Shown: piece after piece, positions 1 to 64,000 of the stretch
Layout: each line of letters opens with the position of its first letter
Numbering within the stretch: the stretch's first letter is position 1
Source of the DNA: Phoronis australis
Lineage: Eukaryota > Animalia > Phoronida
Assembly: GCA_002633005.1 (NCBI GenBank)
Contig: NMRA01000139.1
Location: 496,001-560,000 of the forward strand
Direction: 5' to 3'
Length of the DNA: 64,000 bases
Notes under the pieces: generated by a model
The model's input: only the letters and a program-made list of their open reading frames with translations
The model's database searches: none
What the model was told of the DNA's origin: nothing
Made by a program: the position numbers and the translations under genes

Positions 1-60
1 AATACCTGTCATAGTCTCCGGGGTAACAAAACACTGTATCTTGTATGCGTGTATGTATTG

Positions 61-299
61 CAGTGGCAGATCTACGATTTCAGTAAGGGGGGGGGGTTTA
101 GGATTCGAAAGAATCCGAGGCGCGTAGCGCCGAGGAGAAGGAAGGTCGCGAGAGGGTTTCCCTCCTCCCGTGTAACATTTTTTGGGATTTTTAGTAGCTA
201 ATTTCGTTTTTCTGGCGATTTTTTCCAGTTTTTATTTTTGATCCTGTCCCGAGGGGAGGGGATTTAAACCCCCTGAACCCCCCTGTAGATCCGCCTCTG
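61..299. repeat. MITE-like element with short terminal inverted repeats
   Basis: Left end cagtggcagatctac and right end gtagatccgcctctg are imperfect reverse complements, with G-run/C-run subterminal tracts. A similar right end occurs at 13582-13624. Confidence 0.55.
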
Positions 300-309
300 T
301 ATTGTCTAT

Positions 310-363
310 GTGAAGCTGCGCCTACAGGTGAAGTTGCGCCTACAGGTGAAGTTGCGCCTACAT
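310..363. repeat. 18-bp tandem repeat x3 (gtgaagttgcgcctacag)
   Basis: Three near-identical copies are directly visible. Confidence 0.85.
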
Positions 364-1096
364 GAATTAGACGATTGTTTGAATAAAACCACCGTGCACT
401 ATGAATTTCTTTAAATACTTTGTGAGTGAAACTCGACATATCCGTAAGAAAATGGTTAACAGTGACTAGTAGAACGAAAGGTATTCTAATACTTAAAAGA
501 CGGACCAAACTTACGAATATCACCTACTTAAAAGGGAACTGTATTTTATCCTGAATAAATTCTGGATAGTTTTCTATGAATTGTTGATTAATTTCACAAA
601 TAATTCAACACCAAAAATTAAACTTATGTTCTCTAACGAAGCTCAAAAAATTACCGGCTTGGAGCGCTGCTTAGTCTCGTGACGTATTTGGCGGGGGCAA
701 AGTCACTGTCCTGTGTTAGCGTGCAATCAAGTAGCGTTTTTTGTATTGTCGGAATAAGAAATTTTAGTGTGAAATTTCGGGTCACAAGGGATACCTGTTT
801 GAGCCGAGGCAACACAAAATGATACCTAGTCATCGTCATCGTCAGACGAAAATTTGCCGGTGTAACTGGTGTCAGTGACTGTGCCGAGGGCAATGTGGAC
901 TCTAGCCATCCAGTCAGCCAGCTGTCAGCCAATACTCCGGCAGCTCTGTAAACTTGAAGGGTTGGTAAGTTACCGACTGTACCTGTATGAAGACTATCGT
1001 ACCACTGTGTGTTGAGCTCCGTTAACCCCGAAATTTCAGACAGCCGTTGACTACCCGGGTATAGTTGACTCAGTTATGCTCGTCACCTCGTCGTAA

Positions 1097-2049
1097 NNNN
1101 NNNNNNNNNNNNNNNNNNNNNNNNNNNNNNNNNNNNNNNNNNNNNNNNNNNNNNNNNNNNNNNNNNNNNNNNNNNNNNNNNNNNNNNNNNNNNNNNNNNN
1201 NNNNNNNNNNNNNNNNNNNNNNNNNNNNNNNNNNNNNNNNNNNNNNNNNNNNNNNNNNNNNNNNNNNNNNNNNNNNNNNNNNNNNNNNNNNNNNNNNNNN
1301 NNNNNNNNNNNNNNNNNNNNNNNNNNNNNNNNNNNNNNNNNNNNNNNNNNNNNNNNNNNNNNNNNNNNNNNNNNNNNNNNNNNNNNNNNNNNNNNNNNNN
1401 NNNNNNNNNNNNNNNNNNNNNNNNNNNNNNNNNNNNNNNNNNNNNNNNNNNNNNNNNNNNNNNNNNNNNNNNNNNNNNNNNNNNNNNNNNNNNNNNNNNN
1501 NNNNNNNNNNNNNNNNNNNNNNNNNNNNNNNNNNNNNNNNNNNNNNNNNNNNNNNNNNNNNNNNNNNNNNNNNNNNNNNNNNNNNNNNNNNNNNNNNNNN
1601 NNNNNNNNNNNNNNNNNNNNNNNNNNNNNNNNNNNNNNNNNNNNNNNNNNNNNNNNNNNNNNNNNNNNNNNNNNNNNNNNNNNNNNNNNNNNNNNNNNNN
1701 NNNNNNNNNNNNNNNNNNNNNNNNNNNNNNNNNNNNNNNNNNNNNNNNNNNNNNNNNNNNNNNNNNNNNNNNNNNNNNNNNNNNNNNNNNNNNNNNNNNN
1801 NNNNNNNNNNNNNNNNNNNNNNNNNNNNNNNNNNNNNNNNNNNNNNNNNNNNNNNNNNNNNNNNNNNNNNNNNNNNNNNNNNNNNNNNNNNNNNNNNNNN
1901 NNNNNNNNNNNNNNNNNNNNNNNNNNNNNNNNNNNNNNNNNNNNNNNNNNNNNNNNNNNNNNNNNNNNNNNNNNNNNNNNNNNNNNNNNNNNNNNNNNNN
2001 NNNNNNNNNNNNNNNNNNNNNNNNNNNNNNNNNNNNNNNNNNNNNNNNN
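1097..2049. other. Assembly gap (N run)
   Basis: Run of N. Confidence 0.99.
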
Positions 2050-3099
2050 TTACGATGTAAACTCTTCAAATATGACATAAGCAATGAATGTGCAAAGCAG
2101 CCGATACCCCGCCGTTCACGTCACTGACACATCAGCCAATCAGCGATGGCTTTCCGAATTCAGTGTTTTGACCATGAATACGAATTGGCTTTTGTTTGGC
2201 ACGCAAGTCAGGCAAATGTGAGTTTTATTTGTATGTTAGAACCGATTAACTGCAACATTATTTTGACTACAGTCCCCTTTTAAAGTCGCATCCATATGCA
2301 AGAATAGTCCACGAATCTTACACGCATGCGCCAATGAGAAACGTTTGAGTAAACTATGTTCTGTGAAAAAACGGATTATTTCCGATGTAGGCGCATGGGC
2401 CTGCCATACCGGCATATAATATAGGCCCTACGGTAACATTTCAATTTAGAATATGAAAACGCAATCACACGATAACTGCATAAATTGTGGAAGGTGAAAA
2501 TTCAATTTTACCTATGCATTTTGGTCAAGCTTGCCTCATGTTTCGCAAGATAAGTGTTTGACTCCCCGCAATTGCACTTGATTCACTGCGCCGGTTCAGG
2601 CAGCCGGACAGCAAAAGGCTAAGGCATCTGATTGTATTGTTGTAGTATGGAAAGAGAGTAGTATTTGAGAACCAAACAAGTGTCATCCAGTTTGTCTGTG
2701 TGAATTATGTTCAGCCATTTTGTACAAACGGGCCACTGCTTCTAGTTAGGCATGCGTAGCGCACGCGCATTGGCGTGGTACTAGATAGAGTACCGGTACT
2801 TACCAAGTCGATACGCTCAGTGGGGATCTGCCGGCGGACGCGACAACAAAACGCCGATTGCACTTTAAGTTAGGGAGTAATTGTCGAAAACAGCACTTGT
2901 TAATAAATTTATGCAACCAGAACGTGGACATGGCGGCGTTATTTGGATACTTTGCTATTGACTTAGAAATCCGATGTCGAGTGGTAGATTAATTTATAGC
3001 CATTGTAATAGTAACTGTTTTTAGTGTTATTTTTAATTAAATCGCGATTGTTTGGTTATCCTAGACATTTTTCAAAACTTGAGAACGCACACGCCAGTC

Positions 3100-3364
3100 C
3101 ATGCGCGCACTCATCCTTTAATATGGGGGGCACGAATTTTTGACGATGTGGACCTTTTGCTAAGAAAAAAGAGGGAGGACTAAAAAAACGGGGTACCACC
3201 TTCAGAACTGGGAATTGTGCGTTTCCGCCATTTTAGTGGACTTTTGTCTCGTTTTCTCGGACTATTTGTTTCTCTGAGGCGGACCTTTTTGCCCACATCG
3301 CCAAATGGGGGGGGGGGCTCGTTCAGGGTTTGAGCTACCCGATCCCCCTCTGGGTGCGCGCATG
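3100..3364. repeat. MITE-like interspersed repeat (second copy at 42874-43150)
   Basis: Ends catgcgcgcactc ... gggtgcgcgcatg are inverted. Internal blocks (gtggacttttgtctcgttt, ctgaggc-gacctttt, cgccaaat) recur in the same order at 42874-43150. Confidence 0.7.
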
Positions 3365-3732
3365 CAGTCGATCCGGATTTGACGTCCGCGTATGGGAGGT
3401 TCGCGGTCCAGATTGTCTTCCCATTTAAGGATTTAATTGCAATAACTAGCATTAGTTTTCTTTGTATGGAGTGCTAAGAATCTGAATACTGACATTGTGT
3501 GTACGTGACTCCAAAACTCCAGCGTGTATATTTGGCAGAAAGAAAAAGCGATTGTGTGACAGTTGCAATCCTCATTATTTTGACAATGGCACCATTGCTT
3601 ACTTGTGTCGACCTCAGTACACGATATCTTTGCTGGCTTTACTCTTTCATGCTATTGCGGCTCGGGAAACACTTGTCTTCACGCAGCCGCGAAACTGTGC
3701 ACTAGTGTAATGTTAATTTACTTATTTTGCAG

Positions 3733-5455
3733 ATGGCGGCAAGAACGAGGGTTAAATTTTGTGGATTACTGCCCCGGTCAGTCAAATGCTGCGAACCTGC
3801 AACAGAATGTTGCTAAACCGACGATACCACTGAGAAACTTCACAGAATCTGAGAATGATTCGGTTTCGGCCCATCAACTAACTAGTGATTCTGTGAACAA
3901 TGTAATCGTCGCCACCCTTCCGCTGAGCAGATCTCGAACGCCACCATCCATCCAGCAAGGTTCTGCAAGTCAAAACAAGGGGGAAAATTTCTGGTGCGAC
4001 ATCTGCAAATGCGAATTCAGTGGACCCGCCCCCGCGGCACAACACTATGCCTCCGGTAAACACCTGCAGAAAATGCAGCACGTAAGTGATTCGGCAACTG
4101 AAAATGACGCAGCAGCTAACAAACCACATCCGAGTGAGGAGAATAAAGCGTGGTGCGATGTTTGCAAAGTTCCTTTTACAGGGCCATTGCCCGCAGCGCA
4201 ACACTATGCCTCAATAAATCACCAACAGAAAGTGCAATATCAATCGAAAATTGAAGATGAACCGGACAGTGGTTCAATTTCCACCGTCTCGTTGTCGTTA
4301 ACACCAGGTCAACTTTTAAGCTGTCAACCTAAACATGATGGTCAGGGCTCGCTGCAGGAAACTGAGAGAGTGTGTAATCCATCTAGATCGAAAGATTTCT
4401 GGTGCAGCGTATGCAAAGTTCCACTAAGCGGACCGAAACCCGCGAGTCAGCACTACGCTTCCGTCAAACATCTTCAGAAGGAGGAATGTGAAATCGCAAC
4501 GCGGACCCTAACTGATCTTGCACAAACCTCCACGAACATCGGCATTTCTTCATCAGCAAAGTTTGATGGAACCGTGAAAAGTAAAGACACATGGTGTGAG
4601 GTTTGCAAGGTACCATTAAGTGGACCCTTGCCAGCCGCGCAACATTATTCCTCTCCAAAGCATAAAATGAAACTGCAACTCTGTAGCGAAGCCGAGATCG
4701 GAGCCACCTGCGTTGCCGAGGCTGCACAGGGTTACGGCAGTACGGTAGCAAACCCGTCGAACTCAATAGTGAGTGAAAAAGGAATTCTAACTTTGACTGA
4801 ACAGAACTCTCCTTTCACGCTGCAAGAAAACGATCCTTTGGTTGGACTAGAAGTGACAAAAGAAATCCCAACACATTCGTTTCCAACGAACAAGAGTAGG
4901 CAATCGTTGACGCTACCTGTTGGGTCAACCGTCGAGCGTGAATGCAGTGATGTGAAATTTGAAATGAGTAACAAGTGGTGTGGTCTGTGCAAAGTTCCCC
5001 TTACCGGCCCGGAACCCGCCAAACAACACTATGAATCAGCGAAGCACATAATAAGGTTCAGGGCCGTTTGTGACGGAGACGCCAATCCTTTGGTATCTAC
5101 TGGTGGGCTGACAAAGCAGGAGGTTGGTGGACGCCCGGATTTGTTTAGAGAGGACAAAACTCAGAGAAACTTATCTTTCAGAAGTTTTGATGTGTCTTTT
5201 GTTGAAAAAAGCGAGACGCAATCTCAAGGTGATGTGTCGACGCCTACCCAATTGATTGACGAGTGCTCCTTGAAAATGAATTCTTTACACATTAGCGAGG
5301 ACGTTCCAGAATCGTTACAGGCGAAAGTCGACCACAAAGGTCATCAAAAATTAGTAGGAATCGCTGCCTGCTTTAAGCAGGAGCCTCTCGATGATTCCGG
5401 TATTGGAAACGATTCGCACTTGTTTGATGAAAGCGAGGAGCCAGATTTGCGTTAA
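3733..5455 (+). CDS. Terminal exon of a protein with five JAZ/matrin-type (U1-like, dsRNA-binding class) C2H2 zinc fingers; ZNF346/ZNF385-like; 5' exons not identified
   Basis: Acceptor cttattttgcag ends at 3732 (phase 2); the frame is open to TAA at 5453-5455. Five repeats of WC-x2-CK-x2-[FL][ST]GP-x-PA-x-QHY-x-S-x-[KN]H (C-x2-C-x12-H-x5-H) are separated by Ser/Thr-rich linkers. Confidence 0.85.
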
Positions 5456-6039
5456 ACTTTTACACGTGTTCATCAAATTCTACTGGATAAGATTGTGGGT
5501 ATATTCTTTTTCCAACTGTTCCCATGAGGCTTGTAGTAGCCAAAAAGCCAATTTGCCTAAAAGCAGCTTGCGTAGCTTTGCTAATGATAAATATCAGAAT
5601 CTTAATCGGATTAATTGGCGGATCCAGGACATCGCAAGAGGGAGGTCTAGTCGCAATTTCCGAAGGGAAATATTTGGGTAAGGCTTACACTATTCTGCCC
5701 ATAGAGAGCCTTAAATCAACCTATCAAAATACATTATGTGTTATGATATTACAATGTGTAGTCCAAACCACGGCGTATCTAGACAACCGGACACGTTGGC
5801 ACCAATACGGACAACGTTTGTTCATATCTTGCACATGGACCATGGGCGCATTATTTAGACTGCGTATATAACCATCAAAATTATTATTATAATGATAATT
5901 ATGATGGAACAGTGGGTGGTGTCGGAATTTTGCGAAATAAAGCAAGCAAAATAGAAAGGCTCACAGGTTACGTAGGCCTTCTACAAGTCGATCGCGACAA
6001 ACACTTGCTTTAATTTCACTGTTTATTTTCAGCATGTCT

Positions 6040-6990
6040 ATACCAGCCTGTTTGAGGAATTTTGCAAGTGTTTCAATGTTTTTGTTAGCTATTACAGACT
6101 TCATTAAAACTGCTTTACTTCCAAAGCATTTTTTTCTGCTTTGCTAAGCGAAACACCGACCAACATGGTGTTCTGGTGTTTCATCCTCTATCCAGCATTT
6201 GGGGCAGCAGGAATCTGTTGCTCGACTTGTTGTTTGCTTATGTTTCTGCAGGTTACAATGACCTGTTATCACTTGCATTGCCAACTGCAGTTGAGACAGA
6301 CTCAAAACTTGTTCGTAAAACCACCTCTTTTGTTGTTTTACAGTTACCTCTCAATAGCCCAAGATGATTTCCATCATTGTAATGACCAATTCCTTTTTCC
6401 TAAATCAAGGGAGGCATAAGGGACATGTAATATTGGTTCAGGTCGTCCAAATTCAATTTCTGAACAAAGTTTGGCAAATCGATCTCCTGCAACAGTACCC
6501 CGGATGCCAACGTGTCCAAGCAACTGTGATACGGTTATATTTTCCTAAATTATTTAGACTAGTGAATTGCTGAACTATATGTCATTCCATAACATTGTTT
6601 TTATGGGTTTAATAACTGACTGGCTATCTGACAGGATAGATACAGTTTTATTTTTGATTCCCTTTTCGAGCAGTTCTTTTACAACTTAAGAAATTGCAAA
6701 GGTCTCTGCTTGGAAATCGAAACTTTGTTATCCGAGATTTCTCAATTGATGGTATACCAGTCGGTTATTCATGGGAAACCCGCACTAACCAGTTTTGAAC
6801 CGCAACTGTATTCTTAGATGGCGCTTGCATCAAAGTTTCTGATTTGGTCGTAAGGCCCCCAGAGAAGTGTTCAGTGCCATTTTCAGCTGATCTACATTTC
6901 ATGTCAGATGTTATTACTGGGATTTTCCAGTGCATTGGTGTTTGCCAACACGCTGGGATACCGTGACGGCAAGCATTGCGCATCAGCAAG
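6040..6990 (-). mobile_element. Decayed non-LTR retrotransposon (LINE) 3' fragment: RNase H plus CCHC knuckle, R1/LOA/I-group-like
   Basis: Minus-strand translation across stops and frameshifts gives FQAETFAI, TVSILSDSQSVIK, LNNLGKYNRITVAW, GHVGIRG...DRFAK...PEP, LSQLQLAMQVITGHCNLQKH and CPKCWIEDETPEHHVGRC. This is the motif order of RNase H-bearing LINE ORF2 C-termini. Confidence 0.8.
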
Positions 6991-7932
6991 ACAATGACGG
7001 ATACAAAACGTTACTCCAATGCATTAACCCATATGTCTCATAGTGGTGACACATTTTCTTTTAAAGGATTTACCCTCTTTCTTACCGAAAACTTTGAAAA
7101 TTTCTGACACTGATATCGTCGTGAAGGCGAACTGCAGAATTTTGAATCAGACGATTCGTTCTTATCTTGAATTACTTGCAAATAAATGAAGCTGTAATTA
7201 AGAAAAGTTTTGGGATGCTGGCCCACAAATTGATCGTCAACTGACGGTTACCAGTCCAAAGCTTAGTTGATGAGCTAGGCCTATTATAGATTTTTGTTGT
7301 CATTTCTGTAATTTTGATGCTGTACGCTGTCTCTAAAAATATATTGCTCTATGCGAGTTTGGGGCTATGTAATAATAATGATCTATGTCATGAAATGCGG
7401 AGTGTAATATTAGAAAGTAGTGAGCGTGCCACATATTTCACAGTTTGTGTCATTGCTACATGGTTGTTTAAATTATCGTGTGCAACAGCAAATTTCATTG
7501 ATCTTGTCAATCACGGGCCCGATCCAAGAAATTGATTTAAGTTCCTCTGAGTCAGATTTGTCTAAACTTCCAAACTTTGAAACTTCAACATACGGTAAGG
7601 TTGTGGCGCGCATGGTATCTTCGATGTTTTAATCAGTGTGAGACAATCGCCGAAAAGCTTCTTCATAAGAAGCGCCTATTTGGAGCATCACTGTCTCCAC
7701 TGGGGTTAGTCGAGACAGTGGCATTGTCTAAATCCAGCACTTAGAAACCAAGGAAAGCTAACTGGGCATGGCGATATGTGTCTGTGATTTATAACACATG
7801 GATCGCCAATTCAGCGCACAAAATCTGTGATCTTGCGCACAAGCCGCGAAGTCACTATTTAAAAGCAGCACCATCGTTGGGTTCAATAACCATAGTACCT
7901 CGCTGACCAAGCAAGATTTCACAAGGGGCCAN

Positions 7933-8475
7933 GTTCGTAAAACCACCTCTTTTGTTGTTTTACAGTTACCTCTCAATAGCCCAAGATGATTTCCATCATT
8001 GTAATGACCAATTCCTTTTTCCTAAATCAAGGGAGGCATAAGGGACATGTAATATTGGTTCAGGTCGTCCAAATTCAATTTCTGAACAAAGTTTGGCAAA
8101 TCGATCTCCTGCAACAGTACCCCGGATGCCAACGTGTCCAAGCAACTGTGATACGGTTATATTTTCGATGTTTTAATCAGTGTGAGACAATCGCCGAAAA
8201 GCTTCTTCATAAGAAGCGCCTATTTGGAGCATCACCGTCTCCACTGGGGTTAGTCGAGACAGTGGCATTGTCTAAATCCAGCACTTAGAAACCAAGGAAA
8301 GCTAACTGGGCATGGCGATATGTGTCTGTGATTTATAACACATGGATCGCCAACTCAGCGCACAAAATCTGTGATCTTGCGCACAAGCCGCGAAGTCACT
8401 ATTTACAAGCAGCACCATCGTTGGGTTCAATAACCATAGTACCTCGCTGACCAAGCAAGATTTCACAAGGGGCCA
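7933..8475. other. Probable second-haplotype copy of 6311-6544 joined to 7623-7931 (assembly artefact after single N at 7932)
   Basis: Near-identical direct duplication starting right after an N, with only a few substitutions. It lacks the 1078-bp segment 6545-7622. Confidence 0.8.
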
Positions 8476-8900
8476 AAAATTTTCAATGAGGGGACAGTTA
8501 TTGAACTCTACCTTGGAGTTACAAATTTACTTCCAACAAGTAGGTCGCCTGCTCACTAACCGGGAAGTTGCGCCTCTTCTGGAAATTCCATACAAAAATA
8601 TTGAAGTAAATCTAATTAGCCCTCTATAATCCATGATGGATTGTATCAATATGTGGGTGTGTTAATATTGAAGCATGAGGTTCTCTGCGAATGTTATCCT
8701 CATTCATGAATTTTAAGTCATGTGACCTCTGTAGAACACGAGACAACTGAAAATTAAATTTATTTACAAAATGAACAGTCAACAACAAGTATGAATGGTA
8801 TTGCAAAACGACCTCTATGGTAGCACATGAAAACTATATAAAATCATAATAAATACTGCAAGAGTCCAGAAGTGGAGCACATCACATGCCCACAAAAAGT

Positions 8901-11900
8901 TTAAAAACGCTGTAGATGGAAAGTCTTTCCTGTTGCTTGCAGTTCTTTTTCAAACGCTGAGTATTCATTCTCAAGTAGTCTCTTTAGAGCCTCTCTCCGC
9001 ACCTGAAGACAAAACGGGCAAAATTTTGAAAAGGTAACCAAATAAAACACCAATTCACATTCAAGAGATACAAGAAAAAATGTGGCAACTGCATAAGCAT
9101 GGGTGCTCCAAGTCATAAGATATATGAGGTAAACAAAACTTGTTAAACGTTATTTAAGACATTTGTTGTCAACAGGTCTGTGCACTTAGACAAACATCAA
9201 GTTCAACTAAGTAAAAGTGCATATTTTATGAAAGTAGAAAGCTTGCAGACTTCCATTTTTCAGTAACTTTATACAAATCTGTCATTGATTGGAATTACCT
9301 GAATATGACAAAATATAAATACACTTTCATAGCAAAACCATCTTATCAATAACATGGCCAAATTTCATTAGATTTAAATGATCAAAATAAAATCATGAAA
9401 ATGCTGCTTCAGTGTCCTAAATTATTTTGTTTTTGTTTTTTTTTTCCAATTCATGACTGTTTTCATAAAATTGTTAATTTTGATAGCCTTTCTGGAAAAG
9501 TGGAAAGTGTTCAAAATAATTCAAAGCAGTTTTGAGAACAGAGCCAAAAGCATAGTATGTAAACATGGTATATAAAAGTTTTTGAAGACATGACATTCTG
9601 AAATTAGTCAAAACTAGAATTTTTACATGCTCCGTCTTATACAACAGAAAAAGCAACATGAGGTGAGTATTTTGAATTGAACTCTCATCCGTCGTGGAGG
9701 TATAAAACAGATTGTATGATTTGCCCAAGTGTTTGGCAAAAGATAGGGCACACTTGCCAACTGTCCCGCTTTTAGAAGCTCTGTCCTGCGACTCGTCACG
9801 GCATCAAATTTTTTCATTTGTTGACACACGTTACACAATTTCTGTCTCATTGCATGTTTCTGTGATTTTGAAAACCATTCCCCCTCTCCCCATTCCATTT
9901 TATTGGCTTGGCTAAAAACAAAATAAACAAAAAGCACTGCTGGTATGTTTTTGCATGTTGTGGTAGATATTTGTCCATTCCGGAATGGCCTGGATTCAGA
10001 TGTCCTGTTTTTTTCATTTTCAAATGTTTGCAACTATGCTCCTGTGTCTAGTCAGGCAAGTTCAGAAGAATTTACAATGCACCTTTAAATTTCCTGCTGA
10101 AATTATAATGAAGCAATAAAAATTAATGGCATTACTGGAATTGCAACTGGCAAACTGAATCAGATCTTAATGCAAAATAATGACTGCCAGCCAATATAGT
10201 CACAACAGCATTCCTTCAAATGCCCCTTCGACCATGCAGCATTGTGGGTAAATACTGCAGAACTACAGAGGGCACTGTGGTATTCCGTGATGCTTTATGT
10301 TTGGTATCAAGTCGCAGAAGCACTACAGAGGGTTACTCACTGCTAAGCATGCCTTGTTTGCTAAACGGGCTTCACCAATTTTTCTGAAGTGTTGCTCCTT
10401 CGCATGTTTGAATCCAAGCTTTAATTCTAATTTTTCTTCCCATATAGAGCGCAGATGGTTAGTTTCCTCTCTGCAACAAGACAAGTAACCGTTAAATTGT
10501 CATGAACGAGGTAATCATGTGACAAGAAATTTTCAGTTTCACAATTTACACGCAAATCCAAAAATAAAGTTTTCTAACCAAAAGAAACAACTGACATCTA
10601 TTAACAACACAAAATGATAATCAAAATCAACATATACAAAAACAATAACCATAGCAAAAGAAATAAAACTTTACAAATTCTTAGTTCTCAAACAGAATTG
10701 AGTCATGGTGCTTCCATTTCGTCAGCTAGCTGAACCCAACCTATTAGGAACTTATGCAAGTTACACTTTTAATTGGGAACTATTTACCCCATCGCATGAT
10801 CCGTAAAGCACCCAGCTTGCTGATAGCATATCTGGCCATGCAACCGACAACAATTTATTGTTGTCCTAAACCAATTACTGTTCATGGTTGGTAAATGACT
10901 AATCCTGTTGCATGCGCATAATTATTTAAGTGTCAAATGCAGCTCTACTACGCACTAAGAAGCAGGTAAACATCAACTGCGCATCACATATGCGTGTAGC
11001 TAGATCCATCCCCCTTTATCCAATATTTTGTTCACTCAACAGAATTTTTTGTTTTAATGATCCACATATGGGCACATGTACATAGCCATCACTTACACAC
11101 ACAGGCGGCTGTGTTGTTGTATTTTATCCCTTCTTGGTATTTCTTAATTCTAAGTTGAATACGCAGCAATGCCTTACCATTTTGTAACAGATAAATTATG
11201 TTGTAGTCTCAATGTAATAAACACGGTATGCAATTTTACAGAAATATACGACATATACCCACATGTGACTAATACCGGACATTGGATCAGATTTATGGGT
11301 ATAGGTGAATGGGCCTAAATACACACATAGACTAGCTGTACTGTATCTTGGCCAGGGACAATGAAAATCATGTTCTAAAGTCAAAATGGCCAGCCTTGTG
11401 GTATGACTATACGCAACATTTTCCCTCTGGGAATTAATGAGCATGAAAAATAAACCAACTTTGGAATCACCAATTTCATCCGTACAATAAAGAACAGGCG
11501 TGGTACACTGCACACAACTTATAAATACACATGTGAAAATTTCTAAGCTACTCAACCTCATCCAAGATTTTCTTATCTCCTGTTCTCGTGGATCTAAATC
11601 ACAGCTACAACAAGTGAACTATGCCAATTAAGAACCAATCTAATGACACAATGAGCCCGAAACAAATCACACACCATTATAACTTATTAAGCTGGACACT
11701 AAACTTGTAACTAAACAAGCCTGATACAAGCTATTGTACAATATTGTACAATATTGTACCATATTGTATTCACTATTATGCACTATTATATCGCAACACC
11801 GAGCAGTACCAGCTTGTTTTAAAATATTACCTAAAGCATTTAATTGTCAAAGGTCTGGAAATATTTGTGGTTGTATTGAGCAATAAAGTATTTTACAACA

Positions 11901-14308
11901 CAACCACACATATTTCCAGGAAAATTATAAATACATTTGTTTATTAAATAAAAGAATCACAAACATCAAAAAGAGCTGGTGCATCTGTGGACAAAGAGAG
12001 CACAGCCAAAACATAATGGTCACAGCGCCCGTTCTAGTAAACTGTTCATTGTTGGTCTTTAACTTGAGATTTGCAATATGCTTGAGGCAGCAACAAAGCT
12101 ACTTTCCACCACAAAATCCAAGTTTTCATCTAGACCACTTAACAGTATGGTGTTGGTATCTAACTGTTCATCACTCAGTTAGAAGTGAATTGAGGGGTTT
12201 GAAAGAACCAACAGTTCATTATTGCTGGACACCAGGCTCAAAAATTTGACTAATGTCATGGCATGTTATTTTATGCCCCACACATTTTCTCAAGAAACAA
12301 AGAACAATTAGTTCCTACAAACCCAGAAACCACTTCCTGTCTGAGTAAGGAGCCAGTTGAGTCTAGTTTTATGGCGGCAAGTGTCCAAAATCAAAAGTTC
12401 GCTCCCAGGATGGGAACACAGGTTTATAGCTACTTGTTTTGATTGTTTCACTTTCCAATGAAGTATTTACTAGGAATGGCTAAGTACAGTTACTGCCTTC
12501 ACTCTGCGCTAGTTCTTACAATGTTTTAAGTCAAACTTTAGTTGTCAAAATAGCCACGATTCTAATCCAACACAGAATTCATGCAGGAAAACTTCACTTC
12601 TTTGTATAAACCCAATGAGCATATATTCGACAGGCTTGTCTGGAGACAACGCTCAGGTAAGGTGAACTTAGACGAATCTGAAGTCAAAAACTTAAGACGA
12701 ATTTAAGATTCCTGTTTTGAAATGGATTTAAGATAATTTTTAGTTTCAAATTAAAATTTGTCTTAATCACTTTTCTATGAATTGACAACCTGCCCTTCAA
12801 GGTTTTATATATGTTCATAAGTAGTAAAATTGTGTGTTGCCGTTATACCACACAAAATGACCATACAAAATGACCACACAAAATGACCATACAAAATGAC
12901 CACACAAAATGACCACACAAAATGACCATACAAAATGACCATACAAAATGACCACACAAAATGACCATACAAAATGACCATACAAAATGACCATACAAAA
13001 TGACCACACAAAATGACCATACAAAATGACCATACAAAATGACCATACAAAATGACCATACAAAATGACCATACAAAATGACCATACAAAATGACCANNN
13101 NNNNNNNNNNNNNNNNNNNNNNNNNNNNNNNNNNNNNNNNNNNNNNNNNNNNNNNNNNNNNNNNNNNNNNNNNNNNNNNNNNNNNNNNNNNNNNNNNNNN
13201 NNNNNNNNNNNNNNNNNNNNNNNNNNNNNNNNNNNNNNNNNNNNNNNNNNNNNNNNNNNNNNNNNNNNNNNNNNNNNNNNNNNNNNNNNNNNNNNNNNNN
13301 NNNNNNNNNNNNNNNNNNNNNNNNNNNNNNNNNNNNNNNNNNNNNNNNNNNNNNNNNNNNNNNNNNNNNNNNNNNNNNNNNNNNNNNNNNNNNNNNNNNN
13401 NNNNNNNNNNNNNNNNNNNNNNNNNNNNNNNNNNNNNNNNNNNNNNNNNNNNNNNNNNNNNNNNNNNNNNNNNNNNNNNNNNNNNNNNNNNNNNNNNNNN
13501 NNNNNNNNNNNNNNNNNNNNNNNNNNNNNNNNNNNNNNNNNNNNNNNNNNNNNNNNNNNNNNNNNNNNNNNNNNNNNNNNNGGGGGGGGGGGGGGGGCCT
13601 GGGCCCCCCTCTAAATCTGCCTATGTAACATACAAAATCCTGGCAATCTGTTCCTAGTGGTTGTACTGTTTACTAGCAATGAATGCTCAGTGCAAACAGG
13701 CTAGAGTCTTATCAGCATTCTGGTTAGCAAGCTATGGTGCATTTGGCTGGATTCTTTATGAAAGCCAGGTTCCAACATTACTGCACAACACAATTGCTAC
13801 TGACACCGATTGTGTGGCAGCCCGCTTCGTAAGCAAGGGTTTGTTAATGTGAACTGAACACAAAGGTGTTTTAATGCTATACTGAGTCACTTCTCATGAG
13901 GAACTTGAGCTCTATTCTAGTAATTTTGAATGATTTTGATTTCACATGTTGCGACATATAGCACTATGAACACAAACATGCTAGGCCTGCCATCAGTGCT
14001 GGGGGTATCAAACATACTAGCCCGTTAGAATCATCAGAGAACATTAAAAGTGACTACTGCCACTTTAAGTGTAAGCCTCAGGTACCAAACGGCAGAGTTG
14101 TTCAGGCATCCTGAAGAAGATTATTGATTGAATCATCATCGATTACCCGGCGGCTCAATAACAACGTCAAGGGACAGCGATTATATTGATAAAATGTAAA
14201 CTGGAATGTTATCGATACCTTTACTCTGTCCTTCTGTCTGCTTAACGCTTCTGTCAGACTTTTATTGTTAGTCATTCGCTCATATCGCAATGTTGTTGCT
14301 TCGCTCAT
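8901..14308 (-). CDS. CFAP141: Cilia- and flagella-associated protein 141 (C1orf189 family)
   Basis: Exons 14308-14219 (MSEATTLRYER...KDRVK), 10470-10341 (EETNHLRSIWEEKLE...EARLANKACLA) and 9002-8901 (VRREALKRLLENEYSAFEKELQATGKTFHLQRF*), all with GT-AG sites. The C-terminus matches the recalled CFAP141 pattern VRxAAL...E...ELxxxGKAFYxxRF. A small 3n+2 exon is needed between exons 1 and 2 and is not firmly located. AATAAA on the minus strand at 8759-8764. Confidence 0.85.
12848..13097. repeat. 13-bp minisatellite (ccayacaaaatga)n running into a gap
   Basis: About 19 tandem copies are visible. Confidence 0.95.
13098..13581. other. Assembly gap (N run)
   Basis: Run of N. Confidence 0.99.
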
Positions 14309-14871
14309 TTTGAATCCGATCCACGCTGAACTCTTACCAGTGCGAACTGTTGACTTCCTGGTTGCTAAGAACTACTCACTCCCACTGTGACGCTTTCAGC
14401 TTACGCAATCAGTGAAAGAGCACCTATTCGATCACAGGAAAAGTATAGACTAATCGAAATTAGAATTTTAATTCTACTAATTCAATCAACTATATACGAA
14501 ATAATTTAAAAATATCGAAAAATTAAGACCAAAACGAAAGAAATGAGTCAACAGATATTAATGCGCTCTAGATGATATTTTTGCCGAAAGATGACGCTAA
14601 ATACAAGGAAAACGAAAATAGTGAATTTATAACTCAATTCTCGGCATGAGATATGACTACAATGACTGTTAACACTGCTTAAATCATGTTACGAAATATT
14701 TACTTAATATCATAAATATTTTGTCCTATACGTCACATTTTTGATGGGTGAGTACGACTACATGATGTTACAACGTTCAGTTTCATCAACATATTGATCA
14801 CACTTTTTGTATCTAAAAATAAAATTTCTGATAAGAAAACGTCACGTTGGGAATTTTTAGCTGACTTCAAG
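14309..14871. promoter_or_regulatory. Short divergent (head-to-head) promoter region with an RFX X-box-like site
   Basis: The two ATGs are 563 bp apart. GTTGCTAAGAAC at 14361-14372 resembles the X-box typical of ciliary genes and lies about 50 bp upstream of the CFAP141 ATG. An ETS-like ACTTCCTG is adjacent at 14353-14360. Confidence 0.5.
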
Positions 14872-17800
14872 ATGTCGGTTGAGAGAGATCCAACATTTTG
14901 CAACCTTTGTAATATTCCTCTGTCTTCGTTTGCAGTGGCTACCCAACATTATGCAGGCTTAAAACACTCGAAAAAGGAGAGGGTAAGAGTCCAACGAAGG
15001 GGTGGATTGCATAAAGAAATTCCCGGGAAATCCCCGTTCCGTTCATACAGTATTGTCGAGTAAAATCCAATCCTCCGACTTTTCTAATTCTGTGTCTGGC
15101 CTCACAACTGGCAGTTATTGTCTACCATTGTTCAAACAGTTACTAAAACCTTGTCTTCAATGGGTGCCAGAGAACCGTTCGACTGGCAAAGTCACATCTA
15201 TTTTAGCTAATTTTTGTAAAGATTTCAGTTCTTGGCCTTGGGGTAGAATCTCAGAAGCCAAACAGTTAGAAAAACACTAATTTTAGTCCTTGATACATCA
15301 ATTTTTAGCCAAAAATGTAATAGCCGTTAAGCCATCGCTGAAGCTTAATTAAGACCATAGAACTTCAGGGATAGAGTTCTATGGGCAGATGAACTTGATC
15401 GGTGGTCCTCTAATTCCGAATCTGCTAAATTAAAACTGAGTTCTAGTGTTTATGTTATTTTCATCTCTATGGGAAAGTCTTTTTTATTGTCTGGATTATC
15501 ATGGAAGCCATTGATTGGTACGGAAATCTTGGAGAAAATCTCACTCAATAAATATGCCTTCAATCTCACTCAGTGATGATCAGCATNAGCCGAGATCACC
15601 CGACTCGGGGATCAAACCCGCGACCCCCATAAAACCGGCAAGCGTGCTAACCATTCAGCTAATAGGCAATTGCCCGTTAGCGAGTAGCTAACAGAGGCTC
15701 ATATAATTCACCGGAAGCACATCTACAACATTCCCCCCTTTCCTACGGAACGGGCACGCGACAGGAAGGTGAACACCAGGATGTCGCGCATACAGGTCAT
15801 CAACGTCCCTTGGTACCTTTACCACCACAACACAGGTGAACACAAGGTCGTCTCTCATACAGGTCCTTGACTCCTGGAACCTTCCACGCGCGCTGTCCCA
15901 AGGTCCGTGGGTACTAGTTGGCAGTGCTTCATCGGTAGATCATCCGTTTGCCAACTACGCCATTTGTAGTAACTTAAAATAGCCGAGATCACCCGACTCG
16001 GGGATCAAACCCGCGACCCCCATAAAACCGGCAAGCGTGCTAACCATTCAGCTAATAGGCAATTGCCCGTTAGCGAGTAGCTAACAGAGGCTCATATAAT
16101 TCACCGGAAGCACATCTACAACAGAACCGTTTGACTGGCAAAGTCACATCTATTTTAGCTAATTTTTGTAAAGATTTCAGTTCTTGGGGTAGAATCTCAG
16201 AAGCCAAACAGTTAGAAAAACATTAATTTTAGTCCTTGATACATCAATTTTTAGCCAAAAATGTAATAGCCGTTAAAAAAGCCATCGCTGAAGCTTAATT
16301 AAGACCATAGAACTTCAGGGCTAGAGTTCTATGGGCAGATGAACTTGATCGGTGGTCCCCTAATTCCGAATCTGCTAAATTAAAACTGAGTTCTAGTGTT
16401 TATGTTATTTTCATCTTTATGGGAAAGTCTTTTTTATTGTCTGGATTATCATGGAAGCCATTGATTGGTACGGAAATCTTGGAGAAAATCTCACTCAATA
16501 AATATGCCCTCAATCTCACTCAGTGTAGCCCATGATGGCAATCTCCCGTTCAGTGATTTTACCAGATGCAAAAGGTTGTGAGGGCGTGGTAACATCTAGC
16601 TTCTTTGTTAACTGCCAAGCACAGTATTTTGTCAGGTATGACAACAGGCAGGTCAATTATCTACCAGGCTTATTACAGACCACGTGTAAACACAATCAAA
16701 CCCAGAGGGAATTGGTACTTTCGGAGAGAGTAGATTGTCGTAACTTCAGTTGTAGTTGGGCGATTTTGCCCATTCAAAAACTAAACATGATCAGCATTTG
16801 ACAAAGATTTCAGAAATGCTATTGGTTTATGTTCAAATATATTATATAACTTAACTTCTATTTTAACAGCACAGCCCAGTCAGGCTAGATATTATTTGAG
16901 ATTAGAGCAATTATCGAACAAAAGAGAGCTGGCCTTCCAACCATCAATGTCAGAATGGAGTTAATCAGTCATGTAAGATATTGGCTACAGGGGTGTTCTT
17001 CCCAACTTGCTGTTGGGCTATAGAAACGAACAAGTTGGGAGCAACGGGAACACGCGTAATATACAGAGTCACCGCCCGACATGGGATTGATCAAGTTAAT
17101 GTGTGCTGAGCAACATGGATCACTACACCTAGGCCATTATTTTGTAATGTGTAGTCACAATGAGAATGATCTGTTGATGTCTTTTTAGGCACTCAGATCC
17201 CTGCAGATGAACAATGGACCTGCCACCCATGAAGCTCACCTCAGATCCCTGCAGATGAACAATGGACCTGCCACCCATGAAGCTCACCTCAGATCCCTGC
17301 AGATGAACAATGGACCTGCCACCCATGAAGCTCACTCAAAGTCACAAGGTATTGTAGAAATGTTGTTTAGTCTTCATTGACAGCGAATTTATACAAAGTC
17401 AAGTTTTTATACCCCATTTAAGTGCCATCTTTTGTTCAGTTGTGGAACCACAGGACTGACGGTTTCATGTTAGACCTGGTTACACATATCTGTACTGAAT
17501 TGCAATAAATTCTGTCCCGTTTGATCTGCACATAACGTGGAATTGTCGTGAGGACTTGACAGGGACCTCAGGGGTCTCACGCTCCATTGGCTTATCTACA
17601 TTAATTTGAAAGGGCTTTGTCCAGTCACATGTTGTGTGTCATAAAAGAGATGATGATACCTGCATCTGATGTGGCTAGTAGAACTACTCTCATCTATCAC
17701 ATTGGTGTAGACTCACATTAGAACTGTGGTTTTCTGTTGAGCCCAGACCGTCCGGAGTTGCACCATATACCAACTCCAGACCGTCTCTCACGACGATTTA

Positions 17801-20800
17801 GTGTTATGTATTGCCTTGTTTGTGGTGCGAGTATTTGACATGTATTATACCATACTCTCGTTGCATCCCCTTTAAAGAAGTATACGCACCATTGCAGTGC
17901 TGTCAAGACATATCTTGATCTGTTGTGAAATCTCCGACGGCAACACTCGTGACACAATGAGAAAGTGAATAAAGAACGCTGCTTCAAAGTACGGATCTAG
18001 CTATTCGAAAGCAATTAGCTTTAACATGAAGTTATTGTTATTATTATTGGCATTCCATTTTGGGTGTCATCTCTGTTGTCCAATATTTTTAGCTGCGGTG
18101 AGTGAAAGCCCTAATCATCATGAGAGGGAGTACTTCTTTGATCATACAACTTGGAGGGGAATGTGCAATGTGTGCAACGTAGAGCTGACATCAGTAAAAC
18201 TAAAAGATCAACATCTTAGTGGTAAAAGCCACAAGAAGAATCTTTTAAGGCAAGTACGGTAATTCTCCACATTCTTTGAACATTCTCCTTATTTTGCGTG
18301 CCAAAAATTGCCAGCAATATTAAATACTCACTCTCACATTTAATTGTTTACTTCAAGCAAAAACATAAAGTAGCCAAACCAAAATTTAAATTAGCATCTT
18401 TGCTGCACTAGTGAGGGGACATATTTTTGAGTTAGTAAGGGGACTGTTGTGGTCAATACTGTAATTTTCCAGTTTGAACACTGTCCTTGTTTTTCACACC
18501 AAAAATGGTCATCAGTATGAAATATTCATTTCTTTGTGTATTTCATGTGAAAAGTCGCAAAATAGCAAAACCAAAATTTTGATTAATTTAGCATTTTTGC
18601 AAGCTTAGTAAAAGGACACATTTTTGGGTTAAAGAGGGGTCACTTGAGGTCAAAGCTTTGTCAGTATCAATTTCAATTGATAATTATTTAACATAATTTT
18701 TTCCACAGACCTACCGGACAGGTATGGTAACAATTTCCAATAGAAAATGTGTGTCAGACTTTTTTAGTTTAACTCCAACTGATCAACATATTTGCAATTT
18801 TCATGTTTGTCATTAGTTTCAAAGCTATTAATTAGAATTGTGCAAGTTTTTCAAGATTCTTGTTTGAGATTAAAAAACCTGAACATCTGTTCAACATTTC
18901 CTTAATAATTTCACTAAAAAGATTTAGTATGCAGATATCCTCGACTCATGTCATTAACAAAATCAGTGGCATTGGTTTACTGAAGTTTCTCTTGAATGCA
19001 TGTTTTATGAACTGAGCCTGACATTAAGTTATGGAATTCCCTGTGCACCATTTTTGAATTTTAGTGTTGGCCAATGCCTCTTCTTGACCTCCCGAGGGTT
19101 TGTATGCTCTTCAAAATAACATGTCATTTTTTGGTAAGCAAAAATTTGTAACCAACTTTGTGAGAATAAAAGCTCCAATTCAATTTTTGTTTTGAGCCAG
19201 CTTTAAGCAGGGCAAATTGCAGTATTAAGTAAGTAATATCTACGTTTTATGAGGAAAAACACTGCGTATACGATTTTCATTCAAAACGAGGTGGTTCAGA
19301 TATTGGGAGTAGTCTTGCCTGAAACATGATGGTAAATGTAAGGTCAACAAAATATGTTTTTTAATTGATAGTATTAATTTTGGTATATGTTTAAATTTAC
19401 AGGTGGTCAGCTAGTCAAGTCAGTACGTCAACACCACCTGAGATGTTGCAACTTCACAATGTAAGTGAAGACCATCAAAAAAAAGCCACAGGTTCCATGC
19501 TGCCAGTTGATTCAACTCAGTGGCTGATGTGCGAAGTTTGTGATGTAAAGTGTAACTCGGCGGAACATCTTGAAAATCACAAACGAGGAGCGCCCCACTC
19601 AAAAATGGTTAGTCGACTGGCGGCAGGACAAGTTTTTAATGCAACTGGGAGTCAGGAATTAGCTGGCAGAGCAGAGACAATATATCGATGTGTTGAAAAA
19701 AGTCAACAGTCATTAATTGGTCAACATGTTTCCTCTTCAACATCACCTGATGTGCAGAGACTGCACACTCCTGCGCTCCTTTCATCTAAGAGTTGTGTAG
19801 GAAGTAGCGACTCACCCCTGCAGTGCACAGGTTCCATGCTGCCAATGGATTCAACTCAATGGCTGTTGTGCGAAGTTTGTGATGTAAAGTGTAACTCGGC
19901 CGAAAATCTGGAAAATCACAAACGAGGAGCGCCCCACATGAAAATGTTGTGCCGACTTTTGGCAAGACAAGATTCTAATGCAACGGAGAGAGCAGAGATA
20001 TCACATCAATTCAGTAAACGAGATCAGCTGGGAGGAAGTTATCATGACGCTGTCTCACCAACGCCACCTAGTGCTCAACTGCCCACTCCTGTACTCCAGT
20101 CACCAAACAGTCATGAAGGTAGTAGTGACACCTGGTGTGATGTTTGCAAACTCCAATTCAATGGCCCACAGCCAGCTGCGCAGCACTACCAGTCTGCAAA
20201 GCACTTGCAGAAGTTGCAGCTTAAAGAAAGTGGGGGGAAACGTGATGCCGTGTTTTGTGATGTGTGCGCAATTTATGTTGACACTCATGAGATGTTGGAG
20301 TTGCATAAGAACAGTGATAAGCACAAAAGAAAAGCTGCTAGCTCTTTCCTGCCTGTAGATTCAACACAGTGGTATAATTGTGAACTATGCAATGTAAAAT
20401 GCAACTCAGCAGAACATCTGGAAAAGCACAAGAATGGGACAGCACACTCAAAAATGTTGGGTCAAATGTTGGCAATGCAATATCCTTATGGAACTGAAAA
20501 CCATGAACAGAATGATAGAGCAGAGGCGGTGAATCAGAACACTATGAGAAGTCAGCAGAGGACAAGTTATCCCGTTGCTTCCTTATCAAAATGCTCTGCT
20601 GAGCAGCAAGTGCAATCTCCTGTGCTCCAGTCATCTGACACTAATGAAGAAAGTAGCGACACCTGGTGTCACATTTGTAAACTAGCCTTTACAGGCCTGT
20701 GGCCAGCAGCAGAGCATTACCAGTCTGCGAAACACAAACAAAAATTGCAGCTGAAGAAAAATGGGGGAAAACCTGATGCAGTATTTTGTGAAGTGTGTGC

Positions 20801-23800
20801 AATTTATGTTGATACAATCCCAATGTTAGAGGTACACAACAGAAGTGTGAAGCATCAAAGAAAACTTGCTGGCCCCACACCACCAGTTGATCGAACTCAG
20901 TGGCATCTGTGTGAGCTGTGTGATGTGAAATGTAACTCTGCAGAGCTCTTGGAAAGTCACAAGAAAGGAGAGTCACACATGAAAAGGTTGCAACAACTGT
21001 TGGCAAAAGAGGATTTCCCTGCACCTTTAAACCCTGGTGTGGATGGTGAAAAAGAAGTCTTGTATCAGCGCAATGAAGAGAGCCAGCAGGTTGCATCTCG
21101 CCTGATCCCGGCACAAGCTTTGGAAGTGGTAGAGAATAATGACTTGGAGAAGCTTTCTACGTAATAAGTTTATAATATCAACCAGTATCACTACAGACTT
21201 CAAAATGAAGTGTTGCCACTATGTCGCAATGTTGATTGGAAAATGTAAAATGTAGAACTCATTTAAATTAATTTACAAATCCTACCCAGTCACGTTTAAT
21301 GATATATCAAGCTACGGAAAGAGACATGAAAATAACATCTCGCCAGCTTATTAGCAAGTTTATCGTTGACTGTAATGCATTGCACAAGATAACTTGGCCT
21401 CACAAATTATATTCGTAGCTTAATCACGATTGCTTATTTAAAAGGTTATTTTCGGTTTTCAATTGGTGATGATGAAACAGTGTGCAATCCAGATGTGTAG
21501 AGGGCCTTCTATTGCTTCTTTGATTTTTATTTTGAATAAACAGAGTACCTTATGTTTAACATTGCAGATCTCACTATCAGACTACACCATCTTCTCACAG
21601 AACTGAGCTCTTAGTCAGCAGTAATGCCAGAGTCACTGCGCCATTGATGCCATCAGATGGTGGAGCAAGTCTGGTCACCTGTGAAGTAAATCATAATGTT
21701 GATAGACAGGAAAAGAATGCACGTGAATCCGCTATAAAACTAGACATTGTAGATCCTCTGTTGGACTCTATCAAGTCTATTATTAAACCAGATCCTCTGT
21801 TGAATTTGTCAACCGAGCAGGAAGCAATGGAGGCGTCAGTGAAACCTGGAGAAAGTCAAGGAAGAACTCAGTTGTCTTCACCAGAATCCTTTGTGGATGA
21901 ATATCCAGAAGATGAACAATTGGACTCGTCTAGAACATTGGTGAGTGAAGAAGTCAAAGTATGTTCGCCGAGAGATTCTTCTGAAAGCCGTTTAGATTCC
22001 TCCAAAATGCTGAATAAGGTAAATTATAAAGAGGTTCAAACGAATTTGTCAAAGATTTCGGAAAATGAAAGCATCAAAGGGAGACTAGTGGAAGAAACAA
22101 AGTCACCCGTGAATGGAAGTAGCTCAAGGAGTCAGTTAGAGTCTATCAAGGCATCTGTAAGTGAAGAGGCCTGCAGAGAACGTAGCTTTGAGTCTTCTGA
22201 GAGGCAAAACTTGGAACATGGCTCCTATACCAAAATAAGTAGAGCTATGGCAAACCTGAGTATTAATGAGGCATCAAGTTTGGAAACAGTAACAGAGGGA
22301 CTGAAACGTACTTCTCAAGAAGATGATCTTACTCAAAGTCCATCTTCGCCGAGAGACATGCTGGATTCACGTGAAGAACTCCTCTCTCAGCACTGTGGGG
22401 TTGCAAGCTGCAGCCGCCCAACAAGAAATGAAACCGATGACTGCAAAATGTCTTCAAACAAACTAGCAGCAGGTTTTGAACTGAATACAGACAACCAGTG
22501 CACAGATGACCCAGAGACCAGTCTCACCTCTACAGATGAGCCAGAGGCCAGTCTCACCTCTACAGAGGAGAATGATATAGTTACTGATTGTTCAAATAGT
22601 GTAGTGGCCACTTCTGCTCAGGCTTCCCAAACTCCATTGGATCCAACACCAGATGGCAGTGTGCCACCACTGGTTAAAGACCAGCAATGCGACGACCCTT
22701 TTCAAAGTCTTATCCGTACCTTTCCTCGAGACTACCAAGTTGAAGTCTTTGAGAAGGTTTTTGCTACCGCTGGGGATTCTGTCCTGTTTTTACCTACTGG
22801 TAAGTATGACACATGAGGAATTCTAGCTTATTGGGCTTGGCTATTCAAAACCCATAGGTGGCAGTAAACCAATTATCTTTTCAGCCAGGACCATAAACCC
22901 GTTGTTGCGCTGTGTTTACTTTCACAGACCAACTGGGGTAGTCGAATGGTTGAGAGTAGGGTTCACAAAGAACTACTTTTACTGACCTTGCAAGTCAATT
23001 TCAAAAAGCCTATTGTGTGTGAACGAGATCCATTATTTGCTATGGTCTGCAAAATTCTAAGCCACTAATGGGACCAGTTACTTCCTCCAAACCCAACCTG
23101 CGTTTGTGAATGTTGAAATCGTCAGTGTGCATCACCTTCAAAGCAACGAGATTACTCTTCGTATGTAGTCGCTTACTTACTCTGTGGTTGGCAGCCTTTT
23201 TCGGCAAAGTCTGTGCTCCAACTCTCCACATGATAGTTAAGACTGGAATACTTAGCACAAAGATTAACATTGCCATCTCCGTTTAGAAATGTATGGTACA
23301 AAGCAAATCGCTTAACATGTTATTTTCAATGCCCAATACACATCAGTTTATGTTTTTGGAAGAATTGGCGTGTCTAATAAGTCGTGCATTGTTAGTAACA
23401 AAAGTTGTTGTAAAAAGACTCGCAATCAAAACCAGATTCCAACTTACCTTGATTCTGATTATAATTTTATGATCTTAAAATATTTTCTTGATGAACGAAT
23501 TTCCTTTAATACAAAGTAAATTTTGGATCGCCAAACTTTATATGAGTGTGGCAAAATAAGATTTTTGTGAAGGAACAAGTGCACCGAATGGAATAGTATT
23601 ATCTCTGAACATTATCGTAGTTAAGTAAAAATCCAGCTTATGTTGACTGAAGCACATCATACATGTAGGTCTTACTAATCTGATGAAGATAGTGTCACTT
23701 CTCAACCGGATTCATCACAGTTTTAATTCATCTTGAAAAAATTTTTTATAATTTTTTATAGCTTGCCTTTTAGTATTTGCCTACTACGAGTCGGCAAAAC

Positions 23801-26800
23801 AAATTTGGGTTCACCGAATTATTTTTCTGTTACAACCGCCTACTGAAACAGAGGTACCTCTGGAAAAATGCATAATTTTCTTTGGTTACTCAAAAGTAAA
23901 CTCTAATTAAATAAATGATTGAATTAAACTCTTTTGAAAACAAATAAGCAAATTAATTTTCGTCGTACTATGGCAGTTATTTTTTTCAACACTCTTTGAT
24001 TATATTTTCCTGTTAAACAATTATCATATGCCGGTGTAAGTATAAAAAAATGATTTTGAGTACTTAAGATTTTAACATTTTGGCTTCTAAACAAAAAGGT
24101 ACACAGTTAATTTTCTTTTATGTCTTATTTTGATACCCATCATGTATTCTGTAGAATGACAAACACATTTAAGAGATGACATACTTTGTTTTTGAACTTT
24201 TTAGCACAACCAGCGTCAGACATTGGACCTCAAAAGCGATGACTCAATAGTTTAAAACTAACCATTATTGAAGTGCTCGCGTCCAGTACAGCTAAACACA
24301 AGAATATTTTAAACCGAGTATTCTAATGTTCATGCACTCTAGTTACTCTCATACACCTGTATGTAGCCTACATTCATAAAGGGATTTATGTGAGGGCTTG
24401 CCCCTCAGATGCACCAAATGAAAAACGCTACTGTTATGCCATCTGCAGGCCTTGAACATATTTCTTTCGAAAACCGATTGACTCCACTTTTGGCATCCGT
24501 CAACCACTAGTTGCCCCACCTTGGCTGCAAACTTCCTAATTGTTCCCCATAAGCAATGGTCACATGTCCATGTGGGAGACCGGGTCACTTTCTGAGACAA
24601 GTTGCTTTCTGGATAGGAATGTATGGTGTCAGAACACCTTGTTTTGTGCGACAATAGACATTATTATTCATCCAGATGAATGACAAGTTGCAAAAAAAAA
24701 TAAAATCTCATTTTTTGGAATTTAGCATAAAAATAAATTTCCTCATGTTGCAGAGTCGCTTGGCTTTTTCTACTGGGGATTGATGACTGACTGGTTCCCG
24801 TGAAAATTTCATCACCCTGTGCTGGTGTTCATTCATCGACAACAACTTAAGGCCCCTGGACCATGAGTCAGACAACTTAAATCTGATACCTGTATGTCTA
24901 TTCAAAGGGAGTTTTGCATTAAAAATTCCGCATGGATACTGGCAGAGATTTTTAACATACGGGACAGCAACAGTTGTGGAAAGATTGTGCGCTCCTTGCA
25001 TTCCTCGTGAGGCCGAGGGAGTGAGGCTCTGCAAACAGACCAACCAGGGTAACCACAGTTATTCAGAGTCCCTGTCAAATGTTCTTTCTTTGCACTGACC
25101 ACCTCTGTGCCAAATCTGTTTGCACCACTGCCAAAGTTTTCAGTGCAGAGAAACAGCATTTGACAGAAGCTTCATGTTTTTGCTCACTTACAAAGTCTCA
25201 CACTCATCCTCATATAAGAGTGCAGAACATTATCCTCCACTGTGAATGTCATTTTATGTGAAAAATATTTGAGGATCTACGTAGTTTTTACTATAACGTT
25301 TGAATAGCGCACGCGCTCAGGGGTAATGCACCCGTGCGGGTGAACCTAGGTGCATGCCGAGGACAAACCTCTGCCTGGTGATGTCAGTGGATGTGGTGTA
25401 TGAAGATATCACGTGACTGTGACTTTTGTGAATATTCGTATATTGGTCAGACTGGTCAGAAGGCACATGGCTCTGACCGAGTGCAGCATAAATGCCACTG
25501 GTTTAAACTCTGCAGTGTAACAGGGGACACTCGCTTGAGACAGCAGACATAAGGATGATGGACAGAGAAAGTTCTTGGTTTGAGCGGAGGTTTCAGAGAG
25601 CTGTCTAGGTTAAAGCCAAGAATCCCTCTTGGAATAGACACAGAGGAGTCAAATTTAAGTTGTCTAACTTGTGCTTCCTTATCTTGTTGTCTATGAAAAG
25701 TGTCAGAGAGCAGTCAGTCATCAACATCCAGTAGGAGGCAGGTGGCTATGCAATTTCAAGAATTTTATTTTATAGTAAGTAGCATAAGTTGTAATTAAAA
25801 TGTTTCTTTTAACTTGTTATGTGGTGCTATCAGAAATATAAGCAAACTGCCTTGCCTGTTTTTGCCATACATTCAAAGCTATGTTACATTTGTTGACTGA
25901 ACCATTGCTTCTCAAATTTAGGAACCGGCAAAACTATTGTTACCACCATGATCGTGTCACATATGTTACGCAACAACCCCGCCCATCAAGTCCTCATTCT
26001 GGCTGCCGGCCTTCCAGTCGTCTTTAAATATGTTGAAGCTATGAATAGGGAAATTGGGAACTTAGAAATTCAAAGGTGAGTATAGTCAGATTCAGTCAGT
26101 TTTCACCAGTGAGCAATCAAATTAGGACTGTTTTGAACTTATGTTTATGTGATACATAAGTTTTCTACTATTGCTATCGTTTGATGAAACGATACCTTTT
26201 TCATACTTACACATGTGTTAATTTGAGTTGTTATTTCACAGAATTGTCATGTTTAAATCAAAATTGAATGTGACTAGCATGTCCGCTCATTGCACCTTCC
26301 ATGCTGTTGTGTGAAACTACTCTATCAATTTAACCGCTCAGTATTCACTTACCAGACGAGTTCTGTTTTCATCACCTGACTGATTTTACGACTGCGCAAA
26401 AGCTTGATATCCTGTCAGCATGCCATCTTTTTGATCGCATCACGTGACCTAACAAATACAAGTCCGAAAAAGTTTCTGCCCGCGACCGGGACTCGAACCC
26501 AGGACCTTCTGCTAACTGTGTAGATGCTCTAGCCACTGAGTCATCGGGATGGGACCACTGGTCAAATCCAATCGGACATCTTACCCTTGATCTCCATTTT
26601 GGTCAAAAAGATGGTGTGCTGACAGGACAAAGTATTCGCAACATATTTCCATGCCTCACTAAAAAGATATATTTATACAATGAGTATATTGTTTAAAGTT
26701 TAAAGGAAGCTCGGTGAGTGGTCAGTTCTCTGTTTTCCATGAAGAATCTCAAAATGTTCACTCCCAATAACGTCTAGTCCCTGTCTGACTCTAGCTTAGA

Positions 26801-28688
26801 CTGAACTCACGAGGCAAGATGCAGTTGATACAATAGCATTTCTGAAATCTTCATCATATGGTGATCATGTTTAGTTTTTGAATCGCCAAAATCGCCCTAC
26901 TGCAACCGAAGTTATGACAATCTATTCTTCCCGAATACACCAATTCACTCTGGGTTTGACTGTGTTCACAGGTGGTCTGAAATAAGCCTGGTAGAAAACT
27001 GACCTGCCTTTTGTTATAACAGACAAAAGACTGTATTTGGCAGTTAATAAAGAAGCTAGATGTTATCACGCACTCACCCCCCCCCACGTCTGGTTAAGTC
27101 ACTGAACAGGAAAACGCTGTTATGTCGCCACTTCGTTGCTTTTTGTCGCTTCCCAAGTATAGCGATGAAGTGGCTAATCTTTTTTTTCTAACAGAACGGA
27201 CTGCGCTGGTATAAGGCGGGAGAGAAAACTAATCATTGCTGGCATGTGTACAGGGCTAAAGAGTGTTTGTGAAGAACCTATTCGGGCCCAGGACATCATG
27301 GTGACCACACCAGGTATGGTTTAAAGTTGGAGTCCTCTTCAATTCTAGAGATGAGACATTTTTATCTAGTTCAAATGGTATGTGCCCATGCCAACACAGT
27401 TCATTCCAGGTGTTATTTATGGGAAATTTGGTCTCTGTACTCAGATTTCCCTGTAAACATACATTATTAAAAAGTCTGAAATGTAGTTGCTTGCACTTGT
27501 GTTTCAGATCACTTCAACCATTTAGCTAGCAGCGAACAAACTGCATGGCAGGCGTTCTCACTGGTGATTCTTCTCGATGCTGAGACATATTTGACTGACA
27601 ATCAGCTTGAATTTCTGTTAAAACGACATCACAACAGTGTTCCGTCAGATATCCGCCCTAAGATCGTCGCATTCGCTGGTCTTCCTTGCGACCTTTGCAC
27701 TGGCAGTCAACCTGGACAATTCCTAAAAGATCTGAAACAAGCTCTAGGAAACTGTGATGTCATTGGTGTCGGCAAAGAGGGTAAAAGAGAGATGGGAACG
27801 TTCTTGCTGTCAAAGAAACCAGACTTCACCGTGTCTGATCGTGACAAAAGTGAGAAGAATTTGAGAAACGTTTTGAATGAATATCTCGTAGCTTCCTATT
27901 CCCATTTGGCAAAGAAGATTGGAGTAATTCCTTGTACGGAAGTTGAAGAAGAAGTGTCCGTGTTGCTTTCCATTGTGGACAATCCTGACTGGGCATTTGA
28001 CTCTATGGGAGATATGGAGAAATCTCTTCTTCTTCACTGTGGTGAAGTTGCTTCTTCTTTATCGTTACTTCGGAACTTCGGTATCGGCTTAGCTCTCGAT
28101 GCCTTAAGGGACATCTTTCATGAAGATACTGCAAATGTAAAGCCTTTGCTTAAGCAGGACTTTCCTTTGTATCAACAAGTTGTAAAATTCATCTCTGGAA
28201 TGGTGGGGAACTCTGACACTACTGATCAATGCAGTGGCCTCCTGGAGCAGACCCGTGAGCTGACTAAAAGCAATGGAAGAGAGAATCTTGTGCTGCTTCT
28301 GGTGGAAAATCCTGTTGTCGCTGCCCAATTTGGAAAAAAAATGAAAGAGTCTAACGAGCGTGAAGGAGATAAAAGTCACTGTATTGACTTCATGGTTGCA
28401 GTCGACAGCCACGAGTCACCTGCCTCGAGTGGTGTCATTATTGCAACGTGTGCGCGTTACTTAAATGGAACTGTTTTGCGAAAATGCAAGCTGATATCAG
28501 TTGTCAATCCACGACATGCCAAGCACTACTTGGCTCAGGTTAGAGGCCATGATATCAATAATAATTGTGCCGTGAAAATCACTTGTAACGATGACGATAC
28601 AATTAGTTTACTGGAAAGGTTTCTGGAAGCAGAGGAAACATTAGTCAAAGCTGATGATTTAGAAGCTTTGATAAGTCACACTGAATGA
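14872..28688 (+). CDS. Multi-zinc-finger (10 JAZ/matrin-type C2H2) protein fused to a degenerate RIG-I/Dicer-class DExD/H helicase, ~1626 aa
   Basis: Eight phase-consistent GT-AG exons: 14872-14982, 17189-17348, 18093-18258, 19403-21160, 21568-22799, 25922-26075, 27195-27313, 27508-28688 (4881 nt, no internal stop). Fingers: 1 in exon 1, 1 in exon 3, 8 in exon 4. Helicase motifs: FPRDYQVE (Q), LPTG|TGKT (Walker A across the exon 5/6 junction), DIMVTTP, FSLVILLDAE (II), PKIVAFAG (III), LVLLLVEN (IV), VIIATC...GTVLRKCKLI (V), LAQVRG (VI). Confidence 0.85.
15588..16123 (-). mobile_element. TRIM (miniature non-autonomous LTR retrotransposon) with tRNA-like sequence in its LTRs
   Basis: LTR 15965-16123 (159 bp, TG...CA). 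The second LTR, 15588-15730, is identical but truncated by the N. On the minus strand, PBS TGGCGTAGTTGGCA (15949-15962, tRNA-Ser type) lies 2 nt after the 5' LTR and PPT AGGAAAGGGGGGAA (15731-15744) abuts the 3' LTR. The 234-bp interior is non-coding. Confidence 0.85.
16124..16525. other. Probable second-haplotype copy of 15172-15575
   Basis: Near-identical direct duplication with a few SNPs and small indels, on either side of the single N at 15587. Confidence 0.75.
16545..16822. repeat. Interspersed repeat; inverted copy at 26833-27110
   Basis: Co-linear reverse-complement similarity, also visible as the similar spurious ORFs 16532..16801+ and 26854..27087-. Confidence 0.8.
16850..17050. 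repeat. Interspersed repeat; inverted copy at ~37963-38155
   Basis: Blocks ttcccaacttg-tgttgggctata, aacaagttgggagcaacggg, ccaaccatcaa-g-cagaatggagttaat and gagattagagcaattat recur as reverse complements at 37963-38155. Confidence 0.75.
17192..17335 (+). repeat. 48-bp coding tandem repeat x3 (LRSLQMNNGPATHEAH) forming most of exon 2
   Basis: Three perfect copies between acceptor ctttttag (17188) and donor g|gtattg (17348). Confidence 0.9.
26410..26627 (-). mobile_element. TIR-bounded element containing a tRNA-like sequence (26477-26549, minus strand)
   Basis: TIRs tcctgtcagcatgccatctttttgatc / ggtcaaaaagatggtgtgctgacagga. Inside on the minus strand: A-box TGACTCAGTGGCTAGAGC, an arm with an AGT-centred loop, B-box GGTTCGAGTCCC, and a T5 run a few nt downstream. 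Confidence 0.7.
26833..27110. repeat. Interspersed repeat, inverted partner of 16545-16822
   Basis: Reverse-complement similarity over about 280 bp. Confidence 0.8.
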
Positions 28689-29370
28689 AAACGTTAGGTG
28701 CAATATTATTATCTATTTAGTAGCTTTAACACTTTAAGTTGGTGCACCAGTAGAGCTCTTGTGATTGTCACTCGGTGACAAGTGGGACATTATTTATAAT
28801 ATTTATAAAATTATTCCCAAAGACTGATCCATGTTGTGGTTGAAGTATATTGACTGAGGGACACAACGTTTTCATTGAATGCAATAGAACTGGGCAGCGG
28901 TTCTAATACTTTTAACAAAGTTGAACTCAAAATTCGTTTTGTCCTTTTCTATTCTAGCTCTGTACGAACTCAAGATAAGTTTGTAGGAGCTGTAATACAA
29001 GGATTACCAAATGGGAATTGGGACTAGAAACCATATGTACTTGAGCCTCAGACTAGCTACTAGCCACTTATCTTGATATCACCCAAACGAGGAATAGATA
29101 ATGCCTATAACCACTTCAAGTTCCTTTTAGTAAGATTAGACTCCGGCCCAAGGTGTTCGTCTTTTTCCTGCTCTATGAAGTGCAATCTGATCTGATTCTA
29201 TGATAAGGTTATGAAATTGCGCATATATCCAGAACTGAACAGTTACGCTTGGATCTCTTGTGTTTACTTCTGTAGGCTTTTGATACCAATCATACTCTTG
29301 TTGTGTTATGCAATAGCAAAGTTATGAAGTTGACTAAAGGTTGTCTAGTTGTGCCGAGTGCTTCAAATTA

Positions 29371-29656
29371 TGGTTGGCCAAATGGGTGAACGTTGCATAA
29401 ATAAATTACGTGGGTAAGTTAATTCTCGTTAGAGGTGTAAAGCAATTATTTAGAGGTGTAAAGTAATTATTTGTGGCTTAATGTAATTATTTAGAGTTAT
29501 AAAGTAATTATTTGTGGCGTAATGTAATTATTTACAGTTATAAAGTAATTATTTGTGGCGTAAAGTAACTGGCGTAAAGTAAATACTTTAATCCTCTAAC
29601 AAGAATTAACTTACACAGTAATTGGCCTGCACAACATTCACCTATTTGGCCAACCA
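29371..29656. mobile_element. MITE with long TIRs, TA flanks and an internal ~22-bp tandem array
   Basis: TA|tggttggccaaatgggtgaacgttg ... caacattcacctatttggccaacca|TA. Inner inverted block gttaattctcgttagagg / cctctaacaagaattaac; internal repeats of taaagtaattattt. Confidence 0.8.
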
Positions 29657-30454
29657 TATGAAATAGATGAACTCACCAGAGGATACCTTAATTGTATCAA
29701 ATAGGTACTGGTTAGTAGATTCCAAATAAACAGTTTTGTCCTTTATTTATTACTTAGACATCCTCATGCACAGATGTGTTTGTAGAAAACGTTATCGACT
29801 TATAAAAATAATTATTGCTTTTATTATTAAGTGTAAGGGCAAATGTAACTTACTAGATTTTAAAAACGACTTTGATGATTACACACGACCTTTATGTTAC
29901 CACTGCTGAGTACAACGTAGATGACTTACATCTAGATGTACCTGTGGTGGGAAGTCACATTAAGGTGATGTTTGTTTTATAATCCAGTTGTTGTAGATGT
30001 ATTCATGTACATGTAACTGTTGTTTATGGCTTGAATTTTCATCATCTGATGATGGCTGTGCTATACTTGAGGGATTTGTGTAAAGGTATTAATTTTGCCT
30101 GTTAGCACATATTAATTGCTTAGAGCCACTACCAGGTCATTTAATTTTTTAAAGGAAATAACGCTTTTTGATTGGTGTCAACCCTTATGGGATTGGACCA
30201 AATTTATGACTCCCAACCATGATGTTAATTATAATGACTCTGGTCAACAACAGGCCATGGATAATGGAATTTGGCAGGCGCTACAGATGTAGTTATTTGT
30301 GTGCTTCAGTCTATGTTCTCCTTCTAAATAAAGACTAGTTGTAATGTGCTTAGCTCTCATGAAATAACACTTTACAAAGACCAGAACAGTTTATGTAACG
30401 CTTGTGGGAAAGCCTCAATTTCCCGCTCCAGTACTGCACTATGAATAGGATCGA

Positions 30455-33400
30455 TTACAGTGCAAGCTCTTTCTCCGCATCGAACCTGTCTTTTATTTTT
30501 GCTTTATGTTTTGCGTAACAGCCCATAAAACCGAGCTTTAAATAAGGTGTAATGGTCCAATCTTCAGGGTAAATTCGGATTCCTTTCGTCGTGACGTCAT
30601 AGGGCAAGTTGACGGAATGGTACTCGCTGTTGTCTCCACTATCCTTTCTCACATTAAAGATCTGTAAGGTATTGAAGGGGAATGGTACCATATTAGGAGG
30701 TGTTTTTTACCAGTATGGACTATTGACTACACTTATGACCCAATAAACACTGGTCCGGCTGAGCATACACCGACATCAATGTACTTCAAATTTTTGGCCA
30801 TTTTTGACAAAGACAAAAATGATCGATATGTCTTCAAACCGGAAATGTGACGCTGTGAGTACCGGACACTTTTCAACGTCTGTTTGGCGCTGTTGTATTA
30901 ACTGATTGTTCTGGCTTTATTGGACTTATAGGTAAATTGTTATGTAACCACTAGGGAGCAGCACAGGCACTGGGACCGAATGAAGTTGTCAGGACACTCA
31001 GCTGCGTCACAACTTCGTAGTTTTTCAAGAATTTCGTTTTATAGAAATCGACTGAAAAGGTTCCAAGTACCTTTTATAGGTATCATAGGCCAAACGAGAA
31101 TAGTCTCTCTCAGGGCCGTCCAAGATTTTTGTAATCCTGAGTTTGATGTCCGCTATCAGTGCCGGGATCGAGGAAACTGGTTCTCCGCAATCTGTTAGTG
31201 GTCACATGAAAAATAGCCCTCAAGCTGATTACGTTTTCCTGAACTTAAGATCCATGAAGCGTTCTTCTACGCATTTAGCGTGGGGTTGCTGTCATACCCG
31301 CAGTTTACCACTACAGCAGCAATGCGTGGTGCTATGATTCCCTGGCACTCCAGCGGACACTCCGTTTCATATCACGTGGTCAAATTTCTGCTTTTCTTTG
31401 TGGGGGGGGGGGGGGGTTCCGGCAATTTTTTATTTTTACAGCATTTCTCGTCTACACACTTCAAAATTGGTACTTCACAATACAGCGGTTTTCAAATTAA
31501 ACGGACTTTGACAGGTACTTAAGCTGCCAAACGTGGATACTATGAACGTTGCTGGACGGAATTATTCGACAGCATATGGATCATGGAACCTGTCAACTTG
31601 AAATTTGTAGAGATTTTGCCAGAACGGAAACGAATTTTAGTAGAAAATCGCGGTTTGTTCGGCGAAGCGTTGTTCAGTTTTGTGCACTTCTACAAGAGAC
31701 TTGATACATACGAGCAAAATTTCTCGCGCAAATCTTGTCAAATTTTAGATTCAAAATGATAACCCTGAATGTAACCCTGCCGGCGGGGGTCCCAAGCTCG
31801 AAAGAAGACCGTGGAAATTGTCCCGTTTAGCTCGTAATGAATGGCATGTTTTTATACTACCAGAATGTCCTTATCCGGGCTCTGACAACTGGACCATGTT
31901 GCCGTGTTTCGCTATCGGAAATCGAGGAAGGGTCTACGTATATTAAAATGGACAGACGTATGCATACAAACAAACTGGCAGATTTAAATTGTTCAAACTA
32001 CCTTTACCCTTCCTTTGTAATATAAGTGCTGCCATAGTCCGTCCATACGTTTGATTTCAAGAACAAACTTGTTAACCATTGCTACGGAGGATCCAATGTG
32101 TAGGTCGGCGCCGATATCTAGCCCCTGAAAATATCAAAAATATTCTTTCACTGTACATTATTTAAAGGAGAATGCCACCCAAAACAACCTAGTTTGTATC
32201 AATTTAGATCTAGTAGCTCCACTCGATAACAGCAAATACAGCTCTTTTACCTGACGGCAGACGGATGTGTTGAAATTAACCAATGACGTCAGAGGTTCGA
32301 ATGCATTCTGTTCAGCAGTTTTACAACACGCTAACTGGTGTCAACTAATCGCTTGAATTCATCGTTTTACACCAATAAATCATCAAAATTCGATGCAAAA
32401 CTCTTACAAATACATCGAGTTATTGAAAAAACGTGTTATTTATTTCGCTTTTACGGATTTTTAGGTATTGAACGTACGGCAGCCTACAAAGTTCGGTAGG
32501 CTAATTTACCAAGGTCGGTCGCGAGAGTTTGGAGTCTGTGATGAATTCAAATTATTCGTTCGTGAAATACCCAGGAGAACAAAGATGTGTGTTGTAATTT
32601 TAGACTTGCGACTTCTAAACACACAAAACGCTTGTTATCCCGACCAGTGGCTCGGAATAACCCGATCAGGCCCATGGCGGCCAGATTGAAGAAATCACGA
32701 ACATAAACCAGCCAAAGTTGGAAACTAGACTTGCAGTCACGAAAAGACTGTACTAGTGAGCCAAAGAAAAATGCGGACGTGATTATTTTGGTGAATTAGC
32801 CGCGAGACTGCAATTCTAGTTACTAGCTCGTCGGGGGCCTGGATCTTATAGGAAATCCAATAGGATCCTATAAGATTTCCTAAAGCATCCAATAGGAAAT
32901 CCTATAAGAAACCCTATAGGAATTCGTATAAGACTATAATGTATCCAGTAGGCAGTTCAATAGGATTCTACGAAGCAATTAACAAACATGTATTAAGAAT
33001 CGCCTGAATATTAAAGTTTACAAAAATTAGTGACTCAGAAGAGCTGAAATTATATAAAAACAAACTGATATGATACTATATATTCTTAGGCTATTTGTTT
33101 GTTAAACTTTTTAGAAATCAGATTTGTGAAAAATTTCCTATAGGAATTCCTATAGGAAATCTTGATTCTATAGGAATCCTATAGAATCCTATAGGGAGTC
33201 CTATTGAATATTTTCGTATGGGTTACCTTTCACAGAACCGTCAAGACAAAAGTTATACAGTAACAATGATTCGAATAATGTATATGAATACCTAAATGGA
33301 GATTCCCCTGGCATCTGACCGTAGGATAACTTCAACGTGGCAACTCGCAATTCCGACAGTCATCAAGCAGGTTATATATATAAAACGTTATGATATCACG

Positions 33401-36400
33401 CCTTGAATTAGTTGTAATTGTTCATGTTTTATGGTCAACTACAATTCTCCATAATCAAAAAAGTGATCAACAACCGATCCGACGAAATGCAGGCCACTGA
33501 CAGACACGGAGAAGCTTCACAGCCTCATACTTGGTATCAAAGGAGTACTTTCAATCTTCACTACCGCAAGCCACTTCCGAAGGATTATGGTCTCTGGAGG
33601 AAATCGAAAAAAACGATATACCCGCAGACTGAAGAACCACTGACGTCGCTGGATATAGACCGATTAAGACGGCAAAAAGATTAATTTAATCGGGTGTCAT
33701 TTTCCTTTAAATCTTTCGCTAACAAAATTTTCACGCAAGTGAACGAGAAAGCGTGCACTGTTTACCCCCAGGGTATTTAGGGTATTCCTCCGCTTTGTGG
33801 CGCCGTAATGGAGTGAACTAAGCTAGTCGCTATTCATGGCCTTGGCCGAATGCGTTTTCATGGAGGAAATTGCGATGGTAAACAACACGCCTGTTTAGCG
33901 TAAAAAATGAATAAGGCAAACAACCGACATGACGATTTTCAAATTTGAAAAGTAAATATTGGCCGTCTTCGACATCTTTAAGTCGATGAATTATAAGAGA
34001 AATTAGCGAATAGGATTTCTTCAGCAATGCGGCTACGCCACGCGCGTTAATTTATGAATCTATGAGGACGAGTTAGTCACAGTCTGGCTCAAGCTCGCTT
34101 AGGCGTTGCGACAACAAAATCCCGTCGAGGAAGTGAACTTTTAATTTAGACTACTCACCGAAATGTTCCCATGTCTCTCATAAGAAATGGTTTCTGGGTT
34201 TGCAAAAATGTTGCCGAGCTGTTCGATATTCCCCGAGACCATGCTCGGCGCACAGAACGTCACGTCGTCTACAGCGAATTTCGAAGGCCTGGTTTGAGGC
34301 AGTAAGGAACTATCATTTCTTTCAAAGCCCTGACTAAGGAGTAATTTAAAACCACAACGGTGAGTGATCTCAATAAAAAGTTTGTTGTTTTTTGGGACTG
34401 AAGGCGAGATGGTAGCTTTTTAAAGTTAACCACGTTCCCTCTGCAAACCCCTAAAAACATAGAATGCCTACCTTCAAAAGTATAGAATGGAGGATTACGT
34501 GCTCACGAAACTCTACCGCTACAGCTGTGTCTCTATTCTTGCCCCTTTCCTTTATTTCTAGTCTCACACCGTCGTGCTCAAACAAGGGCTCTTTCCCCAG
34601 GCTCCTTTTCTTCGTGTCGTCAACAACAAGAAACGCCCTGGCGTGTTTCCCAATTTGCTTCACTTTAGAGCATGTGACTCTGTGTTCGTAGTGGCCTTTC
34701 TTCCTGTTATACCGGTGCTTTCTTACTTTCCTAGTGTTCACATTTATGATAATGCCACCGCTGTCATCTGCGACCGATTTCTTTCGTGCCCATTTCCTGT
34801 TTATTGGACTTCCTGATTGTGACAAGTATCCCTTATATTTATTTCTTTTGCGCTTCTTATTCCGTTTGTGTTTTAAAATGTGGTGGCTACTGATATTTAT
34901 GACGACATTTCTATTTGACGTACGCAAGGGCGGTTTCTTTGTTGTCGAAAGCATGGCTGTCGTCTGCAGAAGTTCCAGGGTCGTATTTGGGGAAAACGGT
35001 GAAACTGTTTGATCATGTCTTTCATGAGAGGTGGTTGTTGACAAAAGTTTTTGCTTTATTACTAACTCTCCATTTTTGTGCATTTCAATCACCATCTGTT
35101 CTTTGCCATTTTCATCGACTATTACGAAATCACCACTCGTATTGCTTTTGCCCACAGCTTCTGTTGTGACACTGCGTTGAGTCGTAGAGGAAGCCACTGA
35201 CAAAGCGTCTGTTGACTTGGTTTGTATACTGGGGCTTACTATTTTCTTGATCACCAGTTCTCCACTTTTGAGTTTTTGAATGACAAGTTGTTTCTCGGCT
35301 TTTTCATTTACTACAACCAAATTGTTTACGTTTGTGTTGTTGCTGGCTGCTTTCAAAGAAATAATTTCTTTTTTGGAACTGGGTGAGAGTGTTGAGGCGG
35401 GTGGTGGAGGTACAGTTGACGTATTAGCAGATGTTTTTATGATAGGGACTGCTTTTTCTTTAACGACTAATTTGCCATTATCATGTGCTTGAATCACAAT
35501 TTGTACTTTGTGATCCGTCGTTTCTGGTGGCAGAGCCATTTTTGTTGTAGCAGTGACAGTGGGGAACATTGGTTTGTCTCTACTTAGTTTACCCTCCTTC
35601 AGATTCCTAACCCTGGTGTCACTTTTCACCAAAATTTTGCCATTTTCTACTTCTTCGACAACGACTTCTCGTTGATTACTAACCTCAAGCCGCGGTGTGG
35701 TGACAGTGATAGAAGCCGACTTATTTTCAGCAGTTGCCAATTTCTTCAGCTCAATCTGTTCCCCCTTCACACCCGTTTTAATCGCAATCGAACCCTTTTC
35801 TCCACTTTTTATTACAATTTTGCTCTGAGGTTGTGTAGTCGTCTTCAATGACGGATTGTGTGACGTTGATCTTGTAGTACGCAGACTTTTGATGTTGTAC
35901 CTTCTAGCTTTAATAACAATTTCTCCGGTCTTTAACGTTTTGATTTCAATCGGTCCATGATCAGGACGTCGGACTACAAAATCCCCGTTCTTCATTTCTG
36001 CCACCAAGTCATCCTTTACGGAGGTGACTTTTTTACCAGGCTGGTTGTTTTTGTTGCTTACCGCACTCTCTGAACTGAATTGTGAAGCACTGGGGCGCCC
36101 GAGGTCTCTTGACGTTTGAATCGATGTCACGTTTTTCAATTTAGTTGCTTTCAGATTTACTAAAATTGTCGCGGTACTATTTATTGAAGATAGATTTGCT
36201 GACTGATTGAAACCCCTTGATAATGACGAACTGGAGGATATTATGGCCGATGTTAGTGTCGCTGATGCCGATAATGTGGCTGTTGGCGATGGTGTCATCG
36301 TAGTCTCTGTTTCTTGCGTTAAATTTTTAGATGGTGACGTTGCTGTTGATAAAATTGTTGTTTTTGTCATTGCTGGTGTTGTAGTTGTTGTTGGTGTCGT

Positions 36401-37864
36401 AGTCGTTGTTGGTGTCGTAGTCGTTGTTGGTGTCGTTGTGGTTGTTGGTGTCGTAGTCGTTGTTGGTGTCGTAGTGGTTGTTGGTGTCGTAGTGGTTGTT
36501 GGTGTCGTAGTCGTTGTTGGTGTCGTAGCCGTTGTTGGTGTTGTAGACGAAACCGTTGTTGACGCTGTGTTTACTTCTCGTTTGAGCAAACGCCTTATTC
36601 TCAGCAAACTGATGATGCCTCTGCTGACGAATTAGGAATATTTATTAAATTTTGTTGGCATTTCATCATTATACATTCGTGCAAAACTTGTTCACCATTT
36701 TACGGATAATAAAACTCGATGCGTGCGCGTCTCGGAGTACGTATGTTTCAGCCTCAGGGTACGATACCTCGGCCTCTAATCCAGAAGGTGTAGCGCAAGC
36801 ATTCGACTGGCATTTGGGTAGACTGGACTGCTGATTGCTCTGCTCGAAACATTACTATAACAAAGTTATACATATCTCTATAGATCGCACATCTGCGCCC
36901 ACTGGCGGTGCTGTTCGGATGACCGTAATCACGGCACGCAGTCCTATGTTTAACTCACGCTCTCTATAGAATGTCAAATCCCAGACTACATTAAAATGGG
37001 TAACATTTTCTGCTTGTAACATACATTATGCACGTGCATGTACGGTGGCTGGGAAAGGATTTACAAGTTTAGCGTCCGATTGACTCGACCGCCCGACTTA
37101 TTTGTCGAGAGCCTGTTATAACTCGGGAGCTTGGGTTAGGAAAAATAAATTTCCGTATCCTTTCCCGTACGCACGTGGATGGATTTGGGGACCGTATTCA
37201 CGATCAACTTTCATGGCTGAGCCTGTCGTTGAAGTACCTCAGTTCTGGACTCATGGCACGAAGTGCAAAACGGTTACTGCCAAAGGGAGGCGGCGCGACA
37301 CCCATAGCGACCGGCGGCACGTGCAAGGAAGAGGGAGCAAAGGTGGTGACAGTTCTGGGAAGCGGCGCGAAAGGGTGGCGACTGGTCTTTGACGACACCG
37401 TTTTATTCCGCACATACAGGCGTCTGAGTACATTGTAATGCAACAAAGAATATTTGTGTTATTCTTACACCAGGATTTAAGGCTATTTAGTTGGGACCTG
37501 GGGGTAATATTATAGTCCTAGGTTGGGGCAGACGGCTCAGGGATACTCGTCCAAAGAGTCTGTAATCCGAAAATTCACAGGTCGTAATATTTTTCTTCGC
37601 ATTTTTTAAACCCAATTCACGATCCCGTATTGGATCGTAGTCCTGTAGGATGCATAATGTCCTCAGGTATACTGTGGTAGTAAGAGTCTAAGTTTCATAG
37701 GACCTGCAGTTCGAAAAAACACCTCGGACTAACAGATCCCGCGTCGGACCACGAATGGTAAAACAGATAACATGTATGCAAATATACCTTCGTCGTGTCT
37801 GAGTGTACGGCGGGAAGCAAAGGAAATAAAAGACCGCTATCAGTTGAAAGAATTTTCGTTTCAT
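30455..37864 (-). CDS. Secreted mucin-like protein with a C-terminal divergent discoidin (F5/8 type C) domain, ~914 aa
   Basis: Phase-consistent model: 37864-37788 (signal-peptide-like MKRKFFQLIAVFYFLCFPPYTQT), 37423-37238, 36623-34472 (PTTTTT repeats, Thr/Ser-rich, basic block, AVAVEFREHVILHSILLK), 32124-32002 (GLDIG...VNKFVLEIKRMDGLWQHLYYKGRVK), 30661-30455 (IFNV...LPYDVTTKGIRIYPEDWTITPYLKLGFMGC). The IRIYPxxW...LxLxxxGC ending is characteristic of discoidin domains. The 5' exons are less certain. Confidence 0.7.
32845..33210. repeat. Repeat with short palindromic (cctatagga-type) arrays at both ends
   Basis: Clusters of ~11-12-bp cctatagga/ccaatagga units at 32845-32970 and 33135-33210. 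Confidence 0.6.
36374..36545 (-). repeat. 18-bp coding tandem repeat (PTTTTT) x~9
   Basis: Repeated gttgttggtgtcgtagtc units. Confidence 0.9.
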
Positions 37865-39439
37865 TTTGCCTGCGACCCGAGAGCCTGAGCGTTGCACAGA
37901 GCAAAAGTAATGGAAGTCGTCACTACCTTATGACGTATGTGTGACATTGCATGACGGTGACATCCCGTTGCTCCCAACTTGTTCGATTGTATAGCCCAAC
38001 AACAAGTTGGGAAGTTTACCCCCCGTAGCCAATTAACTCCATTCTGGCGTTGATGGTTGGAGGGCCTGCGCTCTTTTGTTTAATAATTGCTCTAATCTCC
38101 GATCAGATCGTGTCTACCTGACTGGGGTGGGCTGATAAAAATGAAAGTTAAGTGAAGCCTGGGTTAAGCCAGATATTATCGTACGTTCAGCACCCCTCAC
38201 GTCTGGAAAATTTCTGAACGACAGGACGCTGAAATGGGTCCCGATCTTTAATATTCTGAAGAGACCTACACAATCGTGTATTGATTGGTACTTTTCTAAT
38301 GTTTTCAAAATGACACTGTGTAGGCTTTCATGTTTTGTAAGATGATGTGAGCTCGATATTGTTACATGTATTTGTTGAAGCTTGGTACTCAAACCAGTAA
38401 TATGCTGACACCAGCCAACCGTTTTATTTGATCGATCAATGCGAACATTAAACGCAGGAAGGCATGCCTGTCTGCTAAAAGCAATTCCACGAAGAACAGT
38501 TGCATATTCCGTAGACAAAAGAAACTCTTTGAGAAAAAGCAAGATAATGCGGGACACCATGGGACTGAAAATCCAGTAACTCGCAGGGAGTATGGTCTCT
38601 GGTAAAAGGGCGGCCACTGTAGATGTCGGGAAAAGATCAACCAATACAACGTGCCAATCTGAACAATTTATGTTATTTGTGTCGGTGTAAATAGGCCAAT
38701 AGATTTTAAAAATAATCGTCTCTGGTGTGTAAATTTGAATTATATTACATAATTCACTGTTTCCATTCCACAAGGGAACATGTCTCGCCGCATGTGCTTA
38801 ACGATTGTCTTTCGTCAGCGGAACACAACCGACGCAACCATCGAACGTTAACGCCATTACGTTTCGTCCTCTCAAATACACAAAAAAAAATAAAAATCGA
38901 ATTAGAACGTTCACACTCATGAAAACGGTCACGTGATATTCCTTACAGTAATAGTATCACATTTCCTGTACTATCAAGAGCATCGAAACCATCAATGACT
39001 CAAGAAATCACCCCAGACTTTATTGAATTTCGCCAACCTTAAGTAGCAAATTCGAAAATAGCGCATCAGCAAAGACAGTATCTTTGGGATCATTACGCAT
39101 TCCTTGTGACTCGAGTCAGTAACGAACACGGAATCCCCTTACGGTAACGAGTATTCTGAGACCGATTTAATGACAATTAAAGGCCCAATTCGATTTCGTT
39201 TATTTATCCAAATAAATAGGCGAAATGCAGCCTTAAAAGAGACTTCAATAATTGGGCCTTTGACCGAGTCCTAATTTCCCTCAATTTTCACGTGATAATA
39301 CCCGAGACTAGAAAATTTATACATGTGAACCTGTTTCTCGCCTGAAAAGATACGCAGGTGAACCTGTTTCTCGCGTGATTTATACATTCACTTATCTGTT
39401 ACTTTTCTTATGTCTTCACAGCTTAGAGAGAACAGCCTC

Positions 39440-39590
39440 CCGTTCAGTAACGCTAGGACCTCGCTAAAAAGCAATACTTCGCGAGATTACGTGAGATATT
39501 GCCGTGCATTTTAAATGAGAACACGTGACTTTGACTAGGTCTTAGCTAGGTCCTAGCGTAGGTCCTAGCGTCTACTGAACGCACACCTGG
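39440..39590. repeat. MITE-like repeat; inverted relative at 42412-42537, end fragment at ~57395-57415
   Basis: Ends cgttcagtaacgctaggacct / aggtcctagcgtctactgaacg are inverted. Internal ttcgcgagattacgtgagatattgccgtgcattttaaatgagaa is mirrored at 42450-42505. Confidence 0.7.
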
Positions 39591-40395
39591 TTTTTGTGTT
39601 TGTTGTATTTAAACCATTGTTTACTCAACGCACTTTCGTACTTTCACTAGCATATCTTGAAGAAATGCACCTATAGTACTGCAGTAAATGAAAGTCAACA
39701 GAAGATTAAATTTAAAAAGATTTAGCTAACTGATTATATAATTATATTAAAGTTGTCACTGTACTCGACTGCCGAGTCTTGTTTTCGTTGTACTTCAAAA
39801 GTTGGAGGAAATATTTTTCATTACTTGAATTTTCTAAAAAGTTCTTGAAAATTTTAGTTTTCAAAATTTTTAAAGCTCTGAAAACTTAAGTTTTCATTGG
39901 GTACTAGGCTTACACGCCACTGTTGACTACTTATTACATGTACGTAAATGGAGGGGGGTGAGGCAGCTATAAAAGATTGGTTGAAGTCTATGCTGCTCGA
40001 CAACTACCAACCCTCTGCATTACATACACATCTGTGGGTTTCATTGAATGTAGGCACACCAGCGAAGTCAGTGGAACGGTCAGTGTAGAGTTATTATAAA
40101 TCAACTGAGTGTTAGATCAGGGTCAGCAAACAGCTGTACAGAAATTTCAGGTACCGTATGTAAGTGTCCTCAACCATATATTTGAAGTATCTGAAGTCGA
40201 ATACCAGTGTAGAGGTCGAAGACGAATTTCAGTCGTACCTTGACCTTGTATCACATTTGTTTAATCTATTGTATGCAGATTTAATACACTTTATGATCAT
40301 GAGAAAAAAAGTTTTCTTAGTGATGTCAATTGGCCATGTGAGATATCTGATATTGATTATCAGGACCTGTTAGTGGATTTTAGCGAAATGGGTTA

Positions 40396-40792
40396 CCGGG
40401 AATTTCCGAAAATAGGCCCTATGGCGGATATTCGAAAATGACTTTTCAAAAACGTCAAAATAAACCGAATATACGCGAGGGCATATATTCTAGTAGTAGG
40501 GGCGTATTTTAAGAAACTGTGCTATTAAAACTGTCCTCCATACTGAGCCAATACCGTTAGTAACCGAAAAATAACCCAATATCTCGTTCAGTGAGCTACA
40601 TGTAATGCCAAGTGAAACCGTTATCATAGAGGAAGAATGTCTTGTCAAAATAAAGCAAAATTTTACGTCATACGTATTTCAGAACAATCCGTCAGATTTT
40701 CATAATATGTGAACAGTTATCGAAAATATACGTCCATAAACGTACTCATGGAAAGTTTTTGGAAATTGCAGCCTATTTTCGGAAATTCCCGG
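40396..40792. mobile_element. MITE, ~400 bp, perfect TIRs with TA flanks
   Basis: TA|ccgggaatttccgaaaataggc ... gcctattttcggaaattcccgg|TA. Confidence 0.85.
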
Positions 40793-42873
40793 TAACAACG
40801 GATTTATGTTGATGAATGTGATTGTATTTTAAGTACATACTGGGCCTCTATCACTTGATGGACTCGGGAACGACCCGACTCGTTTTTGTCTGTACTTACA
40901 TAATTGAAGAGACGTGAGAACCCCCGGTAGTAGCGACCGTTCGGATAAATAACCGCCTGCATAATACCCGAACACGGTCGAGGTTAGCCAGGACAAGGTA
41001 GGTGGTTCTTTTGAGTGTTCTAACTGACTAGTATTCACCCAGAGCAGTGGCTTAGAGATAAGACTTTGAAGCCGAACTTTGAATCCTCGGTGTGAGGTTT
41101 TGTTTTCACGAGCAAAATGTGCACTGAATGAAACAACAAAAACAACGGATGTACCACTGCCCCGGGCCACTGCCGGCACCAAGAGTCCGAGCCATTCAAT
41201 GGCAGTCTTTGGGCCCAACCGCCGTTGTAACTAACACGCGTAGGGTATTATGCTTGTCCATGGATATCTGTCCACTGGTCATAATTCACAAGAGGCTAGA
41301 ATGAGGCAGCTATAAGGGGGTTTCCGGTGTTTGATGCCAAATTACATTTACTACTTTGCAACGAGAGCAAGGCCAACAGTTTGAACGATGTGCTATAGTG
41401 CCTATGTGTTACACTGCCTAGCGAAAGTTATTTTCGTCGGCCTCATGCCTGGAATGTCAGACGTGTGGGTTATAGTTTCCACCAATGCACAGGCCGCGCT
41501 GTTAGGTACCACGATAAGCCACTAAGGCCAGCGATTGTTTGAGGTTTTCTGCTTGACTGAGATCAACTTAAGTGAGCGTTAGGTTTAAACAATTGTAGCG
41601 CCATTGTGAAGTGTCCAAAGCAACAAGGATGGACAAGCGGAAAATTGGTTGCTGTATCTCTGGCCAAATGGCGGCAATGCTACATACATAAATTGCTTGC
41701 GTGAAAGTTTTAGTACGAAGAAAAACCAGAGGCGAAAATCAGTTATCTACGTGGGCGGGTGAATTACATAGTAAATTATGCACTTATTTTGATTATTATA
41801 CATAAAGTGACAGAATTATTGTGAATTAATTAACGTCGTGGGCGTACGGTGACCTCCAGGTCACTGCAACCAGTTGTACCGTGTTGGTTATGATTGACAG
41901 TTTTTCAAACAAGGTGTTCAAACTGTATGGAATGTGCTACCTTCATAGGTGTTACGTAAAATACCTGGATTATAAAAGAACCACCCTCTTTTCTATCATT
42001 CACAAATATTCACATTCCCAAACTGTAGATATCTGCACTTATGCTGCCCTCAGATATATCAAACAGTCTATCTGAGTGCTGCCACAGTAAAAAAGTCTCC
42101 CACCCCTTAGCAAATTGTTTCCATTCCACTGTCTAACTCGATCAAAAGAGACGCTCAGCCGGTTTCAAAGCAAACGGTCACATGAGTTTGACGTAACTCT
42201 CGATGGGCGCGGCAAATGATGTAACCTGATCAGGACAGAATTCAGTAACCCTAAGACCAGTGCTGCAAATTAGAGGTAAGTAGGCTCTCAAAGCCCACCG
42301 TATCACATTGAGCACTTACGGTGTGTAGGCGCTAAGTTCAAATTCCAAAAGGTGGTTGGCTGCGCCTACTGTACGTATATGCGCCTACGCCCCACTCACT
42401 ACAGCACTGGCTAAGACCTAAGCTAGGACCTCGCGAAAATCTTGCAAAAATCACGTATTCTCATTTAAAATACACGGCAATAGCTCACGTAATATCGCGA
42501 AGTCTTAATTTTTAGCGAAGTCCTAGCCTTTCTGAACTCTACCAGGAGAGATTGTCGAAAATCAGAATTGTCTATAACTACCGGTATTTATTGCAAACGG
42601 ACTACGCAAATCAATCCATTCATGGCGAAAAACTCATAAAACATTTAAGTACCGTTTGCTTGCATTTCAACTACCAAAAGTAATCAACGAGGACGCAGAC
42701 GATCGTAAACACTCGAGGCGCGTGCTTCAAGGTCTGGCCTGCCCATTTTTGCCGAACAATTCCGACTCCCGTCTGTTTACTTCTCAGTAAGCGCCTGTTT
42801 GATATGTGTTGCTCCCTAGTGGTAAATGCATTGATTTCACATCACAAATGAAAAAAGTGAACTAAAGTATGCG

Positions 42874-43150
42874 ATGCGCACACTCAGCCCAAAATATAGG
42901 GGGGCTCGCATTTTTCGGTAGACCTTTTACTGGAAGAAATCAACGAGGACTAAAAAAAAAAAATAAACGGAGCCACTAGGTTCAAGCCCACGAATTGTGC
43001 ATCCGCGCCGACTTCCCCTGGATTTTGTGGACTTTTGTCTCGTTTACCCGGACTTTTTGTTTCACTGAGGCTGACCTTTTTTCCCAATTCGCCAAATTGG
43101 GGAGCTCATTCAAGCCCCCCCACCGAGCCCTCCCCCTCGGTGCGCCCATG
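42874..43150. repeat. MITE-like repeat, same family as 3100-3364
   Basis: Co-linear similarity and inverted ends atgcgcacactc / ggtgcgcccatg. Confidence 0.7.
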
Positions 43151-44270
43151 CTATGGTCTGTGGAAAGTAAATCAAGCAGTCAGACAGTGTTCCAAAACAG
43201 ATGTACTTTATAAGGCTACTGCTAATAGTAAAGAAACTGATATGGCTTGTGCCCATCATTAGGGGGGTAATCTTACATAACAACTGTCTCACGCACACTG
43301 AGGTTTCAATATTTTATGACACAAAGTTCAGAGACGTCTCTTCGTTATCCAAAATTTGTTTTACCCACTCGCTGCGCATATCACGCATCCACGGCTGTTT
43401 GTCCAGTTATCAAACTTTTTCTCGGCAGAGTTGCAGCCCAAAGCACATCAGAAAAACTTTGTTAGGATTGAAAAGACGAATAGAGTAATGCCGCCGAGAA
43501 AAAAATGCAAAGAATCAGACAACAACAAATAAAGTGGAATTCCATTGACACAAAAACGAGGCAGCAAATATGCCTCACGGATGTTTGCGGCATTGTCAGT
43601 GGGTAAATGCAGCGAGATTCTAGTGTTGTAGGGTAAACCGGGACGGTCCTGCTGACCCACACATCAATATCTCACAAAGTAATGTTCACTCATTGGACGA
43701 TATAACTTAAAGATAGTATGTCTCATTAAAACTGTGAATATTTGAGTTTGTAGCAAGCACCACCCTTTGACTTCCTGGCGAACTGTGTGTAGTTTACAAG
43801 TTTAATCAGGAAAAGAAACAATTTGTATATAAATTTCGGTTCTAAGGAAAGCGCCACAACTGATACAATTAAATCAAGTGTGAACATAAAGAAAACCCTA
43901 GTAATTCTAAATATTACGCAATCGTTATTTGATAGTGAAATGAACAAATAATAAAAACTGTTCCTTGTTTCATTAGGGTAACTATTGCACTCATTTACAT
44001 AAACATAATAATAGATTTTAATGGTTAATGGTTCTCAGAAGACCCGGGGTTGTTTTTAAACTAGCACTTCATTTGCATATTCACAATTTAATGAAACATA
44101 GGATCCTTAATATAATAAAAAATTGAATGTCCCTGCGAATCTTTCGTGTTGCTGAAATGTGTTTGCTTTACAAAATGATCCTCATCCCGAGCAATATCAG
44201 CGATGCGTTATGCTGGTGAATATAATTTAAAATCGATAATTTTCATGGTTAAAAAGGTTTGTTTTTTAAG

Positions 44271-47200
44271 ATGACAGCAGTCGTGGAAGCTGGTGCTCCC
44301 AGAATAACTGAGGAAGATGTGAAAATTATGGTTAAGCGACTGTATGGCATGACAGTTGGAGAATTAGAACGGCTGGCCAGTTACGATGACATCAATTATC
44401 ACGTGATTTGCGAGGAGCACGTCAATTCACCAGGATTTGTATTCAAAGTTATTAACGCCTCCGATTCCTGTGCTCCGGGATATCAAGGTAAGTGACTCTA
44501 ACATGGGAACTAGATATTCTTGCTAGCATAATGTTTTTGATTGTTTGGTATTGAGGAGACCCCTATGTAGAATTTTAGCTGAGTTTTACTCGTGACAACC
44601 TAGATGTATTTTTTAAGCCCGCGATTGCGGAAAATTATGTTTTTTCCGTTAACTTCATTACCTAGCACCAAGGTTATTTCTATGGTTTTACGTATGTCGC
44701 CGAAGTCTGTGAATTTAAATGGATTTGGTTTACAGGTGGAAAAACGGTGAATTTGAAAAATTTATGCAAATTAAGGCCGCCATCATAAAAATGTCCTTGT
44801 GCTTATGACGAGCATGAAATCTCCACAGGTAAATTATATTGCTATTTTCTCATGTTTCTTTGGTCAATTAATTCAATGAAATCAGGGTGCAGGCTGCTGC
44901 GTGATAAATTTGCATAATTTATCCAAATAATTGCCACCATCATCCAGAAAGTCTGTTTCTATTCGTAACTGCCTTACGGGACAGTTCATGTGAACACCTT
45001 GATATTTGCACCCATGTGTTCGTGGTCAATGAATTTAATGAAGTCAGTTTGGATAATTTATAATTTATGCAAACAGGCTGACATTATCCATTTTGATTGC
45101 TTCCGCTAACAGATACAATTAATGCAGATACAAATCAAAGGATTGTAATTAATTACAAGGCTTCCAGGATTCATGTAATTCACTCTAGTTTTGCCACAGG
45201 TCACTATATTCATCTAATTGCTTAGTCTCATGTCAAGAAAGCATGGAGACAATGTCTGTGTAAAACCTCCAATTTCTAGTTACGATCACCCAAACTCACA
45301 TCAACTATTGCACTGCATTGTTGTTGCTGCCGGAACTTTAACTTGAGTTGTTCTCTTAGTGCTTGACCTTGATAATTAATATTTGACAGATTTTCTCGAT
45401 GCCCAAGATGAAACGATGTCGCTTCTTCGTAACAACGGATACGCCTGTCCAGAACTCGTTAAAACTGTCGGTGGCAGCACGAGAAGTCTTGAGACCATTT
45501 CACGTGATGTAAACGGAGGTAATGATTGGCTTGTCACTCGGTGGACGAGAGTCAATTCTGCTGCAGTGTTGCTCTTATCTAAACTTACGCTAAATCTGGT
45601 CTTCCCAACTGTCCCTATTAAGGTTAAGGGGGTGGTTTCAGTTTAGGCTTGAAGCTCCCGATTTATCGTTGCGATAACTCATCAAATCCTCCCACTCATT
45701 AGTTAAAACAGCTGCCTTTTACGAAACAGGATCTTGAGCAACTCCAACTCCAATTGGATAGTGACGCTCTGTTTAGCTTTTTATGCGCCCACATTTTTAT
45801 ATTTGGTGCATATGGCCGTCTTCTCTGTCTGGGCGTCCGGGCGTCCGGGCGTCCGGGCGTCAGGCGTCGGCTGCTGCATTTTGCTATACCCCATGTTATG
45901 AAATTTGACAGATGTGTTTCTGAGAAGCTGGCCACAGATGACTGAGAGTTTCGGACCGATTCGACTACCGCTCTGCCTCTTAGTGGCAATTTCGTTTTTT
46001 TCCGTTTGTCTCTGTATCTTTGGAGTTCCTTGATAGATTCGTTTTGCGTACAATTTAGCAAATTAGTTCATATTTAAGCGACGATGACACTTTCCCCTTT
46101 TCGGACGCATTTAACGTGTTGTGCGCCACCTGGTTACAAAAAATGAATAGTTTTTTGACAGCCACCTTCCTATCCGCCAAACTGCTGAAAGGATCATTAT
46201 GATAATTGGCAGATGTGTTTCTGATGAGAAGACCGGTCTGAAACTGATACCCGACGGGTTCGACTGCATTGGCGACCCCAAGTGCCAAATTTTGTTTTTT
46301 TTTGCGTCCATGGCTCTATCTCAATTTTTGTAAAATTTGGCAGATATGTACCTATGGAGACGATAACGATTGGCATGAGTTTCAGACCAATGCGGCTGCA
46401 GATTCGTCCATTTTAGTTTTTTACGTTTGCTTCTGCATCTTCTGAGTTCCTTGACGGATTTTCATGAAATTTAGCATATAAGTTTCTATTAAGGAGATGA
46501 TCACGTCTGTTCAGAATTCTTTCTCAAATGGGGCTATTCGGAGAATTCTCCTCGCGGTGTCGCTGCTGTACTAGTGGTGATTGAATTGCGCATGCGTGGC
46601 TGTTTGCATGTAAACAAATGGTAAAAGATGGAATTTTTATCAAAACACGTCGTCGCGCTAAGCCTTATTACTGCTAATTTCCCTGGTGCAAGTCTTCGAC
46701 AGGTGGCCACAAATTCCCAAAAGACCTAAGGTTACTATATTCGTGGACAATTGCGGTCAACAGGGTCAACTAACTGACAAAAAGTGTGTGGATGCTGAAG
46801 CCCCGTGCGTGCGCTATGCAGTTCCATTCGGAGACTACACAACATTACTTGGTAAGTTTTTAGCAATCAGTTTCTATCAACATCGTCCGGTGATGTTATC
46901 CCCACCAGTTACCCCACTGAATAACAGTTTTATTGAGTGGAACTAAGTGTTTCTTTTTGGAAACTCACCCGATGCCGGGTAGGCTAGCAGCACATATTCA
47001 TATTGTCCTGGGTGGGAGTGTTCCCAAAAAATAAGAGGACTAAGAGGTGTATGGTACGTGATGCACAGAAGTCAAGAGTGACTTTTTCACAGCAGTTTCT
47101 CTTCAAAACTATGCTGTTTCCAATAAAATTCTCTAGATGAGTGAGTTTCCTTATTTTATCGTGGACCCCAACCCCAGGACCACCAGCTCAGTTATCGAAT

Positions 47201-50200
47201 TAACATGAATAAGCCTTAATTCAGTAAATGTCGTAACATTGCANNNNNNNNNNNNNNNNNNNNNNNNNNNNNNNNNNNNNNNNNNNNNNNNNNNNNNNNN
47301 NNNNNNNNNNNNNNNNNNNNNNNNNNNNNNNNNNNNNNNNNNNNNNNNNNNNNNNNNNNNNNNNNNNNNNNNNNNNNNNNNNNNNNNNNNNNNNNNNNNN
47401 NNNNNNNNNNNNNNNNNNNNNNNNNNNNNNNNNNNNNNNNNNNNNNNNNNNNNNNNNNNNNNNNNNNNNNNNNNNNNNNNNNNNNNNNNNNNNNNNNNNN
47501 NNNNNNNNNNNNNNNNNNNNNNNNNNNNNNNNNNNNNNNNNNNNNNNNNNNNNNNNNNNNNNNNNNNNNNNNNNNNNNNNNNNNNNNNNNNNNNNNNNNN
47601 NNNNNNNNNNNNNGCCACTGACTTGCACATTGTGCCATGCAGCACTGCTGGTGTGTGGAAGTGCTGTGGGAAGAGAACGGAGTAACAAAGCTTGTCTATG
47701 ATACAGCTTGAAGTGGCCTTAAAATGTCACTGAACCTGGAACAAATATTGAAATATGAATAATTAAGTACTCCAGATTGGATCAAAAATGTTGTCCCTGT
47801 TTTTCAAAAATATATGGTGATTGGTCTACAGTTTCACATAAAAGTAATTACTATTTTCAGAAACCAAGGGTGTATATAATGAGTATTGCATAAAACTGTG
47901 TCTTTATTTTTTATCCCTAGCCATAACAATTCTTTAAACGCATCACTTGTCTGCAAAATATACAAGTTTTTGAGACAACTTCAAACCTATGTTACCCATT
48001 TTCAAGCCTTTTTAATTTTGTTACTTTCAGCAATTTTAAACTCAGATTACAGGTTCATGGGTCTGTCAAGCATACTTCTAGCCTAAGGTTGAGGAAACCG
48101 TTTTTCTTCTAATAGAAGATCTTGTTGGTTAGCTGCAGTCAAATGCTAAAAATCAATTTTTGTCCATTCAGGGACGGTGCAGAAGCGATGCATATCTCCT
48201 CTGCACGGAACAAGCCTTCAAACCTAAAAACCAAAGGTTACGTGAAAACTGAAGTGATAGATTTCCATTTCAACGTGTAATAGATTAACAGAAGACATAT
48301 GATAGGGAGTAAACAAACAGTCTAATACAATGGATATTTATCACTCACGTACCCTTTGCCATTGGGATTGGATTGTAATCTTAACTCAACCTGTATCGAG
48401 TTGACAGCATAAAATTCAGCATTGATTGATGTAACTGTCACTGATAAACTTTTATAAATAATTCCAAACAATAATAATGATTTGATGTACGAAAAGATCC
48501 CGATTGCTACGTCAAGTATCGTATCACATATCACAACATACAAAGATTAACCAGACTCTGGCTGGCGACTGACTGCAGCGAAGTCGACATCGGCGAGTGC
48601 CTCAGTTAACAGGCATCGGTAGAATAATCATGGAATAATCGTTAAAATAATCACAAACCTTACCTATGTATGAGGTCGTGCTTACTTCCTCTCATAGAAG
48701 CACTCTTTTTACGCAATCTCAGATTCAGTTGGCACGGCTGCAAGCCATTTCACCATGTATTTAAAGGGCTCGCGAAATCGAGGCTGTTAATCTATCACCA
48801 CTAGTACACTCACGCCCTCTAGTTATTGCAGATTTTCCGAATAGCCCCATTGTGACGAGTGCTTTCATTGTTTGTTCCGTTCCCCTAGTTTCAGTCCCGG
48901 CCGTTAGGGGAACTACATGTACGATGGTGCGACAGAAGCCTTAGATGTCATATATTTGAGTTGTTCGTAAGGAAGCCGAGGAACCAACGCAAATTTGTCA
49001 AGGCCCTGGCTCACCTGAGGAGGCAGGTGCCTGTGCCTTCTGAGAGGGGAATTTTTCTTGGGTGAGAGGAAAAATCTCCCTTCTCTTCACCAACAATTCC
49101 ACTCCGGTCGCCAACCCTTTTCGGCAGTGCCTCATGTATCCAAGTCTAAACGTTCTGTGCTAATTTCAAATCGCCACCTTATAAGCTGCATGCAGCAGAC
49201 CACGGTGTAGTGTTCGTAATGGTGTTTTGGTATGACAGGAAGTGGAGATTAGGAAGTAGAACCAGCCTTTTGTTTTAGTAGCCATTGTTTTCCTAATAAA
49301 GTCTAAATCAACTATCGTCGTCGTCATCATGAAACAACATTGGCGACGAGGATCTGCTGTAAACTCTCCAGACCCCATCTTGAGCTAGAGTGAGTCAGAA
49401 TGGCTGGAGGTTTGCCTCATTACTCGAGTGTGGTTCCATGTATTGAAACGCCCCTGCCTAGTCCATCTCTGCATTGTGGTTGTGGTCAAGCATGAGCGAC
49501 TTGACTGACGTCGTGGGGCACCAACACGTGGTTAACCATCGTTGCTGATCGCACTGTCCCTTCACTGCTGCAGCAGTCGCGGATCTCAGTGAAATGATTC
49601 CATGCCAAAATCGTTGGCCTCATCCTCGAACTGTTGGCACAGATATTAATTGATATTTAGCAAAATATATACTTACTATAAAACTATAATTCATTACAGA
49701 GTCACAGACGTTTGGTCCATACGTTGTGAGAATGCTGACTTATATTCCTGGTCACGTGCTCAGAGACGTTCCCATCACCGTTTGTCTCCTGCTGGGGATA
49801 GGAGAGTGGTTGGCGGAATTCCACAACTGCACAAAGGCAAGGACAAGTTATTTTTTTCTCTTTTTCATGCTTTCGAGAATTCTTTTTGTCAGGAGTATTC
49901 AACGTGCGAGACTGTTGGCGACGGAGGTAATTTTCTTTGCGGCAATAACCAAATACAGTGTACAGGTACGTCTGCTTGGACTGGATTGGCCAGTTTTCGG
50001 ATGATTAGCATTACGTCACGTGCACTCAGTTTTGTTGCTCATTTTAATTACTTGTAATATTTGAAAAATGAGTACCTGTTTGATCTTTGCCTCTGGCGAT
50101 GCATACACCTGTGTGCAGGCGTATTCAATCAGGCGAGTTTGGAGAGTTTGGAAAGATCAAGCAAGTCTCCCCGAAATATCTGTTTTGCAATCAAAACTCC

Positions 50201-53017
50201 CGTTTTGCCACCTGTCTACAAGCCTACACTATAACACTGATCTCACTGAAATTTCAAGGTATTTTCGCTAAAAGTAATGAATGTTTAAAATTGAAGTGTG
50301 AACTTAACACCGATTTTCATTTATTGAGTCACGAAAACGTGTATTTCTGATAAAAAGTAATAAGATAGGTACGATTATAGTCATGTGAAAAAATGAATCA
50401 ACAGCTTACCTGTACAGTGTACATGATCGGATTTTTATTGGTATCAATATTCAAGTTGAAGTCTCTAAACGCATTTATTTCCTAAATTGTGTAAAAATTT
50501 ATGTTTTTTTTAATAAAATCGTTAAGTTATAGTAGAGCTTGTGTGCATATGTGAAACATAGGACACACTGAACTGACCTCGCCGGTGATGTCAGGTCAAC
50601 CGGCTAAGACATCTAATTGGTTCTTGATGTCTCAGCCGGTTGACCCGGGGGTGGGGGGTGACGTCAATCAACTGTTAAAAAAACATTGTCTAACTATGGT
50701 TTGGACAATAGTACATAAATCAACGCATCTAAACTTTTCAATTGAATGCGATCAGTCATTTCCAAAATGTCATATTTCGAAGTTATCCAACTTTTGACAG
50801 TTGTCTTGTGTTACTTGTAACCTTCATGGCTTGGGGTCTGCTTCGTGGAAGTGCTTTCAGACTTCAGACAGATATCGGTTCTGATGCTCCCATTCACAAT
50901 TCATTGTAGAATGAAAGTTTAGCCAAGTAATTATGTGTGCATGGCAGTCTAGAAATTATTATCTCAGTAACTTTGCACTTTTGCTCAATTGAGAGTTGTT
51001 TATTAGTTTCAGAAATAGTTATGTGGAGCGTTAATACAAATTTTTGTCTACTTAAGTCACTTCTCACGAAACAGGCGCCTGTTTTCATGGTTTGTATGTA
51101 GGGATTCCATCATGCCGGATTTTCATCACTGTCCACCAAGTGGCGCATTTCTCGTCTGTCGGATATTAGAGGCGTGTTTCATCTCTTCAGCTGTGAAGAG
51201 GATAGAGAAATGATGGAGGACATTTTGTCCACATTTTACAAGAAAATCCGCCAATGTGATGGCCATTTGACGAAAGGTACCTTTTGATGTTAAAGTTGTA
51301 ATGAAGAACTCACTTTTTCTTTCCACATTCCCGTTACAACTTCAAAACAGCATGAACCAAAATTCTCTCACCTGGAACTGCAGTATTCTGACTTGGCAGA
51401 AAGCTTTGCGGAGTGTTCATAAGAGAAGGCAGCTCAAAGCTAATCGAATCTTGTTAATTTACCACTGAACTACTGAATACGCAAAAAGTGGCTTCTTTGT
51501 TTCGATAACAGATTTAAATTTGGAATCAGTTGAAACGAGATACATGTAGGTAACTCAGCAAGTTCTAATTATGAAAGGACAACCGTCAAATGTTTAACAT
51601 AGTCTTTGCCTTTACCAGTCTTAAGTTTTATCCTGCATGTAGAAGCGCCGATCGCTGGAAGGTCTGAAATTTAAGTTCTACATGCAGTTATCTAGAATTT
51701 GAATTCCGATCTCCTTTTAATCAAAATGTGCTGTAGTCTGTTGTGGCTCAGTAGATCGACTGAGCGGAAGATTGTCGAATGAAACTAGCGAAACACTTCC
51801 GACAAATAATCTTTCCTTGTGGAAGGGAACCTGGATGTTCTCCCATAATTCAGCATCCCAGCTTCGGCGGCCGTTCACATCAGGTGAGGTCATTTTGCTG
51901 GTAAACGCTAACGAAGTCACAAGCTTACTCGCCTTTCAGTCTCGTGATTCGACGGGGTCTTGCGTGATCCTGCTTTTCCGGCGCCTCATTGTCAAAATGT
52001 CTCTTTTGCTTCTGATTAATGTCTGATACATATGTCCGGCGACTAATATTATTAGTTGAATACATTATTCGTTTTATATTCAGGGGTAATTCATGGTGAT
52101 ATGCACAAAGAAAACATCTTGGTCAGTAAAGGCGACGACTCTGGGTCACGTGATATTTGTGCTGTCTTGGATTTCGGTGACATGCAAGAGGATATTCTCG
52201 TCTTCGACTTGGGTACGGTTTTATGTTGAACAGCATTTTAATATGTATAAGCCAGGTTTCAGAAAATTGTGTGTTATTTCGTCCAGCTTATCCTCGCGTT
52301 CATAAAGGTCACTAGTCTGAACGCTGCCATGAGGTTATGATATGAAGAATTGTCGGCTTTGAACACGGCAACCCACTGTAACTATTCCAAGCGTTATGTC
52401 GGAGTTAGTGTTTAGTTGCAAAGTTCTCATTTGAAATTAATCATTTTAAAGATTGTCAATGATTTCAATCTTGACATTTTCTGCATTTTGCGGTGGCTTA
52501 TTGTATTTTACTTGTAACCGAACGTCCAAACGTCCATATGAAAAAATGGGTTGCGCGAACATTGAAACTTAAAAATCTGTGGTTTGATGCCGGGTTAACT
52601 AGATAGAAACACGATCTCACAAACGACACGTGACGATTCGAAAATATTTGAAGAAATATTTGTTTTGCAGGGATTGCTATCATGTACACGATGTTGGACG
52701 CTGATGATACAAGTCGTTGTGACGTTGGGGGTTATGTTTTGGCGGGCTACACGAGAAAACGACAGCTAAATACAGAAGAGTGGAACATTTTGGAAACTGT
52801 TGTCTGTGCTCGGGTGGCGCAGTCTATCTGCATAGCAATGGAAAAGGTCGCTGATAGTTCTGATAACTTGGACTACATTATGGCCGACCATGAAGCAAAA
52901 TGGAACCTATTAAGATGGATACGAGCTTGTCCGAAAAATTTTCTTTCGTCAAGGTGGTCAGAAATGGTAAAGATGGTGACAAGTCTCAGTGTCGAACCTT
53001 ATTTGCCTTGTGAATGA
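44271..53017 (+). CDS. HYKK: Hydroxylysine kinase (AGPHD1, aminoglycoside-phosphotransferase fold), 377 aa
   Basis: Exons 44271-44487, 45390-45518, 49700-49836, 51102-51276, 52084-52212 and 52671-53017 are all phase-consistent (1134 nt). Motifs: LYG...LASYDDINYHV, FVFKVIN, VRMLTYIPG, catalytic GVIHGDMHKENILV, AVLDFGDM, VLAGY...L..EE..IL...VCARVAQS. Confidence 0.9.
46530..48848. mobile_element. Probable non-autonomous DNA transposon (~2.3 kb, spans a gap) in HYKK intron 2
   Basis: TIRs ggggctattcgga ... tccgaatagcccc; no transposase ORF seen. Confidence 0.6.
47244..47613. other. Assembly gap (N run)
   Basis: Run of N. Confidence 0.99.
49206..49353 (+). mobile_element. LTR-retrotransposon remnant: short LTR followed by a tRNA-Ser PBS
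   Basis: A TG...AATAAA...AACAACA segment ending at 49339 is followed after 1 nt by TGGCGACGAGGAT, complementary to a tRNA-Ser 3' end and common in Gypsy elements. No second LTR found. Confidence 0.5.
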
Positions 53018-56000
53018 AGTGTGAGAAAGTCAGACAGTGTCGGGAACAGACATAATAAATTTTCAGATCTGGCATTATGTGTTCGTTTTCCACAAGCAAT
53101 ACGAACTTAAAGACTATTTAACTAATTTTAAGAAATCCTAAAGGTTGACGACTTCCACCAAATGCAATTTTATTACCGAGCATTGAAGTGACCTGTCCAG
53201 TGACGAATTTGCCTCCCGGAATTGGAGTTTTTGTATGCAGCCGTCTCGGCACCAGTGTGGAGGGTGGGGGCGCGGGTCTGCTGACTTGTGTCGTTGGTTC
53301 GGCGTCCGTTCATCAGGGACGTGGGTTTAAAAGTTTTGGTACACGTAGCTGAAATTTTAAGGCAGGGACAACAGTTAATAAATCAAACAATAACCATGGC
53401 TACATCTACGATCCTATAACGAATTTAACAAGTTGTTTAGCGAAGTGCTAAAATAATAAGTTTAAAGTAATGCGTCTAGCCCCCTGTAGAAAGTTGAGGT
53501 TAAGAAGTGAGAAGCGGAAAACAAAAACGACGCAAGTGCAACTTGGACACAACGTTTCGAAATTAATCAAATATCTTCATCAGGTACAACAGTAGACCGA
53601 AAGCAAAATATCGTAACAGAATGTTCCCGTCACATCACAATGCATGGCACAATATCTGTCAACTAAAAACTCTACAACAACTCCAGCCTCTGTGCTCCAA
53701 CATCAGTGACCTCTCGGCATGGACGGGCTGTATATGAATGGCCTCAGGGATGAAAAGTTTGAAAAGCTATCGTCATGATCAAGACCCTGGACCTCAGGAA
53801 ACCCTATACTGTGCCCATTGGCCACTCGAATTTTGTATCATAGACTTGCTGAACACAAGAAAGAGGTACACACTGCCTTGTGTACTCATTCTACACTCGT
53901 ATAGGCAACGCCACCTACAGGATTACGGGCATTGCCACCAGTTTCTAGACGCAAGGCAAAAGTTCTCACGTTTGTTCAACTTTCTCGTCTATTAAATCCC
54001 ATGAGCAAAAACGTGAGTATTTTGTTTCCCCCTTAATAAAAAACATAGCTCTGTTGTGTATATCCTAGAATTTCCCGTGACGAATGCTGGACAAAAGGCA
54101 AATCCATCGCCTGAGTACTATTCATGACCGAGAATTAACAGGACAGTTAGCAATGTGGCTCAGCCATCGTATAACTAGTTTTCCCGCCCGAATAGTTATT
54201 ACCATTCGTTTGTTCTGTTAATAGAATTAGCCGTCATGATAACTTTTTTCTCGAACTGTAGAATATTCCAAACATTGCACAGAATGTGCTTATTTTGAAC
54301 CAATTTGATTTGTGCCCGCCGCATACCGGTAATTTTCTTTGTTATGCCTGTCTTAATATGTGTGGAACCCGTAAAAGCTATTCATTAAACTTGGCTAAAC
54401 TTATCTTGTCGGTTTGGGATAAGGTTGTTTTAGTCTCTGTTTAACCTCGTAGCGCTAGTTTTTGCCATTCGCCTTTATTCAAAACCACGTGGGCAGATCG
54501 GGAAATTCATCAGACACACTTTAAAGGAATAAGAGGCAGCTGTGAATTTGCTGTTGAATTTCACATATAATTAAACGAGTCGGCTATGGCATTATTTGAC
54601 ATCCACCATGACAATTAAGACCGTCGTGCTCCATGACAATTTTGACGTCCACCTTGTTACCTAGCACTCCTGGGCTCCAACTTTAGCAGCTATGCCTTAA
54701 CGATGAGAGTGTGCAGGGGATGGAAACGTGCCCTTGTCTATTTTAATTTGTTCTAACATTCCCGTTAGTCTTTAGGTGACACAGAGGTAGTCGTCTTAAA
54801 ATTGAGGAGGCCATAGCAGGGGATTGAATCTCTCCATTGTCTGTGCCTTAGATTCCTGAGCTTCGACGCATAAACTCCAAACCCACCGCGGCAAAAATTC
54901 CTTACTCGAATCACACATGGACGGGAAAATGACCAACCCCAGTTCCGGAATATTGGGTACGAGCAGGGAACCAGTTACTTGAGTTTGGCGTTTGCTGATC
55001 CGGGAATAAGGTGTAGAAGATTGGAATTCAAGAATTCAGAGGCGCGGTCATGGAATCGTTTCGACGCCCTGTATGCCACAGCCAATTTTAGGATATTTAT
55101 TTATTTAAACTTCTTTAAAAAACTATTTGACCACTTCACTGAGTGAACACACTGATTTTCAAGAGGGCCCAGTCGGAAATAATTGCATGAAGTAAAATAC
55201 TGAGAGCTATGTACAATTAGATTGAAAAGATTAATAAATAAAATGAATTAGTCTTATGTACGTAACGGAAAACTTCCACTGTTTCCAGTAGAGGCCAACG
55301 GGACTGTTGGAATAAAGGAACAGCCGTTTCTTTGCAATGCTAGCAGTGGGTGCATATCAAGGATAGTGCATCTTGTCATTTTCATTTGTTTTCTCATATA
55401 GACATCACCATAGACATCATAATACTATAGTGTGATGTCCATGAACATCACAATTGAAATGGGCATGTTGAGTGCTGGAGCAAAGAGCAAAAGACTATCT
55501 AAATAACTAGTTGCTTGTTCAAAATTAACTAAACTACGAAACATATTGTTTCTTTTTGAAGTTGTGAAAAGAAACAAGACATGTGACACATGCGAGATAA
55601 AATGTAAAATTATTGCCACAAAATGAGGCTAAATCTATTTCCGCATTGTTTTAATAGACACAGAGTTCTTAGACCGTTACTTTGTTTTCTTTTAGTAAGA
55701 ACCTTCCACGGTTGCGAAGTTTTCATACGGCGACGGCTTGTTCTGATTTTCTTTCCCTGTTGCAAACTGAAGGCTTTCTTCACACGTTTTGTGCAAGCAT
55801 GTCATTTGTGATAAATTCAGTTTGAAACGATATAAAAGACAAAAATTAAAATTAATACCGGAACGATTAATTCACTTCAGCTTGCGTACTGACATTATGA
55901 TGGGCTTGACCAATAGGTGGAGTCTTCGTCAGACGTCGCTGCAAAATGCGAGTTAGGACGAGTTCCATAATGCGTTTTAAATATTTCAGTCCTGGAGTTT

Positions 56001-59000
56001 TTTGAAGCTTGCAAAAATGTGCCGAAGGTGTTAGTTAGGGGAAAAAACCGTCACCTATTTGTCAGCGAGGTACTCTATACGGCTAACACTTTCCCCTTCA
56101 CTATCTGTTATGGTCTACATTTCCTTCGAAGTGTCATCAGCAGACGACTTCATGACTTCCGAGTTTCTCCTCAGACAGATACTACACGTTTTACAGGAAG
56201 TAGTTAGTATTTTTCGCCAGTTACGGAAACCAACACATTTTACAGCCATCATCTCGCCAACTGTGCTTAAGTTGAGCAACATATCGACTGTGCCGTGGCC
56301 TATTCAAAACGGACAACCTTCCTTCCTTGCCAACCTCAAGTGCGTGGTCTTGGTACTTCTTCATATAACAAATTGCAGTTATTTTGGCACGTGCCGTAAT
56401 TCTATTTATCTTACGAATGCAAGTCTGTCCTCGAAAACCGCATGGCCATAAATGGAGATTTGCTACAGTAAACAATCTTGCGAAACCCGAATCAAATTAT
56501 CTCTGGAACCCAGAATTTTTCATATTGCAAGCTTTGGGGTTTTCAAAATCAAAAAGGTAGCTTGTATTACGAGCTTCTACACTGTCTCATTTTGTCCGGT
56601 CTCGACACATGTCATTCAATACGAAAATCTGCTTTAATATGAATTTTAGCAGTGTTAATCACCAAATACGGGCCAGGCTAGTTTAAGATCCCCAAACAAA
56701 ATCTGCAAATGCGTCACTACAAAACTTAGTACGCCCAAAGACGACAAGCGAAATTTCGATGATTTTGTTCAAACATGCTACTTCTAAGGGACATTGTCGT
56801 TTCTGAAGCCGAAAAATGCAATTTTGGGATTATTGCTGAATGGAACGAACTTCTTCAAATTATTGGCTTTAATCATACGTGTTTAACAGAAACCCCGTTA
56901 TGTTTTGTGACTTTGTTCAAAGTTACAAACGGCCAATTCTCGCCATGGTCTGCCAGACATTCGCTGAAATCAAGGACGGTGTATACGGTTAAAGTACTCG
57001 AAAGATTCGGCTCAGCGGCAGATCGAATGCTAAGGATGTCTCTTTAATCAAGCCACATTACATGACCCTCTCAGAGTGATGCCCCTTGTAACAATATGAA
57101 AAGTCTAGTGCTCTTATAACGAGTATCTTGACAGTACATGGTTGCACTGGCTGTCGTAGAGTTGTGATAATTTCGTACATGTCATACTGAGAGGTGGTGT
57201 CCTCTTTCGGTTACAATAGCAACTACTTCATGATCTCCGGATGTTTATGCCCAGAGCTAGGCCGAGGCAAAGATGCTATATCTTTGGCCGAGTTCCACAG
57301 ACGCGGAAGAAGATAATGTGACCACGTTCTTCCCTTCTAATTTGGCAATATTTTGCGAAGGTTTGTGCGATCTTACGTTTCGCGATATTGTCACGTCTAC
57401 TGAACGCACACCTGTTTATCTTTTCTGCATTTTCTATTTGTTTGCGCATACAACGTATGTAAAACCAGTTTCAGCTACAATACGTAGCCTAATGTTCCTT
57501 TTCAGTTCTCATATTGTCGCCAGCTTTCACGTACATGTATCGCACAATCGCGCTTTTCGTATCTGTTTCAGTTCATCGCTTGGTTATTATGTACATGGTC
57601 ATTTCCAGACGAAATGATTTTGCGCAGTGACATTTTTTAGGACTTGACTTCTGCGTTATTAAGTTCCGCAAAAAGTTGAAGAACAGCGACATTCTTTGTC
57701 AAAGATACACAATATGGCATTATGTTCAGTACTGTTAAACAGCCAATTCAAACAGTTTACCACTCAGAGATTGTTTTCATTTTAATCCTTTTCAAGTTTA
57801 AAACAAGCCAATGCTTAAACATGTGCCACGTGGTCTTGTTTAAGTGGGAGGCTCTGTTAAATAATCAAATGATGGAACCTGTAGTTTTGAAAAATAACAG
57901 TTAAAAGGACATGCTCGGATTCATTGCCAAAAATTGCATTTTTGTGATTGTTATTGGATGGGACTGTTGAAGTTAGTATTGATTTTGGCCAGAACTGTAA
58001 AACAACACAAAACTTTGTGCTTTTTTGATTTTATTATAACAGCGCTTTCGACGATGGCAACTGCCTCCTCAATATTTTATTGTCTACGTACAGTGTACAT
58101 GTACATTACCGGTGACAAAAATATGGAAACAACATCGCTCTAAATAGAATTCACCCACTGCTGGGAATTAAGTTTTGCTAAAGTAGTTTTTAAAGGTGAC
58201 ATTCGATTGTCATTTGTGCTGAACTATAATATCAGTAAAATGCTAAATGATCACCACACAGTCAAAACTAGCTCCTCTTTTTCCAGTTATTGGGGCATTT
58301 CATTTATTTTTTTGACTTTCACAACAAAACCTAATGCGTTGCCTCTCACGCTAACGAATTACATTACAATTAACATTTTCTTTCTTTATTTTTGCTTTAA
58401 AAGCAACGTGCATATCAATCTAAGCACGCCACAAGCTGTGCAAACTCGCCCTCAACATATTTTGAGAATCCGAAGTGAAATGCGACTATAAATTCATTCC
58501 TTGGGAAATAACACAATGTACAGATGTACTGTGTCATCTTTTACAGGTAACGTCCATGGTGTACTTTACCTCGCCACATTTGGCATCTAAGAAAATTCCC
58601 CAGCATGTCAGTGCACCAAGAAATTCGTTCTGAAGCGCGCAAATGTTCTCAGGCGCAAATGAGCACATCCGGGTGTTTGGCCGTGATTTATTGTAACACA
58701 TGAATTAGCACGGTTTTCTCACGCAGATTGCATTCATCCTGGTCCCAATTGAAGGTAAAATTTGTAACATTTTCGTTATTGCTTTGCAACGATTAGTTAG
58801 GTGTTTGCACCACCTTCACCACAAAAGTTCTAAAGGCAAGGCATTATTTTATAATTATGCCTGTAGCAATACTGCGCGTGGGCAGGCGAGGCCGATTTTA
58901 ATATAATTTCTACCATCACTTCCATAACACGTTCCATTCCAACAGCTGACGTTGTTTCGTCAGCATCAAAGGACGTGCCACGTGCAGCGTGCATTCTTAA

Positions 59001-59593
59001 ATAAACAAGTCAACAGTTTTTGATCAAGATAAACGGAAAAAACACCATGCACACTTAACGATTTGTTCACACCCAGCAGGGGAGGTTAGGACAACTATAA
59101 CAAATAACAACGATTGTTCCTTGATAATAACTTAAACTTGTCTGCCATTTTTTGTTCGAATAGAATCCATCTTGAGATTGATTTAATGAACTTCCCTCAT
59201 GCAGATTGAAGATGACATCGATAGCAAACCAACATTTTTCTTCGTGGCAACCGCCCTCTTTTGAAAAGAAATTGTACACAAACAATCCCCGCATATCCCC
59301 GAACGGCTACAATACCTCAAACAGACAAAACATCACATCAGTTGCGCTGGTTCTATGACACGACAATTTGTCGCCGATAATAAATCGTGAGGCCTCACGA
59401 CGAAAAATTGCCTCGTGTTCGCAGCGCTGGGGAGAGCGCGAGGGGCGGGGTGCNGGGGCAGGGGGGTTGGGCAGTGCCCCCTCAACCAAATTGTTTGGGG
59501 GCAAAGATAGGTTTCCGTTATCCGGGTTGTAGACCGATCAGATGTTTTAGCTGGTTGACCCAGCGAAACTGGCGAAGGCAATCAATTGCAGCC

Positions 59594-60008
59594 CGTAACA
59601 AGCCGTCCGTAACAACATTTTTGCGTTTTCTCACAAACCACGATTTTTCACGGACATCCCCGTATTTTCCACAAAAATGTTTTTCACTCTAAACTTGACG
59701 ATTCTGTTTCTTTATTCTATTAACTACAAACGTGTGTCTGTTTTTTTTTCTTTTAAGGTCTTTTAGCCTGAGAGCTCGCCTGTCAAAAATCAAGAAATCC
59801 GTTTTTTTACGATGGAATGTTGACGTCTTCATTTTGACGGCAGATTTTTCGGACTAATAGACCTTAAACGAAAGTTCCAGACATACTTTTGTTAAAAAGC
59901 AGAAACGTAATTTACGATTTTCATGTAAAAAATCATGTTTGTGGAAATTAGAGCTTTCTGCGTGAAAAATCAAGATTTTTTAGAAAAACGCCACTGCATA
60001 TGATTACG
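59594..60008. repeat. Imperfect ~400-bp palindrome (foldback/MITE-like)
   Basis: Mirrored blocks gcgttttct/agaaaaacgc, gatttttcacg/cgtgaaaaatc, tttccacaaa/tttgtggaaa, ttaaggtc/gaccttaa, cgcctgtcaaaa/ttttgacggc. Confidence 0.7.
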
Positions 60009-63000
60009 AATATCTGAATCTATTATTTCTGTGAAAATGATAAGATTCTGAGCACATAAAGAATTTCAAAATATGCATTTTCAGTGGTGCATAATTGATG
60101 CTTAACTTCTTTAATTAAGAAATTCGATTCTTGCTAACGAAATTCGCCTATTGCCTTAAGTAGGACCCTAGAAATCTGTCGAAACTTGATTAACTTCGGA
60201 ACTATGTATCTCAGAAACGTCTTATCGGATTCGTTCACGTGAAACTTTCCGATATTATGCTCAATGTGATGTTCTTCAAAACGATATTAAAAGTGTTTTT
60301 AAAATGTTTTGCTTTATCATGAGGAGTTGTCAAAATTAGTACAGTTACAGTTTTCGTGAAAAACTCAGGAGTTGCATGAAAAGAAAAGAAAATGATAATT
60401 TATATAATTATAATGGCGTTTTGGTAATTTCATCTTGAACATGTACATCGGTCATGTTATTGAAATCATTGCTTTGCTTTTAAAGTGCCTTTCCTATTTG
60501 TCATATTAAACTTGAACATGTGAGCCAACTAATGACAGCAATAGTTCTGCAGATATTTTGATAGATACAGTCATGTCGATAAGGTCCTGCATAACGTTGT
60601 TATGGTAACTTCCTGTTGTACTCAATACTTCAGCGTGCACTTTATTGCACTGAAATGTATTAATTTAAGAAAGAAATTTTAGCCAGTCTTGAAATACCTC
60701 AGCCATAGGCGCATCGCGTAAACTGGTGTTTTTTCATTATTCTAATTCTAACTTGTCGGTGCCCCAGGCTTGTTGGGTTTTTGTTAATTGCAAACACGTT
60801 CTTGAGATACATCCATACCTTGCAGACAGTCATTTAGTACTGTAATGTGCTCATGACGTCACATTTCCGGTTCGTGTCTGTATTTCTACATGCATCCGTT
60901 TACATCCATCCCACCTAAATTTTGAACAAAAAGTGTATCAGCGTCTAGTCGAAACCCTGAGCGGTTACACCTGCATAGATTGTTCCCTGAAGGTATTACG
61001 TAACAGAAAATGATTTAAGTTTGCAGAAATTTAGTCATTAACACGTGACCCCATGTTTTCTCTAATCGCTAAACATCGTGGCGGTCTCGAACAGTCATTA
61101 GTCACCGTTTTCGGTTAACTGCAAATGAGTTATGAGAGAAAAATTTCGCTTAACTAATTAACTTGGTGGTGGTTGTATTAAAAACCCTAATCTAGCAACA
61201 GTGGTATGGCTGTTAGTGCTAGAAACTGGAAACATGTTTCGAAACATGTGATAGAAATATGTGTTGCAGTGCCAAAGCTGTCGAATTAGTACCACGTGGA
61301 ATTGCGCAGCTGGGAAGGCTTAGGTTGATTCCTGGAGACGGATTCGGCTGTAATTAAGATGAATAGACGCAGCAAACGAGCGCACGTGACCAACAACGCT
61401 GGTGTGCGCTGTCACGAGAGAAAATGTTAGCCAGAAAATAAACACACACTCGTAATTTGCAGTATAAAAGTAAATACATTAAAATTAAAATGTTATGCAA
61501 CATATAATTCCCATAAACTCTCGTCACCCATGACACGAACTTCTGATGCAGACCACTTACAGGCTGTAAAACATGTTTTAACTAGTTTCTCACTCAGACA
61601 AGCGATGCCTTCTGGACTTGAAAACAAGTTACAGTTCGTCATTGCCTTCTAAGATCACTGTATGAGTATAGTTGATTCCCTTCACAAGCCAATTTGCTGA
61701 GCCTGGTGTCAAGTAGTAACGAACTGACAGTAATATCAAAGTCCAGGAACATGCAGAGATGAATTCCTTTACTGGAAGTCGTATACGGTAAAAAATCTAC
61801 CGTTTGGGAGAAGAACAATTGCTGAAACAGCCAATTTTTTAAATGCGTACTACATTGCTACGAATGCATAGAATTTAAACAAATACTGTATAATGCAAAC
61901 CAAAATAACCAAGAAAAATGTTCACGAAGGATTTTTATTAAATGACTGGAAAAAGTTAATCCCTCTTGTCTGCCAAAGTAAGTCCCAAAATTAAGATTTT
62001 TTATCTTAATCGAGAGCTAGTTTACAGGTAGAACGCGGGTTAGAACAAGTACGCAGGTTTTCCCGATATTCAGATCAATTAGTCACTCTTGTTAAAACAC
62101 ATGAGGCACTATCTGGTCAAATCAACTCCCTTGATAGTTACTGCTGTATTTGTTTTTGAGACAATATTAAAATTCCTTGCAGAAAGATAGGAAAAATCTT
62201 TGATTGGTTTGAAGGCAATTGTTTATAATAGAATGTATATTCTCGTATGAGAAAGAAACTTAAAGATACCTGGAACGTGAAAGCTCACCAAAAATCTCTT
62301 TTAAACAATTCCTGACACATAACCATATCGCAACGTCTAGTACAGAGTAATTCACTTTCTCCTGAGGGAGAGTTTCCAGAAAAAAATCACAAAATTCACG
62401 ATTGTTGAAATACACGCGAAGGAAAAACTCTGTGGTTGCAACAGAGTTTTTAATCTTCCTACCACTTATGATAAATGCGTGCATACGCTCACAGTCATTT
62501 GCGTGAAGTCGCTTGAGGTCAAAGGTGACATTTTCCGTATTAGGGAAGTGTGCTACATCTATGTATTGTCATACCAAAAAAGGATACGTGCTTTGCCTTG
62601 TGGGAGAAAAATCGACGAAGTGGCGAACAGTTGGCAGATTTTTTTGAAATTTGGAACTAAATGCTTTGATGTCAACAGAAATTAAAAATCTTTACAAACA
62701 AACCTTAAAAATACCTGGTTAGCCGGTTGAATTCTGTCTCAGTAATAGAGAACCACTTTCAATATTGCAATTAGTCTGCTTTTCGCCTTCCCGGCCTCTT
62801 TAATAAATGATGGGTTATTTCACTTAGGGATATCATAGAAATTACAGTCATTCAAAAGATAAGGCAAAGGACAATTTAGGTTTTTCTTGAAGTCAAAATC
62901 ACCGCACGTACAGTGCATGTACGTTTACGATTACTTTTTACCGTGGGGTGATGGCGACGGTTGTGAACGACGAGTTTCTTTCTTCCACGACCGTGGCTTT

Positions 63001-63227
63001 AGGCTATACTTTACCATGGAGTATTTATTGCCGACAATGATAATAAAAGAATTACAATTAAAAAGTAACCGAGAAATAGCCGTTTAACCTCGTAGTATTT
63101 AAATACATTTCCAGAGGCCCGCATCTCTTCATCTTGAAAATACACAAACTAAATTCGTGACTGTTTGTGACGTCATTGAAAAACTTAGTCTTTGATCTCC
63201 ACACAGGAACTGATGTTTCGTTAAAAC

Positions 63228-63430
63228 AGTTTTAGCGCGTGCTGTTTTAGCTCTAGCTGTTTTGGCTTGTGCTGTTTTAGCGCGTGCTGTTTTAGCTCGT
63301 GCTGTTTTAGCTGGTGCTGTTTTAGATCGTGGTGTTTTGGCTTGTGCTGTTTTAGCTCGTGCTGGTTTAGATCGTGGTGTTTTGGCTTGTGCTATTTTAG
63401 CGCGTGCTGTTTTAGCTCGGGCTGGTTTAA
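63228..63430. repeat. 15-bp minisatellite (gctgttttagcgcgt-like) x~13
   Basis: Tandem copies are directly visible. Confidence 0.9.
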
Positions 63431-64000
63431 AACTGATTCTACAATACTTTCTTTCCGCAAATGCAACAGAAAATAAATACTGTCATCTTGTAACGCCATA
63501 CACTCTTAAATATATTTTAAGTCACGCTTGTTGCGTGCCACGGTTGGAGACCCAATGTCCGTTTAAACACTCACGGTATATCGGCGAACTAAGAAAAAGA
63601 AAAAATGAATATACTTTCACTCAGTACGATATTACAGATCTATTCACTGACCGCCTCTACATTATATACAAATTCAATGTAGAAAATTGGTTATATTTAA
63701 TTTTCATTGTTTAACAAATTGCATTAATTTATTTCAAAGGCATATTTTGCAATGTTGTTCGTTTCTTTACTTTATCTCTCCATTGAGTTACTTTCACACA
63801 AAATTAATCTCTTTTGCATTTCACACACAGATAGACTTGATCGATCATTAAAATAATCCCCAAACTGGTATTATCAAAGTACTTCTGAAATCTGTGTTAG
63901 TGTCATCTTATCAGTGAAGGTACAATATCTTGACACGAAGAGAATCGATTCGTGCAAATGGATTGATCCCTCTAGTCGTTCACCCTTTTATAGTCTTACA

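What the first reader, a model, noticed from the sequence alone, without database searches (positions are those of the whole stretch)
14872..28688. Ten dsRNA-binding-class zinc fingers fused to a RIG-I/Dicer-type helicase: candidate non-canonical dsRNA sensor or regulator
Seen: the ORF track shows scattered pieces, but eight exons splice in phase into one ~1626-aa protein: 10 C-x2-C-x12-H-x5-H fingers, a ~390-aa acidic Ser/Glu linker, then a helicase starting PRDYQ...LPTGTGKT and ending at the stop. Known: this finger type (JAZ/ZNF346, ZNF385, ZMAT3) binds dsRNA. The PRxYQxE...PTGxGKT start and the long spacer between the RecA lobes match the RLR/Dicer/FANCM helicase group. RLRs normally use N-terminal CARDs and a C-terminal CTD, and Dicers carry PAZ/RNase III. 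None of these is visible here. Inference: a finger array may replace the CTD/dsRBD as RNA-recognition module in an invertebrate antiviral or RNA-silencing factor. I do not recognise this architecture from characterised proteins.
Basis: partly seen in the sequence, partly recalled or inferred. Interest (0 to 1): 0.88.

Follow-up and report, generated by a model that had tools for sequence, protein, structure and literature searches.

The report
Zinc-finger RIG-I-like helicase, catalytically eroded
RNA reads join ten zinc fingers of a type known to bind double-stranded RNA to a RIG-I/Dicer-like helicase that has lost its catalytic motifs; it is a degenerate member of a widespread, apparently unstudied invertebrate family of finger-helicases and likely binds RNA as a regulator rather than working as an ATP-driven sensor.

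Summary
Eight GT-AG exons give 1626 aa with ten C-x2-C-x12-H-x5-H fingers. The C-terminus has a RIG-I/DRH-1/Dicer helicase fold and no CARD, CTD, PAZ or RNase III.

Two corrections. (1) The architecture is not unique. Finger-plus-helicase proteins without a CTD occur in molluscs, a brachiopod, a hemichordate, a coral and a flatworm, labelled uncharacterised or misnamed 'Dicer-like'. Ten literature searches, read mostly as listings, showed no description of them. (2) This copy is a likely pseudo-ATPase. All 35 complete relatives keep DExH and motif III; here motifs II, III, V and VI are broken while the Q motif and Walker A are intact, on a branch about five times the median length.

Best reading: a multivalent dsRNA binder carrying a dead helicase scaffold, regulating rather than sensing. 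RNA binding and any antiviral role are untested. The larger result is the family: a candidate third animal branch of RLR/Dicer-type helicases.

The parts
14872..14982 (+). Exon 1 (finger 1 at 14899); may extend to an acceptor at 14860/14861
   Evidence: junction reads 3+4; alternative start
14744..14747 (+). Candidate ATG-G micro-exon adding 5 residues in frame (untested)
   Evidence: sequence only
17189..17348 (+). Exon 2: three exact 48-nt (16-aa) tandem repeats
   Evidence: junction to exon 3 in 6 reads
18093..18258 (+). Exon 3 (finger 2 at 18164)
   Evidence: its 3' junction was not listed
19403..21160 (+). Exon 4: fingers 3-10 (starts 19530, 19869, 20136, 20256, 20379, 20667, 20787, 20910); fingers 5-7 and 8-10 are a duplicated triplet
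   Evidence: best PDB sequence match Xenopus ZFa 1zu1, E 6.6e-5
21568..22799 (+). Exon 5: acidic Ser/Glu linker, then Q motif (22724-22738) and first half of Walker A
   Evidence: junctions 2+4 and 3+3 reads
25922..26075 (+). Exon 6: rest of Walker A (intact), degenerate motif Ia (25996-26016)
27195..27313 (+). Exon 7: motif Ib; skipped in 2 reads of X1
27508..28688 (+). Exon 8: broken motif II (27564-27587), III (27669-27686), Hel2i, Hel2 with broken IV, V and VI (28533-28556), C-terminal helix, stop; no CTD
28689..29730 (+). Probable 3' UTR; AATAAA at 29400 and 29725
   Evidence: sense-strand depth continues to about 30 kb

Best explanation
This is an expressed, spliced gene for ten JAZ/zf-met-type fingers, an acidic linker and an RLR/Dicer-type helicase fold whose hydrolysis motifs are broken, and it likely works as a multivalent double-stranded-RNA binder with an ATPase-dead scaffold that would modulate, not initiate, dsRNA sensing. 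Shown: the exon joins (6 of 7), the fingers, the membership of the helicase in a finger-helicase family, and the motif losses. Inferred: (1) the fingers bind the backbone of long dsRNA with avidity, as ZNF346/JAZ and ZFa fingers do; (2) the helicase may still bind ATP or ADP through its intact Q motif and Walker A but cannot hydrolyse it or clamp and move on RNA; (3) the folded domain is kept as a protein-interaction or spacing module; (4) the protein would coat or condense dsRNA and so compete with or assist the intact finger-helicase, RLRs, Dicer or PKR-like sensors, much as LGP2 modulates its relatives.
For: Junction reads. Helicase region scores 172 bits over family-HMM positions 9-551 of 563; best of 500 shuffles 4.3 bits. 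Family members keep Walker A, DExH, motif III and the EEG-type motif V in 35 of 35 and a full motif VI in 32 of 35; the window keeps only Walker A. It retains 12 of 14 near-invariant columns in the Q/Walker A block but 31 of 79 elsewhere (Fisher p 0.0025), where six sampled relatives keep 65-79 of 79. The DECH glutamate positions the water and motif VI contacts the gamma-phosphate in an ancestral Dicer helicase (PMC12146746, passages). The frame stays open over about 510 aa at 25% identity or less, with a branch of 2.96 against a median of 0.54, which argues for long maintenance. The AF2 model (pLDDT 79) matches RIG-I, DRH-1, LGP2 and Dicer best. Fingers carry 2-5 K/R around the His pair, family median 4. 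ZNF346 has four fingers with high avidity for dsRNA and modulates PKR (10.64898/2026.06.03.729416, abstract and passages).
Against: No binding, ATPase or induction data. No second degenerate orthologue was found, so conservation of the dead form across species is unshown. The RNA-contact motifs Ia, IV, IVa/b and V are eroded too, and the finger that sits within 70 aa of Walker A in 28 of 32 finger-bearing relatives is missing here (gap 468 aa), so the helicase may do nothing. Listed read differences in exons 4-5 are 20 non-synonymous to 7 synonymous, near the neutral ratio (pN/pS about 0.7-0.9; small, filtered list, mostly linker). No CARD or other signalling domain gives an output route. Fingers of this class also serve nuclear RNA processing (recalled). 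The Q/Walker A block was defined after seeing the alignment. The AF2 model was folded with the family alignment and leans to the family fold; alone it gave pLDDT 35. An intact paralogue in this genome could not be checked.
Confidence: 0.5

Rival explanations
1. The helicase is a passenger: a duplicate of the family gene in slow decay, in which only the finger array (or nothing) is under selection.
For: RNA-binding motifs are eroded along with catalytic ones; near-neutral pN/pS in exons 4-5; exon 7 skipped in 2 reads against 3 with inclusion in X1, which shifts the frame and stops early in exon 8 (and the sequence); a finger-only ORF with similar fingers lies 9 kb upstream.
Against: About 510 codons stay open after roughly 3 changes per site; Q motif and Walker A are selectively kept; no frameshifting indel was listed in exons 2-6.
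Confidence: 0.2
2. The protein binds structured cellular RNA in a housekeeping or germline role (mRNA stability, splicing, small-RNA amplification) rather than in antiviral defence.
For: Among the non-family helicases retrieved, those fused to RNA-dependent RNA polymerases score highest; ZNF346 is nucleolar; expression is low and uneven across three runs whose treatment is unknown.
Against: The closest solved structures are dsRNA sensors; one relative carries an N-terminal Z-alpha domain (P0025, E 1.4e-10); finger number varies from 1 to 13, which resembles fast-changing immune genes (inference).
Confidence: 0.17
3. It is an active ATP-dependent dsRNA sensor or translocase in which fingers replace the CTD.
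For: Intact Q motif and Walker A; whole Hel1-Hel2i-Hel2 fold. This reading fits the intact relatives well.
Against: DExH reads LDAE (or DAET in the other register), motif III reads AGL, and both later arginines of motif VI are replaced. An RNA contig matches the motif II region with 2 differences in 151 letters, so this is not an assembly error.
Confidence: 0.08
4. Finger exons and helicase exons are separate genes, or the helicase is a FANCM/Hef-type DNA translocase.
For: A stop follows the exon 4 donor and an AATAAA lies at 21535. FANCM appears among fold matches (Z 14.4).
Against: Six reads join exon 4 to 5, six join 5 to 6, and the bin covering most of intron 4 has depth 0.2-0.5. A family member matches RLR and Dicer helicases at E 1e-31 to 1e-20 and human FANCM at 1e-12; fold search ranks DRH-1 and RIG-I first (Z 17.6, 17.5).
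Confidence: 0.03

Closest known systems
RIG-I-like receptors (RIG-I, MDA5, LGP2; C. elegans DRH-1)
   Same: Hel1-Hel2i-Hel2 fold with C-terminal helix; best Foldseek match RIG-I E 3.4e-10, best VIA matches DRH-1 Z 17.6 (rmsd 6.4, 377 aligned) and RIG-I Z 17.5 (rmsd 5.9, 349 aligned), tied. LGP2 is the functional analogue of a CARD-less modulator.
   Different: No CARD, no C-terminal CTD (protein ends 49 aa after motif VI), ten N-terminal fingers, and broken motifs II, III, V, VI.
Dicer helicase domain
   Same: Best PDB sequence match of the family is the ancestral Dicer helicase AncD1D2 (E 3.5e-42).
   Different: No DUF283, PAZ, RNase III or dsRBD; public 'dicer-like' names on relatives are misleading.
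Unnamed invertebrate finger-helicase family (e.g. Lingula LOC106154762, Mytilus LOC134685007, Aplysia LOC101845957, Ptychodera, Oculina, Macrostomum)
   Same: Same order of parts: 1-13 identical-spacing fingers, then helicase, ending within 65 aa of motif VI in 32 of 35. The window nests among them.
   Different: Relatives keep the catalytic motifs and mostly a helicase-proximal finger; the window has lost both and is only 22-33% identical in local alignments.
ZNF346/JAZ and Xenopus dsRBP-ZFa
   Same: Finger class, long inter-finger linkers (17-90 aa), basic His-pair helix.
   Different: Those proteins have no helicase (recalled); here ten fingers are fused to one.
Helicase-RdRP fusion proteins
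   Same: Related helicase (69 bits to their HMM against 172 for the finger family); P0029 carries an RLR CTD at its N-terminus in front of the helicase.
   Different: No RdRP here; the slot in front of the helicase holds fingers.

Membership tests
RIG-I-like receptors | Hel1-Hel2i-Hel2 helicase fold | tested here: met
   (model folded with the family alignment; exon 8 only)
RIG-I-like receptors | C-terminal Zn-binding CTD (RIG-I_C-RD), used as the filter in PMC8998645 | tested here: not met
   stop 49 aa after motif VI, UTR-like sequence beyond, no Pfam hit in exon 8
RIG-I-like receptors | N-terminal CARD or other death-fold domain (absent in LGP2) | tested here: not met
   Pfam scans of exons 1, 3-8 show fingers only; exon 2 (53 aa of repeats) was not scanned
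RIG-I-like receptors | Intact DExH, motif III and motif VI | tested here: not met
RIG-I-like receptors | Groups with animal RLRs in a tree | not tested
   no animal RLR sequence was among the stored proteins, so the tree lacks them
RIG-I-like receptors | dsRNA-stimulated ATPase and dsRNA binding | not testable with these tools
   needs biochemistry
Dicer | PAZ and two RNase III domains after the helicase | tested here: not met
   protein ends after the helicase
FANCM/Hef | Helicase closer to FANCM/Hef than to RLR/Dicer | tested here: not met
   family profile: RLR/Dicer E down to 1e-42, Hef 1e-22, FANCM 4e-15; fold Z 14.4 and 14.2 against 17.6
Invertebrate finger-helicase family (unnamed) | C-x2-C-x12-H-x5-H fingers N-terminal to the helicase | tested here: met
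   10 fingers; 32 of 35 relatives have 1-13
Invertebrate finger-helicase family (unnamed) | Helicase sequence belongs to this clade | tested here: met
   172 bits; inside an 18-row clade at 95/96 support, long branch; grouping with the 9 outgroup rows rejected at p-AU 0.035
Invertebrate finger-helicase family (unnamed) | Ends shortly after motif VI, no CTD | tested here: met
   49 aa; 32 of 35 relatives within 65 aa
Invertebrate finger-helicase family (unnamed) | Intact catalytic motifs and helicase-proximal finger | tested here: not met
   hence a degenerate variant
JAZ/ZNF346-type dsRNA-binding fingers | Pfam zf-C2H2_jaz / zf-met above cut-off | tested here: met
   86.9 and 104.9 bits for exon 4, cut-offs 22.6 and 21.2
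JAZ/ZNF346-type dsRNA-binding fingers | Measured dsRNA binding | not testable with these tools
   needs EMSA or pull-down

The most novel reading that the evidence does not exclude
Invertebrates from corals to hemichordates carry a third, undescribed branch of RLR/Dicer-type helicases that reads dsRNA with N-terminal JAZ-type finger arrays (plus Z-alpha in some) instead of a CTD, and acts in antiviral defence or RNA silencing. This gene is its ATPase-dead regulatory paralogue, an independent parallel to LGP2-style control.
Probability: 0.3. Interest if true: 0.85.

Novelty: new variant of a known kind. Interest (0 to 1): 0.68.

Why it matters
Surveys of invertebrate RLRs filter on the CTD (PMC8998645, methods passage), and several molluscs are reported to lack MAVS or canonical RLRs (PMC9334734, PMC11103948, passages). 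A conserved, catalytically intact finger-helicase family that such filters miss is a direct candidate for dsRNA recognition in these animals, and it can be tested in oyster, mussel or sea-anemone systems. This gene adds a naturally ATPase-dead version, useful for separating what the fingers do from what ATP turnover does.

Tried and rejected
Exon 8 alone: no Pfam family at E<=1, no real PDB sequence match, no hit among 7991 longer candidates, single-sequence fold unusable (pLDDT 35). The full HMMER scan gave 4 hits; P0002 is an ankyrin-repeat artefact and was dropped. A metagenome scan with exon 8 found 105 pattern matches and no relative. No genome is held, so paralogues could not be counted. 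The protein atlas gave no answer. No indexed RNA holder was listed; the runs came by species label. The upstream five-finger ORF (3733-5455) was considered as extra 5' exons: it has a phase-compatible GT at 5400, but it also has its own stop and AATAAA (5936, 6103), and a minus-strand CFAP141 gene lies between, so I treat it as a separate gene; no reads were laid there. A 52-row tree did not finish; 30 rows were used, leaving out 22 rows for time and 4 truncated proteins. Literature: ten searches, seen as listings with abstract starts; none named this family. Term look-ups found 'zinc' 0 times in PMC8998645 and PMC8476169, and LOC101845957 0 times in PMC9334734 main text and 4 supplements (supplements may use other ids or be cut). 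PMC2686710, PMC11298590, PMC13650160 and PMC11103948 passages did not describe it. The JAZ-RNA structure paper was not held. Subscription journals and bioRxiv supplements were not searchable. Earlier scan notes held nothing relevant.
Full report
Gene structure. Splicing the eight exons 14872-14982, 17189-17348, 18093-18258, 19403-21160, 21568-22799, 25922-26075, 27195-27313 and 27508-28688 gives canonical borders, matching phases, 1626 aa and ten C-x2-C-x12-H-x5-H fingers. Raw RNA reads of three runs (about 18-19% of each read) and one contig set, all found by species label, were laid on the locus. Exon coverage comes from first mates on the minus strand, which in most stranded libraries means plus-strand RNA. 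Six of seven junctions were listed: J1 7 reads, J2 6, J4 6, J5 6, J6 8, J7 2 plus a contig. J4 links the last finger exon to the linker; J5 splits Walker A. J3 was not listed, but intron 3 is empty at 94% likeness and both neighbours are covered in X1. The 'separate genes' refutation therefore fails, although a single full-length molecule remains an inference from short reads. Run X3 covers mainly exon 8 and the 3' UTR, rising toward the 3' end; 3' bias is the simple reading, a shorter transcript is not excluded.

Fingers. Exon 4 scores far above the cut-offs for zf-met and zf-C2H2_jaz; its only PDB sequence match at E<=0.01 is Xenopus ZFa (1zu1). Spacers are 17-90 aa, fingers 5-7 and 8-10 are a duplicated triplet, and each finger has 2-5 K/R around the His pair, like the 246 fingers of relatives (median 4). 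ZNF346 has four such fingers with high avidity for dsRNA and modulates PKR (10.64898/2026.06.03.729416, abstract and passages). Binding by these fingers is inferred.

Helicase and its family. Exon 8 alone hits no Pfam family. A full HMMER scan gave 4 hits; three are helicases, one a Bulinus protein with a zf-met finger, a DExH helicase and no CTD. Two further searches returned 32 of 7986 and 29 of 7989 scored candidates. From these I kept 35 proteins with Walker A and a complete second lobe; I set aside 4 truncated proteins, those lacking the N-terminal lobe, 9 RdRP fusions, 6 Dicers and P0035. Named sources include many molluscs, Lingula, Ptychodera, Oculina and Macrostomum, labelled uncharacterised, hypothetical, 'dicer-like' or 'RIG-I-like'. 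Of the 35, 32 carry 1-13 fingers of the same spacing and 32 end within 65 aa of motif VI; none lists the RLR CTD among precomputed domains. No vertebrate, arthropod or nematode name appeared, but these word-limited searches are weak evidence of absence. The window's helicase matches an HMM of 15 of them at 172 bits over positions 9-551 of 563 (best shuffle 4.3 bits) and an RdRP-helicase HMM at 69 bits. In a 30-row tree it falls in an 18-row clade of the family (95/96) on a long branch, 2.96 against a median of 0.54; placing it with the nine outgroup rows is rejected at p-AU 0.035, a modest result subject to long-branch effects. The tree has no animal RLR. Family members match RLR and Dicer helicases in the PDB better than FANCM, and an alignment-guided model of exon 8 (pLDDT 79) matches RIG-I, DRH-1, LGP2 and Dicer best; that model leans toward the family fold by construction.

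The copy is catalytically eroded. All 35 relatives keep Walker A, DExH, motif III and the acidic motif V; 32 keep the full motif VI, the three exceptions (P0018-P0020, one named as a coral) lacking the last arginine. The window keeps the Q motif and Walker A, but DExH aligns to LDAE, TAS to AGL, and motif VI loses both later arginines; RNA-contact motifs Ia, IV, IVa/b and V are also altered (motif names and roles partly recalled). It retains 12 of 14 near-invariant columns in the Q/Walker A block and 31 of 79 elsewhere (p 0.0025, block chosen after seeing the alignment). An RNA contig matches the motif II region with 2 differences in 151 letters; the motif VI region is covered by reads at 90% likeness or better but its differences were not all shown. 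The DECH glutamate and motif VI act on the gamma-phosphate in an ancestral Dicer helicase (PMC12146746, passages). Loss of hydrolysis is therefore likely. The helicase-proximal finger found in 28 of 32 finger-bearing relatives is also missing; 468 aa separate the last finger from Walker A.

Mechanism. Best reading (0.5): the finger array binds long dsRNA with avidity; the helicase is a folded, possibly nucleotide-binding, non-hydrolysing scaffold; with no CARD the protein cannot signal by the RLR route and would act by coating or condensing dsRNA and by competing with or helping active sensors, as LGP2 does (PMC8659333, passages). Rivals: a passenger helicase in decay (0.2; listed read differences in exons 4-5 are 20 non-synonymous to 7 synonymous, and exon 7 is skipped in 2 reads); a housekeeping or small-RNA role (0.17; the nearest other helicases retrieved are RdRP fusions, one with an N-terminal RLR CTD); an active sensor (0.08); separate genes or FANCM (0.03).

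Comparison and novelty. It works, at most, like a CARD-less RLR modulator; it is not an RLR (no CTD) and not a Dicer (no RNase III). It is a degenerate member of an unnamed finger-helicase family within the RLR/Dicer-type helicases. One relative adds a Z-alpha domain, consistent with the N-terminal slot serving RNA recognition. Ten searches of the open library, read mostly as listings, and term look-ups in eight papers on RLR, Z-alpha or RdRP evolution and invertebrate immunity showed no description of the family; the 227-gene RLR survey required the CTD and never uses the word 'zinc' in its main text (PMC8998645, passages and section 2.2). Subscription papers and bioRxiv supplements were not searchable, so prior description is possible.

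Verdict. Real and expressed; new variant of a known kind; interest 0.68, carried mainly by the overlooked family and secondarily by this likely pseudo-ATPase.

Noticed in passing
window 3733-5455 (+): A 573-aa exon with five zf-met fingers (E 4e-28), some 17-20 of 27 residues identical to fingers 5 and 8 of the focal gene; ends in a stop with AATAAA at 5936 and 6103. Probably a finger-only paralogue; no helicase exon seen nearby.
   Followed up: partly
window 8901-14308 (-): CFAP141 gene (last exon 8904-9002 matches PF15104, E 2e-6; candidate exons near 11560-11604 and 14219-14308), head-to-head with the focal gene about 440-560 bp apart, suggesting a shared promoter.
   Followed up: partly
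window 22502-22566: 30-nt in-frame tandem repeat in the linker; 6+5 RNA reads show an allele with 60 extra bases.
   Followed up: no
window 26075/27508: Exon 7 skipping in 2 reads of X1; shifts the frame and stops a few codons into the last exon, which would give a finger protein with only Q motif and Walker A (and sequence).
   Followed up: partly
P0025; P0018-P0020: P0025 has an N-terminal Z-alpha domain before its fingers; P0018-P0020 (one named Oculina) lack the last arginine of motif VI, a possible second, milder loss of catalysis.
   Followed up: partly
P0029, P0031: Proteins with RLR CTD, helicase, PH-like domain and RdRP; in P0029 the CTD is at residues 8-104, in front of the helicase.
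   Followed up: no
window 15100-16525 and 6330-8470: Local duplications flanking single-N gaps (15587, 7932), likely haplotype-merge artefacts of a draft assembly; introns also hold abundant dispersed repeats that attract reads from both strands.
   Followed up: no
window 34451-36631 (-): 726-codon Thr/Ser-rich open frame with PTTTTT repeats, mucin-like, no Pfam hit.
   Followed up: no
window 52652-53017 (+): Open frame that by recall resembles the C-terminus of hydroxylysine kinase; no Pfam hit at E<=0.001.
   Followed up: no

What the first reader, a model, noticed from the sequence alone, without database searches (positions are those of the whole stretch)
25922..28688. The helicase looks catalytically dead: intact Walker A but eroded motifs Ia, II, III and VI in an unbroken ORF
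Seen: motif II reads FSLVILLDAETY where RLR/Dicer have F[ST]LxxxDECH. Motif III reads IVAFAG (vs IxGLTAS), motif VI reads LAQVRGHDI (vs QxRGRAR, arginine fingers lost), and motif Ia reads LILAAGLPVV. The Q-motif and GxGKT are retained and there are no stops or frameshifts over about 480 codons. Inference: a maintained pseudo-helicase that may bind nucleotide or RNA without hydrolysis, acting as a decoy, scaffold or brake. This is conceptually LGP2-like but more degenerate.
Basis: partly seen in the sequence, partly recalled or inferred. Interest (0 to 1): 0.7.

Follow-up and report, generated by a model that had tools for sequence, protein, structure and literature searches.

The report
Zinc-finger-armed dead RNA helicase
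An animal gene that is spliced and expressed joins ten zinc fingers, predicted to bind double-stranded RNA, to a Dicer/RIG-I-type helicase that has lost nearly all its ATP-splitting and RNA-gripping residues but kept its ATP-binding loop, so it is likely a non-catalytic regulator derived from a little-studied invertebrate helicase family.

Summary
The motif erosion is real. The stretch is the last three exons of an 8-exon, 1626-aa animal gene model: 10 matrin/JAZ zinc fingers, an acidic linker and a Dicer/RLR-type helicase with no CARD, CTD or RNase III. Stranded RNA-seq shows expression and 5 of 7 splice junctions. The helicase belongs to an animal zinc-finger helicase family (molluscs, Lingula, Ptychodera, corals; profile E 5e-40), not to the RLRs (AU p 2e-5). 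All 90 full-span relatives keep DExH; this copy has LDAE. It has also lost motif III, two motif VI arginines and the RNA-gripping motifs Ia, IIa, IV, IVa/b and V. The Q-motif/Walker A segment stays at family-level identity (11 of 12 invariant columns, against 22 of 59 elsewhere), and the hydrophobic core and predicted fold persist. Neutral decay would have broken the frame (0 of 100 simulations survive 20% divergence). Against strong constraint today: pN/pS is 0.72-0.94 among RNA-seq variants, no equally degenerate orthologue was found, and a helicase-less splice form occurs. Verdict: likely a lineage-restricted pseudo-ATPase; its role is untested. New variant of a known kind.

The parts
14872..14982 (+). 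Exon 1 (predicted): ATG and zinc finger 1
   Evidence: GT donor, in frame; zf-met E 6e-4, just under the Pfam cut-off; outside the range on which reads were laid
17189..17348 (+). Exon 2: three perfect 48-bp repeats (16-aa unit)
   Evidence: junction to exon 3 in 6 reads
18093..18258 (+). Exon 3: zinc finger 2
   Evidence: zf-met E 1.7e-5; junction to exon 4 not listed
19403..21160 (+). Exon 4: zinc fingers 3-10 (matrin/JAZ type, internally duplicated)
   Evidence: zf-met E 1.7e-30, zf-C2H2_jaz E 8e-25; finger comparison; junction to exon 5 in 2+4 reads
21568..22799 (+). Exon 5: acidic linker (pI 4.5), Q motif (22724-22738), first half of Walker A
   Evidence: junction to exon 6 in 3+3 reads
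25922..26075 (+). Exon 6: rest of Walker A (intact), eroded motif Ia
   Evidence: weak ResIII and Hef hits; junction to exon 7 in 3+5 reads, skip to exon 8 in 2+2 reads
27195..27313 (+). Exon 7: motifs Ib and Ic; sometimes skipped
27508..28688 (+). Exon 8: eroded motifs II, IIa, III; Hel2i; Hel2 with eroded IV, IVa/b, V, VI; first pincer helix; stop. No CTD
   Evidence: 91 RNA reads, all on one strand

Best explanation
This is an expressed, spliced member of an animal zinc-finger/Dicer-type helicase family whose helicase has lost its catalytic and RNA-contact motifs, so it is likely a pseudo-ATPase that would hold double-stranded RNA through its ten zinc fingers and act as a non-catalytic regulator. 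Shown: gene structure, expression, family membership, motif loss, and selective retention of the Q/Walker A segment and hydrophobic core. Inferred: the core still folds as Hel1-Hel2i-Hel2 and binds ATP or ADP without hydrolysing it; it cannot clamp or translocate on RNA; the JAZ/matrin fingers bind dsRNA. Most speculative: it works in the dsRNA (virus or transposon) response as a competitor or adaptor for an active family member or its partners. My odds per step: dead ATPase about 0.9; helicase part kept under selection about 0.7; this regulatory role about 0.5.
For: Gene model in frame with GT-AG at all 7 introns. Stranded RNA reads and 5 of 7 junctions. Family profile E 5.5e-40; group profiles score 175.6 bits for bilaterian zinc-finger helicases against 39.5 for RLRs; tree 98/97, AU p 2.4e-5 against an RLR placement. 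90 of 90 full-span relatives keep DExH and 84 of 90 keep motif VI; this copy keeps neither. It keeps 33 of 71 family-invariant columns: 11 of 12 in Q/Walker A, 22 of 59 elsewhere, Fisher p 8e-4. Segment identity to the family is 0.53 (family among themselves 0.58) for Q-Walker A, but 0.23 vs 0.52 for Ic-II and 0.27 vs 0.68 for V-VI. 104 of 120 core columns stay hydrophobic, against 30% elsewhere. AF2 pLDDT 76.7; Z 17.8, rmsd 5.7 over 341 residues to the duck RIG-I helicase. Neutral simulation: 0 of 100 runs reach 20% amino-acid divergence without a stop. Motif II Glu and the motif VI arginines are the hydrolysis elements (PMC12146746, PMC10159624, PMC4622095 passages). ZNF346/JAZ-type fingers bind dsRNA (PMC10957929 passages).
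Against: 31 variants in exon 8 split 22 non-synonymous to 9 synonymous, pN/pS 0.72-0.94, not different from neutral (p 0.39-0.84), and include changes at a family-invariant Cys and inside motif VI. They may partly come from a paralogue or a divergent allele in one run. No equally degenerate orthologue was found, so long-term conservation of the dead state across species is not shown. 4 of 12 junction reads at the exon 6 donor skip exon 7, giving a 1200-aa form without most of the helicase. The AF2 model rests on an alignment of active relatives; alone the sequence gave pLDDT 35. Motif VI and the Mg-binding Asp also help bind ATP, so binding may be weak. An active paralogue in this genome could not be checked. 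Read depth is low. No function is known for the parent family.
Confidence: 0.5

Rival explanations
1. Relaxed appendage: only the zinc-finger array matters, and the helicase tail is kept merely foldable, or has recently been released from selection and is decaying.
For: pN/pS near 1; terminal branch 3-5 times the median; exon-7-skipped helicase-less form; a helicase-less ORF with similar fingers lies upstream; no degenerate orthologues found.
Against: Frame intact after a divergence that neutral drift cannot survive; Q/Walker A segment at 92% of family-level identity, which foldability alone does not obviously require; no stop or indel among 31 variants, though this has little power.
Confidence: 0.25
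2. Decoy: the dead helicase mimics active dsRNA helicases to absorb viral antagonists, and its Hel2i/Hel2 surface diversifies under pathogen pressure.
For: Fold kept with chemistry lost; 25 of 31 variants fall in 28130-28432, several as multi-base codon changes; variant positions tend to be less conserved columns (0.415 vs 0.494, p 0.10).
Against: pN/pS is not above 1; the clustering coincides with the best-covered part of one run, so it is not shown to be real; expression is low; that viral proteins target Hel2 of RLRs is recalled, not tested here.
Confidence: 0.15
3. Slow or non-canonical ATPase using the Asp or Glu of LDAE and the one remaining motif VI arginine.
For: Perfect Walker A and Q motif; acidic residues remain in motif II; QxRG kept.
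Against: Simultaneous loss of the D-E pair, motif III, Va and two arginines, plus the RNA-coupling motifs; none of 90 relatives lacks DExH, though they were found with an intact query.
Confidence: 0.07
4. Recent transcribed pseudogene or assembly artefact.
For: pN/pS near 1; low expression.
Against: No stop or frameshift in 1626 codons; independent RNA reads carry the same eroded exon (57 of 91 reads at 99% identity or more); the divergence is far too deep.
Confidence: 0.03

Closest known systems
Animal zinc-finger/DExH helicases annotated as Dicer-like or uncharacterised (Lingula LOC106154762, Haliotis 'dicer-like protein 1', Octopus 'dicer 2-1', Ptychodera, Bulinus, Orbicella, Oculina)
   Same: N-terminal zf-met/JAZ fingers (13 of 16 full-length members), collinear helicase, end about 50 aa after motif VI, no CTD or RNase III; same clade.
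   Different: Bilaterian members keep DEAH/DEVH, GLTAS and QxRGRAR; this copy lost them, is only 21-25% identical to members that are 33-49% identical to each other, and has more fingers (10 vs 1-9).
LGP2 / RIG-I-like receptors
   Same: Hel1-Hel2i-Hel2-pincer fold; no CARDs, like LGP2; possibly a regulatory role.
   Different: LGP2 hydrolyses ATP and has a CTD (PMC3914343 passages). This protein has no CTD, has zinc fingers instead, has no catalytic motifs, and is rejected from the RLR clade. Lophotrochozoan RLRs with grafted N-termini (PMC8998645) are a precedent for domain swapping; 'zinc finger' does not occur in that paper's main text.
ATP-independent Dicer helicases (vertebrate Dicer, Drosophila Dicer-1)
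   Same: Same helicase family acting without hydrolysis, structurally or as a partner platform (PMC10159624 passages; PMC9645528 abstract start).
   Different: They sit inside an RNase III enzyme, and vertebrate Dicer keeps its ATPase motifs; here the motifs themselves are gone and there is no nuclease.
Utp25/Def pseudohelicase (PMC9539457)
   Same: SF2 fold kept, catalytic motifs lost, N-terminal disordered region.
   Different: DEAD-box derived, conserved and essential in ribosome assembly, with only partial motifs left; this protein is Dicer/RLR derived, lineage-restricted so far, and keeps a perfect Walker A.
ZNF346/JAZ-type dsRNA-binding proteins
   Same: Arrays of widely spaced CxxC...HxxxxxH fingers with basic second helices.
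   Different: No helicase-derived module.

Membership tests
RIG-I-like receptor (RIG-I/MDA5/LGP2) | Hel1-Hel2i-Hel2-pincer helicase fold | tested here: met
   Predicted model of exon 8 aligns to RIG-I 350-774, Z 17.8, rmsd 5.7, 341 residues; the model depends on an alignment of relatives
RIG-I-like receptor (RIG-I/MDA5/LGP2) | C-terminal RNA-end-binding domain (RIG-I_C-RD) | tested here: not met
   Stop 50 codons after motif VI; no Pfam hit in exon 8
RIG-I-like receptor (RIG-I/MDA5/LGP2) | Helicase falls in the RLR clade | tested here: not met
   AU p 2.4e-5 on 23 sequences, long branch caveat; 39.5 vs 175.6 bits
RIG-I-like receptor (RIG-I/MDA5/LGP2) | Intact DExH, motif III and motif VI | tested here: not met
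Dicer | [quoted passage not shown] | tested here: not met
   ORF ends at 28688; no such Pfam hit in the 7 of 8 exons scanned (the 39-aa exon 7 had no hit, exon 2 was not scanned)
Animal zinc-finger/Dicer-type helicases (informal group, defined) | N-terminal zf-met/JAZ fingers on the same transcript as the helicase | tested here: met
   chain of junction reads exon 4-5-6-7-8; no single long read
Animal zinc-finger/Dicer-type helicases (informal group, defined) | Helicase in this clade, ending about 50 aa after motif VI | tested here: met
Animal zinc-finger/Dicer-type helicases (informal group, defined) | Intact ATPase motifs | tested here: not met
   33 of 71 invariant columns kept; so a derived, degenerate member
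Pseudohelicase (Utp25 type) | Helicase fold kept while catalytic motifs are lost | tested here: met
   (prediction only)
Pseudohelicase (Utp25 type) | No ATPase or unwinding activity in an assay | not testable with these tools
   needs biochemistry
Pseudohelicase (Utp25 type) | Maintained function (purifying selection or phenotype) | tested here: inconclusive
   Open frame and conserved core against pN/pS 0.72-0.94; no orthologues

The most novel reading that the evidence does not exclude
An uncharacterised animal family of dsRNA helicases uses zinc-finger arrays (plus Z-alpha in corals) in place of the RLR CARD/CTD, and has repeatedly spawned catalytically impaired copies: fully dead here, motif VI-eroded in stony corals. 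This copy is a nucleotide-sensing, RNA-blind pseudo-ATPase that regulates invertebrate dsRNA immunity as a brake or viral decoy.
Probability: 0.2. Interest if true: 0.78.

Novelty: new variant of a known kind. Interest (0 to 1): 0.5.

Why it matters
Validated pseudohelicases are few, and my searches found none described as a free-standing Dicer/RLR-type protein with its motifs erased but its P-loop intact. The protein separates nucleotide binding from RNA clamping in this helicase fold, which can be tested directly. It also points to a parent family (fingers plus helicase, no CTD or RNase III) spread over cnidarians, lophotrochozoans and a hemichordate and labelled Dicer-like in databases without having Dicer's nuclease domains; it may be an unrecognised invertebrate dsRNA sensor. 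If the helicase tail is only decaying, it is a minor lineage-specific curiosity.

Tried and rejected
Exon 8 alone gave no Pfam, NCBIfam or PDB sequence hit and no hit in two word-indexed protein searches or in metagenome contigs. The full HMMER search gave 4 weak hits, one of them a spurious ankyrin protein that I dropped (P0002). None of 6 window ORFs is in the protein collection. No whole genome is held, so paralogues could not be counted. Single-sequence AF2 was uninformative. The careful 44-sequence tree did not finish in two runs, so I used the quick tree and a smaller careful tree. ESM Atlas gave only generic helicase clusters. Earlier findings of the scan: nothing. No indexed RNA holder was listed; expression evidence comes from laying raw reads. 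Clustering of variants in Hel2i/Hel2 was considered as evidence of diversifying selection and left as inconclusive because of coverage. The idea that the family shares the large last exon (several contig-predicted fragments start near motif II) could not be checked. The JAZ structure paper (PMC3985865) is not held.
Full report
What is in the sequence. The window is animal genomic DNA with introns. The stretch 25922-28688 holds three exons, not one ORF. With five upstream exons they give an in-frame model of 1626 aa with GT-AG at all seven introns and a single terminal stop. Residues 10-671 carry ten CxxC...H...H fingers that match zf-met and zf-C2H2_jaz (exon 4: E 1.7e-30 and 8e-25). An acidic linker (pI 4.5) follows, then a helicase-like part from residue 1117 to the end. 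The Q motif lies in exon 5 and Walker A is split by a 3.1-kb intron.

Expression. Three raw RNA-seq runs carrying the same species label as a contig set that shares 5% of the words were laid on 17100-29300. Exonic reads lie on one strand. Junction reads support exon 2-3 (6 reads), 4-5 (2+4), 5-6 (3+3), 6-7 (3+5) and 7-8 (1+1 and one contig). The exon 3-4 junction was not listed and exon 1 was outside the range. On exon 8, 91 reads were laid, 57 of them at 99% identity or more. Mean depth is under 10 in the fifth of each run that was read. Four reads join exon 6 to exon 8; that form would stop at 1200 aa, leaving the fingers, the linker and only the start of Hel1.

What family it belongs to. 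Exon 8 alone is too diverged for Pfam, PDB or word-indexed searches. A full HMMER search gave four weak hits; three are DExH helicases, and one from Bulinus has a zf-met finger before the helicase. Searching with it returned 136 proteins, 120 listed. The top group has zf-met/JAZ fingers plus a helicase and no RNase III or CTD, from Haliotis, Octopus, Mya, Lingula, Ptychodera and stony corals. A profile of 29 of them, built without the window protein, aligns to it end to end at E 5.5e-40. Group profiles score 175.6 bits (bilaterian zinc-finger helicases), 90.7 (coral members), 85.6 (Dicer and others), 56.1 (helicase-RdRP fusions), 39.5 (RLRs) and 39.2 (Hef). A careful tree of 23 sequences places it in the zinc-finger group at 98/97 on a branch of 2.27 against a median of 0.66, and rejects an RLR placement at AU p 2.4e-5. 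A quick tree of 44 sequences agrees. The trees used 23 and 44 of the 91 full-span sequences, and the long branch makes the exact position unsure. Its fingers resemble those of the Lingula and Ptychodera members, and it ends 50 aa after motif VI like most members.

Is it dead? All 90 full-span relatives keep DExH and 84 keep the motif VI arginine pattern; the six exceptions are the coral members. These were found with an intact query, so the set is biased to intact proteins. In the window protein motif II reads LDAE for DEaH, III reads AFAGL for GLTAS, V/Va has lost its EG-D residues and VI reads QVRGHDI for QiRGRAR. The motif II Glu positions the attacking water and motif VI is the arginine finger (PMC12146746 and PMC10159624, passages). 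Mutating motif II or III impairs RIG-I ATPase (PMC4622095 and PMC4517655, passages). Motifs Ia, IIa, IV and IVa/b are also lost, IVa with a 12-residue deletion. That Ia, IV, IVa and V contact RNA is general SF2 knowledge (recalled; in RIG-I the T697/E702 region is an RNA-binding site). So the core probably neither hydrolyses ATP nor clamps RNA.

What was kept. Of 71 family-invariant columns the protein keeps 33: 11 of 12 in Q/Walker A and 22 of 59 elsewhere (Fisher p 8e-4). Residues 1117-1167 are 53% identical to the family, whose members are 58% identical to each other there. Other motif-bearing segments fall to 39-58% of the family level, and Hel2i is too variable to judge. 104 of 120 hydrophobic core columns remain hydrophobic, against 30% elsewhere. 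With 31 relatives as alignment, AF2 models exon 8 at pLDDT 76.7; the model matches RIG-I and DRH-1 helicases at Z 17.8 (rmsd 5.7 over 341 and 7.4 over 370 residues; Foldseek agrees). It covers the second half of Hel1, Hel2i, Hel2 and the first pincer helix. The model leans on the active relatives; without them pLDDT was 35.

Maintained or decaying? In simulations of unselected point mutation, 6 of 100 runs reached 10% amino-acid divergence without a stop and 0 of 100 reached 20%. The frame was therefore under selection while the motifs eroded, which excludes a simple recent pseudogene. Present-day variation points the other way: 31 variants in exon 8 are 22 non-synonymous and 9 synonymous, pN/pS 0.72-0.94 depending on the transition weight, not different from neutral. 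None is a stop or an indel. Two touch conserved places (motif VI and an invariant Cys), and overall they fall on slightly less conserved columns (p 0.10). Many come from a divergent haplotype or paralogue in one run. I found no equally degenerate orthologue, and the genome is not held.

How it most likely works. The fingers are of the ZNF346/JAZ kind, which binds the dsRNA backbone without sequence preference (PMC10957929, passages), and each has 2-5 basic residues around its second helix. I infer that they carry the RNA binding. The helicase core would fold, bind ATP or ADP through its Q motif and P-loop, and serve as a protein-interaction module. The likeliest role is a competitor or adaptor for an active family member in the response to dsRNA; this last step has no direct evidence. 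Rivals are a relaxed appendage to a finger protein (0.25), a viral decoy (0.15), residual ATPase (0.07) and a pseudogene (0.03).

Comparison with what is known. It works like a pseudoenzyme but is not an RLR or a Dicer. LGP2 is an active ATPase with a CTD (PMC3914343, passages). ATP-independent Dicer helicases are the nearest precedent within the family (PMC10159624, passages). Utp25 was described in 2022 as the first fully validated pseudohelicase (PMC9539457, first quarter of the text). Lophotrochozoan RLRs show N-terminal domain grafting, with no mention of zinc fingers in the main text (PMC8998645, passages); its supplementary domain tables were not read and may list such proteins. Tardigrade Dicer copies with helicases only are noted in PMC12505628 (passages). 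Eight searches, judged from listings and abstract starts, showed no paper on this zinc-finger helicase family or a dead member; the library lacks most subscription journals.

Verdict. Observation partly confirmed, interpretation partly supported. It is a real, expressed, very likely dead helicase with a selectively preserved nucleotide-binding segment, in an apparently undescribed invertebrate family. It is known from one lineage only and its function is untested. New variant of a known kind; interest 0.5.

Noticed in passing
window 3734-5455 (+): Separate ORF with five zf-met fingers most similar to fingers 5 and 8 of the main gene, ending in a stop with no helicase; possibly a tandem finger-only paralogue or an alternative 5' exon.
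   Followed up: partly
proteins P0018-P0022, P0025, P0132-P0134, P0156-P0158: Stony-coral members of the family have two fingers, some a Z-alpha domain (PF02295 on P0019, P0022, P0038, P0049), intact DEAH and GLTAS, but lack the last motif VI arginine(s) and often the VGHG loop: an independent partial erosion.
   Followed up: partly
proteins P0033-P0070: The next closest relatives of the family include helicase-RdRP (PF05183) fusions, hinting at a link to RNA silencing; tree support for a sister relation is weak.
   Followed up: partly
window 26075 to 27508: Exon 7 skipping in 4 of 12 junction reads at this donor; frameshift gives a 1200-aa form whose stop lies in the last exon.
   Followed up: partly
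window 17192-17335 and 22502-22566: Coding tandem repeats (48 bp x3, 30 bp x2.2); reads that go back 60 bases at 22561 suggest copy-number variation in the linker.
   Followed up: no
window 34451-36631 (-): 718-aa Thr-rich, mucin-like ORF with no Pfam match.
   Followed up: no
window 49690-53014 (+): Exons that look like a phosphotransferase (hydroxylysine-kinase-like, label recalled); the last one hits NF004799 at E 1e-8.
   Followed up: no
window 17530-17810, 22860-23020, 26430-27120: Intronic interspersed repeats with high read depth on both strands; no tRNA gene in the window.
   Followed up: no
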